A DNA stretch of 64,000 nt, from assembly GCA_964348065.1 (NCBI GenBank), contig CAYGBE010000155.1, positions 35,664-99,663 on the forward strand, read 5' to 3'. The position numbers and the translations under genes are program-made. The stretch comes from an uncultured archaeon. Lineage in GTDB: Archaea; Aenigmatarchaeota; Aenigmatarchaeia; Aenigmatarchaeales; Aenigmatarchaeaceae. The notes under the pieces are model-generated. The model had not been told where the DNA came from and searched no databases. It saw only the letters and a list, made by a program, of their open reading frames with translations. Below are positions 1 through 64,000 of this stretch, one piece after another. Position 1 is the stretch's first letter; the number at the start of each line of letters is the position of its first letter.

Positions 1-2
1 CA

Positions 3-146
3 CGTAAAAGGGAAATTGAAGTAGAAAAACTGCCACATACTGTAAATGAACTCTCAGTCATAGAAAAAATGCCTCTTGGTCAAGGCGCCAGATCATCTAG
101 TTATTATACTACTACAAAAGTTGCTAAAGTAGTAGTTGAAAAGTAA
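3..146 (+). CDS. C-terminal fragment of an upstream gene; product unknown
   Basis: Open frame running in from the window edge (…GQGARSSSYYTTTKVAKVVVEK) to TAA at 144-146. No recognisable motif. Confidence 0.3.
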   Translation, partial: RKREIEVEKLPHTVNELSVIEKMPLGQGARSSSYYTTTKVAKVVVEK

Positions 147-178
147 ATTTAATAAATATTTAATTATATTAACTTCTA

Positions 179-1114
179 ATGGAAGATTTACTTAAAAGAA
201 AAGTAGAAGACATGAATTTAGAAAAGATTAATTTTTCTGATTTAATTAAGCAGATGGATTTTTCAGGAGGTTTTTCAGCTAAAAATCTAGCCAGAGCAGT
301 TTCTATTTTAGAAGATATGATTAAAGAAAGGGATTGTAAAAAATTTCTCTCGTTTCCAGCATGCATAATTGCAACAGGCTTAAGAGGAGCTATTGCCCAA
401 GCAATTGAAAAGGGTTTTTTTGATATTTTAATAACAACTTGTGGAACCTTAGACCATGACTTGTCAAAGGCCTATGGTGGTGATTATTATCATGGTTCTT
501 TTGATTTGAATGATGCCGAACTACATAAAATAGGAATAAATAGACTAGGAAATGTCCTTGTTCCTAATAAGAGTCATGGCATAATATTAGAAAAGAAAAT
601 GAATCCTATTCTTGAAGAAATAGCAAAGATTAAAAATGAATGGTCTGGAAGAGAATTAATACATGAATTTGGTAAAAGACTAGATGATAAAAACTCTATT
701 CTTTATCAAGCGTCTAAAAAGAATATTCCAATTTATATTCCAGGAATAACAGATGGAACTTTTGGAACCAATTTGGTGTGGTTTTCACAAGATCATAATT
801 TTAAGGTTGATATTTTAAAAGATGAAAGAGAGTTAGCAGACATTGTTTTTAGTAATAAAAGAACAGGAGCTTTAATGATTGGAGGAGGAATCTCTAAACA
901 CCATACAATATGGTGGAATCAGTTTAAAGGTGGTTTAGATTATGCTGTTTTTATAACAACAGCCACCCAATATGATGGCAGTCTTTCAGGAGCTAGACTT
1001 AAAGAAGCTGTTTCTTGGGGCAAGATAAAAGAAAAAGCAAGATATGTTACTGTTGATGGCGATGCAACTATAATATTGCCAATAATTTTAGCTGCACTTT
1101 ACGAAAAATTCTAA
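179..1114 (+). CDS. dys: deoxyhypusine synthase
   Basis: 311-aa ORF with the DHS-like motif IPGITDGTFGTN and a Gly-rich GGGISKHH segment. Size and layout are typical of archaeal DHS. Confidence 0.75.
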   Translation: MEDLLKRKVEDMNLEKINFSDLIKQMDFSGGFSAKNLARAVSILEDMIKERDCKKFLSFPACIIATGLRGAIAQAIEKGFFDILITTCGTLDHDLSKAYGGDYYHGSFDLNDAELHKIGINRLGNVLVPNKSHGIILEKKMNPILEEIAKIKNEWSGRELIHEFGKRLDDKNSILYQASKKNIPIYIPGITDGTFGTNLVWFSQDHNFKVDILKDERELADIVFSNKRTGALMIGGGISKHHTIWWNQFKGGLDYAVFITTATQYDGSLSGARLKEAVSWGKIKEKARYVTVDGDATIILPIILAALYEKF

Positions 1115-1876
1115 TTATTCGCTCTCTGCTACTCTAGGGGCTAGAATCATACTCAAGAAAGTATTATCATTTTCAAAAACTAGTCTTAGTGGAAATTCTT
1201 TTCCAAGCATTAATTTTACTTTATCAGATATTCTAGAAGCTTTTATCATTTTCTTTAAATATTCTAAAGAATATCTTGCACTAACTATTTCTTTGGCATT
1301 TAAATTAGTCAAAATATCAGTTCCTTTAAAAAGTTTTAGTTCACTTTTACTACTATTGCCCTCTGCATACATCCTTAACTTATCAGGAGACAGTTCAACT
1401 ATAACTGAGTCAGCAATTATATCAGCATCATTTATTCCTTGCTCTAGAATACTAGAACTAACCTCTGCATCTGCAGTAAATTTCTTTAATAATTGATCCA
1501 CATCTGGGGTTTCTCTTTTTGAAATTTGTAGCAATGGCAAAGCAAATCTTCTAACAGAATTTCCTTCTAAAAGGATTTCAAGTTTATTTTCTTTTTCATC
1601 CAAACTAAGTGTTAACTTATCATCCAAATTAGCTCTTTTAAGAACTGTTAAAAGATTCAAAAGATTTATTCCAACATTAATGTCTTTATCACAAACATAT
1701 TTTTCAAAAGCAGATGATTTTAATTTAAAATCTACAAAGGACACCATAGTCCTATCAGCTGCTGTTAGTTCTATGCCTTTTTTATTAAAATTAAACAAAC
1801 CATCATCTATTAATTGAGAAATTATATCTATACTATCCTTTAGTAATTTAGGATCTTTTGTAACAGCTTTAAACAT
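1115..1876 (-). CDS. pcn: DNA polymerase sliding clamp (PCNA)
   Basis: 253 aa. The N-terminus (MFKAVTKDPKLLKDSIDIISQLIDDGLFNF…) and overall length match the archaeal PCNA fold. Confidence 0.8.
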   Translation of the reverse strand: MFKAVTKDPKLLKDSIDIISQLIDDGLFNFNKKGIELTAADRTMVSFVDFKLKSSAFEKYVCDKDINVGINLLNLLTVLKRANLDDKLTLSLDEKENKLEILLEGNSVRRFALPLLQISKRETPDVDQLLKKFTADAEVSSSILEQGINDADIIADSVIVELSPDKLRMYAEGNSSKSELKLFKGTDILTNLNAKEIVSARYSLEYLKKMIKASRISDKVKLMLGKEFPLRLVFENDNTFLSMILAPRVAESE

Positions 1877-1892
1877 AAAACCACCTTTTTCC

Positions 1893-2171
1893 TTAAAGAT
1901 AACTCCTATGAGTTCTTGTTTTATTTTTTTCTATTATTTTTTGAATGATTTTTTCACTATTTACACCAAGTATTTCACATAAACCTAAACAATAAATCAT
2001 TATATCTCCCACAGCATCGATCATTGCTTCTTTTTTATTGTCTCTAAAAGCTTTTGCAAGTTCTCCTAACTCTTCTGTTATCAATACTATTTCTTTTCCT
2101 ATATCTTTTACATTAAAACCTCTAGTTATTTTATTTTGATAAACCTCTTTTTGTGTTTTTTGCAAATCCAC
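1893..2171 (-). CDS. MazG-like nucleotide pyrophosphohydrolase (small all-alpha NTP-PPase)
   Basis: 92 aa. ITEELGELAKAF…DAVGDIMIYCLGLCEILGV matches the MazG/HisE-like EExxE…D motif architecture. Confidence 0.5.
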   Translation of the reverse strand: MDLQKTQKEVYQNKITRGFNVKDIGKEIVLITEELGELAKAFRDNKKEAMIDAVGDIMIYCLGLCEILGVNSEKIIQKIIEKNKTRTHRSYL

Positions 2172-2180
2172 TTAATTACC

Positions 2181-2510
2181 TCAAAGGTTTTTAGTTAATT
2201 TTCTAGCCTTTTTATATAAATCTAAATTAAAACCATCTAAAATTTGTAGTGCCTCACCTCTACATTCAAAACCATCTATTAGAGGCAGGATTCTTGTTAT
2301 TACTCTTACTAATTGGCCTTGTCTAATGTTTTTTTCTTCCCCAAAGTATATTTCTAATTTTCCTGTTCCATCATCAATAACAATTGAATTAGGGGTATTG
2401 TCAATCACAGTTCCTATTAATCTAACCCTAACATCAGTTTCAGACTGAATATCAGCTATGTTTTTTTCTATAGAAGGTAATCTTCTTTTTATGAGCCTTT
2501 CTTGGGCCAT
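2181..2510 (-). CDS. OB-fold nucleic-acid-binding protein (RPA-like)
   Basis: 109 aa. Beta-rich VRLIGTVID…IVIDDGTGKLEIYF…GQLVRV pattern typical of anticodon-binding and RPA OB folds. Confidence 0.4.
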   Translation of the reverse strand: MAQERLIKRRLPSIEKNIADIQSETDVRVRLIGTVIDNTPNSIVIDDGTGKLEIYFGEEKNIRQGQLVRVITRILPLIDGFECRGEALQILDGFNLDLYKKARKLTKNL

Positions 2511-2611
2511 ACAAAACTTATAGAGATATATTTATTTATATCTGATTGACTCCTTAAAAGGAGAAATGAACAAATTTATAAGCGAAGAAGTCAAATTTTA
2601 ATTGTGATTAA

Positions 2612-3100
2612 GTGGAAGAAGAATTTGTATATGAAAAGCCAAAAAAAACTAAAAAATCACATAAAAAATTGATTGGAGCCCTTATTTTAGTTATTGTTAT
2701 TGTTATAGTTTCTTATTTCATTCTTTTTCAAAACATAATAACACCAACAATAAAGGATTGTGGCACATATACAATAGGAGGTGAAATAGGAAGTGTAGAA
2801 GGAGGCGATGAAAAAAGTTTGAGTTGCTTTGAAAATGCGACTCTTGATTGCACTCCTGCAAAAATTGTTTTTGTTAATGCGTTTGGGCCCGGATTATCTA
2901 TACTAACTAAAATTAAAGACGCTAATAGTTCTCATTGTTTTGCTTACGATGAAGTTGTTGATGGACCTCAAAACATGATTGGTTTAAATGAAAATTGTGA
3001 TATACCAAGAGAAGTTATGGCTTCTGGGAGTATGTCATATCAACAAAGATTTGATTATTGTTCTGGTTCTTTGACAGAGTGGCTTAAACAAGGTTATTAA
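2612..3100 (+). CDS. membrane-anchored extracellular protein with 8 Cys, unknown function
   Basis: Basic N-terminus followed by one TM helix (LIGALILVIVIVIVSYFILF), then a Cys-containing soluble domain. Confidence 0.4.
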   Translation: MEEEFVYEKPKKTKKSHKKLIGALILVIVIVIVSYFILFQNIITPTIKDCGTYTIGGEIGSVEGGDEKSLSCFENATLDCTPAKIVFVNAFGPGLSILTKIKDANSSHCFAYDEVVDGPQNMIGLNENCDIPREVMASGSMSYQQRFDYCSGSLTEWLKQGY

Positions 3101-3132
3101 AATTTATATATCGATTTTCATTTATTATACAT

Positions 3133-3945
3133 ATGGTTTTAGAATCAATTTATCCTGTTAAGAAGGTTATAAAACACCCAATTGACATGTTTATTTTAGC
3201 TGCTATACTTTCTTTTGCTTCAATATCTATAGCTAATATTATATTCCCTGGAGTATCAACAGGAAAAATAATAACTTTATTCATTACAGTTGCCTTGGCA
3301 CCAGCGGTATATGGTGTTTTTAAAGAAGAGGAAGAAATAGAAAGAAAAGAAGCTGAACATAAGATACATAAAGACTTTTTTGATAGGCATGATGAGGCAA
3401 TGAAAATATTTACATTATTGTTTCTAGGAATTTTCATAGCTGTATTTTTAATAGCAATATTTGCTCCTGAAAACTATGTTGAATCAACATTTGATGACCA
3501 GATAAAAGAAATAGAAAGAATCACTTCTTTGTCTTCAGGACAATCTATAGGAAAGGCCCTTTCCCCCGAATTATTGGAATTAATATTAATGAATAATTTA
3601 AGAGTTATGGGCTTATCATTTGCTTTATCTTTCTTAATCGGAGTTGGTGCAGTTGTTATATTAGCTTGGAATGCCTCTATTTTAGCCATATATTTGGCTT
3701 CTTTTATTAGACAAGGTTTAATAGAAGAATTTATGGTTAGAACAGTTAGCATCATACCTCATGCACCAATTGAAATTTTTGGCTACTTCTTGGCTGGAAT
3801 AGCTGGTGGTGTTTTGTCTGTGGGTTTAATAAGAGAAAAGTTTATGGGCAGAGAATTCTTATTAGTTTTCAGGGATTCTTTAATACTGTTGTTTTTAGCA
3901 CTAGGCTCTATATTCTTAGGGGCTGTTGTTGAAGTATTTGTTTAA
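3133..3945 (+). CDS. polytopic membrane protein, unknown function
   Basis: 270 aa with at least 6 hydrophobic helices and an acidic loop (KEEEEIERKEAEH). Confidence 0.45.
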   Translation: MVLESIYPVKKVIKHPIDMFILAAILSFASISIANIIFPGVSTGKIITLFITVALAPAVYGVFKEEEEIERKEAEHKIHKDFFDRHDEAMKIFTLLFLGIFIAVFLIAIFAPENYVESTFDDQIKEIERITSLSSGQSIGKALSPELLELILMNNLRVMGLSFALSFLIGVGAVVILAWNASILAIYLASFIRQGLIEEFMVRTVSIIPHAPIEIFGYFLAGIAGGVLSVGLIREKFMGREFLLVFRDSLILLFLALGSIFLGAVVEVFV

Positions 3946-3971
3946 AAAATATTCTAAATAATCTAATATAG

Positions 3972-4045
3972 GGGCCTGTAGTTTAATTTGGTTAGAATTC
4001 CAGCTTCGGGAGCTGGCGATTCAGGTTCAAATCCTGGCAGGCCCA
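3972..4045 (+). tRNA. tRNA-Pro (anticodon CGG)
   Basis: Cloverleaf folds by hand. Acceptor GGGCCTG/CAGGCCC, anticodon stem CCAGC/GCTGG, loop TTCGGGA (CGG at 34-36, G37), T-loop TTCAAAT, discriminator A. No encoded CCA. Confidence 0.8.
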
Positions 4046-4103
4046 TTACACATGTAGTGCGTTTTCATCAAAGGATTTAAAGTTTGTTATTAATCTAATT
4101 CTT

Positions 4104-5732
4104 ATGAAAATTTTATCATTCAAGACAATAGTATTTGTTTTAGTTTTTGTTACATTTTTTAGTATTTTTGTTTATGCGACTTATTATGATTTCTGCAGTT
4201 TAGTGCCTTGTAATAATGATGCTGATTGTGTAGATACATGCGATGGAAGTTATTGGTATTATGGTGATGGAGAGTGTAGTTTAGGATGTTATTTTAATTG
4301 TTGTAAACATTGCAAATATGATAATAGGGTTTGTGCAGATTCAGATGCTTCAGACAATTTTCCAAAAATAGGCTGTTGCGTAAAGACTTGTAATGCAGAG
4401 TGTGATCAAGATTCAGATTGTTCATGTCCTGAAGATGAATGTATAGAACAAGACTATTATGATTATCCTGAACAGGGTGTTTGTAATGAGGCCTGTGAGT
4501 GTGATTGCGAACCTGATATACTAGTTAATGATACAAGATGCAAAGAACCTTATATAGAAGTTAATAAAACAGCAGAACCAGTTGAATTGCTTTGTGAAAA
4601 AACAATCATAACCCTTAGTGTTAAAGGAATTGGTACAGGTGCAGTAGGAACCAATGTAACAATAATAGACTTTCTACCATCTTTTGTGAGCTTAGAAAAT
4701 TTAACAGATGATTGTGAATATGACAATATCACAAAAAAAATAACATGCGACCTCAATAGTTTGAATGCTGATGAAACAAAAACAATTGAATTCAATGTGA
4801 GTTTAACCCAGCTTGGAAATGTTCTAATTGATCTTTATCCAGACTCAGGAGTTAGTTACATCAATTATTTGGGTAATGAAACTTTTGTTAGCTTTCCTGA
4901 AACTTATGTAAATGTTCTTGGTTATCCAGAAGCTGAAGAAATTTGTGATGATAATTATGATAATGATTGTGATGGTTTAGCCGATCTAAACGACACTGAT
5001 TGTTATCAATGCGAGGATAATGATGAAGACGGATACTATAGTTATTCTGTTAATTGTACTGAAGGTGATGATTGTAATGATTCTAATCCTAATATAAACC
5101 CAGGTGCTACAGAGGTTTGTAATGATGGAATAGACAACAATTGCAATGGCAAAACAGATTGTGATGATCCTAGTTGCTCTGGTCAAGCTTCATGTGTTGC
5201 ACCAAGTCCTCCTCCAGGAGGTGGTGGAATAATAACAGGAGGTTCACTTTTTGGAACTGGACAAATAAAAGAAGCTATTTGTGGTAATGGTATTTGTGAG
5301 GCTAGTGAAAAATGTTCAAGTTGTCCAGAAGATTGTTTGAAAGAAGGAGAAATATGCTGTGACAATATAACTTATGTTGGAAACTGTTGTGTAGACGCTG
5401 ATTGTGAAGAGGGTTATGAGTGTAATATAACCAAATATTGTTATCCTTTATACATTAAAGAAGAGATTGAAGAACCTGAAGTTTGTGAAGAAGATTGGCT
5501 ATGTACTGAATGGACTGAATGCGAAGAAAATATCCAAGCAAGAGGCTGTGTTGATAGAAACAATTGTGGAACAACGATAAATAAACCTGTAGAGGTTGAA
5601 GAATGTGAAATGCCACCAGAAGCTCCAACTGGATTATTTATATTTGATTCACCTAGTGATTTGGCATTTCTAATTGTTCTAATATTCTTGATAATTTTGA
5701 TAATTTTCTTATCAATAAGAACAAGAAAATGA
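4104..5732 (+). CDS. Cys-rich cell-surface protein with an N-terminal signal/TM, Myxococcus-type putative metal-binding Cys motifs and a C-terminal TM anchor
   Basis: 542 aa with more than 60 Cys. Repeated C-x-D-x-D-x-D-G / NPGATEVCNDGIDNNCNG motifs, a Gly tract PPPGGGG, and a C-terminal PTGLFIF…hydrophobic…RTRK tail. Confidence 0.6.
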   Translation: MKILSFKTIVFVLVFVTFFSIFVYATYYDFCSLVPCNNDADCVDTCDGSYWYYGDGECSLGCYFNCCKHCKYDNRVCADSDASDNFPKIGCCVKTCNAECDQDSDCSCPEDECIEQDYYDYPEQGVCNEACECDCEPDILVNDTRCKEPYIEVNKTAEPVELLCEKTIITLSVKGIGTGAVGTNVTIIDFLPSFVSLENLTDDCEYDNITKKITCDLNSLNADETKTIEFNVSLTQLGNVLIDLYPDSGVSYINYLGNETFVSFPETYVNVLGYPEAEEICDDNYDNDCDGLADLNDTDCYQCEDNDEDGYYSYSVNCTEGDDCNDSNPNINPGATEVCNDGIDNNCNGKTDCDDPSCSGQASCVAPSPPPGGGGIITGGSLFGTGQIKEAICGNGICEASEKCSSCPEDCLKEGEICCDNITYVGNCCVDADCEEGYECNITKYCYPLYIKEEIEEPEVCEEDWLCTEWTECEENIQARGCVDRNNCGTTINKPVEVEECEMPPEAPTGLFIFDSPSDLAFLIVLIFLIILIIFLSIRTRK

Positions 5733-6326
5733 TTAAATTATTTTCATTGCTTCCAAGTCTTTTTTTAATTTTGGAGCAGATTCAAATAATAAAGTTTCCA
5801 TTCCTATTTTTCTTCCTGTAACTAAACAATCTTCTTGATCATCAATAAGCAAGCATTCCTGGGATTCTAATCCTACTGTCTCTAATGCAACTTTGTATAT
5901 TCTTTCATCTGGTTTAATTATACCAACTTCGTGAGATAATATTAAATGATCAAAATAATCATACCAACCTTTCTTTCTATAAATTTCATCATTACTTGCA
6001 TCAGAGTTAGAAAAAATTGCTACTTTATAATTTTTCTTGAGTAATTCCACAAGCTCAACCATTTCTTCGTCTGCCACCCATGTACTATTCCATAAACTAA
6101 CTAACTTTTTCATTTGACTTTCTGAAATTGGAACTTGAAAATATTTTCTAAAACATTCTTCGACAGTCACCTTCCCCCTATTCAAATCAGGATCAAAAAC
6201 AACTTCTTTGGAAGTACTGAAGGTATCATCTATACCTAATACCTTATAACCCCTGTTAACAAAATCAACAAAACTGCCTTTCATATAAACTCCACTAGCA
6301 TCTAGTAAAATTTCCTTAATTTTCAT
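5733..6326 (-). CDS. HAD-superfamily hydrolase-like protein
   Basis: 197 aa. N-terminal hhhhDASG (motif I variant), KVAIFSNSD and LLIDDQED (motif IV-like). Confidence 0.5.
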   Translation of the reverse strand: MKIKEILLDASGVYMKGSFVDFVNRGYKVLGIDDTFSTSKEVVFDPDLNRGKVTVEECFRKYFQVPISESQMKKLVSLWNSTWVADEEMVELVELLKKNYKVAIFSNSDASNDEIYRKKGWYDYFDHLILSHEVGIIKPDERIYKVALETVGLESQECLLIDDQEDCLVTGRKIGMETLLFESAPKLKKDLEAMKII

Positions 6327-6378
6327 ATCTTAGATAATGTCTATAAACTTTAAATATTTTGGATTGAAATAGGATTAC

Positions 6379-7788
6379 ATGAAAAAGGTCTCTCAAGTCA
6401 TAAAGGTTGAACCACTAGACTATGCACCTAACTTTAAAGATTCTGGACCGGATAAAATTATAGCTGCTAGTGGAATTTTAACAATGAGGAATAAAGATTT
6501 TGCGAAAACCTTAAAAAAGATTGATGACAAAACTCTAAAAGGATTTCACAACGAGGCAACAAGACGTGGACATGCTTCTTTGACAACTTCTGCAAATTAT
6601 TATTTTTGGATAGAGGGCAGCAGGTTTATAGACTTCTATTTTTCAAGTTTCCCTTTTGGATCTTACTTAATATTTAGTTCCAGAAGGATTGATATAGGAA
6701 CTGAACATTTAATCATTCCAGATTCCATAGAGAATTCCAAATTTAAAAATGAATATGAAGAAATCTGTAAAAAAATGGTCGATCTTTATCATAGGGTTGA
6801 AGAAGAAACTGGTAGTAAAGATCGTGCAAGAAGAATACTTCCAATAGGTTTTATATCTAAAGTTTTTTTCAACCTCCCTCTACAAGTTGTTTTAGGAATA
6901 ATAAAGGAATTTAAAGAAGACGAAAAACGAAAAGATCCTGTTTTACCAAAGGAAATCTGGGAATTTGCCAAACTTTTAGAGCATCACATAAAAATCAACA
7001 CACAACATTTGACGAACGCTTCATTGAATCTAGCTTATAATACTAATTATCCCCATCCTAATTTGTTTAATAGTAATATTGGTTTTCAAGAACCTTATAC
7101 AAGAATTTTGCTTAAAGATGAAAATTTTGAAAAATTATTGAATGATGTGAAGAACAGATTAAGAATAGAAACAAAGGATTCAAAAGACCGAATAAAAAAA
7201 TCTTCCAGAATATGGAAGGAATTTGTAGAAAACATTCAAGATAAAATTTTGCTAGAGGTAAAAATTAAAGGCTCTCTATCAATATGGAATGACATTAAAA
7301 GGCATAGGACAGTAAGACAAAAGGTTGAGTCAATTTATCATGCTGTAGAGAGATGCCTAAAGAATTGGGATGAAAACAATTTTTACATACCACAAGTGGA
7401 AAGTCCAGAACTGAAAAAGGAAATTATTGATGTGTATAAGGAATCTCTTGAATTCTATAAGAAAATGGTAGAAAATGGCATAGAAAAAAGAGATGCAATA
7501 TACATAATTCCTCATGGAATAAATCTTGGAATAAGAATATTTTTAGATGGTTACCATATTTTTGACCCATTTGGTTTTATTGGAATTAGAGCATGTACTA
7601 ATACAGATCATGAAATTGTTAAAATAGTAAATAAAATTATCAATAATCTAAAAAAAGATTTGCCAGAAATTGAAAATCTATTGGGTCCAAAGTGTAAACT
7701 TGGATTTTGTCCTGAAAGAAATTTTTGTGGATTAGTTAAAAAATTTGTAAGAAATTATGATGAAAATTTACATTTAATTTTTCAATAA
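6379..7788 (+). CDS. thyX: flavin-dependent thymidylate synthase ThyX-like, apparent tandem two-domain form
   Basis: 469 aa, about twice the usual ThyX length. The C-terminal half has an intact RHRTVRQKVES (RHR-x7-S) signature. The N-terminal half has a degenerate TRRGHASLTTS in the equivalent position. Gene sits immediately upstream of glyA and tmk. Confidence 0.55.
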   Translation: MKKVSQVIKVEPLDYAPNFKDSGPDKIIAASGILTMRNKDFAKTLKKIDDKTLKGFHNEATRRGHASLTTSANYYFWIEGSRFIDFYFSSFPFGSYLIFSSRRIDIGTEHLIIPDSIENSKFKNEYEEICKKMVDLYHRVEEETGSKDRARRILPIGFISKVFFNLPLQVVLGIIKEFKEDEKRKDPVLPKEIWEFAKLLEHHIKINTQHLTNASLNLAYNTNYPHPNLFNSNIGFQEPYTRILLKDENFEKLLNDVKNRLRIETKDSKDRIKKSSRIWKEFVENIQDKILLEVKIKGSLSIWNDIKRHRTVRQKVESIYHAVERCLKNWDENNFYIPQVESPELKKEIIDVYKESLEFYKKMVENGIEKRDAIYIIPHGINLGIRIFLDGYHIFDPFGFIGIRACTNTDHEIVKIVNKIINNLKKDLPEIENLLGPKCKLGFCPERNFCGLVKKFVRNYDENLHLIFQ

Positions 7789-7808
7789 ATTTAATGCAAT
7801 GTGATTTT

Positions 7809-7964
7809 ATGGGAATAAAGGGTTTAATAAGAGATACTATTATGGCTTATGTGGGAATACAATTATTATTAGGAAATCCTGACGCAATAGGTTTAGGTGC
7901 TATATTAATAATTACAGCAATAATATTTACAATAATAGGTTTTTTAAGAATGAGGTTTGGTTAA
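7809..7964 (+). CDS. small hydrophobic peptide (51 aa), unknown
   Basis: ATG-initiated ORF filling the thyX-glyA gap, with two hydrophobic helices. Below the track size cutoff, so weakly supported. Confidence 0.25.
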   Translation: MGIKGLIRDTIMAYVGIQLLLGNPDAIGLGAILIITAIIFTIIGFLRMRFG

Positions 7965-9212
7965 ATGCTAGATGATATAATTAGGATCATTGAAACACAT
8001 AGTAAATGGAGAAGAAAGGAATGTATTAATTTGATTGCTTCTGAGAGTGTTATGTCTCCTTTAGCAGAAAAACTGTTTATTTCTGATTTTGGAGGAAGAT
8101 ATAATGAGCACACAGGAGAAGATTGCCATTATAAAGGTACTAAACACTCTTATGAAGTAGAAGAATTTTGTAATAATATTTTTAGAAAAAAATTTAACAC
8201 AAAATTTGCTGATGCAAGACCTCTTTCTGGAGGAATAGCCAATTTAACTGTTTATGCAGCATTCACAAAACCAGGAGACATTCTAGTTAGTCCAGGCATA
8301 CCAAATGGAGCCCATATAAGTCATACTAGGTGGGGTTTAGCAGGAGTAAGAGGATTAAAAAATATTGATATGTTTTTTGATCAAGAAAAAATGAATATTG
8401 ATATTGAAAAAACAATTGAAATAATCAAAAGAACTCATCCAAAAATAGTCATGTTTGGTGCTTCTATGTTTCTATTTCCACATCCAATAAGAGAGATAAG
8501 AGAAGCAATAGATGATGATATAAAAATTATTTATGATGCTGCTCATGTTTTTGGTCTTATTTATAATAAGGAGTTTCAAAGACCACTTAAAGAAGGTGCA
8601 GACATAATCACATCCTCAACTCACAAAACATTTCAAGGACCACAGGGCGGAATTATAATTGGAAATAATAATTTAGATAGAAAAGATTGGAAAAAAGTAG
8701 AAGCTGCTCTATTTCCAAAAATTGTTTCAAATAGCCATATTCATAGATTTCCTGCTTTAGCCGTTACTGCTTTAGAAATGAATGATTTTGGAGAAGAATA
8801 TTCGAAACAAGTCATAAAAAATGCAAAAACCTTCGCTAAGGCTTTAACTGACCAAGGGTTTATTGTTCTATGTCCTAATCTAGATTTTACAGAATCTCAT
8901 CAAGTCATAGTAGATGTTAAAGAATATGGTGGAGGAAAAGTTGTTGCTGATATTCTTGAAAATTGTAATTTAATATGCAACAAAATGGCCTTGCCTATGG
9001 ATTCTCATCATGATGCAACTAAAAATCCTTCTGGACTAAGATTAGGAGTTCAAGAAATGACAAGGTTTGGAATGAGAGAAAGAGACATGAAAATGATTTC
9101 AGCGTTTTTCAGAGATGCTTTAATTGATAATGTAAACCTTGAAAAAATTAAAAAAGATGTTATTGAATATAGAAAAGCATTTCAACAAATAAAATATTGT
9201 TTTAAGGCTTGA
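7965..9212 (+). CDS. glyA: serine hydroxymethyltransferase
   Basis: 415 aa with the PLP-lysine region SSTHKTFQGPQGG (compare THKTLRGPRGG). Confidence 0.85.
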   Translation: MLDDIIRIIETHSKWRRKECINLIASESVMSPLAEKLFISDFGGRYNEHTGEDCHYKGTKHSYEVEEFCNNIFRKKFNTKFADARPLSGGIANLTVYAAFTKPGDILVSPGIPNGAHISHTRWGLAGVRGLKNIDMFFDQEKMNIDIEKTIEIIKRTHPKIVMFGASMFLFPHPIREIREAIDDDIKIIYDAAHVFGLIYNKEFQRPLKEGADIITSSTHKTFQGPQGGIIIGNNNLDRKDWKKVEAALFPKIVSNSHIHRFPALAVTALEMNDFGEEYSKQVIKNAKTFAKALTDQGFIVLCPNLDFTESHQVIVDVKEYGGGKVVADILENCNLICNKMALPMDSHHDATKNPSGLRLGVQEMTRFGMRERDMKMISAFFRDALIDNVNLEKIKKDVIEYRKAFQQIKYCFKA

Positions 9213-9883
9213 GCATGAACGGAAAATTCATACTTTTTGAAGGTGCTGATTCTGTTGGTAAAAAAACTCAAGCTAACTTTCTTGCTGAAAGATTAAAAAA
9301 ATTAAATAAAAATGTTGAAATAATTAGTTTTCCAACTTATCAAAAAACATCCTTGGGAATATTTGTAGCAAAATATCTGAAAGGAGACTTTGGCTCTAAG
9401 GAAGAAGTAACGCCTGAAATAAGTTCTTTATTCTATTCTTTAGATAGATATCAGCTCCAAAAAGAGCTTAAAGAAAAATTAAAATCTGGGATAAATATTA
9501 TTGCTGACAGATATACTGCCTCTAACATATTCCAAGCAGCGAAGCTTGAGGGTAATAAAAGATTTGAAATGTGGAACTGGATAAAGGCTATAGATAGTAG
9601 ACTACCTCAGCCAGATGTGACAATAGTTTTAAATGTTCCAACTAAAATTTCAAAAAAATTGCTTTCTAGAAGAGAAAAGAAGAATCTATTAATAGAAGGT
9701 AAGAAAGACATTCATGAAGAAGATGAAAATTATCAGGAAAAGGTTAGAAAAACATATTTGGATATAGCAAAAAAAGAGGATTGGATAATAATAGATTGTT
9801 GTAAAGAAAACGGAGAATTTATTTCACCAAAAGAGATTCATGAAAAAATTTTTGAAAAATTAAAAGAAAAAAACATTATCTAA
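9209..9883 (+). CDS. tmk: thymidylate kinase
   Basis: P-loop FILFEGADSVGKKTQ and LID-region DRY motif. The likely real start is the ATG at 9215, 3 nt after the glyA stop. Confidence 0.85.
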   Translation: MSMNGKFILFEGADSVGKKTQANFLAERLKKLNKNVEIISFPTYQKTSLGIFVAKYLKGDFGSKEEVTPEISSLFYSLDRYQLQKELKEKLKSGINIIADRYTASNIFQAAKLEGNKRFEMWNWIKAIDSRLPQPDVTIVLNVPTKISKKLLSRREKKNLLIEGKKDIHEEDENYQEKVRKTYLDIAKKEDWIIIDCCKENGEFISPKEIHEKIFEKLKEKNII

Positions 9884-10395
9884 CCTATAGTCGTGTTAGT
9901 CATATTTGTAACATTGGTCATGTTAGCAGCTCCTCCTGTTACAGCTGTTGGTGGTTCAATTACTTTAGATTCTTCTTCAGATATTCTACTTTCTTCAAAG
10001 GGTTGGGCAGTTCCTTCAGTTGAAGGGATTGAAAATGTATCTGGTCTTCCAGCTGCCAAATTTGTATAATTATACATATAGTAATAAGAAAAACCAACAA
10101 TAACAACAAAAATGGTTAAACCTAAAACAATAATAAATTGAGTGGGAACCTTAGGTCTTACCAAACTTAAACCTTTTTTAGTAAGAGCATAATAAATCCA
10201 CTTATGCCCTGTTTCTTCTTTTCTAACTAATTCTGCTTTTTCTAGTTTATTCAAATGTTCAACAACAGTTGAAGGAGCTAGATGCAATTCTTTAGACAGT
10301 TCTGAGGGGGTTTTTCTTCTTTTGCCTAGACTCTTCAGTATATCTAGTCTGGTATCTGCTGATAATGCTTTTAGTGTTTTTCTATCTATCTCCAT
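9880..10395 (-). CDS. ArsR-family HTH transcription regulator with a C-terminal TM segment and Thr/Asn-rich tail
   Basis: LSADTRLDILKSL…PSELSKELHLAPSTVVEHLNKLEKAELV winged-helix signature, followed by a hydrophobic helix. Confidence 0.6.
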   Translation of the reverse strand: MEIDRKTLKALSADTRLDILKSLGKRRKTPSELSKELHLAPSTVVEHLNKLEKAELVRKEETGHKWIYYALTKKGLSLVRPKVPTQFIIVLGLTIFVVIVGFSYYYMYNYTNLAAGRPDTFSIPSTEGTAQPFEESRISEEESKVIEPPTAVTGGAANMTNVTNMTNTTIG

Positions 10396-10435
10396 ATTTT
10401 AGAATTAAATCTCAAGCCTTTATAAGTTTTCAATA

Positions 10436-10960
10436 TTATTCGGTTTCAGCCGAATCATCTTCTTTACTAACGTCTTCAAAAAATTTCTTTGCATCTTCTG
10501 GGTTTTCTAAACCAAAATAATTAGCAAATTCTTTAGTTGCAATTAGGGCTTTTGTTCTAGAATGCTTCATTGTTTTTATTAATCCTCTTTGTTCTAGCCT
10601 TTTTACATACTCATAGGTCCTATTTCCAATAACTTTAACGATTTCTGCTTGTGTAATTGGCTGCTTGTATGCCACCAAAGCTAGAACTCTTAATAATCCT
10701 CTTCCTAGATCTCTATAAGGAGTTAAAGTTTTGACGCTTGATGCTAATTCTGGCTTAACTCTTATTTGATAACCAGCAGAAGTTTCTATTACATGAACGC
10801 CATGTTCTGGTTTTCCAAATTCTTTTTTGAATTCTTCTATTATTTCCTTTATTTTTTCAGAATCAGTTTTAAACATTTTTGATAGTTTTTCTATTGGAAT
10901 CGGCTTATGGGTCATAAACAAAGCGGCTTCCACAGCTGATTTTAGCTTTTCATCTCTCAT
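10436..10960 (-). CDS. scpB: segregation and condensation protein B
   Basis: 174 aa. VEAALFMTHKPIPIEKLSKMF… tandem winged-helix pattern. Sits next to scpA and SMC. Confidence 0.7.
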   Translation of the reverse strand: MRDEKLKSAVEAALFMTHKPIPIEKLSKMFKTDSEKIKEIIEEFKKEFGKPEHGVHVIETSAGYQIRVKPELASSVKTLTPYRDLGRGLLRVLALVAYKQPITQAEIVKVIGNRTYEYVKRLEQRGLIKTMKHSRTKALIATKEFANYFGLENPEDAKKFFEDVSKEDDSAETE

Positions 10961-10977
10961 TCAATCCCATTATAATA

Positions 10978-11661
10978 TTATTTTCTTAATTTAACTAATA
11001 TTTCTTTAAATAGTTCTTCTTGATGTAAATGAATTTTTCCATCTTGAGACAAATGTAATAAAGGTATTAATGCTTCCACAATTTCTTTTTTACCCCATCT
11101 TTTTACTAGTCTAGAAAACTCGATATTATCTATATCTATTAAAGCCTCATTAATATGTGATAACAATTTATCTATTCTTTGAGTTATATCCTCTTCTGGA
11201 ACAGGAACTGCAAACTCAACAGCTCTTTTAACCCTCTTTCTTCTCTCAACCCTTCTTTCTTGGACCTGGTATGCCTTTCTTAGAGCGTTTATCAATTCAT
11301 TCAAAGTAACATTTCTTCTTGGAATTCTTTTAAGAGGTGGTTGTAATGGTGGAACAGAAGCCAAAATTCTTAGCATCTCATCAGGCTCTTTTTCTGATTC
11401 TGGAATAAAGATCTTCTGCCTTTTCTCAATTAAAATATCAGATTTCATTCTTAAAAGAATTGAAGCTATTAGAATGAATCTAGCTGGTATTCTTAGGTCT
11501 AGTTTTTCTATTTGCTTAAGATATATTAAAAATGAGTTTGAAAGTTTAATAATGTCTATAGACCAAGGGTCCATTTGCTCTTCTGCAACTATTTTTAGAA
11601 TTACGTCTTCCCAGCTTGGTTCAGTAACCATTAAATCAATTAGTTGTTGGTCTGATAGCAT
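10978..11661 (-). CDS. scpA: segregation and condensation protein A (kleisin)
   Basis: 227 aa. N-terminal kleisin motif (…DPWSIDIIKLSNSFLIYLKQ…ARFILIASILLRMKS) and C-terminal winged helix. Confidence 0.7.
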   Translation of the reverse strand: MLSDQQLIDLMVTEPSWEDVILKIVAEEQMDPWSIDIIKLSNSFLIYLKQIEKLDLRIPARFILIASILLRMKSDILIEKRQKIFIPESEKEPDEMLRILASVPPLQPPLKRIPRRNVTLNELINALRKAYQVQERRVERRKRVKRAVEFAVPVPEEDITQRIDKLLSHINEALIDIDNIEFSRLVKRWGKKEIVEALIPLLHLSQDGKIHLHQEELFKEILVKLRK

Positions 11662-11733
11662 ATGATCATCCTAAAATGATAATATAAAAAGACAAATAAA
11701 TTAATGCTTTTAATCATACAAAAAGTTTCTTCT

Positions 11734-11964
11734 TTATATATCAAGTTTTCTTCTAGCTGTTTTAATAGGAACATAAACAATTGATGAGACAATCACTCTT
11801 TCAAGAAGATTAAGATGAGGAGCTCCTAAATTCAAAAACGACATTATTACACAATCAGCAGGATCTGGCTTTAGGAAATCTTTTACTCTCTTCCCATACT
11901 CATAAACACGAGATTGATAAATATGAGACTCTAAGGAATCTCTAATTTGTCTTAATCTTTCCAT
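11734..11964 (-). CDS. hypothetical protein (76 aa)
   Basis: ORF only; no recognisable motif. Confidence 0.3.
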   Translation of the reverse strand: MERLRQIRDSLESHIYQSRVYEYGKRVKDFLKPDPADCVIMSFLNLGAPHLNLLERVIVSSIVYVPIKTARRKLDI

Positions 11965-12026
11965 ATTTAGTATTAAATAAAGTAAACCTTTAATTATTAA
12001 TGTCTTATAAATTTATCTAGAGGGTT

Positions 12027-13346
12027 ATGGTTAAACGAAGAAGAGTTATAATAATGGGAGCTCAGGGCAGAGATTATCACAATTTCAATGTTTTCTTTAG
12101 AAATAATAAAAAGTATGAAGTTGTTGCTTTCACAGTTGAACAAATCCAAATGAAAAACAAAATTTATCCTAGAGTATTAGCAGGAAGACTATATCCAAGA
12201 GGAATTCCTATTTATCCTGAAAAATCTTTGCCTAAATTGATCAAAAGATTCAATGTTGATGAAGTTGTTTTAGCATACTCAGACTTATCTCATGAAGAGG
12301 TTATGCAAAAAGCTTCTCTTGTTTTATCTTGTGGAGCTGATTTCAAGTTAATGGGACCTACAGCAACAATGTTAGAATCAAAAAAACCTGTAATAGCCAT
12401 TACAGGAGTGAGAACTGGAGCTGGAAAAAGTCCCACATCTAGAAGAATTTGCAGACAAATAAAATCAAGAGGAATTAAGTTTGTTGTTGTAAGACATCCT
12501 ATGCCTTATGGAAATCTTGAAAAAATGATAGTTCAAAGATTTTCTACTAAAACAGATTTGGATAGGCATCATTCCACAATTGAGGAAAGAGAAGAATATG
12601 AGCCCCATTTAGAAGAAGGTAATATTGTTTATGCTGGTGTTGATTTTGAAAAAATATTGAAACAGGCCGAAAAAGAGGCTGATCTAATAGTCTGGGATGG
12701 AGGAAACAATGATTTACCTTTCATTAAACCTGACCTACATATTGTGGTTGCTGATGCAAGAAGACCTGGACATGAATTATTGTTCTATCCTGGAGAAACC
12801 AATGTTAGAATGGCTGATGTTGTTATAGTCAACAAAGTTGGTACTGCTAACCAACTGCATGTTCAACAAGTTATTGAAAATATAAAATCAATAAATAAAA
12901 AAGCTGTTATAATAAAAACTGCAATGGACAGATTTGTTGATAGACCCGAATTGATAAGAGGAAAAAGAGTTTTAATTGTAGAAGATGGACCTACTCTGAC
13001 TCATGGTGGTTTAGGTTTTGGTGCTGCAACAATTGAAGCCAAAAATCTTGGTGCTTTTGTAATTAGTCCTAGGAACAAAGCTGTTGGATCAATAAAAGAT
13101 ATTTTTGCCAAGTATCCTCATTTGGGAACTGTTTTGCCTGCAATGGGTTATTCTAGAAAACAAATGGAAGAATTGCAAGAAACCATAAACAATGTGGATT
13201 GTGACAGTGTTTTAATTGGAACTCCTGTTGATTTAAGAAATCTTCTGAATATTAATAAACCAGCTGCCAGAGTTAGATACGAGATAAGGGAAATTGGAAA
13301 GCCTGATTTAGAAGATGTTTTGATAAAGTTCTTAAGAAAGATTTAA
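12027..13346 (+). CDS. COG2403-type P-loop GTPase (cyclic 2,3-diphosphoglycerate synthetase-like family)
   Basis: 439 aa with a Walker A motif ITGVRTGAGKSPTS plus NKVG/DG-type elements. Family assignment is made from memory of the fold. Confidence 0.4.
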   Translation: MVKRRRVIIMGAQGRDYHNFNVFFRNNKKYEVVAFTVEQIQMKNKIYPRVLAGRLYPRGIPIYPEKSLPKLIKRFNVDEVVLAYSDLSHEEVMQKASLVLSCGADFKLMGPTATMLESKKPVIAITGVRTGAGKSPTSRRICRQIKSRGIKFVVVRHPMPYGNLEKMIVQRFSTKTDLDRHHSTIEEREEYEPHLEEGNIVYAGVDFEKILKQAEKEADLIVWDGGNNDLPFIKPDLHIVVADARRPGHELLFYPGETNVRMADVVIVNKVGTANQLHVQQVIENIKSINKKAVIIKTAMDRFVDRPELIRGKRVLIVEDGPTLTHGGLGFGAATIEAKNLGAFVISPRNKAVGSIKDIFAKYPHLGTVLPAMGYSRKQMEELQETINNVDCDSVLIGTPVDLRNLLNINKPAARVRYEIREIGKPDLEDVLIKFLRKI

Positions 13347-13379
13347 ATAGTTTAATTTTTAATACTATTTAGTGATAAC

Positions 13380-13904
13380 ATGTCCAGTATAGCAGCTCAA
13401 TATGCGGTTGATAATGAACAGGACGAAGGTATTTGGAAGAGAGTGAGAAAAAAAGTTACAGGATTTGCTAAAGTAGTAAGAGAAGTAAGTCAGATTCCTA
13501 CATATCTTGTAAAAGATAAAGATGAGGAAAAAATTTTAGGTGGAATAAAAGAGGAAGAAAGTAGAGAAGAAGTTATTAAAGAAGCAGAACTTCCCAGCGA
13601 AACAGAGTGGCTAAAAACATCTATTATTGTTCCATATATTTCTAAGAACGGTAAAAAGAGGATAGCAAAAATTTGTGACAAACAAGAATTGGACTTAAGG
13701 TTTGACCGTATTAAAGGAGAAGAAGCTGAAAAACAATACCTTAAACCAGGAGAAATCTTTTTAGCTTCAGGTGACGGAAGAATTACTCAAATCACAATAA
13801 CAGGAGTTTCACCAGAATACTCGGGTATTGATATATTGGCTGATGTGGACACAGTACTAGGTTTTCCAACCTATAAAGCAGAAAAACCACATCCAATAAA
13901 TTAA
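13380..13904 (+). CDS. hypothetical acidic protein (174 aa)
   Basis: ORF with coherent codon usage; no motif recognised. Confidence 0.4.
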   Translation: MSSIAAQYAVDNEQDEGIWKRVRKKVTGFAKVVREVSQIPTYLVKDKDEEKILGGIKEEESREEVIKEAELPSETEWLKTSIIVPYISKNGKKRIAKICDKQELDLRFDRIKGEEAEKQYLKPGEIFLASGDGRITQITITGVSPEYSGIDILADVDTVLGFPTYKAEKPHPIN

Positions 13905-16382
13905 TTAAATAGGCATTCTAATAGCAACTAATTTAGATTCTCCTTCTTCCATGCTAACTCCATAAACAGACTCAGCCTCTTGAATTGTGGCCTCATTATG
14001 AGTAATTACAATAAATTGAGAATTAGCAGAATATTTCTTAATTAATTCAACAGTTTTCTTTGTATTGGGTTTATCTAATGCAGCATCAATTTCATCAAGA
14101 ACATAAAATGGAGCTGGACTAAACCTCTGAATAGCAAACAAGAAAGCCAGAGCAGTTAAAGTTTTTTCTCCACCAGACATTGCATCAATATTCATCATTT
14201 TTTTCCCTCTAGTACTGGCTTCTATTAACAATCCACTATCTAAACCGCCTAATAATCTTAAATCAGCTTCTCCTTTCATAAAGTCTCTAAAAACAATCTT
14301 AAACTCCTCTCTAACTCCCTCCAAAGTTTTCATAAAAACTTCTTTTCTTTTTCCCTCTATATCAGCTATTACTTCCAAAATTTTATTTCTCTCTTCAGTT
14401 AATTTATCAACTTTCTCTTTTAACTCATCGTAAACAATTTTCTGTTCTGCATACTCTTCCAAAGCCTTCATATTTATTGCTCCCAGAGTATTAATTCTAT
14501 CCATTGTTTCTCTAATCTTATTCTCTAAAGTTCTTGGAGACAATTGATAAGTTTCTGTTTTCTTATAGTTTTCGAATTCCAATTTAAGATTCTCTAATTC
14601 GGCCTCAAATCTTGCTTTTTTAATTCTTAACTTGTTTATCTGTTCTTGAAAAGTCATTTTTTCTTCAAACAATCTTTTTCTCTTATTTCTTAATGATTCG
14701 AATTTTTGTTCTAATTCTTCTCTCTGTTTTTGCATTCCTATTAGTTCTTTGCTCTCCACTTTCTCTTTTGCTGTAAGCTGTTCTAACTCTTTATTCAAAC
14801 TTATTATCTTATTTTCTGATTCCTCTATTTCTCTTTGAAGCTGAGTTTTATGAGTAGAATATTTTTCAATTTCATCTCTTTTGATAAACGCTTTTTTACG
14901 TGTATAATAACCTCCTATAACAGCTCCTGATCTCTCTACTAAATCTCCGTCTAGTGTAACAAATCTTGCATTTCCAAAACCAATTCTCTTGACTGTTGAA
15001 ATATCATCAACAATTAAAGTATCTCCAAAAACAAAAGAAAAAGCATTATAATATTCATTTTTAAATTCTATCAAATCTAAGGCTATTCCAACCACACCTT
15101 CTTTAAAAACAAATTTTTTCAATTTCTTACTATCTCTTGGTCTTATCTTATCTAAAGGAAGAAATGTTGCTCTTCCTATTTTGTTTTTCTTTAAATATCT
15201 AACACATTCTATTGCAACATCTTTATCAGAAACAACTATATCATTCAAATGGGATCCTGCTGCAACCTCAATTGCCTTTTCATGTTTTTTAGAAACCCTT
15301 GATAACGAAGCAATTGTTCCATAAACACCTGTCCAACCAAGGCTTAAAATTTCTTTAACTGCTTTACTAACAGAACCTTCCAATTCCTTTTGTTTTAAGA
15401 ATTCTAATCTCTTTATTATATCATTTATTCTTTCAATTTGGCTTTTATTCATTCCAATTTTGTCTTTATTTCTTCTGATATCAGCTTTTATTCTTTCTAC
15501 TTCTTTTATTATTGCAATATCCTTGCTTCTATCAAAGAGTCTTTTAGCAATTTTATCTTTTTTCTTTTCAATATCATCTAGTTCCTTGTCAATTTTTTCC
15601 AGTTTTTTGTCAATTTCCCCTGATTTTATTTTCTCGATTTTGTCATCAAGTCTTTTTATTGATTTCTCGGCAGCCTCTAGTTTTTCCTTTGCTAATGATG
15701 CCCTCAACTTGTCTAAATGAGCAGTTAATTTTTGATATTTTTGGGCAGCTTTTCTCTCTTCTTCTAATCTTCCTAAATTTGCTCTTTTTTCATTCAATAT
15801 TATATGAGATTCTTTAATTCGTTCTTCAACTGTTAAAAGTTCTCTTTGTGCTTTGTTTCTTTTTTCATCAAATTCCCTGATTCCTGAAATATCATCAATT
15901 ACTTCTCTTCTTTCTATTGGGCTCATTTCTATTACTTCTGTTACATCTCCTTGTAAGATTATGTTATGACCACCTGGCTTAATCAGTGCAGGTCTTAAGA
16001 TTTCTTGAATTGTTTCTCTTGTTACTGTTCTTCCATTGAGCTTGTAAATAGAAATTCCTTTTTTATTTATTCTTCTAGAAATGAATATTTTGTCCTCTTC
16101 AAATGGAAATATCTTTGCAGAGTTATCAAACCATAAGGTGATTTTTGCGAAATCTGATGCTGGTCTTCTTTTAGTTCCATGGAATATCATTTCTAGCATT
16201 CTGTCTGCTCTTAAACTTTTTGCAGAAGTTCTGCCCAAAACAAAACATATAGCATCTAGAATGTTTGACTTCCCAGAACCGTTTGGACCACAAACTACAG
16301 AAAAATTACTAGGAAAAGTTAATAAAGTCTTCTTAGCAAAAGACTTAAAACCCTGTAATTCAATTTTTTCTATTCTTGTCAT
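13905..16382 (-). CDS. smc: SMC chromosome segregation ATPase with shortened coiled-coil arms
   Basis: Walker A GPNGSGKSN, central hinge (GVYGTIASL…GRATFLPLD), signature LSGGEKTLTALAFLFAIQ, Walker B YVLDEIDAALD. Only 825 aa, against roughly 1150-1200 for typical SMC. Confidence 0.85.
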   Translation of the reverse strand: MTRIEKIELQGFKSFAKKTLLTFPSNFSVVCGPNGSGKSNILDAICFVLGRTSAKSLRADRMLEMIFHGTKRRPASDFAKITLWFDNSAKIFPFEEDKIFISRRINKKGISIYKLNGRTVTRETIQEILRPALIKPGGHNIILQGDVTEVIEMSPIERREVIDDISGIREFDEKRNKAQRELLTVEERIKESHIILNEKRANLGRLEEERKAAQKYQKLTAHLDKLRASLAKEKLEAAEKSIKRLDDKIEKIKSGEIDKKLEKIDKELDDIEKKKDKIAKRLFDRSKDIAIIKEVERIKADIRRNKDKIGMNKSQIERINDIIKRLEFLKQKELEGSVSKAVKEILSLGWTGVYGTIASLSRVSKKHEKAIEVAAGSHLNDIVVSDKDVAIECVRYLKKNKIGRATFLPLDKIRPRDSKKLKKFVFKEGVVGIALDLIEFKNEYYNAFSFVFGDTLIVDDISTVKRIGFGNARFVTLDGDLVERSGAVIGGYYTRKKAFIKRDEIEKYSTHKTQLQREIEESENKIISLNKELEQLTAKEKVESKELIGMQKQREELEQKFESLRNKRKRLFEEKMTFQEQINKLRIKKARFEAELENLKLEFENYKKTETYQLSPRTLENKIRETMDRINTLGAINMKALEEYAEQKIVYDELKEKVDKLTEERNKILEVIADIEGKRKEVFMKTLEGVREEFKIVFRDFMKGEADLRLLGGLDSGLLIEASTRGKKMMNIDAMSGGEKTLTALAFLFAIQRFSPAPFYVLDEIDAALDKPNTKKTVELIKKYSANSQFIVITHNEATIQEAESVYGVSMEEGESKLVAIRMPI

Positions 16383-16419
16383 TCTCCCACTAGAATAATT
16401 TATTATTTATAATAGAAAA

Positions 16420-17082
16420 TTGTTATGTAATAATAAAAAGATTTATATGAAAATAAATTCATTTGGTAAAACAGAGAAGGGAGAAGACCATTTAGAAAAT
16501 GAGGATGCTATTCTTATCGATGATAAGCTAAGGCTCTATGCTGTTGCAGATGGGGTTACCTTACCCTATGGAGGAAAAGAGGCTGCTCAAAGAGCAGTTA
16601 AATACCTAAAATCTTGTTTTAGGAGTAATTTAAAAAAAGCTATTGAAATTGTTAATAAAAAAATCTTTAATGAAAAAAAGGAAAATTCAGAAATTGGTCA
16701 TACAACTCTCACTTCTGTTCTTATTAAAGAAAAAATTGTGGAAATTGGTCATGTTGGAGATTCTTATGCTTTAATTATTAGAAAAAATAAGATAAAGGAA
16801 CTAACAATACCAGACGGTGTTAGAGGAACTAGTATATTATTACAAGCAGTTGGTCAACCACAAATTGATGTTCATATCTATAAAGAAAATCTACAAAAAG
16901 ATGATTATATAATACTTTCTTCAGATGGTGTGACAGATGTTTTGAAAAATAAAGAGATTTTGAATGCTGTTAAAAAATTTAAAAAACCCAAAGACATTGT
17001 GAATTCTTTGATTAAAAAAACAAAGGACAAACCAAGAATTTATAGAGATGATTTAAGTTTAATTGTTATTCTTGTTCAATGA
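16420..17082 (+). CDS. PP2C-family Ser/Thr protein phosphatase
   Basis: LENEDAIL…LYAVADGVTLPYGGKEAAQ, and a C-terminal DG/DD metal-ligand pattern (SSDGVTD). Confidence 0.6.
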   Translation: MLCNNKKIYMKINSFGKTEKGEDHLENEDAILIDDKLRLYAVADGVTLPYGGKEAAQRAVKYLKSCFRSNLKKAIEIVNKKIFNEKKENSEIGHTTLTSVLIKEKIVEIGHVGDSYALIIRKNKIKELTIPDGVRGTSILLQAVGQPQIDVHIYKENLQKDDYIILSSDGVTDVLKNKEILNAVKKFKKPKDIVNSLIKKTKDKPRIYRDDLSLIVILVQ

Positions 17083-17928
17083 TTCCCCTTTTTGAGAATC
17101 AGAAAGATTTACATGTGTTGCTACATGTTCAAAACCTAAGCTTTTTGCAACTCTTATTGAGGGTTCATTGCCTTCAACTATATACATAAGTGGAACCATA
17201 CCATGTTCTAATGAATATTCAACCATTGTAGAAGAAACAGATTTTTGCATTCCTTTTCCTCTAAGTTCTTCTTCTGTATTAGCAAAAGCAAGAAAAATAT
17301 AACCATGTTTAAAAATGGAACCAGGTGGCATTCTTAAAAAAGATCCAATATAAGATGATAGTTTTTCTTCTCCTTTTATTCCAAAGAATGGATTTTCTGT
17401 CATTCTTTCTTTTATAAATCTATCATCATCTGAATACTTCCAGTTTCTTGTTATTTGTCTAATGTATTCTGGTTCTGGAGTTAATTTTTCAACTTTATGT
17501 TCCGAGTTTTTAACAGTCTTAAAATTTTCTTTATCGGTCAATGTAAAAAGCAGGAAATTTTCTTTTTTCTTATGTGGAAATCTTTTTTCTACAACATGAG
17601 AAAATTCTGGTTTTACAAAAAAAGTATAACCTAAAAATTCTCCCTTATCTTCTTCCTCCTCATCTCCTAATAGGTCCAAAAGTTTTCCGACCTCTTCTTC
17701 TGATTCAGCCACTACAAAAGCATCGCGGATCCTCTTTCCTTTAACCTTAAAACCTTTCCAAAGTACTAAAACATTTTTATAATTGCCTTTCTCAACATTT
17801 TCTCCATTAATATAAACTTCTACATTATTTGATTTTTCAAGTGTTAAATCGACTAGAGGTAAGAAATTTTCTACTGGGTTCTTTTTTAATTCTTCTACTA
17901 TCTTACTGCAAATATTGGTTTCAGTCAT
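17059..17928 (-). CDS. GNAT-fold acetyltransferase-domain protein
   Basis: C-terminal RGKGMQKS…PLMYIVEGNEPSIRVAKSLGF resembles GNAT motifs A/B. N-terminal domain unknown. Confidence 0.45.
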   Translation of the reverse strand: MTETNICSKIVEELKKNPVENFLPLVDLTLEKSNNVEVYINGENVEKGNYKNVLVLWKGFKVKGKRIRDAFVVAESEEEVGKLLDLLGDEEEEDKGEFLGYTFFVKPEFSHVVEKRFPHKKKENFLLFTLTDKENFKTVKNSEHKVEKLTPEPEYIRQITRNWKYSDDDRFIKERMTENPFFGIKGEEKLSSYIGSFLRMPPGSIFKHGYIFLAFANTEEELRGKGMQKSVSSTMVEYSLEHGMVPLMYIVEGNEPSIRVAKSLGFEHVATHVNLSDSQKGESLNKNNN

Positions 17929-17953
17929 AGAAAAAATTAAATCCTAAAAGGAT

Positions 17954-19114
17954 TTATAGTAGATGTTTGGCTAGTTTTATTAACTTAGGTTTTCTCATCA
18001 AAACCTTTGCAAAAACAGATAATTTTGAGCCTCTAGCAAATTCTATAACATCTTCTGGTTTTAATAAATTTATCAAATCATCCAAATCTTTATCAGAAAG
18101 TTTTTCAACAACTTCTCTTAATTTCTCGATCTTTCTCATTTTCTCTCCTCTTTTTTCCCACCATAGCTCATTGAATTTTGACAAGGCTTTTTTAGAGACA
18201 TCTCCTTTTTTCAAACATTCAGAAATAACTTGTGCTGCCAATTGACCTGAAATTATAGATTCTTTTATTCCACCACCATGTATAGGATTAACATGATGAG
18301 CAGCTTCTCCACAAACCAAAAACCCATTATCAACCATATTCTTTTCCATTCCACCAACAGGAACACAACCAGCATTAACTTCTATTATTGAACCTTTTTT
18401 AATTTCAGGGCGCGAATTAATGAATTTCTCTAAATAAAATTTTGGGGTTTTTTCACCAGGTATTATTCCAAGTCCTACATTAGCTTTATTCTTTCCCTTA
18501 GGAAATATCCAAGCATAACCTCTAGGAGCTATTTCAAAACCTAAATAAATATGAATAAAATCTGGATCAGAATCTATTCCAGACATTTCATATTGCAAAC
18601 AAGAATCAATTAGATTTGGTTTAGAGAAAATATTCAATGCCTGTTTTCTTAAAGGAGATTCTGCACCAGTTGCACAAACAACCATTTTTGCTCTTTCATC
18701 AAAATCTTCTTCTAGAAATTGTCCTTTAACACCAACAAAATAATCATCTTTCTTAATTAAACCTGAAACAAATGAATTTGCTTGTATTACTGCACCAGCT
18801 TTTACAGCCTGTTCTGCTAGCCATTTGTCAAAAACCTTTCTATTAAGAACAATTCCTCCATAATCTAGAACAGCCTCAAGATATTTTCCGTTTGGAGCAT
18901 AAATTCTAGCACCTTTAACCTTTTGGTCAATGCATTTTTCTGGAATTTTGCCTATCAAATCTTGTGTAGACTCGCTTAAACCCTCCCCACACCTTTTGGG
19001 AGAGCCTATTTCTTGTCTTCTATCATAAATTTTAACAGAAAATCCATTTTCTGCTAATTTTTTTGCACAAGCAGTTCCTGCTGGACCTGCTCCTATTATT
19101 ATTATATCAGTCAT
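17954..19114 (-). CDS. geranylgeranyl reductase (digeranylgeranylglycerophospholipid reductase family)
   Basis: FAD-binding IIIIGAGPAGTACAKKLAENG…YDRR…PKRCGEGLS plus a conserved C-terminal helical domain. Confidence 0.8.
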   Translation of the reverse strand: MTDIIIIGAGPAGTACAKKLAENGFSVKIYDRRQEIGSPKRCGEGLSESTQDLIGKIPEKCIDQKVKGARIYAPNGKYLEAVLDYGGIVLNRKVFDKWLAEQAVKAGAVIQANSFVSGLIKKDDYFVGVKGQFLEEDFDERAKMVVCATGAESPLRKQALNIFSKPNLIDSCLQYEMSGIDSDPDFIHIYLGFEIAPRGYAWIFPKGKNKANVGLGIIPGEKTPKFYLEKFINSRPEIKKGSIIEVNAGCVPVGGMEKNMVDNGFLVCGEAAHHVNPIHGGGIKESIISGQLAAQVISECLKKGDVSKKALSKFNELWWEKRGEKMRKIEKLREVVEKLSDKDLDDLINLLKPEDVIEFARGSKLSVFAKVLMRKPKLIKLAKHLL

Positions 19115-19379
19115 TTTTTCGCCTCTTCTTGAGAATCAATATTACTACATCATAAACTACTATTATTAAACATGAAATGACATAACTCACTATAAAAAAA
19201 TATAAGAGGAAAAATGCAACAGGATTTAGCTCTCCAAAATATTCTGAAAACAATGTTAGATATAAATCATAAGGAACTATTTCATGCTTAAAAACAAAAA
19301 AAATCATTAAAAAAAGTAGAGTGAATGTTAAACTCATAAAAATTTTTCTGCCATCATAAAAAAATTCTAATAAACTCAT
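19107..19379 (-). CDS. small membrane protein (about 91 aa) between the ferredoxin and GGR genes
   Basis: Two TM helices. Its ATG overlaps the ferredoxin TGA as ATGA. The track gives a longer 19107-19409 version using an upstream in-frame ATG. Confidence 0.4.
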   Translation of the reverse strand: MSLLEFFYDGRKIFMSLTFTLLFLMIFFVFKHEIVPYDLYLTLFSEYFGELNPVAFFLLYFFIVSYVISCLIIVVYDVVILILKKRRKND

Positions 19380-19549
19380 TTTTTCACCTTTATTGCTTTT
19401 ACAGGGCAAACCTTTTCACAAATACCACATAAATTACATAATTTTTCATCAAAAATTATATGCTGTTTTAGTTCTAGGGCCCCAAATGGGCAAACACAAA
19501 CACAACCCCCACATCGCATGCACTTTTTATTATTAATAGACCATACCAT
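19376..19549 (-). CDS. 2x[4Fe-4S] ferredoxin (57 aa)
   Basis: Hand-translated: MVWSINNKKCMRCGGCVCVCPFGA…CNLCGICEKVCPV. Two CxxCxxCxxxCP motifs. Missed by the track because it is under 60 aa. Confidence 0.6.
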   Translation of the reverse strand: MVWSINNKKCMRCGGCVCVCPFGALELKQHIIFDEKLCNLCGICEKVCPVKAIKVKK

Positions 19550-19601
19550 GTTATCAATTTAATCGGCTGTATATATAAAACAGTGAAAAAATATAATTTA
19601 T

Positions 19602-22600
19602 ATGAATTTAAAGCCTTTTTTATTAATAGTTTTTTTATTATTAATATTATTATCTTATCCTGCTTATGCAGATATCTCTCAAGACATAAATAACTTTTTT
19701 GCTTCAATATTCAATTCAATAATCTCGTTCTTTAATTCCATATCTAGTGTATTATTTCCTACACCTCCTCCAACAGGAAATGGTGGAGGCAGTGGGAACG
19801 GTGATGGAGATGGCTTGGGATTACCACCTGGAGGATGTGCAATTGGTATGTCTTTCTCAACATCAGGAAAAGATACATGTAGTGTCAAAGCAACCATCAC
19901 TGCTAGAGATTGTGATGGTAAACCATATTCAATAAAAGATAATGGAAATACCAAATGCTCAGGAACCATATCTGGTGATAGCAGAACTATAGACTGTGAC
20001 TGGACAGTCACAACAGGTAGTTATACCTACAAATTATACGTTGATAATAAGTACAAAAGTTCTAAATCTGTTACTTGTTATGAAACACCTCCATGTTCTG
20101 CTTTTTTAACTTTAAATTCAATGGGAATTAATACATGCACTATAACAGCTACTATTAATGCCCAATACTGCAAGGATAAAATATACTCAATAGAAAGCAC
20201 TGCATGTTCAGGAACAATAGCTAGTGATAGCACTAGCTTTAATTGTGATTGGCAAGTTTCTTCAGCTGGTACTTATACATATAACTTATATATTGATGGC
20301 AGTCTTGAAACATCCAAGTCTGTCACATGCCCTGAACAAACATGTTCTTGTGGCAGTTGGCAGAATAAAGGTTGTGGAGAAGGAGGTTGTGCTTCTAATC
20401 AAATGTATCAAACAAGATCATGCAACCCATCTGCATGTGACACAGAAGAAAGATGTCAATCAGATGCAAGTTGTGAAACTGTATCAGATTGTGATTCTCA
20501 ATGTAAAGCACGAGAATTTGCCTCTGGAACTTGTAGACCCAGTATGAATGGAGAACTTATTTTCCGCTCTGGTTTTGAATCAGGTATTTATCTTGACAAT
20601 CCAACAACAGAAGGTGGTAATCAATGGTGGCAATGGCTAAAAGGAGAGGATGAAGGATACGCTTGGACAACAGATCTTCCATCACAATATGATTATGGAA
20701 GCCGTTTCCAATATCTAGTTTCATCAAGTCACAGCCAACAAGAACTAAACAATTATGTTGAAACACGAATTGATAATGTGATCGGACATGATGGTACATC
20801 TACAAGAGCTCTATATATGGATGTGAAAGATGACGATCCAGTTAATGATGGTTTAACTCGCAACCAATATAATGTGTATCTGGGCAATAGTCTTTCAGAA
20901 GCGTATGTTCGTTATTGGATAAAAATTCAACAAAACTTGAAAGATGTTATGCCTGAATCAAGTGGTTGGCGTATGATAATGGAGTGGAAAGAAACTGATG
21001 ATGATTATCGTTGGAACATTCACATCCAAAAAGATTCCAGTGGAAATTTATACTGGTATACCCAAGCACAATGGGGAACCTTGGGAAGTTCACCACAACA
21101 TTGGAATATAAAAAGTTACGATCCACAACCAGAATCTATTTTAGGAGAATGGGCCCTTCTTGAAGTATATTGGAAACACAGCACAGGTAGTGATGGTCGA
21201 GTTTGGGTTGCTATAAATGGTCAAACAGTGGCTGATTATCATGGTCAAAACAAAAAGAATAATGATGTATTTGGGTGGAATTTATTCAAAGTTTATACTG
21301 GTCCTTCACATCTTGCTTTAGGTAAACATTATCAATGGATAGATGATTTTGAACTTTGGAGTGAAATACCTACATCAACAGAAGCATGCCAACAAGGAGA
21401 AACTCCTATAGGACGGGGTGGTTGTTCTTTAGGAGAAACTTGTTGTTGTTCTGGAGTTCTTCAAAAATGTACAGATGGTACCATCTATGGTGAATGTTCA
21501 TCTACTAAACCAAAACACTGTGATAGTGGTAATCTAATTGATTATTGTTCTTACTGTGGCTGTGATATTGGATATGAATGTCAAGCTGATGAATCATGCA
21601 AGAAAAAGGAGGTTTCAACCTCGTTTAATATTTATCGTTATAAAAGTTTCGGGACAGCAGATAGTGTAGCAGATATTGCTGAATATTATGACATGACTCA
21701 AAGTTGGGGATATACCGGTTCAATGATTCCACAAATACATTCATTACGACCTGATTTCAAAGCCTTATTTTATCGTAATGTAAAGGCTGTTTATCCTTAT
21801 TGGGAAGATGAGTGGGAATTATTCAAGGCTAACAACTGGGTTTTGAAAGACTCAAGTGGAAATTATGTTTACTCTACTCATTATGGAGCAGAAAATTATA
21901 TGTTTGTAGACATTGGTAATTCTGACTATCAACAATGGGTATCAAACAAGATCAAAGAAGTATTAAATGAACATGGATTTGACGGAGTGTTTGCAGATGA
22001 AGGTCTATATGTTACTAGTAGTTGGGGATCTGCCTCTGGTGATCCAATTAATCCAAGAACAGGGAAAATATGGGAAGATGAGGAAGTTAAGAAAGCGTAT
22101 CTTGGTTTACACCAAAAAATTAAGCAAACTATTGGTTCTAAATTATTAATTGCCAATGGGATATGGCGTGGAAGAAGTTTTTATAATCATCAGAGCGATT
22201 TTTCTGAACTTTTGCAAAATTCACCTATGGATGGGTTCATGAGTGAAGGCATATGGTATACTTACAATGGATATTGGTTCAGCGAAGATTATTGGAAGAA
22301 AAGTCTTGATTTTTTGATTTGGGTCCAAGACAATTATTTGAGCACTAATAAGTACTTTGTACCTGTTTGCAGTCATCGTAACAATCCGAGTGGTGTTAGT
22401 AATGCTAAATTATCAAATTACTGCACAGCCTCACTTTTATTGGGTATAAAAGCTGGACAGAAAAACATATATTTCCACAATGGAGATATTGAATTCTTAA
22501 AAACTTATGGTCAAGAGCTTTTTGATAAGGCTAACAGTATTGGTGATCCTTCTGGAAGTTATTATATTGTTAATAAATTATATGTTCGTGATTTTTCTAA

Positions 22601-22739
22601 TGGAAAGGCTTTGGTCAATCCTACCTCATCAAGTTATACCATTAATCTTGGTCAAGAATATGAAAATTTAAATGGTCAAACAGTTTCTGGAACTTATACT
22701 GTGTATGCTCACACAGGAGAAATTTTAACAAAAGTATAA
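19602..22739 (+). CDS. secreted multidomain protein: Sec signal peptide, Gly-rich linker, two tandem Ig-like repeats, Cys-knot segment and a C-terminal TIM-barrel-like domain with a GFDGVFADEG motif (GH114-like?)
   Basis: 1045 aa. The signal peptide is MNLKPFLLIVFLLLILLSYPAYA, and two repeats of about 110 aa each end in TYTY[KN]LY[VI]D…KSVTC. Confidence 0.55.
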   Translation: MNLKPFLLIVFLLLILLSYPAYADISQDINNFFASIFNSIISFFNSISSVLFPTPPPTGNGGGSGNGDGDGLGLPPGGCAIGMSFSTSGKDTCSVKATITARDCDGKPYSIKDNGNTKCSGTISGDSRTIDCDWTVTTGSYTYKLYVDNKYKSSKSVTCYETPPCSAFLTLNSMGINTCTITATINAQYCKDKIYSIESTACSGTIASDSTSFNCDWQVSSAGTYTYNLYIDGSLETSKSVTCPEQTCSCGSWQNKGCGEGGCASNQMYQTRSCNPSACDTEERCQSDASCETVSDCDSQCKAREFASGTCRPSMNGELIFRSGFESGIYLDNPTTEGGNQWWQWLKGEDEGYAWTTDLPSQYDYGSRFQYLVSSSHSQQELNNYVETRIDNVIGHDGTSTRALYMDVKDDDPVNDGLTRNQYNVYLGNSLSEAYVRYWIKIQQNLKDVMPESSGWRMIMEWKETDDDYRWNIHIQKDSSGNLYWYTQAQWGTLGSSPQHWNIKSYDPQPESILGEWALLEVYWKHSTGSDGRVWVAINGQTVADYHGQNKKNNDVFGWNLFKVYTGPSHLALGKHYQWIDDFELWSEIPTSTEACQQGETPIGRGGCSLGETCCCSGVLQKCTDGTIYGECSSTKPKHCDSGNLIDYCSYCGCDIGYECQADESCKKKEVSTSFNIYRYKSFGTADSVADIAEYYDMTQSWGYTGSMIPQIHSLRPDFKALFYRNVKAVYPYWEDEWELFKANNWVLKDSSGNYVYSTHYGAENYMFVDIGNSDYQQWVSNKIKEVLNEHGFDGVFADEGLYVTSSWGSASGDPINPRTGKIWEDEEVKKAYLGLHQKIKQTIGSKLLIANGIWRGRSFYNHQSDFSELLQNSPMDGFMSEGIWYTYNGYWFSEDYWKKSLDFLIWVQDNYLSTNKYFVPVCSHRNNPSGVSNAKLSNYCTASLLLGIKAGQKNIYFHNGDIEFLKTYGQELFDKANSIGDPSGSYYIVNKLYVRDFSNGKALVNPTSSSYTINLGQEYENLNGQTVSGTYTVYAHTGEILTKV

Positions 22740-22743
22740 TTTT

Positions 22744-24081
22744 CTAGGGTAATAATCTTTCAGGATCCCTAGCAAAGAGAACAGCTTCTCTAATATTTTT
22801 CAGATTTAAAATTTTCATAGTAAATCTTTCTATTCCTAAGCAAAAACCTCCCATTGAAGGAGCTCCATATTTAAAGAATTCAGTAAACCATCTAAAATTG
22901 CTTAAATTTAATTTCTTTTCCCTTATGTTCTTAATTAATTCTTCGTATCTATGCTCTCTTTGTCCTCCAGAAGACATCTCTAATCCTTTGTATATCAAAT
23001 CAACACTTCTTGCATATTTGGGTTCTTCATCAACTCTCATAACATAAAATGGTTTTATAGCAAAGGGAAATCTATTTATGAAAAAGAAATCATTATCATA
23101 CTCTTTTCTAACATGTGCAGCAAGAAGATCTTCAGCTTCTCTGTTCAAATCAGATCCATCTTTGATTTTTAAACCTAGTTTTCTTAAAATCTTGTAAATT
23201 TCAGGAAATCTTAGTTCTGGAAAAGGTGTTTTTGGTATTGTTATTTTTTTATTTAATATTTCTAATTCATTTTTACAATTTTTCATTACAAATTTTATAC
23301 CTTCCACAATTACTTGCTCTTCTAGTCTCATCGTATCTATTTCATCTATTAAAAAACTTGTTTCTGGGGCCAAACCCCTGTGTTCGCATAAGTGAAAAGT
23401 TGTATGAGATTTTTCTGCTCTCCAATTGGGTCCCAAATCAAATATTTTATCAAATCCAGAAATTATTATTAATTCCCTATGCAATTGTGGGTCTTGTCTA
23501 AGGAATGATTCTTTATCAAAATAAGGAACAGCAAAAACATCAGACCCCCCCTCTGATATTCCTCCTATTAAACACGGAGTAAAAACTTGTAAAAATCCGT
23601 TTTTAATCAAGAAATTTTGCATTCCCTCAACAAGCTTTGATTGAATCTTAAATACGGCTTGGTTTTCAGGTCTTCTTAAATCCAATGGTCTTTGATCTAA
23701 TCTAGTATCTAAGAGAGCAGGGGTTTTCTTAGTTTCCATTTCTAAAGGTAATGGCTTTTCAGCTTTGTTAATTAATTTTATTTCAATTGGTATTATTTCT
23801 CTTCCTCCAGGAGCTTCTCCATTTTCCTTAACAGTTCCTTTAACAGCTATTACATCTTCTCTTCCCAAAGATTCAATCTTCTTTATAACAACTGGCAAAA
23901 CATCTTCATCTTTTGCAGTTATTTGAATAAACCCTTCTCTATCAGCTAGTTTAATGAATTTTAATTTTCCTATGTCTCTTAGTTCTCTTACCCATCCCAT
24001 TACAATAACTTTTTTATTGTCCATTTCTGGAACTACTTCTTTAGAATAATGAGTTCTTTTCCAATCTCCTAAATTTTCCAT
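22744..24081 (-). CDS. aspS: aspartyl-tRNA synthetase (class IIb, archaeal type; may be non-discriminating)
   Basis: 445 aa. N-terminal OB fold, motif 2 FRAE, motif 3 GGFCLGIERFTM. Confidence 0.75.
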   Translation of the reverse strand: MENLGDWKRTHYSKEVVPEMDNKKVIVMGWVRELRDIGKLKFIKLADREGFIQITAKDEDVLPVVIKKIESLGREDVIAVKGTVKENGEAPGGREIIPIEIKLINKAEKPLPLEMETKKTPALLDTRLDQRPLDLRRPENQAVFKIQSKLVEGMQNFLIKNGFLQVFTPCLIGGISEGGSDVFAVPYFDKESFLRQDPQLHRELIIISGFDKIFDLGPNWRAEKSHTTFHLCEHRGLAPETSFLIDEIDTMRLEEQVIVEGIKFVMKNCKNELEILNKKITIPKTPFPELRFPEIYKILRKLGLKIKDGSDLNREAEDLLAAHVRKEYDNDFFFINRFPFAIKPFYVMRVDEEPKYARSVDLIYKGLEMSSGGQREHRYEELIKNIREKKLNLSNFRWFTEFFKYGAPSMGGFCLGIERFTMKILNLKNIREAVLFARDPERLLP

Positions 24082-24089
24082 TTGAACAC

Positions 24090-24368
24090 CTAAAGAGCAT
24101 TAAATGGCGGATTGAAGAATATAATCCATGATATAAACCAGACAAACAAATATATCCAACCACCATTTGACCAAAACCATTTAAATTTCTCGTCAATCTT
24201 AAAGGCTTTTTTATTTAATTCAGCAACTATTACTAGAAATATCAATGCCAAACTTATTGCAATATAATTTCCTGATTCGCCGTACAAATTTCTTGCAAAT
24301 TGACTCAAATAACCTATTATTATTCCAACTATTATGTAAACGATCATTGATTTGTTTCCCTTTTTCAT
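24090..24368 (-). CDS. small membrane protein (92 aa)
   Basis: Three hydrophobic helices; no motif recognised. Confidence 0.35.
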   Translation of the reverse strand: MKKGNKSMIVYIIVGIIIGYLSQFARNLYGESGNYIAISLALIFLVIVAELNKKAFKIDEKFKWFWSNGGWIYLFVWFISWIIFFNPPFNAL

Positions 24369-24414
24369 ACTATCTTATTAAATGTACTAATATATAAATT
24401 CTTAAAGATTTGGA

Positions 24415-25068
24415 CTAGTAATCTTCTAATGATTTCTGTTCTTTTTCTGTTTTAATATTATTGACAGTTATCCAAGAATGTCTTATAAACTCCAAGTGCT
24501 TTTTCTCTTTTAGAGCCTTTTTAACAAATTCTATGCTTCTTTCATCATGGCTATAGCCAACTCCAAAATCAAAACCAACAATTTTCTTGATTTTCTCTAT
24601 TTCCTCATCTCTTTCATGTTTAGCAATCACAGAAGCTGCAGAACAAACAGGATATTTTAGATCAGCATAATTTTCAGCTACTATTTCTGTATTATTTTTA
24701 GCTAGTGCTAAAAGAATTGCTTTAAATTTTTCTGTTGAAACTTGTGGAGCATCAACATAAGCTATATCAGCCTTCATAGATTTTATAATTTGTGCCATTT
24801 TTTCTGCTTCTATTTTGTTCAAATTTGAAATTTTTCTTAATTCATCTATTTGTTTAGCAGAAATTTTTAAAGAAACATAATCTTTAGCAATTTTTTTAAT
24901 TAAAGAGTATAATTCTTTTCTTTTTGAGGGTGTTAGCAATTTACTATCTTTCACTCCAAATTTTCTAAGCTTAGCTTCATCCTCTTTTTCTATTAGCACT
25001 CCTGCTAAAACCATGGGCCCTATAACTGACCCTCTGCCTGCCTCATCTATACCTAATATTGTTGTCAA
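24415..25068 (-). CDS. rnhB: ribonuclease HII
   Basis: ILGIDEAGRGSVIGPMVLAGV catalytic motif; 217 aa. Confidence 0.85.
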   Translation of the reverse strand: MTTILGIDEAGRGSVIGPMVLAGVLIEKEDEAKLRKFGVKDSKLLTPSKRKELYSLIKKIAKDYVSLKISAKQIDELRKISNLNKIEAEKMAQIIKSMKADIAYVDAPQVSTEKFKAILLALAKNNTEIVAENYADLKYPVCSAASVIAKHERDEEIEKIKKIVGFDFGVGYSHDERSIEFVKKALKEKKHLEFIRHSWITVNNIKTEKEQKSLEDY

Positions 25069-25132
25069 TTTATTACCTCTTTAATAATTAACATAAGTTT
25101 ATATAACTTTTAAAGCCTTATAATTAAAACAT

Positions 25133-25224
25133 AGCGGGGTAGGGCAGCCAGGAGTGCCCGTCGGGCTCATAATTATTAATAAGAAACCCGAAGGTCGTAA
25201 GTTCAAATCTTACCCCCGCTACCA
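25133..25224 (+). tRNA. initiator-type tRNA-Met (CAT) with an approximately 14-nt intron at 37/38 and an encoded 3' CCA
   Basis: Acceptor AGCGGGG/CCCCGCT with A1:U72. Anticodon stem TCGGG/CCCGA (three G:C pairs next to the loop), loop CTCATA[intron ATTATTAATAAGAA]A. T-loop TTCAAAT, discriminator A, then CCA. Confidence 0.7.
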
Positions 25225-25226
25225 TA

Positions 25227-25379
25227 TTATTTTTTAAATCCTAAACTCTGAAAAACGTTAATCTCGTCTCCAATTTCTACTTCATCCTCAACATGAACTT
25301 CTTTCTTTCTCCCATTAACGAGAACAATAGCATTTTTATCTTTTATTTCAAGGACTTTCCCTTTTTGAACAAGACACAT
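25227..25379 (-). CDS. hypC: HypC/HupF-like hydrogenase maturation chaperone (short, 50 aa)
   Basis: Hand-translated: MCLVQKGKVLEIKDKNAIVLVNGRKKEVHVEDEVEIGDEINVFQSLGFKK. It has the N-terminal Met-Cys-Leu start and the …GDxxxV core typical of HypC. Under the track size cutoff. Confidence 0.45.
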   Translation of the reverse strand: MCLVQKGKVLEIKDKNAIVLVNGRKKEVHVEDEVEIGDEINVFQSLGFKK

Positions 25380-25383
25380 AATA

Positions 25384-25917
25384 TCATTTAGTTGTTTCGT
25401 CTTTAAATTTATTATAATAGTTTAATGCAGTTTCAAACTCTTTTTCATTCAAAATCATATGAATTTTATCTCTATGTAAAATTACCCAATTGCCAGTTTT
25501 TAATTCATTTTCAATTATTATTTCTGGATATGCTTCTGAATCTGTTTTTATTACTCTACCATCAACTGTTTCTACTATGAATTTAGAATCAAATTTATCA
25601 ACAATTTTAGCAGGATAAGCAGTACACCACTCAACTAATGTCTTATCATGTGTATATCTTTCTAACATTCTTATGTTTTTATTATGAACATAAAAAAAAT
25701 ATTCAAAGAAACCATATTTACTAACTCCTTCGTATGCCATTGGAAAAAATTTCTCTAATAAATTCTCATTAAAGTCTCCGGTTTTTAAAGAATTTTTAAT
25801 AACATCAATTTCTTCATTTGTCGGAACACTGGGACTAAATATTGATCTAGTTTCTCCTTCTCTTCTTAAGCAAGAAATAGCCATTTTTAAAAATCTTATC
25901 TTATCTTCTTTATTCAT
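25384..25917 (-). CDS. hypothetical protein directly upstream of and co-oriented with the hypC-like gene
   Basis: 177-aa ORF with no recognised motif. The 4-nt gap to hypC suggests co-transcription. Confidence 0.4.
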   Translation of the reverse strand: MNKEDKIRFLKMAISCLRREGETRSIFSPSVPTNEEIDVIKNSLKTGDFNENLLEKFFPMAYEGVSKYGFFEYFFYVHNKNIRMLERYTHDKTLVEWCTAYPAKIVDKFDSKFIVETVDGRVIKTDSEAYPEIIIENELKTGNWVILHRDKIHMILNEKEFETALNYYNKFKDETTK

Positions 25918-25952
25918 ATAATACTTAAGTATGTTTATAATTAATAAATTTT

Positions 25953-26360
25953 ATGAAAGCTGTTATGAGTTTAGGAAACCCAATCAAATCTGATGACAAT
26001 ATTGGAAACATTATTCTCGATAAATTAGATGATGATATAATCAAAATAAAAGCAGGAGTAATGCCTGAAAATTTTATTAAAGAATTGAAAGATTTTGATG
26101 AAATAATAATTATTGATGCTTTAGAGTTTGGAGGAGAAGTTGGTGAAGTTAGAACTTTTGAATTGAATGAAATTAAAGATAGTATAACATCAACTCATAA
26201 TATACCTATAAGTTTATTAAAAAATTTTTTACCTGATTCTAAAATTAAAATAATAGGAATTCAACCAAAAAATATTGAATTCGGAGAAAAATTGAGTGAA
26301 GAACTGGAAAGTAAAATCGAAGAAATAGTTGAAAGAGTTAACCTTTTTTTGAAACAATGA
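25953..26360 (+). CDS. hycI: hydrogenase maturation endopeptidase (HycI/HybD family)
   Basis: SLGNPIKSDDNIGNIILDKL … IIIIDALEFGGEVGEV matches the GNxxxxDDGxG … DA motifs of [NiFe] hydrogenase maturation proteases. Confidence 0.65.
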   Translation: MKAVMSLGNPIKSDDNIGNIILDKLDDDIIKIKAGVMPENFIKELKDFDEIIIIDALEFGGEVGEVRTFELNEIKDSITSTHNIPISLLKNFLPDSKIKIIGIQPKNIEFGEKLSEELESKIEEIVERVNLFLKQ

Positions 26361-27207
26361 ACGCTCCTAACAAAATTAAAACAGATCCTATGATTTGTAA
26401 TGGGAGTATAGTTTCTTCTAAAAATAAGTAAGATAGGAAAAGTGAAATTGGTGGAGATAATAAGAGTAAAGTAGAGGCTTTGGAAACTTTTATTAACTTT
26501 ATAGAATAATACCAAAAAAATACGTATAAAAACAAAATTGATACTGAAATTCCAATATAAAGAACTTGTTCAGATGTAAGTAATAGCAATTGATCAAATT
26601 TTCCTGTTAAAAGAACAATTGAAAACAGAACAATTGACGCAAAAAACATTCTACAAAAAGAAACAACAAAATTAGATTCCTTCTTTATCATTGCGTACTT
26701 TGATATAATATTTTCAACTGCAAAAAGAACTGTTGCAATAATAACTAGAAAATCTCCAATAGCAATATCAAAAGTTATTGCACTAGAAGATATTAGATAT
26801 GCTCCAATAATCATTACTATCATTGCATAAACTTGTATTCTATTTATTTTTTCTTTTAAAAAAGTAAAGGCAAGAACCGTAATGAACAAAGGCAAAAGTT
26901 TATGTAAAAAAGCTGTTCTTCCTGCAGTTGTTAATTTTAATCCATTAAAAAATGTTAAAAAACCAAAACCAGCAACAACACCTATTGATAAAAGAATTTT
27001 CCAAGGAACCTTGTTAAAGTTCTTAAAACTTAATTTATTTTTAAAAAATGAAATTATAAAAAATCCCAAACCAACAAAAAAAGTTCTTAATGAAGTAAAA
27101 AGAGTTGGATCTAATGACACAAGAAAAAACTTGTTTACCATAATGGCAAAACCACTCACTACAGCAGTTATTACAGCAAATAAAATTCCAATGTTTTCTT
27201 TATTCAT
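26338..27207 (-). CDS. EamA/DMT-family transporter (10-TM)
   Basis: 289 aa with a duplicated 5-TM architecture. Confidence 0.55.
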   Translation of the reverse strand: MNKENIGILFAVITAVVSGFAIMVNKFFLVSLDPTLFTSLRTFFVGLGFFIISFFKNKLSFKNFNKVPWKILLSIGVVAGFGFLTFFNGLKLTTAGRTAFLHKLLPLFITVLAFTFLKEKINRIQVYAMIVMIIGAYLISSSAITFDIAIGDFLVIIATVLFAVENIISKYAMIKKESNFVVSFCRMFFASIVLFSIVLLTGKFDQLLLLTSEQVLYIGISVSILFLYVFFWYYSIKLIKVSKASTLLLLSPPISLFLSYLFLEETILPLQIIGSVLILLGAFIVSKKG

Positions 27208-27538
27208 CTACAACATTTTTACTAACTTTCTTTTTATTCTTATCAGCATATTCAAAATCATTACTTAATTTTATTGCTTTAGGTTTGGCAGGACAATTAT
27301 CCTCACACAATTTACAGAATATGCATAAACCTTGATCGAAATCTATTTTTCCTTTTTTATGAAACTTAATAGCTCCAACAGGGCAGTATTTTTCACAAAG
27401 CCTACATCCTATGCATCTTTTAGGAAAATAATGAATTCTTCCTAAAAATCTAGGAAAGGGTATAACTCTTACTTTAGGATATCTTCTTGTAAAAGGTCTT
27501 TTGAAAAAATTCTTTATTGCTTCAATTTCTATTTTCAT
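27200..27538 (-). CDS. 2x[4Fe-4S] ferredoxin subunit of the membrane-bound hydrogenase (NuoI/EchF-like)
   Basis: CIGCRLCEKYCP and CIFCKLCEDNCP motifs. Confidence 0.75.
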   Translation of the reverse strand: MKIEIEAIKNFFKRPFTRRYPKVRVIPFPRFLGRIHYFPKRCIGCRLCEKYCPVGAIKFHKKGKIDFDQGLCIFCKLCEDNCPAKPKAIKLSNDFEYADKNKKKVSKNVVDE

Positions 27539-28383
27539 AAAATACCTCTCATTATTATTATAAAATCGATTAATGCCAATATCATAACTAGGAAATTAAC
27601 TTTGAAAGCTTGATCAACTCTATATCGTGGTGTGGTTGCCTGAGTATACGAATAAATAAATAAAAACAACAAACTCAAAGGTAAAATAACAAATATGTCT
27701 TTACCAAATAAAAGTAAGGGCATAAGAAAAACAAAAAATAATCTTTTCATGTAAGTGGCTAATTCAAAAAACGCTAAATTTTTTCCACTATATTCAGTTC
27801 CACTTCCACTCATTATTTCTGGGCCAGCTTCTGCAGTATCAAGAGGAGTTATGTGAAGTTCAACAATTAATATTGCAGCCAAAGCAGCAGAAGATATTGG
27901 AGCTGATAATAAAAGAAAAGTTGAATCAAAAAGACCCAAAGATAAAACGCCTGCTCTTATCATAAAATTAAAAACAACTATAACAAGTGCTATTTCATAA
28001 GCAAGCATCAATATCATTTCTCTCATAGAACCAACAATTCCAAAAGGATTATCAGAAGACAAACCAGCCAAAATGTAAAATGCACTTGATAAAATTGTGA
28101 TGTAAACTAAAATCACAAAATCAAAATTAAAAGCAATCAAAGAAAATGGAATAAACAAAAATAATGTGTAAGTTGAAAGAAAATAAAATAAAGGAGTATA
28201 ATTAAAAAAGGGATCATTCTGACTTCTTAATTTCTTTTTTTGAAAGAGTTTTATGATGTCATAAAAAGGCTGAATTATTGGTGGACCAATTCTGTTTTGT
28301 AATCTGGCATTTATTTTTCTATGCAAGCCTTCATAAAACATTGCAATAAATGGAATCAATAAAAAGAAAATTATTTCGTACAT
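27535..28383 (-). CDS. membrane subunit NuoH/EchB-like
   Basis: 282 aa polytopic protein with a conserved N-terminal RxxxRxGP-like region (QNRIGPPIIQPFYD). Confidence 0.65.
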   Translation of the reverse strand: MYEIIFFLLIPFIAMFYEGLHRKINARLQNRIGPPIIQPFYDIIKLFQKKKLRSQNDPFFNYTPLFYFLSTYTLFLFIPFSLIAFNFDFVILVYITILSSAFYILAGLSSDNPFGIVGSMREMILMLAYEIALVIVVFNFMIRAGVLSLGLFDSTFLLLSAPISSAALAAILIVELHITPLDTAEAGPEIMSGSGTEYSGKNLAFFELATYMKRLFFVFLMPLLLFGKDIFVILPLSLLFLFIYSYTQATTPRYRVDQAFKVNFLVMILALIDFIIIMRGIL

Positions 28384-29537
28384 GTATACTTCCTCCTAAA
28401 TTGGGCTTCATTTAAAACCTCTGTTTTTCCGTTTTTTACTATCATTACTCTTTCTAAACAGCTAAAGCAAGGATCCAAAGAACCAACTATAACTGGTATG
28501 TCCCCTATTTCTCTTTTTAACAAAATTTTTTCAACTATTTTTAATGTTGCAAAAGTTGGAGTTCTTATCTTAGCTCTCTCAATTTTATTATTCTTAAACT
28601 TAAGATAATAAAATAATTCTCCTCGTGGAGCTTCAACTCTCCCAACAGCTTCACCGTTTGGAATTTGTGTTAATGTAAATTTTGGTACAGGTTTTTTAGG
28701 TATCAATCTTAAAACTTGTTTTATTATTCTTATTGATTCTAAAATTTCTCTTAACCTAACAATAACTCTTGTTAAAGAATCACCATTATCTTCGATTATT
28801 TCTTCAAAATGAAATTTTTTGTATATGCCAAAGGGTGGATCTGTTTTTCTTATATCAGACTCTACACCACTTGCCCTAGCATTTGGTCCAACTATGCAGT
28901 ATCTTTTGGCATCTTCCTTTGTTATTACACCAACATCTTTTAATCTGGAAATTATTACATTGTCTTTTTTAATATCCCTAAGGTAATCTTCTGTTCTTTT
29001 TTTAAGAATCTCTAAATTTTTCAATATGAAAGCTTTGTCTTTTAAATCAAAATCATAGCTAACTGTTTTTATTTTATTAAAATTATGATGAACTCTTCCT
29101 CCTGTTAATTTTTCAAAAATATCAATTACCCTTTCTCTTTCTCTCCAGAAATACATAAACAAAGTTTCATAACCTATATCATGGGTTATTAAACCTAGCC
29201 AAAGAACATGGCTGTGCAATCTTTCTAGTTCCATCATCAAAGCCCTTATTAGTTTGACTTTTTCATTGAGTTTGAATTTCAAAATGTTTTCAACTGTTCT
29301 ACAATAAGCATTCTCATGAGCAGCAGAACAAATTCCACATATTCTTTGAGTCAAATACAAAGCTGAGTCAGGATTTTTTCCTTCTAAAATCTTTTCTATA
29401 CCTTTATGTGTATAACCCATTCTTATATTAACATCTTGGATATAGTTTCCATCTAGTTTAACCCTTATACACATTGGTTCCTTTAAAGCAGGATGCTGAG
29501 GACCTATTGGTATTATATAATCATGCATTCTTCTCAC
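28371..29537 (-). CDS. [NiFe] hydrogenase large subunit, group 4 (NuoD/EchE-like) with both Ni-binding Cys pairs
   Basis: N-terminal RICGICSAAH (RxCGxCxxxH) and C-terminal DPCFSCLER (DPCxxCxx[HR]). The Ni-ligand cysteines are retained, unlike in NuoD. Confidence 0.8.
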   Translation of the reverse strand: MRRMHDYIIPIGPQHPALKEPMCIRVKLDGNYIQDVNIRMGYTHKGIEKILEGKNPDSALYLTQRICGICSAAHENAYCRTVENILKFKLNEKVKLIRALMMELERLHSHVLWLGLITHDIGYETLFMYFWRERERVIDIFEKLTGGRVHHNFNKIKTVSYDFDLKDKAFILKNLEILKKRTEDYLRDIKKDNVIISRLKDVGVITKEDAKRYCIVGPNARASGVESDIRKTDPPFGIYKKFHFEEIIEDNGDSLTRVIVRLREILESIRIIKQVLRLIPKKPVPKFTLTQIPNGEAVGRVEAPRGELFYYLKFKNNKIERAKIRTPTFATLKIVEKILLKREIGDIPVIVGSLDPCFSCLERVMIVKNGKTEVLNEAQFRRKYTCTK

Positions 29538-29847
29538 TTTTTTTCAATAATGGTGGTTTTTTATTCCAATTATCTGGCAAGAATAATTTCAAATGTAATT
29601 TGGGATTTCCTTCAAACTCCACACCAAAAAAATCATGAATTTCTCTTTCATAATAATCTGCATTAGGAAAAATATCTACAATACTCTCGATAAATGGTTT
29701 CTTTTTTGAAATTTTAAATTTTAAAGCAATTATTTTTCCATTATCGTCAAAATAATAATTTAAAGCAAAATCTCCTTCATCTTTACAAACAATTGCTATT
29801 AGTCTTTTATCTTCAAACTTTCTTATTTCGTGTTTTGGGTCTTTCAT
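29521..29847 (-). CDS. NuoC/EchD-like subunit (very short, 108 aa)
   Basis: ADYYEREIHDFFGVEFEGNP resembles the NuoC signature ERExxDxxGxxF. Confidence 0.55.
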   Translation of the reverse strand: MKDPKHEIRKFEDKRLIAIVCKDEGDFALNYYFDDNGKIIALKFKISKKKPFIESIVDIFPNADYYEREIHDFFGVEFEGNPKLHLKLFLPDNWNKKPPLLKKSEKNA

Positions 29848-30238
29848 TTAACCTACCTAAAAGTTTTAATAAAGCATACATGATTGCTTCTGGTCTTGGT
29901 GGACATCCAGGAACATAAATATTAACAGGAATAACTTTGTCTGTTGGGCCTGCAAAATTGTATCCGGTTTTAAATGGACCACCGGTTATGGCACAAGAAC
30001 CAATTGCAACTACTACTTTGTTTTTTGCCATTTGATTATAGATGGTTTTTAATCTCTCTTTGTTTTGTTTATTAACAATTCCACTAACCAATAAAATGTC
30101 TGCATGTCTTGCACTTGCTCTTAACAAACAACCAAATCTTTCAATATCGTATCTAGGTGTTAGCAAAGCTGCTATTTCTATTATGCAACCATTACAACCT
30201 CCAACATCATAATTACAAATCCATGGTGATTTTTTCAT
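29813..30238 (-). CDS. [NiFe] hydrogenase small subunit, group 4 (NuoB/EchC-like)
   Basis: GGCNGCIIEI … GSCAITGG … GCPPRPE, the proximal-cluster Cys pattern of NuoB and group-4 small subunits. Confidence 0.8.
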   Translation of the reverse strand: MKKSPWICNYDVGGCNGCIIEIAALLTPRYDIERFGCLLRASARHADILLVSGIVNKQNKERLKTIYNQMAKNKVVVAIGSCAITGGPFKTGYNFAGPTDKVIPVNIYVPGCPPRPEAIMYALLKLLGRLNERPKTRNKKV

Positions 30239-30405
30239 AAACTAACACCTGCTAATAAAAGGAGAACAACCAAAACAAGGAATGTAATCCAAATCCATTT
30301 TTTATTAAAGAAATGTCCATATGCTTCTGGTGATAAATCTTCTGGATTATCTCTTTCTCCTCCTATGTAAAGATCTAAAACATGTTTTACTTTTTTCTTT
30401 TTCAT
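30235..30405 (-). CDS. 56-aa single-TM ORF translationally coupled between the antiporter-like and small-subunit genes
   Basis: Hand-translated: MKKKKVKHVLDLYIGGERDNPEDLSPEAYGHFFNKKWIWITFLVLVVLLLLAGVSL. ATGA overlaps at both ends (30402-30405 and 30235-30238). Confidence 0.35.
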   Translation of the reverse strand: MKKKKVKHVLDLYIGGERDNPEDLSPEAYGHFFNKKWIWITFLVLVVLLLLAGVSL

Positions 30406-31280
30406 ATTATCATCGATAATATTGCTAATTGTAATTGTGGAAGGAAACCTAAAACAATAAGAACAATAGCCAAAATTCCATTTAGAATTGTAATTTCTCT
30501 TGGTATATGTTTTTGTCTTGTTTTCCCTATCAACAAAAAGTAAACAACTTTATAATACATTATAAATAATAACAAAGCTGCAAAAACTCCAAGTATAGTT
30601 ATAACTGGTGTTATTACAAAACTTTTTGTAAATAACAACCATTCTGAAACAAACATATTAAAGGCTGGTAAACCTGCTAATGATAAGCATGCTATTGTTG
30701 CAAAAATATCATTCCACCTGTTAGCAAAATAAGAGCCTTCTAATTCATAAACATAAACTTTACCTCTTCCGAATATACCAATTGTTAAAAAGAAAGCTAA
30801 ACCAGCAAATGTGTAATTAAAGATTTGAATTGTACTTAATGGACCAAATCCACCGAATATTCTAGCAATTGACAAATCAGCCACAACAAACAAAATCTGA
30901 ATTGCATTTGATATTAACAAATATCTTTTCAACTTTCTTTCAAAAATTCCAAAAATTGCTAATGAGCATAAAACCAACAAAGACAACAAACCTATTAGCA
31001 AATAAAATCGAGAATGCATAAAAAACAAATTCAAAAAAAACCAAGAAAGAAGAACTGCTGTAAACATGTTAATTGTTATGAAGGTTGTCAGATTTAGTTT
31101 TTTATAAAATAACAAAACTATTAAAATCAAAAAAGATATTTGCCAATAAACAAATGAAATAAAAGAGAAAATTATTAGAAGTATAATTGAAAATAAGTTC
31201 TTTTTTTCATAAAAGAATGAAAATATTGATGTTGATATTCCTATTATTGAAATAAGAACTGCAAAAAAAGTTTGTATCAT
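30402..31280 (-). CDS. antiporter-like membrane subunit (NuoN/EchA/MbhH-like), short form
   Basis: 292 aa polytopic. The …LAGLPAFNMFVSEWLLF… segment resembles the GxPPxxGFxxK segment of Mrp/NuoLMN-type subunits. Confidence 0.45.
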   Translation of the reverse strand: MIQTFFAVLISIIGISTSIFSFFYEKKNLFSIILLIIFSFISFVYWQISFLILIVLLFYKKLNLTTFITINMFTAVLLSWFFLNLFFMHSRFYLLIGLLSLLVLCSLAIFGIFERKLKRYLLISNAIQILFVVADLSIARIFGGFGPLSTIQIFNYTFAGLAFFLTIGIFGRGKVYVYELEGSYFANRWNDIFATIACLSLAGLPAFNMFVSEWLLFTKSFVITPVITILGVFAALLLFIMYYKVVYFLLIGKTRQKHIPREITILNGILAIVLIVLGFLPQLQLAILSMII

Positions 31281-31315
31281 ACTTCTATTTTATAATGACT
31301 TGCTCTTATTATTAA

Positions 31316-32251
31316 CTATCTTAACAATATGCTAGTTATCACAAACAAAACATATAGTAATAGAAGTAATATTCCTTCTTTTCTTGTTATTTTTGCTTGT
31401 GTTTTAGCAAAAATAGCAAAAACTCCTATAATCAGCATTAAAAAGAATGCTCCAATAAGAAATGGCAGAAAACTTGCTCTAATTGGATATATTACAGCTG
31501 CCAAACCTAAAACAAGTGAAGAATTCATAACAACACTTCCTAATAAATCGCCTAATGCCATTCCACTAAAACCTTTTCTCACAGAATTAGTCTCAAAAGA
31601 CAATTCTGGCAGAGTCGTCCCTATGCCAACAATAACTAAACCAACTAAAATTTCTGGAAGTAATAATTCTATTGCTATTTGAGAAGCTATGTCAACAACA
31701 AATCTAGCAGAAATCAAAAGGATTATCAAACTCACTATAAATATCATAACTTGTATTAAAATTTGCATTTGTGATATACCATCTTTAAGAGACTTGAAAT
31801 GTTTTCTGTCTCTTATAAGTCTTATAATATACCAAGCAAAAACAACTAGTAATAAAACTCCGTCAATTCTTGACAATTCTTGATCTAAAAACAATAAAAT
31901 GGGCAAAAAAGCTATCATAGTAGTATAGAGTATATCTTTTCTGTTTATTTCCTTCTCAACTCTTACTTGTTTTCCTAATAAAGCTGCTGTTCCAATCACT
32001 ATAGTTAAATCAACTATATTAGCTCCTATTACATCGCCTAAAGAAATAGCAGATATTTGTTTAAGAGCAGAAAATATGCCAACAAAAAGTTCTGGTATTG
32101 AAGTTGAAAATGCTACTAAAACAAAACCAAGCACAAATTCTTTCATTTGATAATGTTTAGCTATTTGTGATAAGCTCTTTACAACCATATTTCCACTAAA
32201 AGCTAAAAAGACACATGCTATTAAAAAATATAGGAAGTAAAGGACTATCAT
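31316..32251 (-). CDS. Na+/Ca2+ exchanger-like CaCA-family antiporter
   Basis: Two alpha-repeats: GDVIGANIVDLTIVIGTAAL and GDLLGSVVMNSSLVLGLAAV, with STSIPELFV / GTTLPELSF. Confidence 0.7.
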   Translation of the reverse strand: MIVLYFLYFLIACVFLAFSGNMVVKSLSQIAKHYQMKEFVLGFVLVAFSTSIPELFVGIFSALKQISAISLGDVIGANIVDLTIVIGTAALLGKQVRVEKEINRKDILYTTMIAFLPILLFLDQELSRIDGVLLLVVFAWYIIRLIRDRKHFKSLKDGISQMQILIQVMIFIVSLIILLISARFVVDIASQIAIELLLPEILVGLVIVGIGTTLPELSFETNSVRKGFSGMALGDLLGSVVMNSSLVLGLAAVIYPIRASFLPFLIGAFFLMLIIGVFAIFAKTQAKITRKEGILLLLLYVLFVITSILLR

Positions 32252-32327
32252 AATAATTATGTTCTATTAGCCGGCTTATATTATTTTCTAATGATTAAAT
32301 TTAAGTTGGAGAAGATTAACAAATATT

Positions 32328-34979
32328 ATGAACAAATGGCATACAATGAGTGTTGATTCTGTTTTTAGTGCTCTAAAAACAAGTAAAAAAGGTCTTAGTA
32401 CATCTAAAGCTCAAAGCAGACTTAGAGAGTATGGGTTAAACAAACTAAAAGAGAAAAAGAGAAAAACAGCTTTATTGATTTTTATTGAACAATTCAAGAG
32501 TTTTTTAGTTATTTTATTGTTAGCTGCAGTAATAATATCGATCTTTCTTGGCGTTTTCTCAGATGAAAGTCATTTTATAGATGCAGCAGTTATAGGCGCA
32601 ATCATAATTCTAAATGCTATTTTAGGTTTTTATCAAGAATACAAAGCAGAAAAAACATTAGAAGCATTAAAAAGACTGGTTATAAGAAAAGTAGTAGTCG
32701 TAAGAAATGGAAAACATATTGAAATAAAAACTGAAGAGCTTGTTCCTGGTGATATTGTTCTTTTAGACGCTGGAAATAGAGTTCCAGCAGATTTAAGAAT
32801 TTTTGAAGCTCGTGAATTGAAAATTGATGAATCAGCATTAACAGGAGAATCTGTTCCTGTTAAAAAAGGAATTAATGTTTTAAAAGATGTAGCAGTTGCA
32901 GAAAGAAAAAACATGGCATTTATGGGAACTTTAATTACTTATGGTAGAGGATTGGGCATAGTTGTTTCAACTGGAATGGCAACTGAAATGGGAAAAATAG
33001 CTGGCATGGTTCAAGAAAAAGAAGAGATGACACCATTACAGAGGAAATTACAAAAATTCGGAAAATCTTTGGGAATTGTTGTTTTTGTAATTACTATGAT
33101 TATATTTTTTCTTGGGATTCTAAGAGCTGAGAGCATTGTTAATATGTTCATGACTGCAATGAGCTTGGCAATATCAGCTGTTCCAGAAGGCCTACCAGCT
33201 GTTATAACACTCACTCTAGCCCTGGGAACTCAAAGAATGTTAAAAAGAAACTCAATTGTTAAAAGACTGGCAGCAGTTGAGAGTTTAGGATCTACAACTA
33301 TTATATGTGCTGACAAAACTGGAACAATGACAACCAATGAAATGACTGTAAGAAAAGTTTGGGTTTCTGGAAAATTATTAAATGTTACTGGTGTTGGTTT
33401 TGAACCTAAAGGAGATTTTCTATTAAATAAAAAGAAAGTAGATACAAAAAGAGTAGGAAGTCTTGACTTATTATTAAAAATATCATCAATGTGTAATGAT
33501 TCTATTTTAAAGGAAAAACCAAGATGGCATATAATTGGTGATCCAACAGAAGGAGCATTAAAAGTTTTAGCATCAAAAGGAGGAATGAAAAAATATTATA
33601 AAAGAGTTGATGAAATTCCATTTTCTTCTGAAAGAAAGAAAATGACAACAATTCACAAAATTGATAAAGAATATATTGCTTACACAAAAGGTGCTCCAGA
33701 GATCATTCTTAATGATTGTAACAAAATCTACATTAACAAAACATTGAGTAAAAGAGAAAAAGAGAAAATATTAGAAACTGTTCATCAGCTTGCTTCAAAA
33801 GGCTTAAGAGTTTTAGCTTTTGCACACAAAAATCTAGGAAATAAATACTCTTTAAAATCTGTTGAAAAAGAAATGACCTTTGTTGGTTTAGCTGCAATGA
33901 TAGATCCACCAAGAAAAGAAACAACAAAAGCAATTGTATTATGTAAAAGAGCTGGAATAAGAATAGTAATGATAACTGGTGATCATAAATTAACTGCCAA
34001 AGCTATAGGAGCAGAAGTTGGTTTAATAGGAAAAGCAGTAATAGGAGATGAATTAGACAATTTTGATGATGAAAAATTAAAAGAAGTTGTAGAAGAAACT
34101 GTTATATATGCAAGAGTATCACCCCAACACAAATTAAAGATTGTGGAAGCTCTGAGATCAAAAGGCCATATAGTTGCCATGACAGGAGATGGGGTAAATG
34201 ATGCACCTGCTCTTAAAAAAGCAGATGTTGGAGTAGCAATGGGTATTAAAGGAACTGATGTTTCAAAAGAAGCTGCTGATATGATTCTAAAAGATGATAA
34301 TTTCTCTACAATAATATCTGCTGTTGAAGAAGGTAGAGGAATCTATGATAATATAAAGAAATTCGTAAGATTCCTTTTGGCAGCCAATTTTGCTGAACTA
34401 ATAACAATAACAGCAGCAATAGTAATAGGTCTTATAGATCCTATTACAGGAGCAATTGCACTACCTTTTTTACCTCTTCACTTATTATGGATTAATCTAA
34501 TTACAGACGGTGTCCCTGCTTTGGCATTAGGTGTTGATCCAAAAGATCCTAATATAATGAAAGAACCTCCTAGAGATCCTAAAAAAGGAATAGTAACAGG
34601 TTTGTTATTTTTCATAATAGCTGTATCAATATTAAATTTCATTGCATCTTTTGCTATTTTTATTCTAGAATTACCAAATGGTTTAGAAAAAGCAAGGACA
34701 ATGACTGTTACAACTACAATATTATTTGAAATGTTCTTTATATTTAATTGTAGATCTGAGAAAAAGGGTGCATTTAGATCCAACCCTCTAGCAAATAAAA
34801 AGTTATTTATTGCTGTAATAATATCTATTCTCTTACAGATAGTAATAATATATGTTCCATTTCTCCAAGGAATGTTCCATTTAACTGCATTAAATCTAAT
34901 GGATTGGGCAAAAGTATTGTTATTCGCCAGTCTAGGTTTCATAGCAATGCCCGAAATCTTCATAAGAAAGAAAAAATAA
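32328..34979 (+). CDS. P-type cation-transporting ATPase, type IIA (Ca2+-ATPase-like)
   Basis: Phosphorylation site ICADKTGTMTTN, plus TGDHKLTA, MTGDGVNDAPALKKADVGVAMG and 10 TM helices; 883 aa. Confidence 0.8.
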   Translation: MNKWHTMSVDSVFSALKTSKKGLSTSKAQSRLREYGLNKLKEKKRKTALLIFIEQFKSFLVILLLAAVIISIFLGVFSDESHFIDAAVIGAIIILNAILGFYQEYKAEKTLEALKRLVIRKVVVVRNGKHIEIKTEELVPGDIVLLDAGNRVPADLRIFEARELKIDESALTGESVPVKKGINVLKDVAVAERKNMAFMGTLITYGRGLGIVVSTGMATEMGKIAGMVQEKEEMTPLQRKLQKFGKSLGIVVFVITMIIFFLGILRAESIVNMFMTAMSLAISAVPEGLPAVITLTLALGTQRMLKRNSIVKRLAAVESLGSTTIICADKTGTMTTNEMTVRKVWVSGKLLNVTGVGFEPKGDFLLNKKKVDTKRVGSLDLLLKISSMCNDSILKEKPRWHIIGDPTEGALKVLASKGGMKKYYKRVDEIPFSSERKKMTTIHKIDKEYIAYTKGAPEIILNDCNKIYINKTLSKREKEKILETVHQLASKGLRVLAFAHKNLGNKYSLKSVEKEMTFVGLAAMIDPPRKETTKAIVLCKRAGIRIVMITGDHKLTAKAIGAEVGLIGKAVIGDELDNFDDEKLKEVVEETVIYARVSPQHKLKIVEALRSKGHIVAMTGDGVNDAPALKKADVGVAMGIKGTDVSKEAADMILKDDNFSTIISAVEEGRGIYDNIKKFVRFLLAANFAELITITAAIVIGLIDPITGAIALPFLPLHLLWINLITDGVPALALGVDPKDPNIMKEPPRDPKKGIVTGLLFFIIAVSILNFIASFAIFILELPNGLEKARTMTVTTTILFEMFFIFNCRSEKKGAFRSNPLANKKLFIAVIISILLQIVIIYVPFLQGMFHLTALNLMDWAKVLLFASLGFIAMPEIFIRKKK

Positions 34980-35027
34980 CTACTTAGAAGTGATTTTTTT
35001 TAAATACTAGTTTTCTAAATTAATATT

Positions 35028-35573
35028 ATGAAAGACTTCATCATAAAATTAGCAAGACAAACAATAGAAAACTATGTAAAAACAGGTAAACAAATTGATA
35101 TTCCTGAAAATTATCCTGAAGAATTAAATGAAAAAAAAGGAGTTTTTGTTACAATTTACAAGAAAAACACAAAACAACTAAGAGGATGCATAGGAATACC
35201 TTATCCTGAATTGCCTTTAATAGAAGCTTTAATACAAGCTGCTGTTTCTGCATGCTCAGACCCTAGATTTCAAATCTTAAAACAAGAAGAATTGGAAGAT
35301 ATATTTATTGAAATCTCTATTTTAACTAATCCAGAGCCATTAAAAACTAGAGATTTTGAAAAAGAAGTAGAAATTGGTAAACATGGCTTAATAATAAGAA
35401 AAGGTTTACGAGGAGGCTTGTTTTTACCTAAGGTTCCTGTGGAACAAAACTGGAATATGGAAGAGTATTTGGAAAATTTATGCTACAAAGCAGGATTAAC
35501 AACTGATTCTTGGCTAGATCCTAGTTCTAAACTATTCAAATTTGAAGCAAGTGTTTTTGAGGAAAAGCTTTAA
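35028..35573 (+). CDS. AMMECR1-domain protein
   Basis: LRGCIGIPYP signature (LRGCIG) and overall 181-aa length. Confidence 0.75.
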   Translation: MKDFIIKLARQTIENYVKTGKQIDIPENYPEELNEKKGVFVTIYKKNTKQLRGCIGIPYPELPLIEALIQAAVSACSDPRFQILKQEELEDIFIEISILTNPEPLKTRDFEKEVEIGKHGLIIRKGLRGGLFLPKVPVEQNWNMEEYLENLCYKAGLTTDSWLDPSSKLFKFEASVFEEKL

Positions 35574-35593
35574 AAACCTTTCTAATTCTGCAT

Positions 35594-35920
35594 ATGACGA
35601 AGATAAGCTTAAAACTCGCCTTTTCTAAACTTTTATTAGGTGAAAAAATGTCAGTAGAATTGATGTGGTTGGGATTAGTACTTTTAATTGCACCTGTTTT
35701 AGGAGCTTATGCCAAAATTATTAAAGATAAAAGGGGATTTGTTTGGTTAACAGGTGCAGGAGCCATGTACCTTTTAGCAGAGGCATTCAATGTTGGTCAA
35801 GTATATTTAACAGAGTGGATACCCTCTGGATTGAATTATGGAACAATGATATTTAACATAATAGGTTTGATAGCAACATTCATTGGAGCATTGATGGTAG
35901 CATCCAGTGTCTTCAAGTAG
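35594..35920 (+). CDS. small Ala/Gly-rich membrane protein (possible member of the LE-motif family)
   Basis: 108 aa, 3 TM. YLLAEAF motif; local GC is higher than in the flanks. Confidence 0.4.
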   Translation: MTKISLKLAFSKLLLGEKMSVELMWLGLVLLIAPVLGAYAKIIKDKRGFVWLTGAGAMYLLAEAFNVGQVYLTEWIPSGLNYGTMIFNIIGLIATFIGALMVASSVFK

Positions 35921-36010
35921 TTTTTTACTTTTCATCCCCTTTTATTTCTTTTATTTTTAAAGAGCGAAACTTTTAAGAGTCAGGAATTATAAGAAAATAT
36001 AGGTGAAATT

Positions 36011-36391
36011 ATGGCAAAAAAGAAAACAGGATGGGTAAAGGCTAGTGGATGGTTATTCATATTGGGTATAATAATATCCATCATAGCAGGTCTATTTCCA
36101 TCGATCGATCCCACTGCAGTAACAGGCGTCCTAGCAATACTAGGTTTTATTATTGGATTACTAGGAATAGCAGGCGTAGGCAGCATTGACAAAACAGAAA
36201 CTAACATGTTCTTATTAGCAGTTGTTGCATTAATGGCAGCTGGCGGTGCAGGAGCAGCATTTGCAAGACTTCCTGACCCAGTAGGCGGTTACTTAATGAA
36301 CATAGTCAATTACATTGGAATACTAGTTGTTCCAGCAGCAGTCTTAATGGCATTAGAAGCAATTTGGAAAGCAGGCTCAACAAAGTTCTAA
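36011..36391 (+). CDS. small Ala/Gly-rich 4-TM membrane protein (LE-motif family)
   Basis: 126 aa. AGGAGAAFARLPDP…LMALEAIWK resembles the paralogs at 41225-42883. AGGTGA Shine-Dalgarno-like motif 5 nt upstream. Confidence 0.45.
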   Translation: MAKKKTGWVKASGWLFILGIIISIIAGLFPSIDPTAVTGVLAILGFIIGLLGIAGVGSIDKTETNMFLLAVVALMAAGGAGAAFARLPDPVGGYLMNIVNYIGILVVPAAVLMALEAIWKAGSTKF

Positions 36392-36432
36392 TTACCTTTA
36401 TACTTTTATAACCTTCCCCTTTCTTTTTTTTA

Positions 36433-37302
36433 TTGTTAAAAATATTATTCTATATGAGCTTTAATACAAAATTAAGAAATAAGCTTAAGAATAAGCTTAA
36501 TAAAAAAGAACTAGATTATCTTCCTAAAGGATATCAAATTATTGGAAATATTCTTCTAATAAAACTTGATAAAAAACTGTTAAAACACAAAAAAATAATA
36601 GGAAAAGCAATAATTGGGATTTTGCCTTATCTTCACACAGTTTGTTTGATCAAAGAAATCAAAAAACAAGTAAGAAAGCCTAAAATAGAAGTAATATTTG
36701 GTTGTAAAAATACGCAAACTCTGCATAGAGTACATGGTTGCAAATTCTTGTTAGACGTTTCAGATATAATGTGGTCTCAAGGCAATAAACAAGAAAGAAT
36801 GAGGCTAGTAAAAAATGTTAAATCTAGGGAAACAATAGTTGACATGTTTGCAGGCATTGGATACTTTTCCATATTTTTAGCTAAATACTGCAAACCTAAG
36901 AAAATCTATGCAATAGACATTAATCCCAAAGCCATAGAATATCTAAGAAGAAATATCTGGTTAAATGATGTTGAAAATAAGATTGAGATCTTGCAAGGAG
37001 ATTGCAAAAAATTTGCTAAATTATTGAAAAACACAGCAGATAGAGTAATAATGGGTTATTTATTCAAAACTGAGCAATTCTTACCCCATGCTTTAAAAAT
37101 TGCTAAAAATAAAGCTGTTATTCACTTTCATAGAACTGTAAAACAAGAGGAAATTGATAAAATAAAAGAGAAAATCAAGAAAATTGGTGAGAAAAACAAA
37201 GTTAAAATAAAGGTTTTAAAAACCAAAAGAGTAAAGTCTTATGCTCCTAAGATTTGGCATGTTGTTTATGATTTGAAAGTGATTAAAAACCGAAGCATTT
37301 AA
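36433..37302 (+). CDS. Trm5/Tyw2-family (Met-10+) SAM-dependent tRNA methyltransferase
   Basis: DMFAGIGYFSIFLAK…AIDINPKAIEYLRRNIWLN matches the class I MTase motif of Trm5/Taw2. Confidence 0.65.
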   Translation: MLKILFYMSFNTKLRNKLKNKLNKKELDYLPKGYQIIGNILLIKLDKKLLKHKKIIGKAIIGILPYLHTVCLIKEIKKQVRKPKIEVIFGCKNTQTLHRVHGCKFLLDVSDIMWSQGNKQERMRLVKNVKSRETIVDMFAGIGYFSIFLAKYCKPKKIYAIDINPKAIEYLRRNIWLNDVENKIEILQGDCKKFAKLLKNTADRVIMGYLFKTEQFLPHALKIAKNKAVIHFHRTVKQEEIDKIKEKIKKIGEKNKVKIKVLKTKRVKSYAPKIWHVVYDLKVIKNRSI

Positions 37303-37337
37303 ATGTTTTTCTTTTAATAATAAAAACAAGTGATTTA

Positions 37338-37901
37338 ATGCCATGGCCTAAATTTAGAGGAAGAAAAAAAGAAACTCAACACAAAGAAACTCAACCCAAA
37401 GAAACTAGCAAACCCACAATTTATTTTGCAACTAGAGATGGTATTACAGATGGTGGAACTGGAGGAGGACTTTTTAATTATGTGGCTGGGTTAATGGATG
37501 GTAGGCGTAGTGTGGCAATGGATACTCTTGATGAAATGAAGAAAAAGGGATATGGACTTAAAATAATAAGTGATTTTAGCTATGAACCATCAATAGGTTT
37601 AATGTTTCAAGCAGAATCTATAGAAGATGCAAAAAATAAACTTCTTGAACAAAAAAATAATATAATAACTGGAAGCGATCTAGACAAGTTTGAAGAGAAA
37701 TTGATTGAAGAACAAAAATCTAAAGCCGAAGAAAAGAAAGCAAAGACTGAAGAAAAAATAGATTTAGAAAAATACAGAATACCCGAAGAATTGAAGAAGA
37801 AACTGGCTGGAAAAACTGGAATTGAAGTAAAATCTGGAATAAATTTAGATTATGAGAAAGCGATTAAAGGCTTACATGAATGGCGAAGATTTGAAAGCTA
37901 A
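37338..37901 (+). CDS. hypothetical Lys/Glu-rich protein (187 aa)
   Basis: ORF only. Basic N-terminus and Gly-rich TDGGTGGGLFNY. Confidence 0.4.
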   Translation: MPWPKFRGRKKETQHKETQPKETSKPTIYFATRDGITDGGTGGGLFNYVAGLMDGRRSVAMDTLDEMKKKGYGLKIISDFSYEPSIGLMFQAESIEDAKNKLLEQKNNIITGSDLDKFEEKLIEEQKSKAEEKKAKTEEKIDLEKYRIPEELKKKLAGKTGIEVKSGINLDYEKAIKGLHEWRRFES

Positions 37902-38665
37902 ATTATCTTAATATCTAATCTAACTTTTAGAATTCTAGGAGCATAAGGCAAAACCTTCTGTCTTTTAACAATCTTATATTTCTTATTGAAAATTTCAGCT
38001 TTTTCTCTAACTTTTTCTTCTAAATCTTTAAAATTATTCTTCTCATTAGACAAACCATACAAATGAATTATGGTTCCTTTTTTAGAATGTAAAAAAGCTA
38101 CATCTAGATACTCTATAGCTGTTTCAACCAAAGGCATTATGATCCTATCAAATTTACCAATGTTTCTAACGCTCCTAACATCTCCACAAATGTTCTTTAT
38201 ATTGTGTAATTTGTTCAATCTAACATTTTTTTCAGAATATTCTATGCCCTTTACATTTATTTCTATGCAAGTTATTTTGCAATCAGGATGTTTTTTACCA
38301 ATTATTATAGCATAAGGAGCTACTCCAGAAAACATTACTAAAACCTTTTCTCCTGATTTTACCATTTTGGCAATTCTCTGTCTTTCAGTCCCTTCTCTTG
38401 GAGAAAAATAAACTTTTTGGGGATCAATTTTTATTGAATAACCATGTTCTCTATGAATCACTTCTGTGTTTTTATCTCCTAATAATAATTTACAGGGATA
38501 CAATCTGTAGGTGTCTTTTCTTTCAGCCAGTTTTTGAAGAACAGATTTAACAGAATTGTGTCTTCTCATTATTTCTTTTGCAACTTTTTTTGGATTTTTA
38601 GTATTAATTCCTATTATTGCAACTGATTTTTCCTTATCTCCAATGATGTCATAGGCTATTCGCAT
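37898..38665 (-). CDS. second Trm5/Tyw2-family methyltransferase (paralog)
   Basis: VLVMFSGVAPYAIIIGK…CIEINVKGIEYSEKNVRLN has the same motif order as 36433-37302. Confidence 0.6.
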   Translation of the reverse strand: MRIAYDIIGDKEKSVAIIGINTKNPKKVAKEIMRRHNSVKSVLQKLAERKDTYRLYPCKLLLGDKNTEVIHREHGYSIKIDPQKVYFSPREGTERQRIAKMVKSGEKVLVMFSGVAPYAIIIGKKHPDCKITCIEINVKGIEYSEKNVRLNKLHNIKNICGDVRSVRNIGKFDRIIMPLVETAIEYLDVAFLHSKKGTIIHLYGLSNEKNNFKDLEEKVREKAEIFNKKYKIVKRQKVLPYAPRILKVRLDIKII

Positions 38666-38699
38666 ATACTATTTATTTTAATTAATATACATTAAAATT

Positions 38700-39416
38700 A
38701 TGCTTTATCTCATAGGACTAGGCTTAAATGATGAAAACGATTTAACATTGAAAGCAGTAGAAATTGCTAAGAAATGCGAGTGTTTTATTGAATTATACAC
38801 TTCTATTTGGAAAGGCTCTTTAGAAAACTTAAAAGAAATCATAAAAAAGGATATTAATGTTTTAAACAGAAAGGATTTGGAAGAAAATCTAGAATTATTC
38901 ATTGAAAAAGCCAAGAATAATGATATTGCTTTATTTGTTCCAGGTGACCCATTAGCTGCCACTACTCATATTGATATTGTTTTTGAAGCAAGAAGAAAGA
39001 AAGTTCCTGTTAAAATAATTCATAATGCTTCTATATTCTCTGCAATAGGTGAAACTGGACTTCAAATATACAAATTTGGTAAAACAGCCACAATTCCCTT
39101 ATCTGGAAAGATGAAAAATGTTAAGAACACTGTTAGTATAAATAAGAAAAGAAGATTGCATACTTTGTTGTTATTAGATATTGATCATGAAAATAAGATA
39201 TTCATGAATGTTTCTGATGCTTTGAAAATGCTTTTAAATAAAAAAATAGTTAAAGAAACAGACCAAATAATTGCTTTTTCCAATGCTGGTGGTGATTCTA
39301 AGATACATTATGATAGTGTTAGGGGTTTAAGAATGAGGGGGATTGAGAACCCTGCTGTTCTAATAATTCCTGGTAGACTGCATTTCAGAGAAAAAGACTT
39401 TTTAGATGTGATTTAA
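38700..39416 (+). CDS. dph5: diphthine synthase
   Basis: MLYLIGLGLNDENDLTLKAVE… tetrapyrrole-methylase-fold N-terminus typical of Dph5/DphB; 238 aa. Confidence 0.8.
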   Translation: MLYLIGLGLNDENDLTLKAVEIAKKCECFIELYTSIWKGSLENLKEIIKKDINVLNRKDLEENLELFIEKAKNNDIALFVPGDPLAATTHIDIVFEARRKKVPVKIIHNASIFSAIGETGLQIYKFGKTATIPLSGKMKNVKNTVSINKKRRLHTLLLLDIDHENKIFMNVSDALKMLLNKKIVKETDQIIAFSNAGGDSKIHYDSVRGLRMRGIENPAVLIIPGRLHFREKDFLDVI

Positions 39417-39655
39417 TGGAAGAACTAAGAGAAGAAACCATGAAAATGTTAGATAAAATCAAACCTTTAATTGAAAAAATAAAAATTAATGATGAAAAAG
39501 GCAAAGAAATGCTTACCAACATGAAAGCCTATATTTCTGATTCTGAGCATTTTTTAGAACAGAAAGATTTTGTCAAAGCCTTTGAGAGTATTGTTTGGGG
39601 TTGGGCAATACTTGAGATATGTGAAGATTTGGGCGTCTTTAAAGTCGAAATATAA
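39416..39655 (+). CDS. hypothetical small protein (79 aa)
   Basis: ORF only. Confidence 0.35.
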   Translation: MEELREETMKMLDKIKPLIEKIKINDEKGKEMLTNMKAYISDSEHFLEQKDFVKAFESIVWGWAILEICEDLGVFKVEI

Positions 39656-39726
39656 TATCACTCTAAAGTAGTAAAAAATAGTAAGTTTTATATAGTTATT
39701 GTATATTATTATTTAATAGTGAAAAT

Positions 39727-40428
39727 ATGGTCGACGGTGTGGAATATTTAACTCAAAGTTTAGCACAATTAGCTGCACATCAGCAAAAAATAGGTGAATT
39801 TATAGGACAGCTTCATCAAAGAATGAGTGAACGTGAGTTACCTACAACAATTGGTTCAATAGAACAACAACAAAAATTATTGCAGAGATTGGGAGAGTGG
39901 GAAAGGTATGCAAAAGGAATTCCAGGAAAGATTTCTGATGATGTTCTTGCTTATTATGTTGAAGGTGCTCCAGGTCGTGTAATAACTGGAAGAGATCTTG
40001 GTGATAATACACCAGTTGGTTTAGTACCTCACCCAGTACCTTTAGACCCAACATCCGCATTTTATGTGTTAACACTTGCTGCTCAAACTACTGAAGAAGC
40101 AATCGATTCTGCAAGGTTAAAATATAATGCTAAAGATATAGAAGAATTAGATGGATTTGAAAAAGAATTAAATAAAGCAGTTGGTGATGCTTTAGTGGGG
40201 GGTGAAGGTAGACCACCCGGTGCTGGAGAAACTGGTAGTGGTAGAAGTTCTTATCCATCAATTATTTTTGGGGATATGGGAGATAATAATCAAATATATT
40301 TTGGTTTGCCAGATGCAACACCACCAAGTGGCAGAACAAGACTCCCAGTAAGTGGAGAATTTCCACTAAATGAAGTGGATCGAATAATTGTAGAAAGAGA
40401 GAGAGAAACATACCAAAGAGGAGGTTAA
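39727..40428 (+). CDS. soluble Gly/Pro/Ala-rich hypothetical protein; first gene of the compositionally distinct island
   Basis: 233 aa with no TM segment. Amino-acid and GC composition are unlike the flanking genes. Ends …ERERETYQRGG, with a GGAGGT motif inside its last codons. Confidence 0.45.
   Translation: MVDGVEYLTQSLAQLAAHQQKIGEFIGQLHQRMSERELPTTIGSIEQQQKLLQRLGEWERYAKGIPGKISDDVLAYYVEGAPGRVITGRDLGDNTPVGLVPHPVPLDPTSAFYVLTLAAQTTEEAIDSARLKYNAKDIEELDGFEKELNKAVGDALVGGEGRPPGAGETGSGRSSYPSIIFGDMGDNNQIYFGLPDATPPSGRTRLPVSGEFPLNEVDRIIVERERETYQRGG
40420..40425 (+). promoter_or_regulatory. Shine-Dalgarno-like GGAGGT 7 nt upstream of the ATG at 40432
   Basis: Seen directly in the sequence. Similar AGGTGGT and GGTGA motifs precede 41777 and 42374. 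Confidence 0.4.
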
Positions 40429-40431
40429 AAT

Positions 40432-40566
40432 ATGGCTGAAGAAAGAAGAAGAGTAATGACAATTGGAATTGATAAAACTGAAATTCCAACATCAGGAGAA
40501 TATGACCTTAGCAACGTGGATATAGAAGTACAAAGACAAAAAGAAAAATACACAAGAAAACAATAA
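40432..40566 (+). CDS. 44-aa basic ORF translationally coupled to 39727-40428
   Basis: Hand-translated: MAEERRRVMTIGIDKTEIPTSGEYDLSNVDIEVQRQKEKYTRKQ. Under the track cutoff. Confidence 0.3.
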   Translation: MAEERRRVMTIGIDKTEIPTSGEYDLSNVDIEVQRQKEKYTRKQ

Positions 40567-40623
40567 AACAAATGAAAAAGTGTATTTATTAAATTTATAT
40601 ATGCGGTTATCTATATTTTTCTT

Positions 40624-41223
40624 ATGGCATTTGAATATTTAGGTTCAGGAACTGTAGACTTAACTAATCTGATATTTAGAGAAATATTAAAAATTAGTCC
40701 TACTCTTATGTCTAGATACTTTACTCTTCAAGATCAAGTTTTATATTTAATCTTAATTCCTTCTGTTATTATTATTTTATTCATCTGGACTTTTGGTTAC
40801 TGGATTGTTGGAAGTGCTCACAGAGGTCTTAGACTTCTAATTTCAATGATTGCTTATATTTACATTGTTTATTCTGGGTGGTATGGTTCATTCATTATTC
40901 CGATAATATTGGCTTGGTTCCCAATGGTATTACTGTCATTTTTCCTATTCTTTATAATGACAAGAATATTCCATCCATTGAATATTAGTGGAGCATCAAA
41001 AATTATTAGTGCAGGTTTTGAAAAAGGTAGTAGAAAAGGGAGAGACATTAAAAAATTAGAACATAAAATAGATATGGTCCAAAGAAAGATTACAAAAACT
41101 AGACAACAAGAAGCATCAGCACAAGATAATGAAACAAGAGCTCGCCTAAGAAGAGTAAGAATAGCACTAGAGCATAAAAAAATGGATTTAGAAGACAAAC
41201 TTGACAGAGTAGAAGGCGGCTAA
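40624..41223 (+). CDS. membrane protein (3-4 TM) with a C-terminal charged coiled-coil tail
   Basis: 199 aa. TM block followed by …KKLEHKIDMVQRKITKTRQQEASAQDNETRARLRRVRIALEHKKMDLEDKLDRVEGG. Confidence 0.5.
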   Translation: MAFEYLGSGTVDLTNLIFREILKISPTLMSRYFTLQDQVLYLILIPSVIIILFIWTFGYWIVGSAHRGLRLLISMIAYIYIVYSGWYGSFIIPIILAWFPMVLLSFFLFFIMTRIFHPLNISGASKIISAGFEKGSRKGRDIKKLEHKIDMVQRKITKTRQQEASAQDNETRARLRRVRIALEHKKMDLEDKLDRVEGG

Positions 41224-41224
41224 C

Positions 41225-41704
41225 ATGGCTCTTCCGTTTGATATAACAATGTTCCAATCAGAAGAGATTCTAGTACCATTTCTATTTATTTTAGCAGTTG
41301 TTTTTGGTGCTGTTAATAAAACCAATGTTTTTAGAAACAGAGGTGTTAATTTTCTAGTCTCTTTGGCATTAGCATTTTTTGCAGTTTCCAACACAGCCTT
41401 CATTGATTTTCTCTGGTCCCAATTTGGAAGCATAACAATATTCTTTATTGCCATGTTTTTCATAATTTTTGTACTTGAAGCTTTTGGAGTAAGAAAAGGG
41501 CCAGGAGGAAACGGTGCAGATGCCTTAATAATAAATGCTGGCGTACTTTTTGTTTTATTGTCAATAGGTTATTTGTACACAGACTTTTTCCCAAGGCTTC
41601 CAATAATAGGTGGGGGTCAGAATCTTCTACTTCTTATTCTAGTAGTGTTTATAGTACTAATTTTCTGGTTTGCCTATAAGTCTGGATCACCACAAAGACG
41701 TTAA
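41225..41704 (+). CDS. small 4-TM membrane protein, LE-motif family paralog 1
   Basis: LAVVFGA…IFVLEAFGVRKGPGGNGADALIINAG aligns with 41777 and 42374. Confidence 0.5.
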   Translation: MALPFDITMFQSEEILVPFLFILAVVFGAVNKTNVFRNRGVNFLVSLALAFFAVSNTAFIDFLWSQFGSITIFFIAMFFIIFVLEAFGVRKGPGGNGADALIINAGVLFVLLSIGYLYTDFFPRLPIIGGGQNLLLLILVVFIVLIFWFAYKSGSPQRR

Positions 41705-41776
41705 TTATCGTAGAGTAGTGAAAAAAGATAGTTTTATATACTAGTTCTATTCAATATATTACTAGGTGGTAGTAAT

Positions 41777-42355
41777 ATGAAATTAACCGAAAACATAGAA
41801 AAAACCTGGGCATTTTTGTTAGGGTTTTTAGTAGCCGCAACTCCAGCATTGGCAAACCCCATTGAATCAATGATAGTTACATTAAGAGATGCTGGGTTTC
41901 AATTAGTTTTGTTATGGCTATTAACCTTAGCAGTAGTCTATGGTATATTATCTCATGTAGAGTTACCTAAATCAATAACAGCCAGAGGAGTGATATCAAT
42001 AGTTGCTTCATTCCTAGTTTTAGTGGCTGCTGCAGGAACACAAGCTGCTACATTCCTTAGCTCTATGACCACAGGAGCAATAGTGGTTGCTTTTGGATTA
42101 ATGATTACAATGATCTTCCTTGAAATAACTCAAACCAAAGCTGAAGGAGAACATATATTTTCCAAACATCCAAGATTTTTTGGAGCAGCTTTAATAGCAA
42201 TTGCAATAATGGTGTTCGTTGGAGCAGGTGGATTGAATTTCATAGCAATTCCAATGATATCAATCTCAGCACCAGTAATGGCAATTGGAGTTTTTTTAAT
42301 CGTTATGGTGGCAAGTGTATGGATATTAGTTAAAGAAACAGGTGAAAGTAAATAA
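41777..42355 (+). CDS. small membrane protein, LE-motif family paralog 2 (with N-terminal signal-like segment)
   Basis: LVLLWLLTLAVVYGIL…ISIVASFLVLVA…IFLEITQTKAEGE…VGAGGL. Clear alignment to 42374. Confidence 0.5.
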   Translation: MKLTENIEKTWAFLLGFLVAATPALANPIESMIVTLRDAGFQLVLLWLLTLAVVYGILSHVELPKSITARGVISIVASFLVLVAAAGTQAATFLSSMTTGAIVVAFGLMITMIFLEITQTKAEGEHIFSKHPRFFGAALIAIAIMVFVGAGGLNFIAIPMISISAPVMAIGVFLIVMVASVWILVKETGESK

Positions 42356-42373
42356 AAAAATTGGTGAAAAAAT

Positions 42374-42883
42374 ATGCCAGATGGAATATTTGCATTCCTA
42401 GCGGGATTAGGTCTACCTCATTTACTATTGTGGGTATTGACATTCGCAGTGGTCTTTGCAGTATTAACAAAGCTTAAAGTGTTCGGTAGAGCACCAGCTA
42501 CTTTGATTTCAATAGTTGCAGGTGTTTTCGTATTAATGGCAGTTCCAGCTGCTTTGGTAACAGTAATTGCCGGTATGTCAACAGGTTTAGTTGCAGTTGC
42601 TATAGGTGTAATTACCTTAATAGCATTACTAGAAATTGCTGGAGCTAAACATGAAGTAAGAGATAAAGATGGTAATGTAACTGGTTACGCACCTTGGACT
42701 CATGGACATGGAACTGCAATGGCTGCAATAATGATAGTAGTTGCATTATTGATATTCAATGCTGTAGGCGGACTTGCATTACTTGGAATTAGTATACCTA
42801 CATTTGGTTATGGAACATGGCTTTTAATCCTAGTAGGAATAGCTGTATTGTGGATGATGTCAGAATCTCCTAAAGCAGTTTAG
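42374..42883 (+). CDS. small membrane protein, LE-motif family paralog 3
   Basis: HLLLWVLTFAVVFAVL…ISIVAGVFVLMA…ALLEIAGAKHEVR…AVGGLALLG. Confidence 0.5.
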   Translation: MPDGIFAFLAGLGLPHLLLWVLTFAVVFAVLTKLKVFGRAPATLISIVAGVFVLMAVPAALVTVIAGMSTGLVAVAIGVITLIALLEIAGAKHEVRDKDGNVTGYAPWTHGHGTAMAAIMIVVALLIFNAVGGLALLGISIPTFGYGTWLLILVGIAVLWMMSESPKAV

Positions 42884-42901
42884 TGACTTTCAGTGACTTT
42901 T

Positions 42902-43681
42902 TTATTTTTCTTTTTTTAATTTTTCTACCAAATTAGACATGGTTCTAATATTACCTGTTAATTCTGGAAGAAAATCTTTGAAAACTCTTTCAATAGATCC
43001 TATTCTTCCTTGTATTCCTTCTACAGATTCTCCAAATTCTTCAAGCTTAGAAATCATGGTTTTTTCTTTTTCTTCTAAAACACTTTCAATACTATTCATT
43101 TCTTTTCTCAAAGATTCAATCTGATTTTGCAATTGTATGTCTCTTTTTTCAAAACTTTCTAATCTTTTTTCAAATTCATCCCATCTTTCAGCAACTATTG
43201 CCTCAATTATTTCTTCAACAGTTATTTCAGTTGCTGGTGGTAATTGAGATCTTTTTACTTCTGGTTGTTCTGGTATTCTATGCTCAGGTACTACGTGTTC
43301 TACAGGAGGTGGTACTTGAACAACTCTTTCAGGTGGATAACCCATAGGCATTGGCCTTCTTGTAACTTCTCCCATTGGAACTGGTCCGCCAAAAGTTTCT
43401 TCTGCAGCAGTTCCTAAACCAGATGCAGTTGGTGTTGGTGCTTCTGGTACAGGTGCCTCAGCCGCTGTTAATGGTGATGGCGGTGCTCCAGAAACAACTC
43501 TTTCTTTTAGAGCAATTCTTAAAGCTTTATCAATATGCTCAGGAGTAAACCCTTGAGCTTCCAATCTAGCAATTATATCAGGTTCAGAAAGACCTTGAGC
43601 AGAATATCTTAAAACAAGATCAACTGGAATATAAATTTTTTTCTTTTCTTTTTTCTTTTTACCTAAACTAAACGGAAACAT
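42902..43681 (-). CDS. coiled-coil protein with a small N-terminal helical domain and a Pro-rich linker
   Basis: 259 aa. Lys-rich start, a PPSPLTAAEAPVPEAPTPTA linker and a C-terminal heptad-rich region. Divergent from the ATPase gene. Confidence 0.45.
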   Translation of the reverse strand: MFPFSLGKKKKEKKKIYIPVDLVLRYSAQGLSEPDIIARLEAQGFTPEHIDKALRIALKERVVSGAPPSPLTAAEAPVPEAPTPTASGLGTAAEETFGGPVPMGEVTRRPMPMGYPPERVVQVPPPVEHVVPEHRIPEQPEVKRSQLPPATEITVEEIIEAIVAERWDEFEKRLESFEKRDIQLQNQIESLRKEMNSIESVLEEKEKTMISKLEEFGESVEGIQGRIGSIERVFKDFLPELTGNIRTMSNLVEKLKKEK

Positions 43682-44057
43682 CTCTTAACCTCTCTTCTAT
43701 TATATTTTCTGCTTCTTCCCTTGTTATAAATTTTGTTCTTATTGGGTTATAAATCGATATTATATTCTCTAATTCTCTTAACTCTGTTTTCTTGGCTACC
43801 TTCTCTAAATTCTTATTAATCCTTAATAATTCATTGTCAATCTTAATTATATTTTTTTCTATTTCTTCGATTTTTGCTGTTAACTTCTCATTAATAGTCT
43901 TCTTCTCTTCTTCTAATCTTAAAACAATGTTTTCTAAAGTGTTAATTCGGTTTTCAATTAAAGAATCTCTTTCTTCTAATGATCTTAATCTTCTTACAGT
44001 CTCATTGGTTCTTCTTACAATTTCATTTAAAACTGGCTGAATGTCTTTTTCTGCCAT
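43668..44057 (-). CDS. small coiled-coil protein (129 aa)
   Basis: Continuous heptad-like E/K/L/I-rich sequence. Overlaps the upstream gene by 14 nt. Confidence 0.4.
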   Translation of the reverse strand: MAEKDIQPVLNEIVRRTNETVRRLRSLEERDSLIENRINTLENIVLRLEEEKKTINEKLTAKIEEIEKNIIKIDNELLRINKNLEKVAKKTELRELENIISIYNPIRTKFITREEAENIIEERLRDVSV

Positions 44058-44123
44058 TAAATCAACAAATATTATTATTAAACTCTTAATATAAATATTG
44101 AATATAAAATATAGGGTGTCTTA

Positions 44124-46361
44124 GTGGTTTTTGAGGGTGAAGTCACAGATGGAATCTTGAGAGTAAATTGTTTAGGGTCTATTTTTGGTTTTACTCTTGA
44201 AGATTCTGATGTTGTGATGGCTAGAGTTATTGAAAAGCTAATTGAAGAAAGAAAAGTTGTTGGTATTGTTTTAGCAGAAACAAGAGAATATGAATATGAT
44301 TATGAACAAACAAAAATGTTAACACAAATTGCCAATGCCATCATGAAAGCTTTAAGAGAAGAAAGAATAGTTTCAATAAAAAATATTGCAACTGGCAAAT
44401 GTGCAAAATATTTAGGGGTTTGGTATACATGGTTAAGGGATTTGGTAACATTGCAATTAAGAGGAGACCCAATAGGTGCTTATTTAAATTTAACAAGAGA
44501 GATCAGACACTTGAAAACTAAAGCTAAAACTTCAGAAGAATATGCAAGATGCGTAGATCATTATCTTAAGAATGCTTTGTTTCCTTTGAAAGAGCTTCTA
44601 GATGCTTGTGAATTAATTCAAAAAGCAAAACCATTTCTAGTTGGTTATCATATTGGCGACAGGAAACTTTATAGAAAGTTTTTCAGACCAACAACAAGAC
44701 CAAATTTCATGTACACAAAATTCATGACGCAAGCACCTCCAGGAGAACCAATTGATAAATATAAAGTTGAGAATATAGACATTGAGATATTTAAGGTTCC
44801 TGGAAAGATAAGGTATATTTATCATGTTGTTCCTCCTGAATTTAAATTAAGTGAGGAAGAATATACTCTCTTAGACGCTGCAAGAAGAATCTTAGAAAGA
44901 AGAAGACCAAGAGAACTAGAAATAGCAGAACAAGAAAAAATGAGAGAGCTCTTTCATACTCTAAGTTTAGATTTATTAGAAGACTTGTCAGAAGAAATGG
45001 GAAAACCTTTTGAAAAAGGAAAAATGGAAGCATTGGCAGCAATGCTAACAAGACATACTGCAGGTCTAGGAATATTAGAAATTTTATTAAGAGACAGTAA
45101 AATAGAAGATATTTTTATTAATTCTCCTTTAGGCAATTTACCAATTTTTATTAATCATCAAGAGTTTGAAGAATGTGAAACAAACTTAGTTCCTACACAA
45201 GCAGATGGTAACAGATGGTCAACAAGGTTTAAACTTATATCAGGAAGACCTTTGGATGAGGCAAATCCTGTTTTAGACGCAGAAGTTACTGTACCTGGCG
45301 GAGTTGCAAGAATTGCTGCAATATATCCAAGATTATCTCCTGATGGATTGGGTTTTGCAATAAGAAGACACAGATTTAAACCATGGACATTTCCCTTGTT
45401 CCTAAATGAAAAGTTTTTGAATGGTTTATTTGGAGGATTAATTTGGTTTTTAGCTTCATATGGAAGAACTTATTTGGTTGCTGGTTCAAGAGGTGCTGGA
45501 AAAACTTCTTTTCTTGGATCAACCATGTTACAAATATTACCTTACTATAGAATCTTAATCTCAGAAGATACTTTGGAACTTCCTGTTGAACAACTAAGAA
45601 ATTTGGGTTATAATATTCAAAGACTAAAATCAAGGTCTGTTATAACAAGAGTTGAATTAGAGCTGCCTGCAGAAGAGGTTGTTAGAACTGCACTAAGATT
45701 AGGAGATTCTTGCTTATTCATAGGAGAAATTAGAAGTGTAGAAGCAAAAGCTTTGTTTGAAGCTATGAGAATTGGAGCAATGGCAAATGTTGTTGCTGGA
45801 ACAATTCACGGAGAATCTGCTTACGGAGTCTTTGATAGAATTGTAAATGATTTAGGAGTTCCTCCAACAAGTTTCAAAGCAACAGACTTGGTCATTGTTT
45901 GTAACAAACTAAAAACTCCAGATGGTTTAAAAACATTTAGAAGAATAACAGAGGTAACAGAAGTCAGAAAGCACTGGAAAAAAGATCCTGCTGATGAAGG
46001 TGGTTTTGTAAATCTTATGGAATATCATGCTGGAGAAGATACCTTGAAAGCAACTGACACTTTATTAAATGGTGAATCACAAATTTTAAACCAAATTGCT
46101 GAAAGGGTTCCTGGATGGACTGGAAGGTGGGAACGTGTTTGGGATAACATTCTATTAAGAGCCAAAATTTTAGATACTGTTGTTGATATTGCTAAAAAAG
46201 TTAATAACCTAGATCTGCTAGAAGCCGAAACAACAATAAAAGTAAATGAAATGTTTCATGAATTCGCTGAAAAATCCAGAAAGGAGATAGGAGTTGTTGA
46301 TAGTAAAAGAGTTTATGAAAACTGGTTGGATTGGTTTAAGAAATACGCAAAGGCTGTTTAA
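44124..46361 (+). CDS. secretion/pilus-assembly ATPase of the FlaI/TadA/VirB11 (GspE) superfamily with a long N-terminal extension
   Basis: Walker A LVAGSRGAGKTSFLGS, Asp box ILISEDTLEL, Walker B RLGDSCLFIGEIRSVEA, His box AGTIHG. Walker A sits near residue 455, against about 265 in FlaI. Confidence 0.85.
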   Translation: MVFEGEVTDGILRVNCLGSIFGFTLEDSDVVMARVIEKLIEERKVVGIVLAETREYEYDYEQTKMLTQIANAIMKALREERIVSIKNIATGKCAKYLGVWYTWLRDLVTLQLRGDPIGAYLNLTREIRHLKTKAKTSEEYARCVDHYLKNALFPLKELLDACELIQKAKPFLVGYHIGDRKLYRKFFRPTTRPNFMYTKFMTQAPPGEPIDKYKVENIDIEIFKVPGKIRYIYHVVPPEFKLSEEEYTLLDAARRILERRRPRELEIAEQEKMRELFHTLSLDLLEDLSEEMGKPFEKGKMEALAAMLTRHTAGLGILEILLRDSKIEDIFINSPLGNLPIFINHQEFEECETNLVPTQADGNRWSTRFKLISGRPLDEANPVLDAEVTVPGGVARIAAIYPRLSPDGLGFAIRRHRFKPWTFPLFLNEKFLNGLFGGLIWFLASYGRTYLVAGSRGAGKTSFLGSTMLQILPYYRILISEDTLELPVEQLRNLGYNIQRLKSRSVITRVELELPAEEVVRTALRLGDSCLFIGEIRSVEAKALFEAMRIGAMANVVAGTIHGESAYGVFDRIVNDLGVPPTSFKATDLVIVCNKLKTPDGLKTFRRITEVTEVRKHWKKDPADEGGFVNLMEYHAGEDTLKATDTLLNGESQILNQIAERVPGWTGRWERVWDNILLRAKILDTVVDIAKKVNNLDLLEAETTIKVNEMFHEFAEKSRKEIGVVDSKRVYENWLDWFKKYAKAV

Positions 46362-48451
46362 TGATTTTAAAAAAAAAGGACAAGAAAACAAAGAAACTTG
46401 CAAAAGCTTTAATGAAGGCCGAGGAAGCAAAAAGAATAGAAATGCAAAAAGTTTTGAAAATAAGTGAAATAAAAATTCCTGAAAAAAGAGAATTCTATCC
46501 TTATCCACGAGAGTACATGACATTTTTAGAAGAAGTTAAAATAAAACCAAAAACCCTTTATGAAAAAGCATGCCATTTTGCAGAAGGTTTATTCCCAATA
46601 GAGCCTGGAGGAAAGACAAGGGAAAAAATTTTAGAAAGTTTAAGGGCTGCTTACATTAATTCAACCCCTAGAGGATCATTCTCTTTGGCAATCTTAATAA
46701 CAATGTTCATGATCGTATTTGCCATGTTTTATATTGTATTCATAGGTACTGATGTTTTTGGTTTCTTTGGTTTTGGTTTTGCTTTCGTAGTATTTTGGTA
46801 TTTCTACAATTATCCAGCTGCCAGAGCCAAAACAATTAGTGTGAGAATGTCTTCTGATGCTGTTCTTGCAATTTTATACATGGTCATTTACATGAGAGCT
46901 TCTCCTAATTTGGAGGGAGCAATAAAATTTGCATCTAAAAATTTGGACAGTCCTTTAGGATGGGACTTAAGAAAATTGTTGTGGGACATAGAAATTGGAA
47001 GATATTCTTCAGGCAATGAGGCTTTGGTTGTCTATGTAACAAAATGGAAGGAAAAAAACAAAGAATTTGCAGAAGCTTTGAATTTACTAAGAGGTTCCGC
47101 AGTTGAAATGAAGAGAAGAAAAATGGTTTATGATGAAACAATAGATGTTATATTAAATGGAACACTAGAAAGGGCAAAACATTATGCAGCAGAACTAAGA
47201 ATGCCAATGATGCTTATTTATGCTGTTGGTGTTTTGCTTCCTGTTATGGGTTTGGTTTTGTTTCCAATAATCTTAATATTTATTTCAGACGTTGTGAAAC
47301 CAAGTTTTGTGATTTTTGGTTATGATATTCTTTTGCCGTTATTTCTTTACTTTATTGTTAATCATATACTATCAACCAAACCTCCAACCTTTTCTCCGCC
47401 AAACATATCTAAAGCAAAAGGGGTTCCCCCAATGGGAAAATTTGCCTTGGGAAATGCTTTGATTCCAATATGGCCTATAGCCCTACTAGTATCTTTACCA
47501 TTTATATTCGCAGGATTGATGGGATTGTCAGACCCTGACCCTTATTATTCTGTTACATTTTCTATTGTAATTATTTTTGGGATTGCAATGATAGTATCTA
47601 CTTATGCGTTTTTAGATTCTTATCAAAAAAACAGAGTCAGAAAGGATATAGAAAAAATTGAAAATGAGTTTGCAGTAGCATTGTTCCAGCTTGGTAATAT
47701 AATTGCAGGAGGTACTCCTCTTGAAAAGGCTATTGATCAAGTAAAAGTAAATCTAAAAGAATTAAAGATTGTTGATATGTTTGATTTAATAAGTCTGAAC
47801 ATAAAAAAGTTTGGTTATACTTTTGAACAAGCTCTGTTTGACAAAGAGGTTGGAGCAATATGGTACTATCCATCAAGCTTAATTCAATCAATAATGAAAA
47901 CTGTGATAGAGTCTTCAAAGAAAAACATTAGAACAGCCGCAAACTCAATGGTTGTAATATCAAGATATTTGAAAGGAGTTCATGAAGTTAAAGAAGAGAT
48001 AAACGAAATTTTAGGTGAAACAGTTTCTAGCATGAAATTTTTAGCAATGTTTCTATCTCCAATGGTTGCAGGTGTTACTGTAACTTTGGCTGTAATTATA
48101 TTAAGAATATTAGAAAACTTAGGGGCTGCCATGGAAGGCATAATGGGAACAGCTGGTGCTACTGGTAGTTTAAACGCAGCACAAACAATGTTAATGATTC
48201 CTTGGGCAATGGGAGGAGAATTACCAATCTCGCCCACATCATTTCAGTTGATTGTTGGTGTTTACATGATTGAAACTGCTATTTTATTAGCCGTATTTTT
48301 AAATGGAATTCAATATGGAGAAGACCCTGTTGGCATGAGGAACAATGTCTGGAATATTCTATTAATTGGTATAATATTGTACACTATAAGTTGGTTTGTC
48401 ACATATTCTATGTTTGGAGGAACAATAGAGGGTTTGTTAGCCCCGGTATAA
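46361..48451 (+). CDS. FlaJ/TadC-like polytopic membrane platform protein (two T2SSF-like cytoplasmic domains)
   Basis: 696 aa. Basic cytoplasmic N-terminus and two helical cytoplasmic domains between TM bundles. Start overlaps the ATPase stop (TAATGA). Confidence 0.7.
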   Translation: MILKKKDKKTKKLAKALMKAEEAKRIEMQKVLKISEIKIPEKREFYPYPREYMTFLEEVKIKPKTLYEKACHFAEGLFPIEPGGKTREKILESLRAAYINSTPRGSFSLAILITMFMIVFAMFYIVFIGTDVFGFFGFGFAFVVFWYFYNYPAARAKTISVRMSSDAVLAILYMVIYMRASPNLEGAIKFASKNLDSPLGWDLRKLLWDIEIGRYSSGNEALVVYVTKWKEKNKEFAEALNLLRGSAVEMKRRKMVYDETIDVILNGTLERAKHYAAELRMPMMLIYAVGVLLPVMGLVLFPIILIFISDVVKPSFVIFGYDILLPLFLYFIVNHILSTKPPTFSPPNISKAKGVPPMGKFALGNALIPIWPIALLVSLPFIFAGLMGLSDPDPYYSVTFSIVIIFGIAMIVSTYAFLDSYQKNRVRKDIEKIENEFAVALFQLGNIIAGGTPLEKAIDQVKVNLKELKIVDMFDLISLNIKKFGYTFEQALFDKEVGAIWYYPSSLIQSIMKTVIESSKKNIRTAANSMVVISRYLKGVHEVKEEINEILGETVSSMKFLAMFLSPMVAGVTVTLAVIILRILENLGAAMEGIMGTAGATGSLNAAQTMLMIPWAMGGELPISPTSFQLIVGVYMIETAILLAVFLNGIQYGEDPVGMRNNVWNILLIGIILYTISWFVTYSMFGGTIEGLLAPV

Positions 48452-48483
48452 TAAATATAAGTAAAAATAAGAAACTTTAATAT

Positions 48484-50010
48484 ATGAAAGCAATTATGGT
48501 TAGTCTTGTTAAAAATCTTATTATTGTTTTAATAGTGTTTCTTTTGGGTCTTGGATTGCTTCTTTTAGCACGTGATGCTTTTTTAGGAAAATCCCTCGAA
48601 CAATTTAAAAGATTCAAAGTTTACAAACCTTACATTTTTAACGTAAATGATTTGTTAGTAGATCCAAATGACCCAGATGTTTTTGATGCAGGTGAATTAA
48701 GTAATTACCTTTCAACAACTTTTTGCAGTGATCTTAAAAATTGTTTAGAAGTGAATGCCAGAGGCGGAGAAAAATGCGTTATAAGTTATAAAGTTGAACC
48801 TAATGTAGATCTTGATCCTGATGACATTAGAATTGCCATAAACAACTGCCCCACAGAAGATATAAAGGAAGAGTTGTACGGTGGAATAGGAAGAAAGGTA
48901 TGTGGATTTAAGAGTGATTCGCTCAACCCAAATATAGACAGAATCAGAGAAGATAACATAACAATTGTGGATTATCAACCTTATTTGCATAACTGTTATC
49001 TTCCAGAAAGTCTTGGGACAAAAAATATTTTTGATGAAAAAGATAAGATTTATTATTTTTATAGTGGTAGGGGAGATGTGAGTGGATATGATTTTGAAAA
49101 CGGCGGAATAGTAAGAATAGTTATAACTAATGTTAGTGTAGTAGGTCTTTATGCAGACTGCTCTTATAGTGTTTATGTTTGTGGACAAAATGCCATAGCA
49201 GAATCTGAAGACGAAACACCAGTTGATGTTTTTAGAACTGTTCAGAACTTGCCTGAAGAAGAGCTCTACTATAATGAAACAGTCATTTGGAAGGGTGATA
49301 CACCTCAGGATTTTTTACAAATTTCTTTATGGTGGCTTCTTTGTAAGCCTTTTGAACTAATTGTTCCATTTCTAGATTGTGGAGATCTACCAAATCCAAT
49401 AAATTACAATATTTATGGCTATCACCCACGTACTTATGAATTTACATTTAATTCAAGCGGTTGTCTTTCACGCGGGACTTGTAGGGAAGCTTTAATTGAT
49501 GCTGCAGACGCTGGAATATGGGAATGGGGTAAAAAAAATTATAAAAAAGATAAAACAATGAAATACTTTAGAGATTCTTATTATCCAGACATAATGCGCA
49601 ATTATTTCAGCTATTCACCTATTGATATTAATAACATTTCGTATGATTCGGCAATAGCCTTTGGCTCAGGATGTTGGAATGTTAACTATGAAAATACAAA
49701 CACTGTTTACAGGCAAAGATTAATTTTTGGTGATGATGTTTTTATTGATTCAAATAGTCTATATCATATTTTTAATTTCAGTTCGCCTTTTAATCTAAAC
49801 GCAAACGAAAAATTAAGAATGAGTCTGGGAATTAAAAAAATATTTATTACGGGTAAGATGTATCATATTTTAATTGAAATGCCACCACTTATAATTTTAG
49901 ATAAAGAATCATCCAGACTTAAAGATGTTAAAGATACATATAATCTAAGAGATGATTTCGAATCAAGAACAATATTAGTTATGGATCCCATAACATTTTG
50001 TAGTGAATAA
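48484..50010 (+). CDS. giant-adhesin family paralog 1: pilin-like N-terminus (MKA + hydrophobic helix), Cys-containing extracellular protein
   Basis: 508 aa. N-terminus MKAIMVSLVKNLIIVLIVFLLGLGLLLLA. Shared signature DCSYSVYVCGQNAIAESEDE. N-terminal domain (GGIGRKVCGFKSDSLN) aligns with paralog 2. Confidence 0.6.
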   Translation: MKAIMVSLVKNLIIVLIVFLLGLGLLLLARDAFLGKSLEQFKRFKVYKPYIFNVNDLLVDPNDPDVFDAGELSNYLSTTFCSDLKNCLEVNARGGEKCVISYKVEPNVDLDPDDIRIAINNCPTEDIKEELYGGIGRKVCGFKSDSLNPNIDRIREDNITIVDYQPYLHNCYLPESLGTKNIFDEKDKIYYFYSGRGDVSGYDFENGGIVRIVITNVSVVGLYADCSYSVYVCGQNAIAESEDETPVDVFRTVQNLPEEELYYNETVIWKGDTPQDFLQISLWWLLCKPFELIVPFLDCGDLPNPINYNIYGYHPRTYEFTFNSSGCLSRGTCREALIDAADAGIWEWGKKNYKKDKTMKYFRDSYYPDIMRNYFSYSPIDINNISYDSAIAFGSGCWNVNYENTNTVYRQRLIFGDDVFIDSNSLYHIFNFSSPFNLNANEKLRMSLGIKKIFITGKMYHILIEMPPLIILDKESSRLKDVKDTYNLRDDFESRTILVMDPITFCSE

Positions 50011-50164
50011 AAATGAGAGGTCTTGATAAGGGTACAATCATAGCAATATTTGTTTTAGTCTTATGTTTATTAATTTTCTTTTTGATCTTAATAGATGTTT
50101 TTAATTTTGATATAACAAATCTAATACCACTCTGATATTTATATCCGTAATTTAAAATAAAATT

Positions 50165-52660
50165 ATGAAAGGCATATCACTTATTATTAGTGTATTCGTT
50201 CTTGTTATAACACTTTTTTTGGTTCTTACTTTTGCATCTATATTTGGTTTTTTTTCTGGAGAAGAAGACACTTCTATAGAACCATCTGATTCAATTGTAA
50301 TGGGTGATTATTCAACTTATATATTGGATGAAAATCCTGTTGATCCAAATACATATGATGAGTGCGACAAGTTAAAAAAAGCTATAAAATATACCATATT
50401 AAATGAAAGGTCTTATAAAATCGATGAAATAGCATATGGAGATGATCTTTATAGTCCTATTCCGTTTCCTTTTATAGGAGATTGTGCTGGTGAAGAAATT
50501 TTAACAGATATTGGGGGTGGACTATCACAAAAAGTATGTACATTTAGAACAATAAACTTAAATGATGTGCAAGGCAATGGTGCTGCTGGAAGCCCATATG
50601 GTGGAATAAGTGATTCTTTAAATCTTTCTTTTGATGTATGCTCTTATGGTAATGCTAATGATCCTTTTTTATTAGTAGCAGGTAATACAGGACCATTTCC
50701 TGAAGAAATTGATGCTGCCCCTAATATAGCTAAATTATATTATTCTCCTGATTATCTTTATCAAAGGGATGGAAATTACGTGCATCATCCATCACTAAAC
50801 GACAACAGTGCATTTGGTAATACCTATAATGGTCCAGGAAGATTAAAAATGTATGTTGGTAATGCAACATTTTTAGGTATTGCTCCGTTTTCTGGTGGTG
50901 ATTGTAGATTTAATCTTTATTTTTGCCCACGGCCAGCAATAGCAAGATCAAAAGAAAATGCAACAATAAAAATTTTTGATTTGTTTAAGAATTTAGAGTT
51001 ATTTTATTTTGATGTACTTGGCTTTATTCCAGACCACGTTAGAGATCAAACTGAATTGGCTGTACCTATGCCTGGTTATGATAAAAGGTTTTATAATTGG
51101 AACTACTATGATGTGCCTTTAGATGGTGAATATAAAGTTGAGACCATAATAAATGCCATTAAAGAAGGTTTGTATATAAGTACTAGAGCAAAAAATTATT
51201 TTTGGTCACATCCTCATTGGGATATTGAAAGAGACATTAATATAAATATGCCCGGAGAATGTTGGAATCCATCTTACACTAGCCGACTCACATCTAATAA
51301 TCCTGATGATCGTTCACACTCTATAAGATTTAATTGTGATGATGATAACATCTGCGCTGGCACTTTAAGAATAAAAATAGGTATAAGACATGACAATATT
51401 ACTCAAAACGTAGATGGTGAAGATAAAAATTTAAAATATGTTTCAGGAATAATTGGCTTTTGTAGTAGTCTTAGACCAGTGGCAAATTTCCTAGAATCTG
51501 CAACAATAGTAGCTGTTGGTGAATCTATTAATTTTGATGCAAGCGGTAGCTATGATGATGGCACTATTGTAAGTTATGAGTGGGATTTTGGTGATGGAAG
51601 TACTGGTACTGGTGTATTAATCAGTCATGCCTATTCAGCTGTTGGAACTTATACTGTAACACTAAATGTAACAGATGATGAAGGATTATCACGAACAATA
51701 AGTGCAACAAAAACTGTTTATGAGTGTGGAAACGGTATTTTAGAAGCTGGAGAAGTGTGTGATGATGGAAATACTATAGATTGTAATCCGTATCCTGGAT
51801 GTACTGCTGATTGTTCGAGATGGCAATCTTGTGGGGATGGTATATCAGAGTGTACTGATGTTTGTGATGATGGAAACAATGTTAATTGTGATTCATACCC
51901 TGGTGGATGTAGAGGTGATTGTAGTAGAATAGAAGAGTGTGACAACAATATAGTAGAGTGTGGAGAAGAGTGTGACGGTACTACTATACCTTCAACTTGT
52001 TTAGCAGAGGGTTTTGTTGGAGGTGTCTTAGATTGTTATGCAGGAAGTTGTACATTTGATTATACTAATTGTGTTTGTGCTGATAAATGTGAACTTGGAT
52101 TTGAATATAGGAATGGTCTAGGTGATCCATGTGTATATTCTTTAATGAGAGATTGTAGATATGGTTGTAGTGGGGATAACTTGAACTGTATACCTGGAGA
52201 ATGGTGTCCCTCAGAAACTTGTTCAGGTGGTAGCTGTCCTTTCCCAGGTCCTTATGGAGAAACAGTTTCAACAGTAGCACAATGTATAAAACAAGGTGAT
52301 CCAGCACCTACTGAAACATATGAAAATAGATGGGCAACTAATCTTATTGATTGTTTAGGAAGTTGTGGGGGAGGAGGTAATTGGTGTAATATAGGCTTTT
52401 GGTATTGTTGTGGATCTAACGAGATATGTACTGCTACATGTGCAGTAGACACAACATGTACTTATGAATGTTATGACACGGGAGGTGGTTTGAACCAACA
52501 ATACACTTGTACAGATGGAGGTGCTTGTATTAATGGTTGTGATGATTTTTGCTTTGGAAATAATAAAGTTGGATTCGGTTGTGTACTCGATACATGTAAC
52601 ATGCTAGTTGGAATTGCCTGCCCTGCAGGAACAAATTGTGTTAATGGCGCTTGTGTATAA
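50165..52660 (+). CDS. giant-adhesin family paralog 2: MKG class-III-like N-terminus, PKD domain, three Myxococcus-type Cys repeats and a Cys-rich C-terminus
   Basis: 831 aa. MKGISLIISVFVLVITLFLVLTF. PKD motif …YEWDFGDGSTGTG…GTYTVTLNVTDDEG. Three repeats of CG[ND]G…GE.CDDGN. Signature DCRFNLYFCPRPAIA. Confidence 0.7.
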   Translation: MKGISLIISVFVLVITLFLVLTFASIFGFFSGEEDTSIEPSDSIVMGDYSTYILDENPVDPNTYDECDKLKKAIKYTILNERSYKIDEIAYGDDLYSPIPFPFIGDCAGEEILTDIGGGLSQKVCTFRTINLNDVQGNGAAGSPYGGISDSLNLSFDVCSYGNANDPFLLVAGNTGPFPEEIDAAPNIAKLYYSPDYLYQRDGNYVHHPSLNDNSAFGNTYNGPGRLKMYVGNATFLGIAPFSGGDCRFNLYFCPRPAIARSKENATIKIFDLFKNLELFYFDVLGFIPDHVRDQTELAVPMPGYDKRFYNWNYYDVPLDGEYKVETIINAIKEGLYISTRAKNYFWSHPHWDIERDININMPGECWNPSYTSRLTSNNPDDRSHSIRFNCDDDNICAGTLRIKIGIRHDNITQNVDGEDKNLKYVSGIIGFCSSLRPVANFLESATIVAVGESINFDASGSYDDGTIVSYEWDFGDGSTGTGVLISHAYSAVGTYTVTLNVTDDEGLSRTISATKTVYECGNGILEAGEVCDDGNTIDCNPYPGCTADCSRWQSCGDGISECTDVCDDGNNVNCDSYPGGCRGDCSRIEECDNNIVECGEECDGTTIPSTCLAEGFVGGVLDCYAGSCTFDYTNCVCADKCELGFEYRNGLGDPCVYSLMRDCRYGCSGDNLNCIPGEWCPSETCSGGSCPFPGPYGETVSTVAQCIKQGDPAPTETYENRWATNLIDCLGSCGGGGNWCNIGFWYCCGSNEICTATCAVDTTCTYECYDTGGGLNQQYTCTDGGACINGCDDFCFGNNKVGFGCVLDTCNMLVGIACPAGTNCVNGACV

Positions 52661-52944
52661 AAACATTTATAATTTTAAATAAAAAAATTATCCTGGTCTT
52701 TTATAAACATACTTAACTTCACTTTTTCTCTTTTTATAGAATAACCAAATTAAGTAAATGGCAAGTATAATGAGTAAAGGTAGAAAAACAAGGAAAGATA
52801 AAATAAGTAGTAAAATTATAATCTTTTTTTGGTTTGACTTAAAAAATTCTTTTATACCCATATATATTCTTAAATAACAGCGGTTTAAATATTTTTTGAA
52901 ACAATATCAACACTAATTTATATACGGAAAATTAAAAATAAAAT

Positions 52945-53580
52945 ATGGAAAAGGGGCAATTCGTTCTTTATATTGTTTTGACAGTTGTACTTTTGGCACT
53001 TGTTTTTGTTTTTGTTACTCAAATGTTGTCTTTATCAGAAAGGGCTGAAGAAGAGCTCTCACCCACACTTGAAGAACCAGAAGAAGTTTTAGAATCCAGA
53101 TACACTTCATTGGTCTTATCTCCTGAAGATTTACCAGAAGATATAATTTACAAACTGTTTAGACATTTTGATCCAGTATTTTTAAATGAAACAAGTGGTC
53201 CAATAGTACTTTATAATGTATTTATATTGGACCTCAAAGGAAATGAGTATGATGATACTACTGGTTTTTTGATAGAAAACTTAACAGAAGGTATAGAAGA
53301 CTTTAGTGCTTATGATAATCTCTATCAAATAGGTAGGGATGCTCAACAACCACCAAATTGTGGAGCTGTACAAAGAACTAATGTTATAAATTATAATAAT
53401 GACTGTTGGAGTGGCGTTTTAGCCCTTGTTGGGCCCTGCAGTATTTATGTGAATGGTGATGCAAACGATAAATTTAATGATAGAATAAAAATAAGAGTAA
53501 TGTGGCGATTTACAGGATTAACATCACCTATTACAGATAGAGAAATAATTCGCCCCATAGTAACAATATGTGATGGTTGA
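52945..53580 (+). CDS. pilin-like protein (211 aa) with a class-III-signal-like N-terminus
   Basis: MEKGQFVLYIVLTVVLLALVFVFV: K-G followed immediately by a 20-residue hydrophobic helix, as in archaeal prepilins. Confidence 0.5.
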   Translation: MEKGQFVLYIVLTVVLLALVFVFVTQMLSLSERAEEELSPTLEEPEEVLESRYTSLVLSPEDLPEDIIYKLFRHFDPVFLNETSGPIVLYNVFILDLKGNEYDDTTGFLIENLTEGIEDFSAYDNLYQIGRDAQQPPNCGAVQRTNVINYNNDCWSGVLALVGPCSIYVNGDANDKFNDRIKIRVMWRFTGLTSPITDREIIRPIVTICDG

Positions 53581-53957
53581 TTTTAGTGGAAATAGAAGAA
53601 ACATTCAAAACCCTTATGGGAGTAATGATGGTGCTGGCAGTTATAATAGTAGTGGCTGTAGTAGGAGGAGGTTTAGTAAGAGGAAGCACATATATAAAAG
53701 AGTGTAATCCTGCTGAGTACGATGCAACACGTCTTGCTCCTAGTGTTGAGCCATGTGGTTTTGTCGACAGTGGTTTGGGGCCTGAACGTGTTTATTGCGA
53801 AGAAATAATAAAAATTATTGAGGGAGTTCCAGTACCCTTTGCTGACAAATGTATGGATGCAGGAAAAAATAAATGTTGCCCTATAGTAACTGAAACAGGC
53901 TATGATTGGTATGTAGAGGTAATTGGAAATCGCTGTTGTAAGGTAACGGTGCTTTAG
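53577..53957 (+). CDS. small membrane-anchored Cys-containing protein (126 aa)
   Basis: N-terminal hydrophobic helix (VMMVLAVIIVVAVVGGGLV), then a soluble domain with 6 Cys. Confidence 0.35.
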   Translation: MILVEIEETFKTLMGVMMVLAVIIVVAVVGGGLVRGSTYIKECNPAEYDATRLAPSVEPCGFVDSGLGPERVYCEEIIKIIEGVPVPFADKCMDAGKNKCCPIVTETGYDWYVEVIGNRCCKVTVL

Positions 53958-54136
53958 TGTCTGAAGAACTTATTGAAATGGTACTTATATTTATAATAGC
54001 GGGCGCACTTCTCGCAATGATAATTTTATTTTTAATGAATGTAAGATTAACAAGCGGTTTATTTGGAAACATGTTTTGGATAAGGGCGGGCATAGAAGCA
54101 CTTCTTGCCATATTAGGCATAAGAGGCGCTTTTTAA
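53957..54136 (+). CDS. 59-aa hydrophobic ORF (GTG start; alternative ATG at 53975)
   Basis: Hand-translated: …MVLIFIIAGALLAMIILFLMN…GIEALLAILGIRGAF. Not in the track. Confidence 0.25.
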   Translation: MSEELIEMVLIFIIAGALLAMIILFLMNVRLTSGLFGNMFWIRAGIEALLAILGIRGAF

Positions 54137-54181
54137 AATAATCATAATGGTATCTAATAATGCCATATATAGTGGTGTAAA

Positions 54182-54409
54182 ATGGATCAAGCTATAAAGA
54201 GTGCTGTTATAGTTATTGTATTTGTTATAGCTTTTGCACTAATAATTTTGATAATTCGTAGTGTATTAACAGGAGAAAGATTAGCAAACCAGTCATGTAA
54301 AGTGGTAACAAAATTCTTTGATCCGGTCTTATGGGTCCTTATAAGTAATGCAATAGACGTTTCTTTAAGGCCCTCAGATTTTATATGTGACACAATGGTA
54401 CCGTTTTAA
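54182..54409 (+). CDS. small membrane protein (75 aa)
   Basis: MDQAIKSAVIVIVFVIAFALIILII N-terminal helix. Confidence 0.3.
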   Translation: MDQAIKSAVIVIVFVIAFALIILIIRSVLTGERLANQSCKVVTKFFDPVLWVLISNAIDVSLRPSDFICDTMVPF

Positions 54410-54626
54410 TGGTGTAAAAATGGAATTTGAACTCGAACAAGAGACTTTTAGTAAAATTATTTATATTTTATTAGGGGTGATGGTATTAATAGCATTCGCA
54501 TTTATTTTAGATGTTATATTTTTTGGTGGGAATGTATTTGTCAGAAATATAGCTTGTTTGCTTGTGTGGTTTAATCCTATTAATATATTACCAGGTTATT
54601 TGGGTTGCGAAGCAATCCCATTTTAA
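54387..54626 (+). CDS. small membrane protein (probable start at ATG 54420, MEFELEQ…)
   Basis: A hydrophobic helix (IIYILLGVMVLIAFAFIL) follows the short polar N-terminus. Confidence 0.3.
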   Translation: MTQWYRFNGVKMEFELEQETFSKIIYILLGVMVLIAFAFILDVIFFGGNVFVRNIACLLVWFNPINILPGYLGCEAIPF

Positions 54627-54671
54627 AAACGATTTAGTTAATTTTATATTAAAAGAAGAGAAATTGAAAAT

Positions 54672-57600
54672 ATGAAAGCTGACGTTTTAATTACATTGCT
54701 TGTAATATTTATAATTGTTGTTGTTGGTTTTCTAGGCGTTTTTATTATTGGGCAAGTTTTTGGTTCAGACATAGAACGTTACTTTCAATCAACTTTCACT
54801 GGTTGCGGCAGGGAAGGACAAGAGTGTTGCCCTCAAAAGTGGTGTGACGCTGGATTAGAATGTTCTGAAATTAATATTTGTGTAGAAAAATTTGGCTATG
54901 AAGCAGGACCTAGTAATATCTATCTAATATACAATAGTACAGAATTTTTCAATAGTAGTCAAAGAGAAGATTTTTTCTACCTTAAAACTGGATTGGGTGG
55001 GGAAGATTGTTCAAATGCAATCAACTGCATTAATTGTACTAAATTATATCATTTTTCCAATGCTTTAACTTGTACAGATTGTGACTATTGTAATATAACA
55101 GACAACACTTGTGAGGACTGTTTTGTATGTGATTCTGCAGAAGGTGGCAATTATCAAGAACTTTTTGATTGTTATGATTGTGGTGGCTGTAATGTAGACA
55201 TCTCTAATTATATGGCTGATAGCTGTTCTCAATGCTCATTCTGTAATGGAGCAAACATATCAACCTATGAGAATGGTTTAAGTTGCTCTTATTGTAATGG
55301 TTGTGAACCTAATGTTGGTGATGATTGTTATTTTTGTTATGAGTGCGGTGGTTCAGAATATAAAGTATGTGAAAAATGTGAAAGAATAGCAGCAACAACA
55401 TGTGAAATTACGTCTGACTATGAATTGTGCCAAGCAGCTAAAGAAGAGGTAATGCTTTTTGATGGAGGGGGGGAGCCGATTGAAAGTTTTTTGCCTGTAC
55501 CATGGGAAACTACATATTCATTTTATACAACGGTTTCAAATGTTTTAGGTAATTGCCCTGTAACAGGAGACCTTAAAAAATTCATTGCTGAAGGTGGTAG
55601 ACAAAAAATATGTGAATACGAAAACAGTAATTTCGTAGAAAGATATTTTGAAAGTGATGACACAGCATACGTACCAGCAGATCTAATAAGAATGATCACA
55701 TCAGGAAGTATAACAGGTGAAAACAAAAAAGGAATTTTATTTAATAGTTGTGGTCCTCCACCACTCCCAGAAGAATATATAATGGGTAAATGTATTGACA
55801 CAGATGGTGGTTATAATAATTTAGTAAAGGGAACTTGTAAAGATGAAAGTACTTGTATTAATGGTTGCACTGATTATTGTAATGGGAATGCAATAGTCGA
55901 ATATGTTTGTGAATTCGATGATTGTATTCCTTTACTCCCTGAACCTCCTTGTCCTGCTGTTGAACCTCTTAATCCAAGTTGTGTTGATGGTGCTTGTGTT
56001 GGTGCTCTTGGCACTATTTATCATAATGATCCCCAAATATTTGGTAGTTCTGGAACAACTCCAAAAACTCCAGAAGATGATGTGCCTGTTAATTTACAAA
56101 TAGTAATTTCTGATGTATTGTGGAATGAAAATAGCACAAATGATTGTTCTTATAATGTTCATATTTGTTCACAAGAAGCTTTAGCAGAATCTGAAGATGA
56201 TGCTATTCTTGGTTTTTGGAACCTCTCTGCTTATTTTGATTTAAATGCTTATGAGGTAGAAATAAATGAGTGGCCACCTTTTGATTTAATTGATCCTATA
56301 TTTGAAGATGTCCAAATAAATGTGACAGCTTTTAGATACAGACCAACATTTAAAATATATGTAAATGCTAACTACGATGTACAACATATTGCAAAAGCGA
56401 TTGTAGCAGGTTTAAGAGACTATATGATTTATAATTCTTTTAATAATAAGACTGTTGAATTCTTTTGCACAAATAATAATTTACATCCAAATCTAGAAAC
56501 CTGTGTTCAAAATGATGTTTCTGTCCATCTAAATGATAAAGTTTCTTGGAATTTAGAAAGCTTTGCCTCAACTGTTGATACTTTAGCAAGTATTCCTGTT
56601 TATAAAAACATTTATTACAACTCGACCAAGACTTCTTACTCTAATGAAGAAGTTCCAATCCAGATAACATTCTTTGCTTATACAACAAACTATTCATTTA
56701 ATTATAATAATGAAAATCTATCAAGAAAAATACTTGTTTCACCAGTAATAGTTATTGGTCGTAATAGAGCAGCTGCTCCTACAGGATTATCTTTTGTTTG
56801 GGATTGTAGCAACTGGGATGAGGGAGATAAACACGATTTCTATAGCCCAACTTGCAGTGGAGACGAACCCTATGCTATTTCATGTGTATCTGAAAATTAT
56901 TATCCGACCCAAAGCACTGATGAAGGTGATTATGGTGAGGATTTAATTCAAAAAATAAAAATTAGAAACGATGAAAGTTGTGTGGTCAGATCTAGAGATA
57001 CGAGTGGTGGTAATGAACAGGGAAGAAGGGTATGTGTTTTATGTTCTAACAGAACACCCTCAATTGTTTGGGGATTAACTTCACCTTATGATCAGGATTG
57101 GTACACAACAACATGGGAAGTCGGAGAACCATGGTATATGTCTGTAGAAAGCAAAGAATGTCCTTCAGGTCATTATCCCATTTCTTGTTTGGCTGATATT
57201 GATGAATTAGATCCTAATCGGGGTGATGAGTTTGATGAAGTTGTATTAACAGATTTGTATTTAGAAGATAATAAATGCAAAGGAACGTTTCGTGATTTGT
57301 ATGGTGATGGGCCTTGGTTTAATAAGGGTGGCTATCACTGGTTTAGAATTACATTAGGTATAGTATGTTTTGATGAATATTTGGGAACTCCTAAATGGAC
57401 TGGTTATGTAAGCAAGGATGAAGGAACAGGACCTTCAGAAATTTGGCCCCTTACAATATCTGGTCATCCTATACAAAATTTCTCAAGTCTAGAATGTAAT
57501 GCAGCAGAATTTCCAGTTTCTGTTTTTTCTAGAGTAGATAGCTCAGACGCTGGAGCTTATACTGAAGACATATTGCAAAGCACGTATTTAGATGGACAAC

Positions 57601-57701
57601 GTTTTAATGTTAGTGCACGGGATATTGGACATTGTCCTTGGCATTCTCCCTGGTGTGACTGGACTGAACAAAAAAGAGATGTTGGTGTGTTATGTGTATA
57701 A
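54672..57701 (+). CDS. giant-adhesin family paralog 3: MKA class-III-like N-terminus, tandem CxxCxxC array, conserved ESED domain
   Basis: 1009 aa. MKADVLITLLVIFIIVVVGF. Seven CxxCxxC units between residues 113 and 236. Signature DCSYNVHICSQEALAESEDD. Confidence 0.65.
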   Translation: MKADVLITLLVIFIIVVVGFLGVFIIGQVFGSDIERYFQSTFTGCGREGQECCPQKWCDAGLECSEINICVEKFGYEAGPSNIYLIYNSTEFFNSSQREDFFYLKTGLGGEDCSNAINCINCTKLYHFSNALTCTDCDYCNITDNTCEDCFVCDSAEGGNYQELFDCYDCGGCNVDISNYMADSCSQCSFCNGANISTYENGLSCSYCNGCEPNVGDDCYFCYECGGSEYKVCEKCERIAATTCEITSDYELCQAAKEEVMLFDGGGEPIESFLPVPWETTYSFYTTVSNVLGNCPVTGDLKKFIAEGGRQKICEYENSNFVERYFESDDTAYVPADLIRMITSGSITGENKKGILFNSCGPPPLPEEYIMGKCIDTDGGYNNLVKGTCKDESTCINGCTDYCNGNAIVEYVCEFDDCIPLLPEPPCPAVEPLNPSCVDGACVGALGTIYHNDPQIFGSSGTTPKTPEDDVPVNLQIVISDVLWNENSTNDCSYNVHICSQEALAESEDDAILGFWNLSAYFDLNAYEVEINEWPPFDLIDPIFEDVQINVTAFRYRPTFKIYVNANYDVQHIAKAIVAGLRDYMIYNSFNNKTVEFFCTNNNLHPNLETCVQNDVSVHLNDKVSWNLESFASTVDTLASIPVYKNIYYNSTKTSYSNEEVPIQITFFAYTTNYSFNYNNENLSRKILVSPVIVIGRNRAAAPTGLSFVWDCSNWDEGDKHDFYSPTCSGDEPYAISCVSENYYPTQSTDEGDYGEDLIQKIKIRNDESCVVRSRDTSGGNEQGRRVCVLCSNRTPSIVWGLTSPYDQDWYTTTWEVGEPWYMSVESKECPSGHYPISCLADIDELDPNRGDEFDEVVLTDLYLEDNKCKGTFRDLYGDGPWFNKGGYHWFRITLGIVCFDEYLGTPKWTGYVSKDEGTGPSEIWPLTISGHPIQNFSSLECNAAEFPVSVFSRVDSSDAGAYTEDILQSTYLDGQRFNVSARDIGHCPWHSPWCDWTEQKRDVGVLCV

Positions 57702-57718
57702 ATTAAAAGAGATAGTTC

Positions 57719-60700
57719 ATGGTTGGTTATAGAGAAAAAATAATAATAGCAGTAGTAGTAATTGTTATTGGTTTATTAATAGGTCTTTATTTCCTTGAAA
57801 CTGCATTTGGTTTTGATTTAATAAGACACATATCAAGCCTTCCACTTGACATAGAAGATATTGAACAGCCTTTAGACATATCACAAATACCTGAATACGA
57901 AGAATATAGGGGCTCGGGACATGACGGTATGATTCTTGAAAGAGACGCTGGTGAGGATGAAATTAATAATAATTTTTTAATGGAAAGAATTCTTGTTACA
58001 GATTGTAGTGGCTGCTCTTCTTGCAATGGTGTTGATTTTGACAGTCCCCCTGATGGAGTGGTTGATGCTTATCTTTGCGATGATTGTAGTACTTGTGAAG
58101 GGATAACAGAAGCTAATAGGTTTGAAAATTGTATTGAATGTGAACCGGCTTTAGGAGATTGTTCAATCTGTGAAGACGTACAAGAAGAATATTCTTTATG
58201 TAAAGATGTAAAAAAATGCATTCTTGAGTACACAGGAAATCCAGAATATTATAAAAAATATGGTTGTATTATAAGTGAAATAGATCGCAATGAAAATGTT
58301 CATTTTGATATTAACACTCTAATAAATGTTTTATCGTCTTGCAAAAATGAATTAATAACACTTAACGTAGGTCACAATGCTACAAGAGAATTATGTTTTT
58401 TTAATAACGCATCTATATCCTATTATGATTTTGAAAGACCACAAGATTTTTATGTTAAAACTGATAAGCTGTTTTATAGGGCTTCTCTGCCTTCATTACA
58501 GTGGACTCTTTGTATTGAGGAGGGTTCAATTCTAACACCCTTTAAGCAAGTGGGGGGAGATCTTATTGAAAATTATAGAGCTTATGTGGCAATAGAAGGA
58601 AGTCCTGATGGAGAATGGGAGGTTTTTGCAGGACTTTTTGAAAACTATATCAACCCACTAACTTGTACCAATGCTGGACCTTATTACAAACTCGGGAATA
58701 TGAAAACCGATGAGAATGGTTTTGGACATGCAGAATTTATTGATTTTCCACAACAATGGAAAGATGATGTAGCAGATGATCCTGAATTAAATAGAATGAC
58801 TGGAATATTTGTAAAAAAGGTAGGAAGTGCAACATTTGACAGCGTATATGCTGCTTTTTATGCCAACGAACCTGAAAGTAGTGGAACATGGTCTGGAGAT
58901 CTTAGATATGCGAATTGTAATTTTAACACAGACCCAGAACCATATTTAGAAGAAAGACCATGGTGGGTTCTTCTTCCTGATGATTTAGATTCACCCTGGT
59001 CTCTTATTGAAGGAAACGTAGATTCATCAGTAAAGGTTTTTTATGATTCAACAATGCCTGGAGGAGGATTTTCTAAAAAACTTGATGGCGATGTAGATAA
59101 AGATGGCATGGTTAATATTCTTGATGTTTTGCTCTGTAATCTACATTGGGGTGAAGATTGGCCACCTTGTGATTGGGATAATGATGGTATAATAGGTGTA
59201 GATGACGTAATGTTTGTGGGTGCCAGATTTGGTGATACACTTGAGTTCAGTAGAGGTAATTTAAAACTATCTCTTGGAAGATTGGATACAGACTTTATGA
59301 GAAATTGTAAATTTGATATTTATATTTGTGGTCAGGAAGCATTTGCAGAATACGAAGAGGAATTGATACTAACTCTATCTGATTTTTTAATGAATTTTAA
59401 TCCTACAAATGTTTACAAAAAAAAACCAACACCCAACAATGAAATAATCATAATTTACAATTATTTTGAATTTGATTTGGATAAAGATTATACTATTGAA
59501 GAAATAGAGTCTGCAATAAAAACAGGATTTAGACTTTGGGAACAAGACCAATTTATCTTTACTAGCTATTTTACTGGTTTAGATTGGTTAAGCAGCGACA
59601 ATAATGATGGAATTTATGAAAATGATTGGTATAAAATACCCGGAGTAGTTTCATACGGTCAAGACTGTTGGAGTGCAGCTGTAGAGAATTTTATAGAAAA
59701 TAATGAAGAAAAAGCTATAATAGGTAATTGTCCTAGCGATGTTTGCGGACAAAAGTTAAAAGTTAGGGTAGCATTTAAATATAAAGAACCTAATGTAAAT
59801 GATCCATGGAAAACTCCTCTTTATCCAACAATAACATTTTGTGGTTTAGGAGCTACAGCAGCTGCTGTTTGTGGAAATGGAGTTTGTGAATCTGGAGAAG
59901 ATATTTCTAATTGTCCAGCTGATTGTTTAGCAAATAACCTAGAAGTTTTTGCATTTGAAAATAGTATTCCAGTTGGTGCAATGGTTGCAATAGGATTAGG
60001 AGATGTTAACTGGGGTGGTGTTGTTAATGATAATGATATATGGTTCTTCAATACTACTCATAATCCTAATAGTTGTTTTAATACAGCTCCAGGACATGCT
60101 AACTGGAATATTGATTGTGATATGAATTTGGATAACAGGGTAAATGCTTTGGATCAAGGAATTGTAAATGGTGCATATGGAAACACAATACCGATTTTCA
60201 CAACTACATTTGCTACTGATTTGGCTGCTGGAACATATGAACTAAGAGCAAAATATAAAAATCAGATTCAAAACAATACTAGTGTTCAAGTATTTTCAAA
60301 TCAAATAACAACAGTATACTTTAACTTTACAATAGATAACCTAGAAGTTCATGCATTTGAAAATAATATTCCAGTTGGTGCAATGGTTGCAATAGGATTA
60401 GGAGATGTTAACTGGGATGGTGTTGTTAATGATAATGATATATGGTTCTTCAATACTACTCATAATCCTAATAGTTGTATGTGGACAGCTCCAGGAGATG
60501 CTAACTGGAGTATTGATTGTGATATGAATTTGGATAATGTTATAAATTTTAGGGATATTATTATTGTAGCATTTAATTATGGGAAAACAAGACCAATTCT
60601 CACAACTACATTTGTTACTAATTTATCTATTGGAACATATGAACTAAGAGCAAAATACAAGAATCAGATTCAAAACAATACTAGTGTTGTTATACTTCCA

Positions 60701-62089
60701 GGTGAAAAAACAACAGTATACTTTAATTTTACAGCACCAATTTGTGTAGATTTTGTAAGTGAAAACGATCCGCCTGGAGCTATACCATTATCTGATTATT
60801 TAAATGCAGGTTATGAACATTGTATTCTAATACAAAATAGTAATAAGATAAACATAACTGAATTAAGCTTTTTGACCAATAGCAATAATCTTGCCACTTT
60901 CCAAGTTAGGAACACAATAATGGTATTAGGAGAACAGCAGCCTGGAAGTGTTATTGGAACAAGTTCAGAATGTAATCTGATACCTCAAACATGGGTATCA
61001 TGTCCTGTTTTTGCAGAAGTTAATAGTAATTTCTTTATATGTGAAGCAAATTCTTCAGGTCCTCCTGCAACTTGGATATATCCTGCAAGAAATTCAACTG
61101 GCACAACACCTTACGTAGCTTGGTATTATCACCCAGTTAATGGTTGGGAAAAATGGGCACCAAACCAAATGTGGGTCTTTAAATATAGATATTGTACTTC
61201 CAATCTTGTGTATGTGGCTGATGGCATATTTGGTGGTCTACGAATTATTGATGCGGCTGATTCAACTAATCCAGTTTTTGTTGGTAGTACAGACACACCA
61301 GGTTTGTGTTTTGATGTTTATGTTTCTGGAGATTATGCGTATGTGGCTGATGGTATTGGCGTTGGTGCTGGTCTAAGAATTTATGATGTAGCTGATCCAA
61401 CTAATCCAACTTTTGTTAGTAATTTAAGTTCACTATTTGGTGCTCGAGGTGTTTATGTTTCTGGAGATTATGCGTATGTGGCTGATGCATCAAATGGTCT
61501 GCGGATATTTGATGTTTCTGATCCAAGTAGTCCTGTTATTGTTGGAGGTATTATGGGCGTATTTCTTAATGACCTCTATGTGTCTGGACAGTATGCTTAT
61601 TTAGCACATGGCACTTCAGGTTTTCGTATTGTTAATGTGGCTGATCCAAGTAATCCAACTCTTGTTAGTACTATTCTTATGGGTATTGATGTTCGTGATG
61701 TTCATGTTTCTGGAAATTATGCATATTTGGCTGATAGTGATGGTTTAAAAATAGTTAACATAGCTAATAAAAACAATCCTACAGTTATTAGTAGTGTTGC
61801 AGTTCCAACTATTGCTCAAGCGATATTTTTGTCTGGACAGTATGCTTATTTAGTAGATCAAATAAATGGTCTGCGGATAGTTGATGTTTCTGATCCGAAC
61901 AACCCTGTTGTTGTTGGGAGTCGTGCAACAGGCGGGAGCGGTTGGGACGTTCATGTTTCTGGAGATTATGCATATGTTGTAGAACGTGTTGCTGGTCTGC
62001 GGATAGTTGATGTTTCTGATCCAAGTAGTCCTGTTATTGTTGGTACTTATGATGGGCCTGGCATAACTAGTGGTGTTTTTATCGTTTAG
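57719..62089 (+). CDS. giant-adhesin family paralog 4: N-terminal TM, CxxCxxC units, dockerin-like Ca-binding module, duplicated 134-aa module and eight C-terminal LVIVD repeats
   Basis: 1456 aa. CSGCSSC…CDDCSTC. DVDKDGMVNILDVLL…DWDNDGIIGVDDVMFV. Signature NCKFDIYICGQEAFAEYEEE. Eight repeats of YAY[VL]AD…GLRI[VIF]DVSDP. Confidence 0.7.
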   Translation: MVGYREKIIIAVVVIVIGLLIGLYFLETAFGFDLIRHISSLPLDIEDIEQPLDISQIPEYEEYRGSGHDGMILERDAGEDEINNNFLMERILVTDCSGCSSCNGVDFDSPPDGVVDAYLCDDCSTCEGITEANRFENCIECEPALGDCSICEDVQEEYSLCKDVKKCILEYTGNPEYYKKYGCIISEIDRNENVHFDINTLINVLSSCKNELITLNVGHNATRELCFFNNASISYYDFERPQDFYVKTDKLFYRASLPSLQWTLCIEEGSILTPFKQVGGDLIENYRAYVAIEGSPDGEWEVFAGLFENYINPLTCTNAGPYYKLGNMKTDENGFGHAEFIDFPQQWKDDVADDPELNRMTGIFVKKVGSATFDSVYAAFYANEPESSGTWSGDLRYANCNFNTDPEPYLEERPWWVLLPDDLDSPWSLIEGNVDSSVKVFYDSTMPGGGFSKKLDGDVDKDGMVNILDVLLCNLHWGEDWPPCDWDNDGIIGVDDVMFVGARFGDTLEFSRGNLKLSLGRLDTDFMRNCKFDIYICGQEAFAEYEEELILTLSDFLMNFNPTNVYKKKPTPNNEIIIIYNYFEFDLDKDYTIEEIESAIKTGFRLWEQDQFIFTSYFTGLDWLSSDNNDGIYENDWYKIPGVVSYGQDCWSAAVENFIENNEEKAIIGNCPSDVCGQKLKVRVAFKYKEPNVNDPWKTPLYPTITFCGLGATAAAVCGNGVCESGEDISNCPADCLANNLEVFAFENSIPVGAMVAIGLGDVNWGGVVNDNDIWFFNTTHNPNSCFNTAPGHANWNIDCDMNLDNRVNALDQGIVNGAYGNTIPIFTTTFATDLAAGTYELRAKYKNQIQNNTSVQVFSNQITTVYFNFTIDNLEVHAFENNIPVGAMVAIGLGDVNWDGVVNDNDIWFFNTTHNPNSCMWTAPGDANWSIDCDMNLDNVINFRDIIIVAFNYGKTRPILTTTFVTNLSIGTYELRAKYKNQIQNNTSVVILPGEKTTVYFNFTAPICVDFVSENDPPGAIPLSDYLNAGYEHCILIQNSNKINITELSFLTNSNNLATFQVRNTIMVLGEQQPGSVIGTSSECNLIPQTWVSCPVFAEVNSNFFICEANSSGPPATWIYPARNSTGTTPYVAWYYHPVNGWEKWAPNQMWVFKYRYCTSNLVYVADGIFGGLRIIDAADSTNPVFVGSTDTPGLCFDVYVSGDYAYVADGIGVGAGLRIYDVADPTNPTFVSNLSSLFGARGVYVSGDYAYVADASNGLRIFDVSDPSSPVIVGGIMGVFLNDLYVSGQYAYLAHGTSGFRIVNVADPSNPTLVSTILMGIDVRDVHVSGNYAYLADSDGLKIVNIANKNNPTVISSVAVPTIAQAIFLSGQYAYLVDQINGLRIVDVSDPNNPVVVGSRATGGSGWDVHVSGDYAYVVERVAGLRIVDVSDPSSPVIVGTYDGPGITSGVFIV
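59940..60743 (+). repeat. near-identical 402-bp direct tandem duplication inside 57719-62089 (2 x 134 codons)
   Basis: Copy 1 spans 59940-60341 and copy 2 spans 60342-60743. They share long identical stretches (ccagttggtgcaatggttgcaataggattaggagatgttaactgg…) and each encodes a dockerin-like CDMNLDN loop. Confidence 0.8.
61195..62086 (+). repeat. eight tandem LVIVD-type beta-propeller repeats (about 36-40 aa each), repetitive at the nucleotide level
   Basis: Repeated gtttctggagattatgcgtatgtggctgatg… and ggtctgcggata[gt]ttgatgtttctgatcc blocks. Confidence 0.7.
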
Positions 62090-62286
62090 CTGATAGTAGT
62101 GATGATCTAAGGATTATTGACATTTCTATTTTTTGCAGAAAAATCAAGGAATAGTAAGAATATCTACCATAGTAGCTAATGCTGATGAAAAAAATCCACT
62201 GTGGATAGTCCAAAAAATTAATAGTATAATAGCAGCAACAATTAAAGCAGCTATTAAAGCACGAGTAAAATTAATAACAGATTTCA

Positions 62287-62562
62287 TTATTGACACCTGT
62301 TATAAATACAAGTTCCACCACCACAATCTGGATCATTAGTTAAACAACCACAAAAAGTTGGTTCATTATTTATACTTAAACAATACGGACCAGTAGGTTT
62401 CGTATTACAATCTGAATTATCTCTACATTCAACCTCTTCTATTGCTAAAACAGTTCCCATCTCAACTCTTCCTGAAAATAAAAAGTTAAGATGAAATGTT
62501 AGAACTATGATAGCAAGGATTAAAGCCATAACATACCACACGTTAACTTTAAATCCTTTCAT
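62287..62562 (-). CDS. small Cys-rich pilin-like protein (91 aa) with an MKG N-terminus, opposite strand
   Basis: MKGFKVNVWYVMALILAIIVLTF followed by an 11-Cys domain (…CGCLTNDPDCGGGTCIYNRCQ). Confidence 0.45.
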   Translation of the reverse strand: MKGFKVNVWYVMALILAIIVLTFHLNFLFSGRVEMGTVLAIEEVECRDNSDCNTKPTGPYCLSINNEPTFCGCLTNDPDCGGGTCIYNRCQ

Positions 62563-62624
62563 AAAATTAATTAAAATTTTTTATATATAAAACTTTTATA
62601 CTGGATTTCACTTAATAAATATGT

Positions 62625-62975
62625 ATGAAAGGCGCTGTTGCAACAGACACTTTAGTGGCTATTGGTATAATGCTACTTATAATTTTAATACTTGCAATAA
62701 TTGCATATTTTTATATTTGGGGGCAATTTCATGAGATTTCATTAGAATCTTATATAAGTCAAAATTGTGGTGAATGGGTAAAAGAAGGATGCACTAAACG
62801 TTCTGCTTTACCTCCTGATGGTATAAGAATAGAAGTAGGAACTGAGACAAAATATTTGGGTGAATTATGTGTAGCCAATTATGGTGGAGATGTAAGTAAT
62901 TGGGAAAGTGAATTTGATAGTGACCCAAAATATTATGAAAATTGTAAAGCATTTTGTATGGGTTGTCCGGAGTGA
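62625..62975 (+). CDS. pilin/archaellin-like protein (116 aa) with a class-III-signal-like N-terminus
   Basis: MKGAVATDTLVAIGIMLLIILILAIIAYF resembles archaellin and pilin N-termini (KG then A…GTL-type hydrophobic helix). The C-terminal domain has 6 Cys. Confidence 0.55.
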   Translation: MKGAVATDTLVAIGIMLLIILILAIIAYFYIWGQFHEISLESYISQNCGEWVKEGCTKRSALPPDGIRIEVGTETKYLGELCVANYGGDVSNWESEFDSDPKYYENCKAFCMGCPE

Positions 62976-62979
62976 TAAA

Positions 62980-63288
62980 ATGAAAGGCGATTTATTAATG
63001 ACATTTGTTGTTGTTGTTGTAATAGCAATTGCTGTTTTATTGATTTGGTATTTGTGGTTACAGCTACAAAAGGGAACTGTTGATATAGTTGCAGCCCAGA
63101 ATATTTTAAGAAATTGTTGCACTGATAGAAGTAGATGGGATTGTGATATGACTAATTTAAATGTTAATTGTAATGTTCCTTGGAATGAAAATCCTGAAAC
63201 TCTACAGCAGGTAGCAACCAGAGCACAAATTGATTTAACTGACCCAAACGCACTTTGTAACTTTTGTAATTGCCAAACATGCTCATAA
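62980..63288 (+). CDS. pilin-like Cys-rich protein (102 aa), MKG N-terminus
   Basis: ATG at 62980, 4 nt after the previous stop: MKGDLLMTFVVVVVIAIAVLLIWYLW, then a 10-Cys domain. The track's longer 62908 start overlaps the upstream gene. Confidence 0.5.
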   Translation: MKGDLLMTFVVVVVIAIAVLLIWYLWLQLQKGTVDIVAAQNILRNCCTDRSRWDCDMTNLNVNCNVPWNENPETLQQVATRAQIDLTDPNALCNFCNCQTCS

Positions 63289-63301
63289 ATTAGGTGTTCT
63301 A

Positions 63302-64000
63302 ATGGTAGTAATATCACAGGCCTTGGAGATTGTAATAGGTTTAGCTATTCTTATTTTATTAGTCATGTTTTTTTTTAACATATTTGGAACACCAGAATGC
63401 AATGCTTTTGCAAATACAACTGCAGTACAACTTAAGCAAGCAATAGACAAGGTTGCTTTAGAAAATGGTGTGGCTCCTTGGCCAGGAGATGATGTTCCCC
63501 CTGATGAAAAAGGAGAATATTATGCTGCTGTTCCAATTAGACTTTGTGAACAAAGAGGAGACGCGTGGAAAGCTGCTCTCTGGGGTCATCTACCAACACA
63601 TGAAATAGTTTATGAAACATTTCCTCAAAGTGCTGGTGCATGGATGGAAAGCACGCCTTTTGGTGGGGGTGCAATGTCTTCATTAATGTTCTATGGGGCC
63701 TTGAAGATTGCCCCAAAAGCCATTAGTTGGGGCAGAACGCTTGCAGGATATGGAACAAAATTTATTAAAGGAGCAATTAAAGTTATTAATCCACTAGAAT
63801 GGGCAACACATATAGGAAGACTTCGAAGAGCTCTGGATTACGTCAGAAGAAGTAGAGCATATAAATGGTTTGCTAGAAGATTTAGTGCTTCTTCAAGATT
63901 AAGATCTGTTTTAGATAGTGTTCCGGACAGATTTAATTATAGATATTTTTCGAAAAAATGGAAAAACGTAGCAACAAGTCTAAAAAACTCAAGAGCTAGA
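63302..64000 (+). CDS. N-terminal part of a further secreted or membrane protein that runs off the window end
   Basis: ATG at 63302 preceded by AGGTG. 233 codons without a stop. Hydrophobic N-terminus (IVIGLAILILLVMFFF), then a Gly/Ala/Trp-rich domain. Composition is again GC-richer. Confidence 0.45.
   Translation, partial: MVVISQALEIVIGLAILILLVMFFFNIFGTPECNAFANTTAVQLKQAIDKVALENGVAPWPGDDVPPDEKGEYYAAVPIRLCEQRGDAWKAALWGHLPTHEIVYETFPQSAGAWMESTPFGGGAMSSLMFYGALKIAPKAISWGRTLAGYGTKFIKGAIKVINPLEWATHIGRLRRALDYVRRSRAYKWFARRFSASSRLRSVLDSVPDRFNYRYFSKKWKNVATSLKNSRAR

Follow-up and report, generated by a model that had tools for sequence, protein, structure and literature searches.

A family of cysteine-rich paralogues, probably pilin-like or pilus-associated modular adhesins, in a type IV pilus-like operon of an Aenigmarchaeota genome

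A host-attached life is assumed for DPANN archaea, but we know of no attachment machinery for almost all DPANN lineages, Aenigmarchaeota included. The locus considered here lies in a 64-kb stretch of DNA (64 000 nt of contig CAYGBE010000155.1, hereafter the window) from an uncultured archaeon of this group. A sequence-only reading of it had noticed the same short Cys/acidic block in four large ORFs (A, B, C and D) and proposed that the four are paralogues which have diverged but share a core of unknown fold, to which lineage-specific accessory modules were added. Does the block mark a protein family and, if so, what could that family do?

All four 20-aa versions of the block were found, on the + strand, and the pattern [DN]C.[YF].[VIL][YH][VIF]C gave exactly four matches, one in each of ORFs A to D, in the six-frame translation of the window. 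Among the positions first reported (49155-49215 for A, 50897-50956 for B, 56142-56205 for C and 59305-59365 for D), the start of the block in C and its end in A were exact, and shifts of 1-4 nt were found elsewhere (Table 1). The proteins had also been called giant; at 508 to 1456 aa, they are better described as large. The N-terminal strings said to align between A and B do so: they lie at aa 130-148 of A and aa 114-133 of B, within a 204-aa BLASTP alignment. Profiles built separately, each from the orthologues of one paralogue, were compared with HHalign, and the matches were A-B (98.9%, E 1e-17, 301 columns), C-D (98.5%, 90 columns), B-D (98.4%, 187 columns), B-C (97.5%, 105 columns) and A-C (97.0%, 131 columns). 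D also matched S (95.9%, E 6e-9, 137 columns), to which it is aligned by BLASTP as well; S is a fifth, partial member which had been overlooked, lacks the Cys signature block and is present by synteny in all loci compared. One HMM covers all four cores, each as a single stretch (residues 1-508 of A and the core segments of B, C and D given in Table 1), and the MAFFT alignment of the paralogues is colinear, A, B and C being mutually only ~20-25% identical. When 1.84 billion cluster representatives were searched exhaustively with an HMM, 151 family members were obtained, and those bearing names are from Aenigmarchaeota only. A, B, C, D and the truncated S are ancient paralogues forming one family, restricted to the Aenigmarchaeota/DPANN lineage as far as its members are named.

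The minimal full-length member is A. In C and D, 150-270 aa separate the helix from the core, and in D the N-terminal sub-domain is weakly matched once more (aa 157-236), directly before the core. The accessory modules are indeed variable among B and D orthologues: besides the window's B, only 2 of 35 B orthologues scanned have the PKD domain, and the LVIVD and dockerin-like modules of the window's D were found in none of the four other D orthologues scanned, which gave no Pfam match of any kind. A-D are 45-55% identical to their own orthologues, over the core only, versus 65-79% for the ATPase and platform proteins encoded upstream. In this divergence, as in their changing modules, A-D behave like surface proteins.

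Table 1. Positions of the paralogue genes, their modules and the neighbouring genes (nt positions in the window; aa positions in the respective protein)
Feature	Position	Strand	Remarks
Predicted glycoside hydrolase-like secreted protein	19602-22739		elsewhere in the window
Four small polytopic membrane proteins	40624-42883	+	order and sizes kept in syntenic loci
Two coiled-coil proteins, divergently transcribed	42902-44057	-	order and sizes kept; also in locus L007
Secretion/assembly ATPase, FlaI/TadA/VirB11 type, 745 aa	44124..46361	+	Pfam T2SSE, E 5e-12
Polytopic membrane platform protein, divergent T2SSF/TadC/FlaJ type, 696 aa	46361..48451	+	Pfam T2SSF
Paralogue A, 508 aa	48484..50010	+	MKA start, TM helix, core domain only
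Signature block of A, DCSYSVYVCGQNAIAESEDE	49156..49215 (aa 225-244)	+	long beta-strand E225-236 with conserved C226 and C233, then acidic loop
Paralogue B, 831 aa	50165..52660	+	MKG start, TM helix; core aa 1-435 (nt 50165-51469)
Signature block of B	50900-50959 (aa 246-265)	+	
PKD domain of B	51473-51712 (aa 437-516)	+	Pfam scan
Cys-rich repeat region of B	51719-52657 (aa 519-831)	+	
S, fifth, partial member, 211 aa	52945..53580	+	TM helix; C-terminal core half aa 71-210 (nt 53155-53574)
Small single-TM gene T	53577-53957	+	same order in five other loci
Small single-TM gene u1	53957-54136	+	same order in five other loci
Small single-TM gene u2	54182-54409	+	same order in five other loci
Small single-TM gene u3	54387-54626	+	same order in five other loci
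Paralogue C, 1009 aa	54672..57701	+	MKA start, TM helix; core aa 272-717 (nt 55485-56822)
N-terminal Cys-rich region of C	about aa 44-250	+	after TM helix
Cys-rich module inserted into core of C	55788-56000 (aa 373-443)	+	45% identity to C-terminus of B
Signature block of C	56142-56201 (aa 491-510)	+	
C-terminal region of C	aa 718-1009	+	beyond core
Paralogue D, 1456 aa	57719..62089	+	TM helix; core aa 229-724 (nt 58403-59890)
Dockerin-like insert in D	59087-59194 (aa 457-492)	+	
Signature block of D	59303-59362 (aa 529-548)	+	
Tandem duplication in D, 402 nt	59934-60733	+	
LVIVD repeats of D	61238-62086 (about aa 1174-1456)	+	PF08309, E 4e-64
Small gene, candidate small pilin	62144-62296	-	M-[KR]-[GAS]-type start, hydrophobic helix
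Small Cys-rich gene, candidate small pilin	62287-62562	-	M-[KR]-[GAS]-type start, hydrophobic helix
Small Cys-rich gene, candidate small pilin	62625-62975	+	M-[KR]-[GAS]-type start, hydrophobic helix
Small Cys-rich gene, candidate small pilin	62980-63288	+	M-[KR]-[GAS]-type start, hydrophobic helix

The pointers to a likely function, both absent from the sequence-only reading, are the type IV pilus-like operon around the paralogues and their common M-[KR]-[GAS] N-termini. The ATPase gene opens a run of + strand genes with gaps of -4 to 284 nt, in which the platform gene starts at the last nucleotide of the ATPase stop codon (1-nt overlap) and the paralogue genes follow on the same strand. This arrangement is kept in six other loci compared (L001, L002 and L006-L009), with identical gene order, and the operon is syntenic in five other genomes. 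The best NCBIfam matches of the ATPase, FlaI (2.8e-37) and TadA (1.3e-28), are both under the equivalog cut-offs; it is 76-79% identical to its orthologues in five syntenic loci. T2SSF matches the window's platform protein weakly, over the full-length model (E 0.0048), and six of six platform orthologues (best E 2e-6). T, u1, u2 and u3 matched no Pfam or NCBIfam family. The genes upstream of the ATPase (40624..44057) gave weak coiled-coil Pfam matches only and could possibly encode accessory parts of the machine, synteny being the sole link.

Since the ATPase (FlaI/TadA type) and the platform (TadC/FlaJ type) belong to the operon of the paralogues, we infer that they are handled by a type IV filament machine; and because this operon is conserved, A-D and S are most likely adhesive, pilin-like surface parts. 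We therefore regard them as probably pilin-like or pilus-associated modular adhesins. Each has an N-terminal hydrophobic helix and, outside the cell, an alpha/beta core of about 400 aa, presumably tied by conserved disulfides, the block providing a central beta-strand with two conserved cysteines, usually followed by an acidic surface loop. The core is the part that stays the same, whereas the binding modules grafted onto it or inserted in it (PKD, Cys-rich repeats, dockerin-like Ca-binding loops, LVIVD beta-propeller) vary. In this reading, the pilin-like subunits would be A, B and C, whose minimal class III signal (M-K/R-G/A/S) would be cleaved, or at the least recognised, at its small residue, and D and S would be associated non-canonical partners; jointly they might build an adhesive tip, base or surface complex, with the filament body supplied by the small M-K-G proteins (62144-63288). 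We presume here that disulfides form, that the signal is processed and that the proteins enter a filament and act in adhesion, the likely role being attachment to a host cell or surface. The locus is a concrete, conserved candidate for the attachment machinery, in which a pilus-type motor is combined with five related surface proteins and exchangeable binding modules. We advance more tentatively the idea that the disulfide-stapled cores of A-D and S assemble into a hetero-oligomeric adhesion complex on an Aenigmarchaeota-specific type IV filament with three-residue class III signals. Such giant modular pilins, of unseen fold, would be structurally a new class among archaea and would form the host-attachment organelle of this DPANN lineage, where module swapping tunes host or surface specificity.

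How far do the N-termini support a pilin-like nature? A class III signal is a short hydrophilic leader ending with Gly or Ala, then about 21 mainly hydrophobic residues (PMC8179133). In A, B and C, a long hydrophobic helix comes directly after M-[KR]-[GAS], and this start resembles such a signal with a minimal leader of three residues. A leader of this length is unusually short and, if M-K-G is really processed, would be at the short extreme of the class III signals known. Exact M[KR][GAS] starts with at least 20 hydrophobic residues were counted in 119 of 172 family members. MK starts are, on the other hand, common in the AT-rich genome of the window: the ORF at 25953, for instance, has an MKA start yet no hydrophobic N-terminus. 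Over the whole window, 7 of the 9 class-III-like N-termini fall within 48.4-63.3 kb, and those of the other secreted proteins resemble conventional Sec signal peptides. The same kind of N-terminus is found in the orthologues of the small genes (62144-63288) in L001, L006 and L008.

The main competitor, which we consider somewhat unlikely, is that A-D and S stay uncleaved and are held in the membrane by their signal anchor (type II), as adhesins or S-layer-like wall components of the surface or envelope; they would be co-encoded and perhaps co-regulated with the pilus machine or form a sheath or stator around it, outside any filament. D, S and T have no K-[GA] start. In the pilin fold, the C-terminal half (alpha-1C) of a long alpha-1 helix is packed on an antiparallel beta-sheet; this arrangement is absent from both AF2 models (A: pLDDT 82.8, pTM 0.81; B core: pLDDT 87.9, pTM 0.86), where a flexible, low-confidence linker (residues 37-43 of A, 30-34 of B) lies between the globular part and the long TM helix, which is not packed on the sheet. 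Foldseek recovered no pilin structure with either model, and the Pfam and NCBIfam pilin and archaellin families matched none of A, B, S, T, C, D and the products of 62287-62562 and 62625-62975. A Pfam scan that covered about half of the window's ORFs detected no Peptidase_A24 prepilin peptidase, and the unassigned membrane ORF 30402-31280 bears no resemblance to one. Finally, S-layer-like proteins are often encoded in archaeal type IV pilus (T4P) loci, according to the text of PMC4858521, which however describes them as held by a C-terminal, not an N-terminal, helix. Plain signal anchoring also leaves unexplained the small residue at position 3, kept across A, B, C and four unrelated small families of the same locus. 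A further point against this competitor is that the genes follow the ATPase and platform genes in a strict order in every genome examined.

The reading as pilus-linked adhesins has precedents in known systems. The text of PMC4858521 describes large signal-peptide proteins as common in archaeal T4P loci, with many conserved cysteines, and reads them as adhesins or minor pilins; that of PMC6393860 predicts that DPANN 'dark matter' genes adjoining an ATPase and TadC encode diverse pilins. As here, a VirB11/FlaI-family ATPase and TadC/FlaJ are adjacent in the loci so described, and the proteins resemble A-D in their N-terminal hydrophobic signals, many conserved cysteines, fast evolution and lack of detectable similarity to other archaeal pilins, their function being deduced from context only. 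The shared ~400-aa core, its distribution and the fixed order of four to five paralogues are not mentioned in the text of either paper, to which the comparison is confined. Modular pilins with grafted binding modules are widespread in bacteria (PMC8179133). In S. sanguinis PilB/PilC, CofB, GspK and ComZ, a carrier module follows an N-terminal hydrophobic helix, the ligand-binding modules grafted or inserted vary between lineages, and a locus encodes several proteins of this build, as here; the carrier of A-D, however, has neither an IPR012902-type motif nor a pilin fold match, and its leader would be three residues long, without Glu5, in an archaeal system. Four to five related subunits in fixed order in the pilus operon are reminiscent of the core minor pilins of bacterial T4aP (FimU-PilVWX + PilY1) and the GspH-I-J-K pseudopilus tip. 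Like PilY1, D is a large partner without a pilin-type N-terminus and, in this strain, ends with a beta-propeller, but of LVIVD and not of PilY1/PilC (Neisseria_PilC / IPR008707) type; there is no sequence or fold relationship, and the analogy would be one of function.

A second, improbable alternative is a type II secretion-like or bindosome-like system, in which a short pseudopilus of the small M-K-G proteins would export A-D as cargo or present them as a surface array. Sulfolobus BasEF exports or presents sugar-binding proteins with class III signals, and here too large functional proteins with class-III-like N-termini adjoin ATPase and platform genes, the platform being FlaJ/TadC-like. The ATPase matches the bindosome ATPase BasE weakly (E 2e-14), with 53 bits against a cut-off of 1000, and FlaI and TadA score above it; even the best model, FlaI of the archaellum, gives 128.7 bits against a cut-off of 550, so that the locus does not qualify as an archaellum either. 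Archaellin, FlaF/G/H and solute-binding proteins were not detected among the neighbouring genes scanned with Pfam and NCBIfam, and the modules attached to A-D are of adhesin type.

The nature of the core itself bears on the third alternative, namely that it is a secreted enzyme, e.g. a glycosidase or peptidase acting on host envelopes, with catalytic acidic residues in the block. An ESEDE-like acidic run does follow the conserved strand in A, C and D, and the window encodes a glycoside hydrolase-like predicted secreted protein (Table 1). B-type members, however, have ARSKEN, AKSTDD or AKSKVN in place of this run, and in an alignment of 182 sequences no Asp, Glu, His, Ser, Lys or Arg column reached 80% conservation. 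The columns that did (A numbering) are C81, I88, C122, C140, C171, G208, C226, C233, A340, G344 and W398, to which an A/B-weighted alignment adds invariant C397 and C506; besides six to eight Cys, the conserved positions are thus Gly, Ala, Trp and Ile. Because no conserved residue is of catalytic type, the core looks like a structural scaffold, stapled by predicted disulfides, rather than an enzyme, and the third alternative is very improbable. Cys makes up 2.8-6.7% of these proteins versus about 0.1-2% of the window's cytoplasmic proteins. The core matched no family or fold, enzymatic or other: it gave no Pfam or NCBIfam match (37 + 39 members scanned) and no match in a PDB profile search, and neither of the two confident core models had a Foldseek match in PDB or BFVD. 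Since neither sequence nor fold was matched, we treat the core family as undescribed. The system is of a known type, but the protein family in it is new; as an extracellular domain of ~400 aa it could enter domain databases and serve as a metagenome marker for the system.

Lastly, that the block, short as first described, is a chance or convergent low-complexity motif in unrelated proteins is refuted by homology that is extended and colinear over 90-301 columns (HHalign E 1e-10 to 1e-17) and by the ~400 aa covered by the HMM as a single stretch in all four proteins. The block is the best-conserved strand of the domain and not an isolated motif: in both AF2 models it forms a 12-residue strand, then a loop, then a helix. 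A loose version of the pattern matches 140 of the 196 sequences retrieved, and the block is still recognisable in the divergent remainder.

The four 20-residue Cys/acidic blocks quoted in the sequence-only reading were all found in the window, 1-4 nt from where it had placed them, as was its second pair of quoted strings, from the N-terminal domains of A and B. The blocks lie in the four large genes A, B, C and D of a run that also includes S, a shorter fifth gene. When the whole window was searched in six frames, the pattern [DN]C.[YF].[VIL][YH][VIF]C occurred in four places only, which are the four blocks.

The gene run from the ATPase to D and its signature blocks (window positions)
Feature	Position (nt)	Strand	Length (aa)
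ATPase	44124-46361	+	745
Platform	46361-48451	+	696
A	48484-50010	+	508
Block of A	49156-49215
B	50165-52660	+	831
Block of B	50900-50959
S	52945-53580	+	211
Four small ORFs between S and C		+
C	54672-57701	+	1009
Block of C	56142-56201
D	57719-62089	+	1456
Block of D	59303-59362

The similarity is not a short match: the homology is extended and colinear. BLASTP among the window proteins gave alignments of 204 aa for A-B, 181 aa for B-D, 149 and 180 aa for C-D and 100 aa for B-C, and the MAFFT alignment was colinear, with additional common blocks (KVC, AIxxGL, CW, LRxxI and a terminal ITFC). For profile comparison by HHalign, one alignment was built separately for each paralogue, from orthologues in a 5.8-billion-protein collection (34 matches around A, 35 around B) and in syntenic loci. 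The values were 98.9% for A-B (E 1e-17, 301 columns), 98.5% for C-D (90 columns), 98.4% for B-D (187 columns), 97.5% for B-C (105 columns), 97.0% for A-C (131 columns) and 85.6% for A-D (N-terminal sub-domain). S matched the D profile (95.9%, 137 columns), which makes it a fifth member, though a partial one: the C-terminal half of the core is present and the Cys block is missing. A single HMM spans A 1-508, B 1-435, C 272-717 and D 229-724, each as one unbroken stretch. These results bear out a common core domain in diverged paralogues. The shared core of A-D and S, of ~400 aa, is cysteine-rich, non-enzymatic and without described relatives. D matched the N-terminal sub-domain once more, and more weakly, at aa 157-236 (nt 58187-58426), immediately before its main core match; the sub-domain may have been duplicated there.

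The run opens with the gene for a T2SSE ATPase (best NCBIfam matches FlaI, 2.8e-37, and TadA, 1.3e-28, both under the equivalog cut-offs). The second gene encodes a polytopic protein of the T2SSF/TadC/FlaJ type; the match covers the whole T2SSF model and is weak for the window protein, and six of six orthologues match as well (best E 2e-6). Five further loci with full flanks, from JGI, ENA and Logan assemblies, and a shorter sixth locus, L002, keep the order ATPase, platform, A, B, S, T (a small single-TM gene), three tiny TM genes, C and D, then two small genes on the reverse strand and two on the forward strand. Ahead of the ATPase come four small genes for polytopic membrane proteins and a pair of reverse-strand coiled-coil genes. 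Identity to the same five genomes is 76-79% for the ATPase, 65-68% for the platform and just 45-55% for A-D, where it is restricted to the core. A-D and S are part of a conserved operon that also encodes motor components of a type IV filament. The upstream region (40624-44057), with its four membrane and two divergently transcribed coiled-coil proteins, gave weak family matches or none; its genes keep their synteny with the pilus-like operon in related loci, the two coiled-coil genes in all of these, and the proteins may be uncharacterised machine parts. In one related locus (L007, 4115-7891), the ATPase orthologue is a 1258-aa protein with an intein (Intein_splicing and LAGLIDADG_3) that the window copy lacks.

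The locus belongs to a known type of system, the archaeal type IV pilus-like loci that encode large proteins of the adhesin or minor-pilin type. Makarova et al. 2016 (PMC4858521) interpreted large signal-peptide proteins from archaeal T4P loci, rich in conserved cysteines, as adhesins or minor pilins, and DPANN 'dark matter' genes adjoining ATPase and TadC were predicted to encode diverse pilins (Makarova et al. 2019, PMC6393860). We infer that A-D and S are extracellular. A prepilin-type peptidase and the assembly machine would act on A-C and possibly also on the small M-K-G proteins, and the paralogues would form an adhesive complex carrying exchangeable binding modules, a logic comparable to that of bacterial modular pilins or of a minor-pilin set with PilY1. 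The main alternative holds that they are signal-anchored envelope proteins or adhesins that stay uncleaved and are only associated with the machine; we give it a lower, though appreciable, probability. Several results argue against pilin membership: no pilin family was matched in Pfam or NCBIfam by A, B, S, T, C, D and two small neighbours, nor a pilin fold in Foldseek by two AF2 models; the helix-linker-globule geometry of the predicted models is unlike pilin alpha-1C packing; D and S are without the signature start; and the ORFs scanned, about half of those in the window, yielded no A24 peptidase.

The N-termini bear on the possible processing by a prepilin-type peptidase. A and C start with MKA and B with MKG, followed in each case by more than 20 hydrophobic residues. 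An exact M[KR][GAS] start is present in 119 of the 172 family members having an N-terminal hydrophobic segment; the exceptions are mostly D-type, or have a start apparently called too far downstream (e.g. P0001). A class-III-like filter applied to every window ORF gave nine matches, seven of them within 48.4-63.3 kb, and in the four small gene families downstream (62144-63288) this type of start is kept in other genomes as well. Secreted proteins elsewhere in the window, among them those at 4104-5732 and 19602-22739, carry what read as ordinary Sec signals at the N-terminus. The leader of A-C would be very short; the archaeal peptidase PibD reportedly accepts leaders of ~3 residues (Ng et al. 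2009, J Bacteriol). Judged by sequence, the A-C-type N-termini would fit a class III signal as defined in PMC8179133: a short leader whose last residue is Gly or Ala, followed by ~21 hydrophobic residues. D-type proteins, with no M-K-G start, have a conserved FGFD[LF] motif directly after the TM helix (aa 27-35 in the window D).

When 1.84 billion 50%-identity cluster representatives were searched exhaustively with HMMER, only 151 proteins reached E <= 1e-3; they cover A/B-like forms (matched from residue 1), C-like forms (matched from ~residue 240) and D-like forms (matched from ~residue 400). The organism names on family matches are Candidatus Aenigmarchaeota/Aenigmatarchaeota only; the window has a GC content of 30-35% and housekeeping genes that look archaeal by N-terminal reading. 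The core family appears small and lineage-restricted; it is a new protein family, possibly of new fold, and the locus offers a specific candidate for the attachment machinery in an uncultured DPANN lineage.

Module content differs between genomes, so that the lineage-specific accessory modules also stand, and the earlier reading of paralogues around a core of unknown fold is supported and extended. PKD is found in the window B and in two of 35 other B orthologues scanned; DUF4215, an InlB-type B-repeat and a Hint domain each occur in single other family members; four other D orthologues lack the LVIVD and dockerin-like modules seen in the window D. In D, a 402-nt tandem duplication (nt 59934-60733; 2.0 copies, 85% identical) encodes a 134-aa dockerin-like module, of which exactly one copy is missing from P0095 (a 90%-identity cluster representative of 1322 aa, from another NCBI contig); its copy number therefore varies between close strains. 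A Cys-rich module within the core of C (aa 373-443, nt 55788-56000) is 45% identical to the C-terminus of B (aa 768-831, nt 52466-52657; BLASTP E 2e-9), which indicates module exchange between paralogues. The core itself can also accommodate insertions; examples are C (aa 373-443), D (dockerin-like, aa 457-492) and P0067, a B orthologue from an Aenigmarchaeota MAG with an insertion of ~190 aa between the HPHWD and ECW blocks. Hint/intein-splicing-type Pfam matches, unusual for surface proteins, were seen in P0008 (an A orthologue of 773 aa) and in one member of the B-orthologue alignment, both predicted extracellular; they are possibly bacterial-intein-like or pretoxin-HINT modules.

Three other window features were recorded. 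A second tRNA (25133-25221, 89 nt), detected by Rfam and not by ARAGORN, may contain an intron. Two secreted proteins with Sec-type signals are a 542-aa protein (4104-5732) with 10% Cys and MopE-type metal-binding motifs, and a 1045-aa protein (19602-22739) with a GHL15/GH66-like glycoside hydrolase region.
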